NCBI GenBank assembly: GCA_010356995.1 | Contig: ML996712.1 | Coordinates: forward strand, 50,794 to 70,793 | Length of the DNA: 20,000 bases | Direction: 5' to 3' | Source: Trichodelitschia bisporula | Taxonomy: Eukaryota | Shown: piece after piece, positions 1 through 20,000 of the stretch | Layout of the letters: the number at the start of each line of letters is the position of its first letter | Numbering within the stretch: position 1 is the first letter of the stretch | The notes under the pieces: generated by a model | What the model was told of the DNA's origin: nothing | The model's database searches: none | What the model saw: only the letters and a program-made list of their open reading frames with translations | Made by a program: the position numbers and the translations under genes

Positions 1-76
1 TCGAACCTCGAGTTTCAGTACAAACCACGATCGATGAAGAGCCAGTAGCGGACATTGCAGACTAGCCACCTGCCCT

Positions 77-185
77 CTGATTTTCCGCAAACTGCTGGAT
101 GCGCTGGGGCTGTTAGACGCGTGCGCGACGATGCTGTGCATGCATCTTACGGCCCCAGCGCATCGAACAGTTTGCGGAAAACCAG
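77..185. repeat. Inverted repeat / fold-back hairpin: 50-bp arms (77-126, 136-185), 9-nt loop
   Basis: The left arm CTGATTTTCCGCAAACTGCTGGATGCGCTGGGGCTGTTAGACGCGTGCGC matches the reverse complement of the right arm at 42/50 positions by manual alignment. Confidence 0.9.
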
Positions 186-556
186 CAGACCAGCTCCAAA
201 TCCGCAACTTCCGCCTACGGGCTCATCATGAACGACGATGCATGCGGGAAATCGAGGTCTTCGATGTCCTGCGGCATCATTAGCTTCCTGTGCACCACCA
301 TATAATTTACTCACCGTGCTGAACTTCTTTTACTATCTTTAACTCCATGACCTCACAGAAAGGCATCCAAAAGTATGCGGAAATCAGCAGACCAGTTCCA
401 AATCCGCACATCCGCCTACCAACTCATTATCGACGACGGTGCATGCTGTAAATTGCCCTCTCTCAAGTCCTGTGCCATGATTAACTTCCTGTGCACCATC
501 ATAGAATTTTCTCACCGTGGTAACCTTTTTGTATTGTCTTTAGCTCCGGAATCTCA
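160..556. repeat. Diverged tandem duplication, two units of about 201-203 bp (about 160-356 and 363-556)
   Basis: Shared blocks include TGCGGAAA..CAGCAGACCAGyTCCAAATCCGCA..TCCGCCTAC, GACGAyGrTGCATGC-like, CTTCCTGTGCACCAyCATA and CTCACCGTG. The offset is 203 at the start and 201 later. Confidence 0.9.
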
Positions 557-1376
557 CCACATTTACACGGACAGGATCACAGCTTTCCCAACTCGGCAAA
601 CCGCGCATCAAAGTCCATTGATCACCCACGGATGACTAGGTGCCAGGATCGAGGAACGATCAGCAGGAAGAATCCAATATATGACAGCGAACGCATGGTA
701 ATCGCCTTGACAGGACATTTATCGTTCGCGCGTTCGCGATGTATATTGCTTCACGACGGTGGCTGGGGGTCCGGCCCCGAGCATGCGTTTCTGTTTAGAA
801 TTAGTTCTACCATTTGCGTCACTAACACTTGACAAGGAGCATTGAAAATGTAGGACCATTGTCATTCATAGACCTGCGGGAAAAGCATTGTTACATTTGT
901 AGACGTGAGGACATTTGGTGAGATACGTTTGCAGTCGAGACGACATGTCGTTAGAAGTCAAGCAATCGCGTCGGAAACTAGTTTCGCCGCACCGTCACGT
1001 CTTCAGGTTAACGCGGGTTAGGGGATTAACGCCACCGCACAGCGCCACAGCGCCACAGCGCCACCCCTCTATTCGACACACACATCATCTCACCCCCTCG
1101 CCAAATAAACAACCACCTCTCATCTCGCTCATACCACATCTCAACTTCTCAACTCACATGCCCAAACTAAGATTGTCGATCTCCCTAGCAATATCCCCTC
1201 GGCAAAGACCCGCACAGCAAAAATCACCACGTAACCTTGCATGTTGACACATGGGCCACAAAGCCCACAACTGAAATTATTCACACACCGAAGCCTCAAA
1301 CCCCAAGGCTCATCTCCTACTATACACATCCCATCACCCCCCCAATCCGCTTTTCGTCATCTCCATCTCCATTCCT

Positions 1377-2184
1377 CTAAGCCTCAACCTCAAACCCCCC
1401 CTCCACGGCCGGGAATTCCCCCTCCACACCCGGGCCGTGCGAGTGCCCGCCCATACCGCTCATACCGCTCATACCACCCATAGCCGGCTGCGGCGCCGGA
1501 GCCGCAGGCTTAGGCGTCGCGGCGGCAACCGGGGTCACGGCCTTGGGGGGCGCAGCAGGAACAACAGGGGGCTTGGGCGCCGGCGCCGCAGCGACCGGGG
1601 GCTTCGGGGCCGCGGCCACGGGCGTGGGCGCCGCGGGCTTGGGCACAACAGCAGCAGCGGGCGTGGGCGCTGCAGCTGCAGCGGGCGTGGTAGGCGCCGC
1701 ACCCGGGAAGGTCGTGAAGGGCGGGGCAGGCGCGCCGCCGCCGAAGCCGGGCAGACCACCGGGAACGGAGCCAGCGCCGAGGCCGCCGAGCAGGTCGAGC
1801 CCGGGGATCATGGGGATGCCGCCGGTGCTGCTGAGCCAGGTGCTGAACTGCGACACCTCAGTCCCGAGACCGGTCAGGATGCTGTCGAAGGTGAAGGTGG
1901 TGTTGGCGGGCATGAAGGCGCCGAGGATGCCGCCGATGGTGGCGCCGAGGGTGGCGAGGAGGCCGCCGCCGATAATGGCGGCCTCCCAGTTCAGGGAGGT
2001 GGTGGCGCTGGTGCCGTTGGCTTGGGTGATGGTTAGGGCCATGGAGGGGTCTGCGGGGTTAGCTGGGCTTGAGGGGGGGGTGGGCGTGGGACGAACATTG
2101 CTGGGCGCGCTTGTGGAGCGGGGAGGCATCCACGGCGGCAGCGGCGGCCAGGACGGCCGTAACGGCGTTGGCGATCTGAACCAT
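1377..2184 (-). CDS. Secreted Pro/Ala-rich protein of about 253 aa; exons 2184-2097 and 2050-1377
   Basis: ATG at 2184 gives MVQIANAVTAVLAAAAAVDASPLHKR-AQQ (signal peptide plus KR Kex2 site). A 46-nt intron at 2096-2051 (GTTCGT...GCTAAC...CAG) joins it in frame to ORF 1377..2129. A Gly-rich hydrophobic segment, Pro/Ala low-complexity region and Met/Gly/His tail follow. Confidence 0.85.
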
Positions 2185-2283
2185 TTCTAAGACGTGCGAA
2201 AAGACGGTGGGAGCGACTGAAGCGAGTGACGAATACGAAGACGGCGGCGGATGGTCTTTGAATGGCGTTCCGCAGGGCGCATC

Positions 2284-2290
2284 TTATATA
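2284..2290 (-). promoter_or_regulatory. Putative TATA box of the secreted-protein gene
   Basis: TATATAA on the minus strand about 100 bp upstream of ATG 2184, in otherwise GC-rich DNA. Confidence 0.55.
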
Positions 2291-4577
2291 TGCCGTACAG
2301 CGCACGGCGCCTCCCGCGTGGCATCAATGCGCCCACCGAACAAGCCAGGTACGCGAAAGGCTATTCAACGCTTCATCTGCGGGGACCGGGGCCGCACAGA
2401 GAGCGACGGCATAGCACATGGTGCGCGCAGGCCCGCCCGGCATCAGGCGCAATACCCTACTGCTCACGTTGACCGCCCTGATCCGGCCTGCAAACCCGAT
2501 TGCAATGGTGGACCAGCGTACCGGACCTGCACTCTCCGCCACCGCCTCGTTTATCCCAACACTCGTGGTGCTGGGCGTCCGAGGGGCCAATCCGCGGTCG
2601 CGGAGGGTGTTTGTCTGCGACGTCGAGATGAAGCTGTTATTGGTCTTTGGTGTGGGGGATATACAGTGCGTCCGAGCCTGAGCCCGAGCCCTATGGGTCG
2701 TTGGGCGAGGCTTGGCGGCTTGTTTCGTTTGGCACGGAACGAGCAATGCTTGTGGTGATGCGACGCGGGGTGGAGCAAGAGTCGGGATGCCGATCGGGCG
2801 TTAGGAAGAACACATACTCCACTTTCATGCGGAATGGAAGCTGCACAAAAATTACGTCGGACGCGCGTGTGGCGTGTAATCACGATAGGCGAAGAGGGCG
2901 TCGGAAGCGAGAACCCTCGGAAAGCCCTAACCCCCCGGCTCGTCCGTGGAATTCTCGAAGCCTCAAAGGCAGGCAGGGCACGCCATCCACGCGGAACACC
3001 AATCGGCGGGGAACACCAAGCGATCTGGGCAAGACAGGCGATGAGGCGAACTGAGCCCTCAAGCGAAATCTGGGAATCACTTTGCGGCGACATCAGGGCC
3101 ATTCGGCGGTTTTCCTGGATAGACCGCGAGCTGATGGTGCTTGCAGCCCTCGGTACATTCATGTCACAGCGGGCGGTGGAGAGATTTCCACGCGGGGTTG
3201 TCGATCGACACTGGGACCTCGCCTGGTCAGCGCAAGGCGCGCCCGGATGCGGCAATGGCGTCGTTCGGATATCCCGCTGGTGACTAGCGGCAGCCGGCCT
3301 GCCGTCGACCTCGTGCGAGCCCTCAGGGACTAGCTCGGTGTCGTCCCACAGGCCGTCACTGCGTCCGCGACGAGAAGCAAAGTAGCCTGCATAAGGATCT
3401 GTATACGAAGCCTTGCGTAATCCACCGCCTGCTAAGATGCGCCGAGGCGGCTGCGCTACCCCGCTTTGCGTAGATCCGGGGAAGCGGGCGAGAGCGTTCG
3501 TGAACGACGGCTGCGCGCCAGGCGGATAGAGTTTGGACCGCAGAGTACCGAGTTCCAGGGGCGATGGCGCTCATCGGGGATCTTAGGCGGGGTGCATTGC
3601 GTGCACAAGGCCTGTGGTGGGATCGATGCAGCGTGTGGAGGGTGCATAATTCGCTCGAGCGCTATAAGAGCCTTTCAGCGTCGTTCGCCATATACCCTTG
3701 TTATTAGCGGTTCGTAGCGGGCGGTGAGGCTGATTGAGGACAGAAGCCCTGGTGGATGCGGGCCCGGGCGTGCCGATTGATTCGAGCTAGATTTCCGCGT
3801 TGAGGTTGAGCGAATGAGTGAAGCTTCTGGGTAGGTATATTTCCGTGGGTGACGGGCCGACGGCGGCAAATATCTGGGTTCGACCTCAAATTGCTGAGAT
3901 GCAGGCCATTCGTCGGCGGATATCAGTCCGCGAAGGTGAAGATGCGAACGCGGCCTTCACAGATGAAGCAGAGAAACGAGTATGCAAGAATGATGAAGCA
4001 GATAGTAAGGCGTTCCACGCGGAGAAGCCGGACAGATGCCGCATGAGGAGCATACTCAATCGACGGGCCGCATTCGGGAGAGAAGACGCTGGAGCTTAGA
4101 GCAGACGAGATACTTTGGAATTCACAAGGTGAAAAATGGATTCCGCGCGGACAGGCGGCTAGACGCTGGGTAGGAAGCACCGCAACTGCAAACCTGGAGT
4201 CGAGAGCCGGCAATCACGCTGCAGACGAAACTGAGGCAAGGCGGCGCGGCGAGATGACGATGTTCGTCGTCCTCTTCCCTTGACCGTTCAGAGTCACTTA
4301 CTCTATCTGTTGGCACTGGGTGTTCAGTCAGTGCTCCCCATGTTGTCAAGCATCTGGAAGCGATATGGTATACTTGCAAGAGGTTCGCAGACAGAGGAGA
4401 ATGCCATTCGGCCATTGGAGCAGCAGACATACATTCCAGCGTAAGTACTTCTTACACCTGATAGTCTCTGTCAGCAGTCGTACATCTAGCATCTCATAAG
4501 TACTTACATCAAGCGCGTTCCACTCAGGCGAGGTGTTGTGGAAGTGAAGATGAAAAGTGGTGTTCAAGTGAAGGTGA

Positions 4578-4621
4578 AAAGAAGAGATTTCGCAATGTCA
4601 AAGAAGAGATTTCGCGATGTC
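4578..4621. repeat. 22-bp tandem duplication (2 copies, 1 mismatch)
   Basis: AAAGAAGAGATTTCGCAATGTC followed by AAAGAAGAGATTTCGCGATGTC. Confidence 0.9.
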
Positions 4622-4751
4622 GCAGAATCCCTCATCAATGTCGTCATCATCAGCCCCTCATACCTCGCCATCCCTTTCACGTTTAGGCGAAGGGATCATA
4701 ACCCATGGCATTAAGAGCGCGCACAAAAATCAGTCCTCTACCCCCAAACAT

Positions 4752-5981
4752 CTACGGCTTCAGTAAAACCTTCCCCATCGTCTTCCTCCCCTCAAGATCC
4801 TCATGCGCCCTCGCAACCTCCTTCAACGGATACACATCATGCACCCTAACATCCACCCCCTTCGCCACCATATCCCACAACTCCTTCGTATATGCTTCCC
4901 ACTCCTCCCTCTCCGCAACATACCCCATAAGCGTCGGCCTCAACAGCTTGATATTCTTCGCCGTCAACCGAAAGAGAGCCACCGGCTCCACCGGTCCACT
5001 CGCATTCCCAAAACTCACCAACGTGCCCTTCCGCGCCAAAACCTCGAGATCAACGTCAAAAGTCGCCTTCCCCACGCCGTCAAACACCGCCGCCACGCCC
5101 TTCCCTCCCGTAGCCTCGGCGACTACACGCTTGATCTCCTCCGTCTCATACCCGCACACAACATCCGCCCCCAGCTTCCGTGCGACGCCCTCCTTTCCCT
5201 CCCCGACCGTCGCAATAACCTTCCCGCCCAGAATCTTCACCAACTCAACCATCAACCCGCCCACGCCCCCTGCGGCGGCGTGAACGAGGATCCAATCCCC
5301 CTTCTTAACTTCATACGCCTCGCGCACGAACGTCAGCGCAGTGAGACCCTGCAGCAGCGCGGCCGCCGCGACGTCGCCGCCCACGCCCTCGGGGATCTTG
5401 GTGGCCATCGCGGCCGACGCGAGGGAGTATTCCGCATACGTCCCTTCGCCCATGTACGCGACCCTATCGCCCGGCGTGAGGCCGTATATGTTGCCGGATC
5501 CGACGGAGAGGACGGTGCCGGAGGCTTCGCGGCCGAGGATGTAGGGCATTTTGGGGGCGGGGTACAGGCCGGTGCGGAAGTACCTGGGTTGGTTTAGCTT
5601 AGGGGGTTGGGGGTTTGGGAGAGGAGGGGGGGGAGCCTACGTGTCGATATAGTTCACGCCGATGAACTCGTTCTTGACGAGTACTTGTCCTTTGCCGGGC
5701 GAGGGGACGGGCGCGTCGGGCGTGTATTCCAACACCTCTCGGCCGCCGGTTTTGTAGATTACGACTGCGGGACCGGCTTTGGGAATTTCGCTAGCCATTG
5801 CGCGGGAGGCTGAAAAGCTGCGATGGGTCGAAGGGAGGCGTGTGGGATTGAGCTGTGCGGTTAAGGCGCGGAGACGAAACGAGGTATCTGAGCGGGTTGA
5901 AGCGACGCGAAGACGAGACGAGGAAATCCAGCGGGTTGGAGCGACGCAGAATGGTAGCTGGAGGACCGCTCGGACAGACAT
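4752..5981 (-). CDS. ZTA1: NADPH:quinone oxidoreductase, zeta-crystallin-like (MDR superfamily); exons 5981(or 5798)-5641 and 5583-4752
   Basis: GVNYIDT|YFRTGLY is restored across a 57-nt intron at 5640-5584 (GTAGGC...GCTAAA...CAG). Family motifs include PYILGREASG, LLQGLTA, HAAAGGVG (NADPH binding), FDGVGK, FGNASG, AHEDLEGRKTMGKVLL. Confidence 0.93.
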
Positions 5982-6431
5982 ATATGTTGTTTTGGGGAGG
6001 AAGTGAGGTTTATCATGCGCAAGCTGTGAGGTTTGTCATACACAAGCTATTTGGTGAGGGTGGTGGGGCGGTGGGGTGGGGCCGCCGGGACGGCCGGGTA
6101 GCTACCGTAATGCCAGGTAGCTAATGCGGGGTTAGGCTAAGGCCGACGGCGTGGCTTACCGATGCGCGCGGTGGGGGCCGCGTGCCGAAGCGGCGGGAAT
6201 CACCATCGGCGTTAAGGGACGTGGCTTGCATTTGAAACATGATAACGCCGATCGGGACGAAGAATGGACGCGGCTGAACTGAAGCTTGATATCACCGCTC
6301 GGGATTCAGGATTAGATTCTACGGTACGTTGTACGGATGTAGACGCTCGGGATTAGATTCCTACGGCGCAGATGCTTAGTATTAGACTCCTACGGTGTAG
6401 ATACTTCGGTGATGTTCTGATATCTCGGCCT

Positions 6432-7947
6432 TTACCCAACCAAATCAACCACATCCTCCGGAAACCCCCCCCACAGCAGCGCCTTCGCCGGGACCCTTGC
6501 ACTCACCGGACTCAGCACACGCAGCTTCTTCTTCCCCTCATCCACATCCGCGACATACACGTAGCCCATCACACTCGCCATCCTGATCTCATCCGCGCTC
6601 TCACTCGGGTCCGCGTGTGTAACAGCGAGGAGGCTGTTTTGTAGAGCTAGAGATGGGGTGATCTTGTCTTGGGCGCTGCCGTACACTTCGGGCTCGTACT
6701 CGTCGTCGTCGTCCGCGGTGGAGGAGGCGCCGGGGTCGAATGCAGAACTCGTCGCCGCTGAAAAACATTAGCTTTTGCCCGAACGGTAGAAGCGAGAAGG
6801 GAAGGGAGGGGGGCCTACGGCCTGAGACGCGGAATATGGATGTTGAAGCGAAGTCGAGCATTTGCGTGTATGGCGAGAGGGTAACGGCGCCGCGCCCAAA
6901 AAAGTACTCGCGTATCTGCGCCTGCCGTGCTGCGCGCATCCAGCTCTCATCGCGGTCTACACATCCACCGCTTTTGTCGAGTTTCAGGATGGAGGTTGGG
7001 CTGCCCGGGGGATAGAGCTGTTTGAGGGAGGAGTAGAGGCGTTCGGAGCCGAGGACGATGAGGGTTGTTACTGCGCCGTTAGCTAGGTAAAAGAAGGGGG
7101 AATAGAACCACGAACCCGAGAACTCGCTCACAATGTACTGAATAAGCTCATAGCCTCCTTTACCGCTGGCGACAGATCCAGACGTATCAACCACACACCC
7201 CCCCGCCCTAACATCCCCATCCTCATCCAGGCGACTCGTAACCGCCAGTGCCAACCTCGTCACCAACCCCTTAAACAACCTCGCATTCTCCTCCGGCACC
7301 GCACTCCCCAAATGATACACAAGCGGCATCTTAACCGGCACCACACTCGGCCCAGAGATAGGACTACTCCCCCACCCCTCCTCCACATCCACCAAACTCG
7401 CAAACGTAGCCGCAGATAACGTGCCCGGCACCGATAGCATGCCCATCCCCGGATCCAAGTTCACAACGACGGTCTGCCTCCGTGCTTTCACCGCATACCC
7501 AGTCAATATCCTCACCAGACTCGTCTTCCCACTCCCCGCCGGCCCGACCACGCACACCCGTGGCCCTATCCCCCCTCCCATCTCCGCCGCGTTCCTCATC
7601 CCTTCGAGCGCGAAATGCAGATTCGCATACTGCCCCATCGGCGTCTCCTCCGCCACATACTCCCCATCCGCGGCACCGGTTATCTCGAGCACGCACCCGT
7701 GCCAGGTGTACACAGCCCCCTTGGCGTGCTGGAAGTTGTAGGGGACTTGGGGGGCGAGTTCGGTGCCGAAGAGTTCGGCGGTGCCGGAGAGGAGTTTTAT
7801 GGTTAGGGGGGAGTGCGGGGGGGATTCGAAGCGGTACTCTGTGCGGGGGGGGAGGGTGTGCGTCCTTGATGTTGGGGAGGGGGCGGAGGTGGGGGGGGGA
7901 GCGTTGGAGAGGGTTAGGCCGGGGAGGGTGAGGCCGGGGATTGACAT
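6432..7947 (-). CDS. CLP1: mRNA cleavage/polyadenylation factor Clp1 (polynucleotide 5'-kinase family), about 469 aa; exons 7947-7116, 7070-6819, 6757-6432
   Basis: Motifs EYRFE, GTAELFGTEL, YVAEETPM, Walker A GPAGSGKT, NLDPG..PG, LVLGSERLY-like, KSGGCVDRD, IREYFFG and C-terminal GYVYVADVD. Introns at 7115-7071 (45 nt) and 6818-6758 (61 nt) have GT, GCTAAC/GCTAAT and CAG signals, and splicing gives a continuous frame. Confidence 0.95.
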
Positions 7948-8351
7948 TGTGGTGATGTAGACGTAGGTGGAGGGGGAGAGTGGTGGGGGTGGTGGTGTCG
8001 CGGTGCGACGGGGCGTTCGCTCTGTTTACGCTTACGAGATTGAATCTCCGTGCGATGCAATGGCGAAATTTGCAGCGAAAAGGGTATGTAAACGACGGGG
8101 CGGGTATTGAGTTGCGTGGAATGCGTTGCGTGGTCGACGCGTTGTGTGGAATGCGGAGGAGCTTGCGGAGGAGCTTTGCGGCGTTAAAAATTCTTGCCTC
8201 AGGCACCAATTTCTGCCTCATCACAACCGGGCCGTTCATGGCATCCACCACAAACGCAGCGAGCGCCGCCAACGAGCTTCAATAATAGTGCTACTGACTG
8301 CCTGCCATTACTCGCCTTCACCGCACCGCGCCATCATCAGCTATCTGCAGC

Positions 8352-9840
8352 CTAACCCCCCCAGCACTCCTCCGGACACCCACCAGTCCCCCCCTGCCGC
8401 ATCACAGTCACAAGCACTCCAATGAGGAGCACCAATCCCGCCCCAGCCCACACCAACATCCTCCCATCCAATACCGGCGGCCGAGTAACGCTCGCCAGCG
8501 CACCCAACTCCTCCTCAAACCGCTTCGCCATCCTCTCCTTCGAAAAAAGTTCCACAACCCTCTCCCTCCCCCTCCGTCCCATCCCCCTTAACCCCTTCTC
8601 ATCCCCCTCAAGCACCCCCCTCATAACCCGCGTCCACTCCTCCACCGCCCCCACATCGCGTAACCACCCTGTCTCCCCCTCAACCACCGTCTCCGTCGGC
8701 CCCCCCTCATTCGCCGACAGCACCGGTACCCCGGCGAGCATAGCCTCCAGCGGCACAATACCAAAATGCTCATTCCGGGGCGTGTACACCAGCAGCCTCG
8801 CCGAGGCCAAGAGCGTCGCCTTCAAGCCGCTCGGGACGGAGAGCAAGAACAGGACCTGAATGTTCGCCGGAATGGCCTGGGCGCTCACGATCGTGCGCGC
8901 CGTTGCATGGGCCAGACGGAGCGACTCGGCCAGCGCGGCAAGCTCGTTGTGATACTGGACGTTTTCGGGCACGCGCGCATCGTACCCGCCTAGCTCTTTA
9001 GTCAACATCCCATATCGGCGTAAGAAAAACCCACCCGCGATGACGAGCCGCGTGTTCGTGCGCTCGGCCTCTGAAAGGCGCGCGAAGGCGCGGATAGCGA
9101 GGCCTATGTCTTTTTTGCGCTCGAAGCGGTTTATGCTAAGCAGGACCCGCGTGTTGGGCCATAAGTGCCCCGTACTCTCCGGCGTGTTCTTTGTGTCGAC
9201 GCAGGGGTACACGACCCGTGGCTTGCGGTCCTTTAAGCGGGGGAATACGGACGCGAAGACACCGAGCGTGAAGTTGCTGTTGACGACGATGCCGTCGGCA
9301 CAGCCTGTGCTCCAGCTCTCGAGCGCGTCGAATGGGTATCTGTACACGCGCTTGAGCAGCCCGCCCTTCTGCGCGAGCAACTTGTCCGGAAAATGGCAGT
9401 AGAAGAGTAGGCGCGCTGGGGGATACACCCAGCGCAGCAGCGGGACGCCCGCGCTCAACTGGTCCACTACAAACGCGCTTGGCTTCAAAGCGCGCAGCTC
9501 GCCCGTGTACACGATTTGCAGTATGAGGTGCACCTGCCGCAGGATAGCACATAGAATCGCGAAACGGCCTAGAATAGACGGAGGCACGACGTTGCCGCGG
9601 ACGCGCACGTCGAGGGTACCTTTTTACTCAGCTACGGACCTCAGTATGTGCCACCGCACCTGGGGTAGACGTACCATCGCGCGCCTCGTCGAAGCAGTGT
9701 GTGGGGTCGCGGTGCGAGGTGAAGATTGTGACTTTGTGCCCGCGGTCTTGGAGGCCGACGGCTGCATCGATGATGAGCCGTTCTGCACCGCCGATGCCTA
9801 GATCGGGGTGGAAGAAGACTACGTGCTGTGGCGGGGGCAT
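8352..9840 (-). CDS. ALG2: Alpha-1,3/1,6-mannosyltransferase Alg2 (GT4), about 462 aa; exons 9840-9675, 9619-9035, 8989-8352
   Basis: Motifs [73 protein letters not shown] (EX7E) and a C-terminal hydrophobic anchor. Introns at 9674-9620 (55 nt) and 9034-8990 (45 nt). Confidence 0.96.
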
Positions 9841-10069
9841 GGTGGTGTTCCGTCCTCCGTCTCCTCCGCGAACTCCGATGAAGCCGCGTGGAAGCTGGGG
9901 ATGACGTAAGCCAAACATGCGACACTATCACGTGTAGGCATCACAACCCCGATGCGACGACGTGCTGCCCGACTCAGCGTTCCATCTCTGCTTGCATTGG
10001 AAAGTGACTGAATGCCACTGCCATGCCAGCAGCCTTACCCTTCTCTCAACAAACCCACTCCCGGTGACG
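9841..10069. promoter_or_regulatory. Shared divergent promoter region between ALG2 and VPS15 (229 bp between ATGs)
   Basis: Head-to-head start codons at 9840 (-) and 10070 (+). Contains CRE-like TGACGTAA (9902-9909) and E-box CACGTG (9929-9934); motif function is inferred only. Confidence 0.6.
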
Positions 10070-13000
10070 ATGGGCCAGGGCTACTCTCTAACCACGCTAT
10101 CGGCCGGCGCCGCGGGCATCGACGTGCCCGAGCTATCGGACCTCAACTACGAAAAGTCGCTCGGAAATGCGCGGTTCATGAAATGCATCCGCGCGCGCCA
10201 CAAAGACGGGTTGGTGGTGGCCAAGGTGGTGATGAAGCCGTATCCCAGCCTGAAGCTGGATGACTACGTCCGGACCCTGATAGGTATGTTTGCCTGTCTT
10301 GTGGGTAGCAAGTCTAATAAAGCAGATGAGCGGCGGGTATTGAATGAAATACCGAATGCGCTGGGTTATCATCGGATCATTGAGACGGGGACTAGTGGAT
10401 ATCTCGTCCGCCAGTATATCCATAGCTCGCTTTACGATCGCATGAGGTAGCCTATTCTGCATATCATGGTATCCTCCCTTCTAACTCGCATCCCCAGCAC
10501 TCGCCCGTTCCTCGAAGATATCGAGAAGAAATGGCTTGCCTTCCAGCTGCTCTGCGCGGTGCGCGACTGTCACGCCCAGAACCTCTACCACGGCGACATC
10601 AAGACTGAAAACATCCTTGTCACGTCCTGGAACTGGCTGTACTTGGCTGACTTTTCGTCCTCATTCAAGCCGACCTACCTCCCCGAAGACAACCCGGCCG
10701 ACTTTTCCTTCTTCTTCGACACCTCCGGCAGGCGGACATGCTACCTGGCGCCGGAGCGCTTCCTCGGGCCCGGCGAAGATGCCACCGGAAAGCCGCCCAT
10801 CAACTGGGCCATGGACATTTTCAGCGTCGGGTGCGTCATCGCAGAGCTGTTCCTCGAGACGCCCATTTTCTCCCTTAGCCAGCTATTCAAGTACCGCTCA
10901 AAGAAGGAGTACGACCCGGAGCACACGCACCTCAACCGCATCGCCGACAAGGACATCCTCGACATGGTCGCCCACATGATCCAGATCGACCCGCAGGATC
11001 GGTACACGGCCGAGGAGTACCTCAACTTCTGGCGTCACAAGGCGTTTCCCGAGTACTTTTACAGCTCGCTACATCAATACATGTATGTCATCACCGACCC
11101 GACGTCCGGCCGGCGGCCCATCACGGCTGGGAACGAGAATCTCGGCGAGGCCGACGACCGCATCGACCGCGTGTACGACGAGTTCGATAAGATCTCGCAG
11201 TTTTTGGGATACGAGAGCGTGGTCAAAGGCTCGCGCGACCGCTACGGCATCGGTTCGGACACCGTGCTCTTCCCGCTGCAGGTCGACATCCCCAACAACC
11301 GCCACCAAGCATCAGCGTTGAACAACAAAACCGCCGACGACGGCACTCTCATCTTCGTAACGCTCGTCGTGTCCTCAATCCGCAGCACCGCGCGCGCCAC
11401 AGCCCGCGTCCGCGCGTGCGAACTCCTCCTCGCATTCGGCGAGCGCGTCACCGACGAAGCAAAGATGGACCGCATCCTACCGTACCTAGTCTGGCTCCTA
11501 AACGACAAGGCAGACATCGTCAAATGCGCCGCCATACGTACGATAACGCAGCTGCTAGCGCTCGTCCAAGCCGTGTCCCCGATCAACGCGTACATCTTCC
11601 CCGAGTACCTGCTCCCGCGGCTCCAGCCCTTTGTCCTCGGCGTCAACTCCAAACCCAGCCCATGGGTGCGCGCCACGTACGCATCGTGTCTGGCTACCCT
11701 CGCGACCACGGCGTCGCGCTTCCTAGGCATGATGCAGGCACTGCGCGCGGACGGGACGATCCCGACGAGTGATCCCGAGGCGGAGGATGGCACGGTCAGC
11801 CAGTCCGTGTATCAGAACCTATTCGACCTCGCGCGCGAAGATCTTATGGGGCAGTTTGAAGCGCAGACGAAGGCGCTGCTTACAGACTCCGACTCGGCGG
11901 TTCGGCGCGCGTTTTTGGGGTCTGTGTCGACGTTGTGTGTGTTCTTTGGTACGGCGAAGGCAAGTGATGTTATTTTGAGCCATCTCAATACCTATCTGAA
12001 CGATAGAGATTGGATGCTCAAATGCGCGTTCTTTGAGACGATTGTGGGTGTGGCGACGTTTGTTGGCGCGCCTAGCTATGAGGAATTCATCCTCCCGCTC
12101 ATGATCCAGGCATTAGCGGACCCGGAAGAGGCCGTGGTCGAGCGCGTTCTGCGTTCTTTTGCCTCCATTGCCGAACTTGGCCTCTTTCAACGCTTCAAGA
12201 CGTGGGAGCTTGTTGACGTCGTCGGCCGCTTCATGATGCACCCTAACATCTGGATTCGCGAGGCCGCCGCGCAGTTCATCTCAGCTGCGACTACGTATCT
12301 GATGCCAGCGGACTATCACAGCGTCATAATACCGCTCATCCGCGTCTACTTGAAGGCCTTACCGACGGACCTCAGTCACCTCGCTCTCCTCGATGCGCTG
12401 AAGAAACCCCTCCCGCGATTGGTGCTCGAGATGGCGAGCAACTGGGCGTTGAAGTCGGAGCACAGCCTCTTTTGGAAGACGGTAAACCAGCAGCACACAT
12501 TCTCATTTGGGGCTGGGAGCACGCTGCCGTCCATCTCTGCGCGAGATCTCGGTCCAAAGGCCCTTGGCCGCGTGCGTAAGAATGAGGAGGACGAGAACTG
12601 GATTCAACGGTTGCGCAATGCGGGCATGACTCCTGAAGATGACTTTAAGCTGCTTGCCATGAGGGAGTACATCCGGCGCTCAGCCCATCGCAAGTCACAA
12701 GAGCACGCCGACTCCACACCCTCCAAGTTGAACGGCATCGTAGCACTGAAGGACCTCGGTATTGCGGCACAAACCATCTTCTTCTCGCAAGACCAGGATC
12801 TATTCCGACAGAACACGGCACAGATCACGTCTACCGATGGCCACCGCACCATCGCCGAAGCGCTGCAGGACGCGTCGTCACCGACGCCCGAAGCCAAACT
12901 CAAACCGCCCGCAATCGCCACTGACCTCCCCCTCCCCTCTCCAAGCCTCAGCGTCCCCAATTCCGGCCTCCAAACCCCCGCCGAAGGTCCGCATCCCCCG

Positions 13001-14761
13001 CGCCCTCCCCTCGCCACCTCCCCTGTCAACTCCGTCCTCAGCCTCCGCCTCAGCGACCAAACCGTCAACCGCAAACCCAGCGCCATAACCCTCCTCCCCC
13101 GCACCGCCAGCAACAGCACCAAAGCCGTCGCCGAAACAAGCACAACCCCCGCCACCGCCTTCGCCAAACTCGAATCCCTGCCACCCCAAAAACCCCCCCT
13201 AACCATGGCCAAAGAAGACCACCGTCTCCACCCCTCGCACCCCAAACACGCCTCCGCCCACACCTACGAAGGCCACGACCCCTCCGTCCTTACCCTCCTC
13301 GACTCCCTGTATCTCGACTCCTTCCCAGTGGATTACACCGAATTCGGCCCCATGGTCACGCCCCGCACCACTCGCCGCGCGCCCATCCCCCGCTCCGCGC
13401 CCGGCTCTTCCGCTCCCTGGCGCCCGGATGGCACGCTCGTTGCCATGCTCGGTGAACACACAGCTGCGGTCAACCGCATCGCCGTCGCCCCCGACCACGC
13501 GTTCTTCATCACAGGCAGCGACGACGGCAGCGTTAAGATATGGGATAGTGCGAGGCTCGAGCGTAATATCAGCCACCGTGCGCGGCAGACACACACCCAC
13601 GCCGAGGGGGCGCGCGTCACGGCGCTCACATTTATTGAGGACACGCACTGCTTCGCATCCTGCGCGTCCGACGGGAGCGTGCACGTCGTGAAGGTCGACT
13701 ACGCCGAGCCCAGCGCGCACACCCCCACCCCCCACTCCGCCAGCGCCGCCCGGTACGGCAAACTCAACCTCATCCGCGACTTCACGCTCCCTGACGGACA
13801 ACACGCCGTCTGGGCCGAGCACTACAAGAGTGACGCGAGCAGTTTACTTCTTCTAGCGACGAATAAGTGCCGCCTCCTCGCCCTGGAACTCCGCACCATG
13901 ACCCCCGTCTTCACACTCCAGAATCCGCTCCCGCACGGCCCACTCACGTGCTTTGCGGTTGATAGGCGGCATCACTGGGTGCTCCTCGGCACTTCACACG
14001 GTGTTCTCGATCTCTGGGATTTACGCTTCCGGTTGCGGCTACGTGCTTGGGCGTTCCCCGCGCATGCGCCTGTGCATCGTATCGCTTTGACGCCGGGGCG
14101 TGCGGCGCGGCGGAATAAAGTTACGATTGCGGGGGGGACGGGGGGTCCGGATGTCAGCGTTTGGGATCTGGAAAAGGGCGTTTGTAAGGAGTTATACCGC
14201 GCGCATGTCCCCGGCCACCCAGCTCTAGGGGCCCGTGAACTCAAGGCGCAGCTCGAGTTGGTGGACTTGGATGCCAAGGGCGAGGGGGGCATGTTATCCC
14301 GTTTCGGGCCCGCGGGTCTAGGGTCTGAAAACGCGCCGCTGGGACCGGATCGCGGCGTGCGTGCCCTGGCGCTGGGGACGCATGTGCCTGACGATGGGTC
14401 GGAGGCGAGGGGGCATTTTATTCTTGCGGCGGGACCGGGGGGGAAGGTTCGGTATTGGGATTTGGCGGCGCCGGGGGGGAGTGGAGTCGTAAGTGGGGGG
14501 GGGGGGGAGGGGGCGGCTGGTTTTACGAGCAGTACGGTTGGGGAGGTGGGGGTTGTGGTTGAACGGGCGGGGAGTGATGGGAGGGATGGGAAGGATGGGA
14601 AGGGCGGAGGGAGTGGGAGGAGAGGGGGGGTTGTGGCGTTGCAGCAGAGACATTTGCTTAGGGGGCATTTGGATGTTGTTACTGATGTTGCGTTGTTGGA
14701 GTGTCCGTATGGGATGGTGGTTAGTGCGGATCGGGGGGGGGGGGTGATGGTTTTTGCTTAA
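10070..14761 (+). CDS. VPS15: PI3K regulatory subunit Vps15 (pseudokinase, HEAT repeats, WD40), about 1532 aa; exons 10070-10283, 10326-10446, 10498-14761
   Basis: N-terminal MGQGYS (myristoylation-type Gly2), SLYDRMS|TRPFLEDIEKKWLAFQLL, HGDIKTEN, LPEDNPADFSFFFDTSGRRTCYLAPERF, HEAT region (HLNTYLNDRDW) and WD40 region (EHTAAVN...TGSDDGSVKIWD). Introns at 10284-10325 (42 nt) and 10447-10497 (51 nt). Confidence 0.97.
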
Positions 14762-15708
14762 GGGATAGATATAGGCTCAATGGAATTGTGATGCTTGATG
14801 CTCAGTTGCGTGTGATCGCCGGCTTTACGTGTACCGAGATCGCTACGGACTTCAACTCTTGCTCCGTTTCCCAAGTTCCCTCCTAAAAAGGACTTATTCA
14901 CCTGTCGTACGCGGGACACGTAGAAGAAGGTAAGATGACTATCCCGTGAGCAAAAGACACGCGAAAGGGTATTAAGGGAAAGAAATTGATTCGTTGTACT
15001 GACGCTGGATGATGAGGAGAAGTTGATGTGGGGAAGGTGTGTATTGAGTTAGTGCAGCCATAACTCACGTATAGAGTCATTGGAGCAGGTTCAGTGGAAT
15101 ATTATAGCAAGAGCATACCATGTACAGTTGGAGACCGGGACCGGTGCACACCGACTGCAGAGAAGGAGGCTTCGGTGGAGCCTCACACTTAGTCTCGCAG
15201 TCCCCCGGACCGAGTCAATCTCATGGTCTTTCCACTCAGCTTTTGCCTACGCTGCCTGCTGGGCGTTGTCTACCCACACCAGAAGTGAACAAATAAACTA
15301 GGCAGACCTAAATACCGGTGGGGTCTTCCCTGGGTCCTGCTTCTAATGTATGCTATTATCATGCCAATGGAAACTGATGTAGGCATGGAGGATCCTGAGG
15401 CGCAAAGGCGTCTAGAATCATGTAAGATAACTGTGTGGTAGACTCAGAAGGAGTATCTTAGCATGGCATGACGTGCGCAACAAAGAGCAGGAAGGCGCAA
15501 TGGAGGACCACGCACAGCATATATCTAGCAGCGATAGTCCTCGGACTCCCTTTCTTCCCCTCGTATTTCTTCAATGCTTCATAATTTCCATGCTGTCAAG
15601 CACGTGCTGTGAGCCCTGTCTTACATCAGCCTCGCTAAAAGCCGTGGGGGGCGAGTTCTACACTTTTCGGGGTGGGTCATTGGATCCCTTATTTATGAGG
15701 CCTGAGAC

Positions 15709-16019
15709 TGTTGTAATCCTGGCCCTAACCCACAAGAACCTGGCCGCCCCGCCCGGACGGCTTGCGGGCCGGGCCGCACCGTCCTTTTGTGGGAAGGGTG
15801 CCTGAGGCGGTCAGCCTCGAGATGAGACGCGTGCCAAGCGGGGCACCGAATGGGGAAAGTGGGTGTTGAATTTGTGGTGGCAACCTGGGGTGGCTGGAGT
15901 GGAGCCAGGAGACAGGGGTCGTCTCCCGGCGATGTATATAGTCAGCTCACTTCCCACTGCTAGTTAGTCAAGCAACTCAGTCAAGTTCACACTTCATTTT
16001 AACAGTGGGCGATACAACA
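15709..16019 (+). mobile_element. Probable solo LTR (311 bp), copia-type termini
   Basis: Begins TGTTGTA and ends TACAACA (7-bp terminal inverted repeat, TG...CA), with an internal TATATA at 15935-15940. Flanks GAGAC/CTTCA do not form a target-site duplication. Confidence 0.6.
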
Positions 16020-16265
16020 CTTCAATATTTGCACTGCGTGAAGGTGGGTCACTTGGAACATCACAAGCAATACATAAGGTAGTCGAGGTGATTATCGCAT
16101 GCTAGCTCTGGTGGCAATTATCGTACAAATCGAGAAAACACCTGTACCCAGTGTCAAATCCTGTAAAGCCTCCACACCGAACTCCTCGCTCTATCCGTCT
16201 CTAAATCCACTCCGTACTGTTATCATGCTTCCATGTAGAAGACCTAAGCCCCTAAAACCCGGCGC

Positions 16266-16736
16266 TCACTGCTCCTCCTTCCTGAGCACCTTCACACGAG
16301 GATGCGCGGGAGCCGGCACTGCAACCGGGACCGACGCTCGCGCCTTCTTCGAGGGAGTCTGGTCAAGCAGCTTCCTCAGCGCCTCGCGCTGGGCCTTGAG
16401 CACATCGGCCGGGAACTGCGGCTCGACAGCGGTAGTGACCTTGGAGGGAGTTGTAGCACGCCCGATCGGCTTCGTATTGCCGGAGAGATGGGCCAATGGC
16501 TTCCGGTTGATGCCGTCGGTCTTTGTGTTCTTGCGGACTGTGTTGGACTCCGGAGTTGTGGCGCGGCCCGGAGGGAGCCACAGCGGCTTTCTGCCCGCGC
16601 TCTTAGGCTCCGGGCTCTTCGACGCACGGCTCGGGGATGGCGTCTTGTCCCGGGTGTGGGATCCCGGCTGCTCGGTGCTGAAAGTAAGGCGCGGCTTTGT
16701 GAAACCTCCGGGAGCTAAAGCCTCAACGTCGTGACT
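16266..16736 (-). pseudogene. 5'-truncated fragment of a basic, Ser/Pro/Thr-rich disordered protein gene
   Basis: Stop-free GC-rich frame of about 156 codons with no ATG start. The frame runs directly into the left hAT TIR, and the ORF track's TTG start lies inside the TIR. Confidence 0.45.
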
Positions 16737-17322
16737 CAGACCGGTCAATAATCAATATCAGATTGAGTATTGATTGGATTGATCGCCAAGATATTGCCAA
16801 GACCTCTTTCAATCCGATCCGATCTGCTCATGGATTGTAGAGGATTATCAATATATTATCAATATCTCTACCCAAAAGCTTCGATAAGCGTCGATAAGCG
16901 CCTAAAAGTAGGTCTATCGAGTACTTTATATCGCCTTCTATAAGCTGCTACGAGCTTCTATATGTATATAGCAAACGTGGATTTGTGGCCAATTTGTTGG
17001 TACATTTGATGTACGAATTTATCTCTTACCATAAGGCTTCCCAGCAACCATTCCAAAACTTACCCCCACTTAGCTCCGGTACGCAGCTTCCTCATTTACA
17101 CGTCCAATATACGCGTCAATTATGGTGCCAAGCTATTTCCGGGCCTTTCCGAAGCTCTCCGAGCTCTCTAACACATATATTTCTACATGGTGATTTGACG
17201 CAGTACGCACTTCTCCTCATAGGGGCGAAACTAAATCCGGCCTAGCGCCAGCTAATAGGAGCCCCCACTCGCGGTCTCCATCATCTCTCATCTTCCAGAT
17301 GATCCCTCGTCTCTCACATCAC

Positions 17323-17530
17323 TGTCACGGTATGACACCCGGTTTCTGTTGCTCCATGGGCTCGCACCATCACCGGGTTTGTATGGGGCTTGGCGCGGTG
17401 CCAAGCCGCCACACTCACACTCGTACACCAGGCCTACTTACCCGCAGTCCCTGACACCTTTACTCCGTAGCTTTACAATCTACGTCTTACCCACATCTTG
17501 ATCGTGCATGCGTGATTGTTGACGGTGACA
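17323..17530. mobile_element. Probable solo LTR (208 bp) nested in the hAT element
   Basis: Termini TGTCAC...GTGACA. The right end coincides exactly with the point where the transposase reading frame is cut. No matching TSD (ATCAC/ACCTC). Confidence 0.55.
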
Positions 17531-17531
17531 A

Positions 17532-17750
17532 CCTCACCCAATCAGCAAATCAGCGTTGGCATGGTGGTGCGAAGAGTCTCAAGTGCGCACCTATCCTCAT
17601 CTTGCTCGCATGGCAATCGATGTCATGTCCGTTCCATCGTCAGCGGATGAGAACGAGCGGGTATTTTCTGGAGGTAGACGCACGCTGTCATGGGACCGAG
17701 CATCGCTGTCACCTCAGCACGTGGAGATGAATGAGTGTATCGTCAGCTGA
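17532..17750 (+). pseudogene. hAT transposase C-terminal dimerization domain remnant
   Basis: PHPISKSALAWWCEESQVRTYPHLARMAIDVMSVPSSADENERVFSGGRRTLSWDRASL...EMNECIVS* fits the hAT pattern WW..YP.L..MA.D....P......ERVFS. The TGA falls where a Trp is commonly found (EC..SW), and the rest of the transposase is absent. Confidence 0.9.
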
Positions 17751-18146
17751 CACTCAGAAGGGTTTATTGGGACTTTCTTTGCTGGTGACGATGAGACCAT
17801 GGTTGAGGTTTTGAACGATTAGCATGGTTACGTGATGTAGATTGACAATAATTGATAATATATTGAGATTGATTGCCAAGACTCGATCTCTTGGCAATCA
17901 ATACAATATGGATCGGATATTGGATTGATTGATTATTGACCGGTCTGGCCTGTGGCTGAAACTGGGTAAGGCTGAACACAGCCACCGCTTTCCAACATAT
18001 ACCCTCATTGCTCAGTCTGACACATGTTCACACTTCATATTAACAGGAAATACCTAGGAAATAACATCAAGCCATAGGAAACAGAGGAAAAACTAGAGGA
18101 GAGCGCGAATAGCAATGAAAGCCAACTGTGGCAGCAACAGTGGTGT

Positions 18147-19949
18147 TCAACAAAGTTCTCCGTCCCAGTACCGTTTGGATATACAGCGTGCCTTGATCTT
18201 CCCGACTCCAACCCTTTTGTATGATTTCTCCGAGGTCATGTCTCCCACAAGCAAAATGTAGCAAGTCTTCTCAGAATCTTGGCTCTCACCACTGCTCTCC
18301 CTCCCAACAATGACACATTTTTGGATAGGAATACTAGCATCGGTCATGGTATCGAACCACAAAACCCCAACATGCTCAGACTTCGCATCCAGAATGAAAT
18401 GTTCGCTTCCTTGTTGTTCCATTGTGTAGTCTTTGAGTTGCCTAATTCGGATGGACAATACACATTGCTGCTCATAAGAAAATTCAAAGGCTCCATTCCT
18501 TGGAACTTCGAGAGACAGAGACCATGTTTCGAAGAAAAGAATTTGGGAATATCTCATCCAGGACCACGATGGCAACTTTTGGGTGTCCACAACATTTTTC
18601 CCGTCATTGCTTTGGGGGCCAGGTCGCCAAAGAAGAAGTCGAAATCGGAAGCATTCGAAGATGCCGTATCGGTGTCCAGTGCGGAAGACATCGCTCATTC
18701 GCTTCATCAAGCTCAAAATCGCAATGTTCCGGTCTGATTCATTGGTGAGTTGATACTGCGCATATTTCTCAAAAAGGTGCTGAATGAAGTCAAGAGAGCG
18801 CATGTAGCCCGAAGAATAGAGACGTTCCGGAAATCTTGGGTCAAGAAGAAAGTATTCCTTGATCTCGCGACTACAATAAATCAGTCAAGTTAGAGCGAAC
18901 AAAAACACCAAGGATAACCAAATCGAGCCTTACCCTTTGAGTCTAATAAGGTTTTCGCAGCGTACACCGTCGCCACACTCAAAGTACGTATAGCTTTCAG
19001 TGAAATGAAGAGTTCGGCGAGACAGAACTCTTTCTTGCAGTACCCAGGCTCTTTTATTGAGTGGGGCGGCATCCACATCCTCTTCGAAGTTTTGAGAGAC
19101 TTGGCTATGACAAACATATTGGGGTGTTTGAAAAGGTGTTCCGTCTGCGTCATAACTTGTAGGACGCGGCGCAAGAAAGCCTTGCTTCCAATCCACAGCT
19201 GAGCTGGCGGCAAGGGTACAGAAAGCTGAACCGAAGATCTGTCCCATGAGCGGAGCTTCAATTTCGAAGTCTGGGTTGCCCTCGTTTGGAATCTGTTGTT
19301 TTATGCAGAGAGCGTCAATCCAAAGGTATTTCTTCCCGAGTTGGCGTGTGACTTCAACAGCGTCTTGAAATGTCTTCGGCAAGTCGCTCAGAGGGAATCC
19401 TCCCTTTCGAGTTTCGAAATTTTCGGCGGTGGTGCAAATTTTCCTCTTCTCTTCATCCGTCAGGCGACCCCAGCAGTGAGAAAGCGCAATATAGCCATCT
19501 GCATCTGACAGAACGCTCTTTTTTTCTTCCGTCTCCCACAGCTCCAACTCCGTGGAATCCGAAGGACCGACAAATATGACCCTTGTCGGCCAGAAATGTT
19601 TCTTTGAGTGACATTCGTGATTTTCGTCACATTTTTTGAGCCATTGACGCAGTAATGGAATGTACAAAGAATTCTCGGGCTGTGTATGACAAGACTGGAT
19701 AGCATTGAAGAATTCAGTAGCAAAGCCACCGTCCACCTGGGGTGTCCAGGGCTTTTGGTTGCATATTTAGTCACAATTTGACAAAGGTCAGAAGGGTGAT
19801 ACTTACTTGCTACATCCGCAAACAGGTCACGGTCAGCAATCATCACATCTCGTCCATGTCAAGTACGGCCACTCACTTCCTACACCAGCAAGCAGGCCAC
19901 GGTCAGCAATCATCGCATCCCGTCCATGTCAGGTACGACCACTCACCAA
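18147..19949 (-). CDS. HET-domain (heterokaryon incompatibility, TOL-like) protein, 5'-incomplete; exons (off window), 19949-19947, 19879-19877, 19809-19807, 19736(or 19751)-18934, 18870-18147
   Basis: HET motifs LLRQWLKKCDENHEC, WPTRVI, YIALSHCWG, LPKTFQDAVEVTRQLGKKYLWIDALCI, MGQIFGSAFCTLAAS, PLNKRAWVLQERVLSRRTLHF, plus C-terminal PSWSW and YKRVGVG. A 63-nt intron at 18933-18871 (GTAAGG...CTAAC...TAG) joins the two ORFs in frame. The large exon has no ATG before the HET core and an in-frame TAA just upstream, so upstream exons are required. Confidence 0.9.
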
Positions 19950-20000
19950 CTACACCAGCAAACAGGCCACGGTCAGCAATCATCGCATCTCGTCCATGTC
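19801..20000 (-). repeat. 70-bp tandem array (at least 2.9 units, cut by the window edge); each unit is a 67-nt intron plus a 3-nt exon
   Basis: Period 70 (19801, 19871, 19941). The minus strand reads TGTAG|TTG|GTGAGT...GCTGAC...TGTAG|GAA|GTGAGT...GCTGAC...TGTAG|CAA|GTAAGT. Confidence 0.92.

Follow-up and report, generated by a model that had tools for sequence, protein, structure and literature searches.

The minus strand of the 20,000-nt stretch of DNA analyzed here (the window) carries, directly 5' of a HET gene, a tandem array of near-identical introns separated by exons of exactly one codon. The same layout recurs at other HET genes, a single unit is spliced out on its own in RNA, and four single codons are joined to the main HET exon in one RNA record. 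These results suggest that the array is probably an intron-plus-codon minisatellite within the HET coding region, which encodes a variable N-terminal linker at a rate of one residue per unit.

The repeat was identified by Tandem Repeats Finder at 19801-20000, with a period of 70, 2.9 copies, 88% matches, and zero indels. A 33-nt core pattern had three matches in the window, whereas 200 shuffles gave no match in any case. In minus-strand orientation, each unit consists of a 67-nt intron, with a GTGAGT donor, a CTGAC motif, and a TAG acceptor, plus exactly 3 nt (Table 1). These analyses confirmed the tandem 67-nt introns with 3-nt spacers that had been proposed in the first-pass annotation. The branch A of CTGAC is located 23 nt from the 3' end in both full units (units 2 and 3), which differ from each other at 8 of 67 positions, and the partial unit (unit 1) differs from unit 2 at 2 of 51 positions. 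The array extends past position 20000, beyond the edge of the window, and the ATG exon of the window's own gene falls outside the window. No further copies of the unit were detected in the remaining 19.7 kb of the window by the core pattern or by unit comparison.

Table 1. Positions of the array elements and of the HET gene in the window
Position	Strand	Feature	Basis
19950..20000	-	Unit 1, partial: 3' 51 nt of an intron entering from beyond the window, ends TAG	Alignment to unit 2
19947..19949	-	Single-codon exon TTG (Leu)	Sequence; linked to GAA by an RNA contig of X3, joint 19878->19946
19880..19946	-	Intron unit 2, 67 nt, GTGAGT...CTGAC...TAG	Excised singly in an RNA contig of X3
19877..19879	-	Single-codon exon GAA (Glu), apparently left out of one RNA form	RNA contigs
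19810..19876	-	Intron unit 3, 67 nt	Sequence; retained 5' of CAA in RNA contigs already without the last intron
19807..19809	-	Single-codon exon CAA (Gln)	Last codon of the 12-letter string that X3 attaches to 19751
19752..19806	-	Last intron, 55 nt, GTAAGT...AAG, sequence unrelated to the units	Joint 19751->19807, X3 and X4, absent from X1
18934..19751	-	Main HET exon, begins CCC TGG (Pro-Trp), phase 0	Pfam match, covered by RNA contigs
19493-19032	-	HET domain, approximate position	PF06985 profile match
18871..18933	-	Ordinary 63-nt intron within the HET gene	Joint 18870->18934, X3 and X4, absent from X1
18147..18870	-	Last coding exon of the HET gene, including the stop codon	Reading frame 18147-18884; aligns with C-terminal halves of homologues

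The HET protein of the window has a length of about 515 aa, and the PF06985 profile matched residues 92-245 of P0001 with an E-value of 1.4e-27 (97.2 bits, cut-off 22.5), spanning profile positions 1-146 of 146. In the HET reading frame (19766-18930), the first in-frame Met is residue 174, which lies inside the HET domain, and a start further upstream is therefore needed. This result agrees with the earlier proposal that the HET exon has no usable ATG of its own and that upstream splicing is obligatory. Among longer proteins, the best identity to the full-length protein of the window was 56%, and the protein itself was absent there as an entry of at least 488 aa. Additionally, the N-terminus (query 19572-19751) yielded no candidate among short protein fragments of 33-105 aa.

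Splicing was evaluated with contigs from a DNA run (X1) and with the contig sets X3 and X4, which represent one and the same sample; runs with small word shares (X5 and X6) and portions of the stretch lacking RNA cover were set aside. X3 and X4, whose RNA label was itself a guess, behave as RNA and were treated accordingly on the strength of joints that skip introns: three GT..AG introns left in by X1 are missing from them, and their depth is zero in the intergenic bin 18006-18172. The joint 19751->19807, found in X3 and X4 and not in X1, omits 55 nt with CT..AC ends; of the two last acceptors considered in the first-pass annotation, the RNA contigs settle the choice as AAG at 19752 and not CAG at 19737. 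In one X3 contig, unit 2 alone was removed (67 nt skipped, CT..AC ends, depth 28.3, side 20). This joint was present in no X1 DNA contig, and its length differs from the 70 nt expected from a collapse of the repeat. Moreover, one X3 record with a depth of 80.3 contained 12 letters between 19751 and the 3' end of a unit, reading CGC TTG TTG CAA in the sense direction, so that the HET exon directly follows four joined single codons. The absence of GAA from this string is consistent with skipping of the GAA codon, and the string matches the spacers of the window (TTG, GAA, and CAA) only on the assumption that GAA was skipped and that the array has two more units past 20000; alternatively, the string may come from a paralogue or a different allele. 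Of the TTG GAA CAA junctions and skipped isoforms anticipated from the sequence, the TTG|GAA junction and the splicing of unit 2 were recovered, while the joined string, from one sample, read CGC TTG TTG CAA without GAA. Unit 3 was retained 5' of CAA in contigs from which the last intron had gone (depth 64.8 in X3 and 152.9 in X4, side 24). In the upstream direction, the four-codon contig of X3 passes into a unit that is still unspliced and whose TAG is in frame, which makes the contig non-productive as assembled, and no full-length spliced mRNA was found among the RNA contigs of this one sample.

A 24-nt probe from the unit core was used to search metagenomes and retrieved five loci, which correspond to four distinct arrays, none of them a solitary copy; a longer 28-nt probe gave no metagenome matches. 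The four arrays are built of 67-nt units and 3-nt spacers, share the period of 70 (4 of 4), and comprise 7, 32, at least 8, and 23 units, the longest being L002 (32 units) and L005 having 23. Together with the window, each of the five arrays sits immediately 5' of a PF06985 HET gene, shares its strand, and is in phase 0, and the four metagenome genes matched the profile with E-values of 1.1e-26 to 4.7e-31. The exon 3' of the array begins 1-2 codons ahead of a conserved Trp, in phase 0, in all arrays, and has no start codon of its own at 4 of the 5 loci. An ATG exon upstream of the array, and in frame, was identified at two loci (L001 and L002). Exon 1 of L001 encodes MDSKQD, and that of L002 (MAFIQEQAPLWIHSNFTD) is matched by the annotated N-termini of homologues such as MAPSDEQAPWIHHQFETTW. 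The HET genes that carry the array probably form one subfamily, in which the array occupies a conserved phase-0 position after a short ATG exon and ahead of the main HET exon; this is part of the same probable explanation as the encoded linker. One locus counts against a coding linker: L005 has a TAA in exon 1 and a frame break and looks like a pseudogene, yet it keeps a regular array.

All of the approximately 73 spacers in the five arrays (those at one L002 unit and at the end of the L003 array were read by eye) are 3 nt long and in phase 0. The proposal that the spacers are whole phase-0 codons thus holds in the window and in four other arrays. None of the approximately 73 spacers is a stop codon, but this carries little weight, since duplication of a unit also duplicates its spacer; only 20 distinct triplets occur, and the corresponding P values (0.03 and 0.002) assume an independence that fails. 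In 4 of 4 arrays, none of the 68 three-nt windows varied more than the spacer, although the coding-linker reading does not account for spacers being more variable than the intron interior.

In contrast to the spacers, the splice signals are under strong constraint and are protected from mutation. The unit variants of L002 comprised 139 transitions and 7 transversions, yet all 31 of the consecutive units recovered by a strict donor pattern retained GTAAG[TC]. When donor and acceptor cells were matched by site class, 2 mutated cells were seen against 30 expected, and none of 63 G sites at splice signals was mutated compared with 60 of 210 others (p 1.7e-8). These computations bear out the earlier observation that the intron copies keep their splice signals while the spacers differ. 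Unit lengths vary (51, 60-63, 66, 68, and 73 nt, i.e., indels of 1-17 nt), and the spacers stay at 3 nt. The arrays grow by block duplication, as indicated by higher-order periods of 140 and 210 bp in L002 (Tandem Repeats Finder) and by the greater likeness of L005 units with the same spacer (0.888 vs 0.858, permutation p 0.0035); unit similarity in L002 was independent of the spacer (p 0.41 and 0.52).

Relatives provide information on the linker itself. A W[IV]xxxF motif was present in 14 of 120 homologues, and the stretch from this motif to the conserved Trp measured 3 aa in seven homologues and 8, 15, or 25 aa in three others. The lengths for four further homologues were not used, owing to over-run of the pattern, except for P0038, which was read directly and has an uninterrupted Glu/Arg/Asp/Phe-rich linker of about 215 aa, drawing on the same residue set as the spacers encode. 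Judged from these protein sequences, a linker before the HET domain is real in relatives.

These features can be combined into a possible mechanism. The proposed unit has a consensus of a GTRAGT donor and CTRAC 23 nt from a TAG acceptor, giving 67 nt plus one codon. The pre-mRNA would be transcribed through the array, and each unit would be recognized and excised singly, probably in sequence because two spliceosomes cannot fit 3 nt apart. One codon per unit would be left over, and we infer that, once splicing is complete, the codon string is translated, the codons jointly encoding a linker ahead of the HET domain. Since a retained unit gives an in-frame stop (66 of 73 units, at a median of codon 6), the full protein would be made from fully spliced RNA only. 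Slippage or unequal crossing-over within the 70-bp repeat would alter the number of units and hence the length of the linker, and single codons could be skipped without a frameshift; the fungus might make use of this variation. One such use, suggested in the first-pass annotation, would be the codon-by-codon diversification of an immune effector through array expansion and exon skipping.

The same anatomy could serve as a throttle, in which obligatory splicing steps keep a dangerous cell-death protein low or conditional and the residues are incidental, so that only the target of selection differs from the linker reading. The in-frame stops in retained units and the strong constraint on the splice signals fit this idea, as does the form with a partly spliced last unit, which is about as abundant as the spliced one in X3 (64.8 vs 80.3). 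The core of the unit is also identical at 26-27 of 30 positions between the window and L002, L003, and L005, compared with 52-64% DNA identity for the adjacent HET exons, and could mark a putative binding site of a regulator. However, the conservation of the core is partly due to the discovery of the loci by a core-derived probe, and no regulator or condition-dependent splicing is known. In addition, spacers that are exactly 3 nt long, free of stops, and the most variable part of the unit are left without explanation, as is an uninterrupted coding linker of like composition in relatives. We regard the throttle as a tentative alternative and a rather unlikely one.

It is still less likely that the array is a non-coding satellite in the 5' UTR or within one long intron, with incidental splice-like signals and untranslated spacers. 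In favor of a satellite, the source genome appears to contain the unit in many copies, long arrays occur elsewhere (e.g., as a 939-aa antisense frame in Endocarpon pusillum), productive full-length mRNA is absent from the RNA contigs, and the apparent pseudogene L005 retains its array. Nevertheless, such a satellite does not fit the lack of a start codon in the exon after the array at 4 of 5 loci, or the homologous ATG exon of L002, which lies upstream and is in frame via phase-0 junctions. It also does not fit the protection of donor and acceptor (2 mutated cells against 30 expected) or the spacers that are always 3 nt despite unit indels of 1-17 nt.

A comparably improbable origin is a pile-up of mobile introners. 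Under this view, a dispersed, self-propagating intron would have inserted anew for every unit, with host codons between the insertion points remaining as spacers. In favor of this origin, the introns are near-identical with full splice signals and reach a high summed depth in DNA and RNA runs, and the spacers are far more divergent than the units, as would be expected for host sequence. The unit consensus is 75-82% identical between the window and L002, L003, and L005, compared with 52-64% for the neighboring coding DNA. The summed contig depth of X1 was 579,989 at 19843-20000, about 600 times that of neighboring bins (about 900-5000), although depth is not copy number, and 363 contigs of X1 could be placed at two positions in the stretch. 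The high summed depth over the units suggests that many more copies exist beyond those with visible context. The question of local duplication versus a dispersed introner, posed in the first-pass annotation, is thus answered in part: the source genome clearly has further copies of the unit at other places, and all copies with visible context are in tandem arrays at HET genes. Against independent insertion, random insertion predicts exons of 6, 9, or more nt, whereas all of the approximately 73 spacers are 3 nt, and the 140- and 210-bp periods together with the spacer-unit link in L005 indicate block duplication. No solitary copy was found among the five probe matches or in the rest of the window (19.7 kb). 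Furthermore, units 2 and 3 fold no better than shuffles (-18.6 and -11.3 kcal/mol, z -0.25 and +0.80, 200 shuffles each).

A real protein on the opposite (plus) strand across the array has almost no chance of being correct, since, although three open plus-strand frames run off the window and 12 database "proteins" consist of this repeat (one of 939 aa), the unit lengths differ by non-multiples of 3 so that the frame changes between units, P0122 has no Pfam family, and the window's sense strand has no TTA, CTA, or TCA, which alone explains the open antisense frames. A profile search with the antisense frames retrieved 10 proteins, mostly metagenomic, which are too few for a taxonomic range.

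If the array is the intron-plus-codon minisatellite favored here, tandem multiplication of an intron within coding sequence is possible while the gene stays intact, unlike the case of dispersed introners, and repeat instability would be tied directly to protein length and sequence in a fungal cell-death and non-self family. Up to 32 consecutive 3-nt exons would be extreme for splice-site recognition because they leave no room for exonic signals or for two adjacent spliceosomes. According to a 2024 paper (PMC11121469), functional microexons had been undescribed in filamentous fungi before it. Full-text searches, in which subscription journals were largely outside the coverage, found no description of near-identical introns arranged in tandem with exons of one codon between them, nor of arrays of this kind at HET genes. 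For genome annotation, gene predictors will miss the true start of HET genes that bear an array. Arrays read in antisense have already been annotated as protein, namely, as a 939-aa "hypothetical protein" of Endocarpon pusillum and as a 191-aa "ATP-dependent DNA helicase" of Fusarium oxysporum f. sp. albedinis.

A bolder extension, which we offer as a speculation with the odds against it, is that the array acts as an evolvable device, adding to the coding sequence codon by codon, with spacer codons under diversifying selection and intron loss via spliced cDNA freezing the linkers. A 70-bp minisatellite, 96% of which is intron, would expand, contract, and reshuffle by recombination, and HET proteins would thereby gain an N-terminal linker that changes in length and sequence within populations. 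The introns would later be dropped through recombination with spliced cDNA, and codon strings would become ordinary exons. Such a loss of introns from arrays would account for the linkers rich in Glu/Arg/Asp/Phe, 8 to about 215 residues long, that relatives carry at exactly this position. If true, this device would represent a new route of coding-sequence birth and a new generator of diversity in fungal non-self recognition.

Several known systems resemble the arrays in part. The micro-exon genes (MEGs) of Schistosoma are described (PMC4015677) as having runs of tiny symmetrical exons whose in-frame skipping yields protein variants, with micro-exons making up as much as 75% of the coding sequence of small secreted proteins. 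In the HET arrays, by contrast, all exons are 3 nt, a single 67-nt unit has been copied to give the introns and forms a minisatellite, the single codons account for at most about 32 of about 600 (L002), and the host is an intracellular fungal HET-domain protein. MEG exons measure about 6-36 nt, and we know of no report that MEG introns are repeats of one another; Davis is said to have described tandemly repeated exons in S. mansoni in 1988. Fungal introner-like elements (PMC4457414, PMC8469720) are likewise near-identical short spliceosomal introns with full splice signals and many copies, but their copies lie in unrelated genes and are internally symmetrical or structured, whereas the array copies in context are all tandem at HET genes with one-codon spacing and no excess folding. 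The canonical signals and splicing that characterize introners were found in the units (GTRAGT, CTRAC, and TAG, with unit 2 spliced singly), and the symmetry or stable fold given in one of these papers (PMC8469720) was not found in units 2 and 3. In Zymoseptoria tritici, within-gene tandem duplication represents under 1% of the gains of single introns (PMC4457414).

SNHG14 (SNORD115 and SNORD116) also has tens of consecutive, tandemly repeated introns per transcript; each of these introns holds a snoRNA and the exons are non-coding. The HET arrays differ in that their exons are in-frame codons and that the arrays L001, L002, L003, and L005 (28,536 bases) had no Rfam match at the gathering score. 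In the model of Rogers, a new intron reportedly arises from duplicated exon sequence bounded by duplicated AGGT; in the arrays, the duplicated block is a whole existing intron plus a codon, and the spacers are not AGGT-bounded exon copies. Finally, fungal NLR and HET-associated genes contain WD40, ANK, and TPR repeats that are kept alike, with few hypervariable positions per repeat. Those repeats are wholly coding, whereas 67 of every 70 nt in the HET array are intron and one codon per repeat reaches the mRNA.

Tandem Repeats Finder delineated a single 70-bp array at 19801-20000 of the window (2.9 copies, 88% matches, no indels), and the window has three matches to a 33-nt core of the unit, against none in any of 200 shuffles. 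Read on the minus strand, the array consists of 67-nt intron copies (units), each followed by a 3-nt single-codon exon (spacer), in exact agreement with the layout proposed in the first-pass annotation. Units 2 and 3 both contain GTGAGT, CTGAC (branch A 23 nt from the 3′ end), and TAG; they differ at 8 of 67 positions, and the spacers TTG and GAA match at none of their 3. The frame at 19766-18930 encodes a HET domain protein (PF06985, E 1.4e-27). As previously claimed, this exon has no usable ATG, its earliest in-frame Met being residue 174, inside the domain.

Features of the window around the intron array and the HET gene
Feature	Position	Strand	Remark
Zn-dependent dehydrogenase	4752-5636	-	
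CLP1	6601-8025	-	
GT4 glycosyltransferase	8352-9623	-	
VPS15-like kinase with WD40 repeats	10451-14761	+	
hAT transposase C-terminal dimerisation domain fragment	17529-17750	+	PF05699, E 1.7e-12; just downstream of HET gene
Last intron, GTAAGT donor, differs from units	19752-19806	-	skipped in X3, X4
Single codon CAA	after unit 3, before last intron	-	sequence layout
Intron unit 3, 67 nt	19876-19810	-	sequence layout
Single codon GAA	between units 2 and 3	-	sequence layout
Intron unit 2, 67 nt	19946-19880	-	sequence layout
Single codon TTG	after partial unit, before unit 2	-	sequence layout
Partial intron unit	20000-19950	-	sequence layout

Assembled contigs of four public runs were aligned to 15000-20000 of the window; X1 is a DNA run, and X3 and X4 come from one sample and carried their RNA label as a guess only. 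Three GT..AG introns, at 15671-15735 (+), 18871-18933 (-), and 19752-19806 (-), were skipped in X3/X4 but not in X1, and the intergenic bin 18006-18172 had zero depth in X3 and X4; therefore, both runs were treated as RNA. Of the two acceptors suggested for the last intron, CAG 19737 and AAG 19752, the latter was used in these contigs (depth 64.8 in X3 and 152.9 in X4), which still have CAA preceded by 21 nt of unit 3. In one X3 contig (depth 28.3), unit 2 alone was removed, joining TTG to GAA; 67 nt with CT..AC ends were skipped, not the 70 nt expected from repeat collapse. One X3 record (depth 80.3) carries 12 letters between 19751 and the 3′ end of a unit, in sense CGC TTG TTG CAA, then CCC TGG, and was interpreted as a string of four single codons spliced to the HET exon. 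On this reading, the window itself would supply CAA and the second TTG, GAA would be skipped, and CGC and the first TTG would belong to two units past 20000; possibly, this contig derives from a paralogue instead. None of the array joints of X3/X4 was found in the DNA run X1. The RNA evidence on the array consists of contigs, not reads, from one sample, and no productive mRNA was seen among them, because the four-codon contig runs upstream into an unspliced unit with an in-frame TAG. These contigs and four independent metagenome loci support the earlier structural interpretation, and the units are likely to be true introns, each excised on its own, with the single codons between them retained in at least some RNAs.

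These metagenome loci were retrieved with a 24-nt core probe, which found five loci representing four distinct arrays, all with a period of 70. In sense, they consist of 67-nt GTAAGT ... CTGAC/CTAAC ... TAG units with 3 nt after each, forming chains of 7 introns in L001 (2 diverged, 5 typical), 32 in L002, 23 in L005, and at least 8 in L003, where the chain extends to the contig end. Some units have internal deletions or insertions (51, 60-63, 66, 68, or 73 nt), and the spacer length is always 3 nt. Further units were checked for stop-codon or non-3-nt spacers: all of about 73 spacers were 3 nt long and none was a stop (P 0.03 for uniform codons; 0.002 by composition), which is weak evidence because only 20 distinct triplets occur and are copied with the units. 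A PF06985 HET gene lies directly 3′ of the array on the same strand in all four metagenome loci and in the window. The post-array exon begins in phase 0, 1-2 codons before a conserved Trp (PW, TSW, TTW, DLW, and SSW), and the last intron of each array is unrelated in sequence, in metagenome loci and window alike. The L005 stretch 2530-5484 is a paralogue of L002, from one and the same metagenome and with flanks in common. In L005, TAA replaces CAA in the ATG exon and a frame break lies between 4657 and 4706; despite its regular 23-unit array, L005 is probably a pseudogene.

On the opposite strand, the three plus-strand frames all stay open through the array (19721-20000), and its plus-strand translation matched 12 'proteins' among 1.84 billion representatives; these 12 are three-frame read-throughs of like arrays. 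Array-derived database proteins, such as KAF7502341.1 of Endocarpon pusillum (a 939-aa 'hypothetical protein' with about 40 units) and KAJ0119875.1 of Fusarium oxysporum f. sp. albedinis (191 aa, annotated as 'ATP-dependent DNA helicase'), look like annotation artefacts. An antisense gene was rejected, since the units vary in length by numbers not divisible by 3 and a Pfam match is absent.

Entropy was computed on 67-nt units only (18, 17, 6, and 4 units in four arrays). The least variable positions in all four arrays were the donor (0-0.27 bits) and the acceptor (0-0.11 bits), the intron interior had 0.07-0.51 bits, and the spacer was the most variable (1.17-1.72 bits), ranking first of 68 three-nt windows in each array. 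The AT-rich L002 array (3213-5389) carries RIP-like unit variants, with 139 transitions versus 7 transversions; the HET frame beside it is intact, and 31 consecutive units, by a strict donor pattern, all keep GTAAG[TC]. When the L005 consensus was taken as ancestral and comparisons were made within site classes, 2 mutated donor/acceptor cells were seen in L002 versus 30 expected. At G sites, 0 of 63 donor/acceptor cells were mutated versus 60 of 210 interior cells (p 1.7e-8), and at A/T sites 2 of 126 versus 54 of 567 (p 0.0017), the interior figure being somewhat inflated by fixed L002-L005 differences. If retained, 66 of 73 units would introduce an in-frame stop, the median position being codon 6.

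The array is situated within the coding region. In L002, the ATG exon upstream of the array, MAFIQEQAPLWIHSNFTD, ends in phase 0 at a GTATGT donor and is homologous to annotated N-termini of the family (e.g., MAPSDEQAPWIHHQFETTWTR); the ATG exon of L001 is MDSKQD. With spacers joined by eye, reading through every junction would give MDSKQD-EDRFDLF-DLWEFF... in L001, and exon 1, a string of 33 single-codon residues in which Glu, Arg, Ser, and Phe are abundant, and TSWMPS... in L002. The exon after the array lacks its own ATG near the start in four of five loci, the exception being L002, with an ATG right after the Trp.

A W[IV]xxxF motif near the N-terminus was found in 14 of the 120 best homologues. 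The stretch from this motif to the conserved Trp has 3 residues in seven of them and 8, 15, or 25 in three others; the remaining four were mis-measured by the search pattern, including the HET homologue P0038 (Logan/ENA), which was read directly. Its residues 17 to about 230 form an uninterrupted stretch of about 215 residues, enriched in Glu, Arg, Asp, and Phe, in the exact array position of other family members. Therefore, a variable-length linker at the array position is a family trait, and in some members introns separate every codon of the linker from the next. The commonest spacers AGA, GAG, GAA, TTC, and GAT encode residues abundant in the P0038 linker, and TGG (Trp) is also common. The P0038 linker may have lost its introns or may be the ancestral state. 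Translation of the codon string as a putative N-terminal linker is reasonably probable.

L002 has higher-order periods of 140 and 210 bp, and L005 units with the same following spacer are more alike (0.888 vs 0.858, p 0.0035); therefore, the arrays grew at least partly by duplication of unit-plus-codon blocks. Same-spacer units of L002 were not more alike (p 0.41). The unit consensus of the window is identical to those of L002, L005, and L003 at 52, 55, and 50 of 67 positions (core 26-27 of 30), and to that of L001 at only 41 of 67. Between loci, the HET exons share 52-64% DNA identity (42-49% at third positions). The unit consensus is thus better conserved between loci than the adjacent coding DNA, which is in part an ascertainment effect of retrieving the loci by the core probe. 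Array-specific flanking intron positions are uniform within an array, whereas spacers differ strongly. This contrast might reflect constraint on nearly the whole intron, and a mutational hot spot is a candidate cause of the spacer variability; diversifying selection is another, and it is rather unlikely that the spacer variation itself is selected in a putative diversifying role. The commonest spacers are all-purine (AGA 12, GAG 9, GAA 8) or all-pyrimidine (TTC 7, TTT 4, TCT 4, TCC 3).

The intron unit recurs elsewhere in the source genome, probably in many further copies. Over 19843-20000, summed contig depth was 579,989 in X1, versus roughly 900-5000 in neighbouring HET bins, and 25,492 in X3 and 53,300 in X4, versus a few hundred to a few thousand nearby; contig depth is not copy number and was taken only as a sign of many further copies. 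In addition, 363 X1 contigs match two places of the aligned stretch, and X7, a run under a different organism label, has a 100-nt contig across a unit junction (19895-19994, 3 differences). The genes at 4752-14761 are ordinary housekeeping genes, and the HET gene and its array lie at the edge of a repeat-rich patch. High-depth repeat patches occur at 17338-17504 and 17949-17997, 49 nt of the latter being tandem in some contigs. A 146-bp element (15858-16003) lies between 6-bp direct repeats AGTGGG (15858-15863 and 16004-16009) and has very high summed depth (309,614 in X1). It is absent from the RNA contigs and one X1 DNA contig, its ends (AG..AC) are not splice sites, and it resembles a small mobile element that is polymorphic for presence/absence. 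Across 15000-16500, many X1 single-base differences stand at about half depth (e.g., 440.6 of 883) and the RNA contigs carry non-window letters only, suggesting that the material contains two haplotypes or strains and that the RNA came from the one differing from the window there.

The four metagenome arrays had no Rfam match, so a known RNA family was rejected, and folded units showed no unusual RNA structure. Tandem intron arrays are known from the snoRNA host gene SNHG14, where the exons are non-coding. In the full texts covered, mostly outside subscription journals, tandem near-identical introns with single-codon spacing are undescribed, as are such arrays at HET genes. Introner-like elements are defined by copies in unrelated genes (PMC4457414) and have internal symmetry (PMC8469720), and the arrays, as far as tested, do not fit this definition. 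Schistosome micro-exon genes have tiny symmetrical exons whose skipping leaves the reading frame intact (PMC4015677). They are the closest known system in logic, with exons larger than the 3-nt exons of the HET arrays. Their introns are not known to be repeats of one another. The HET-gene arrays are a variation on known kinds, namely microexon genes and tandem intron duplication.
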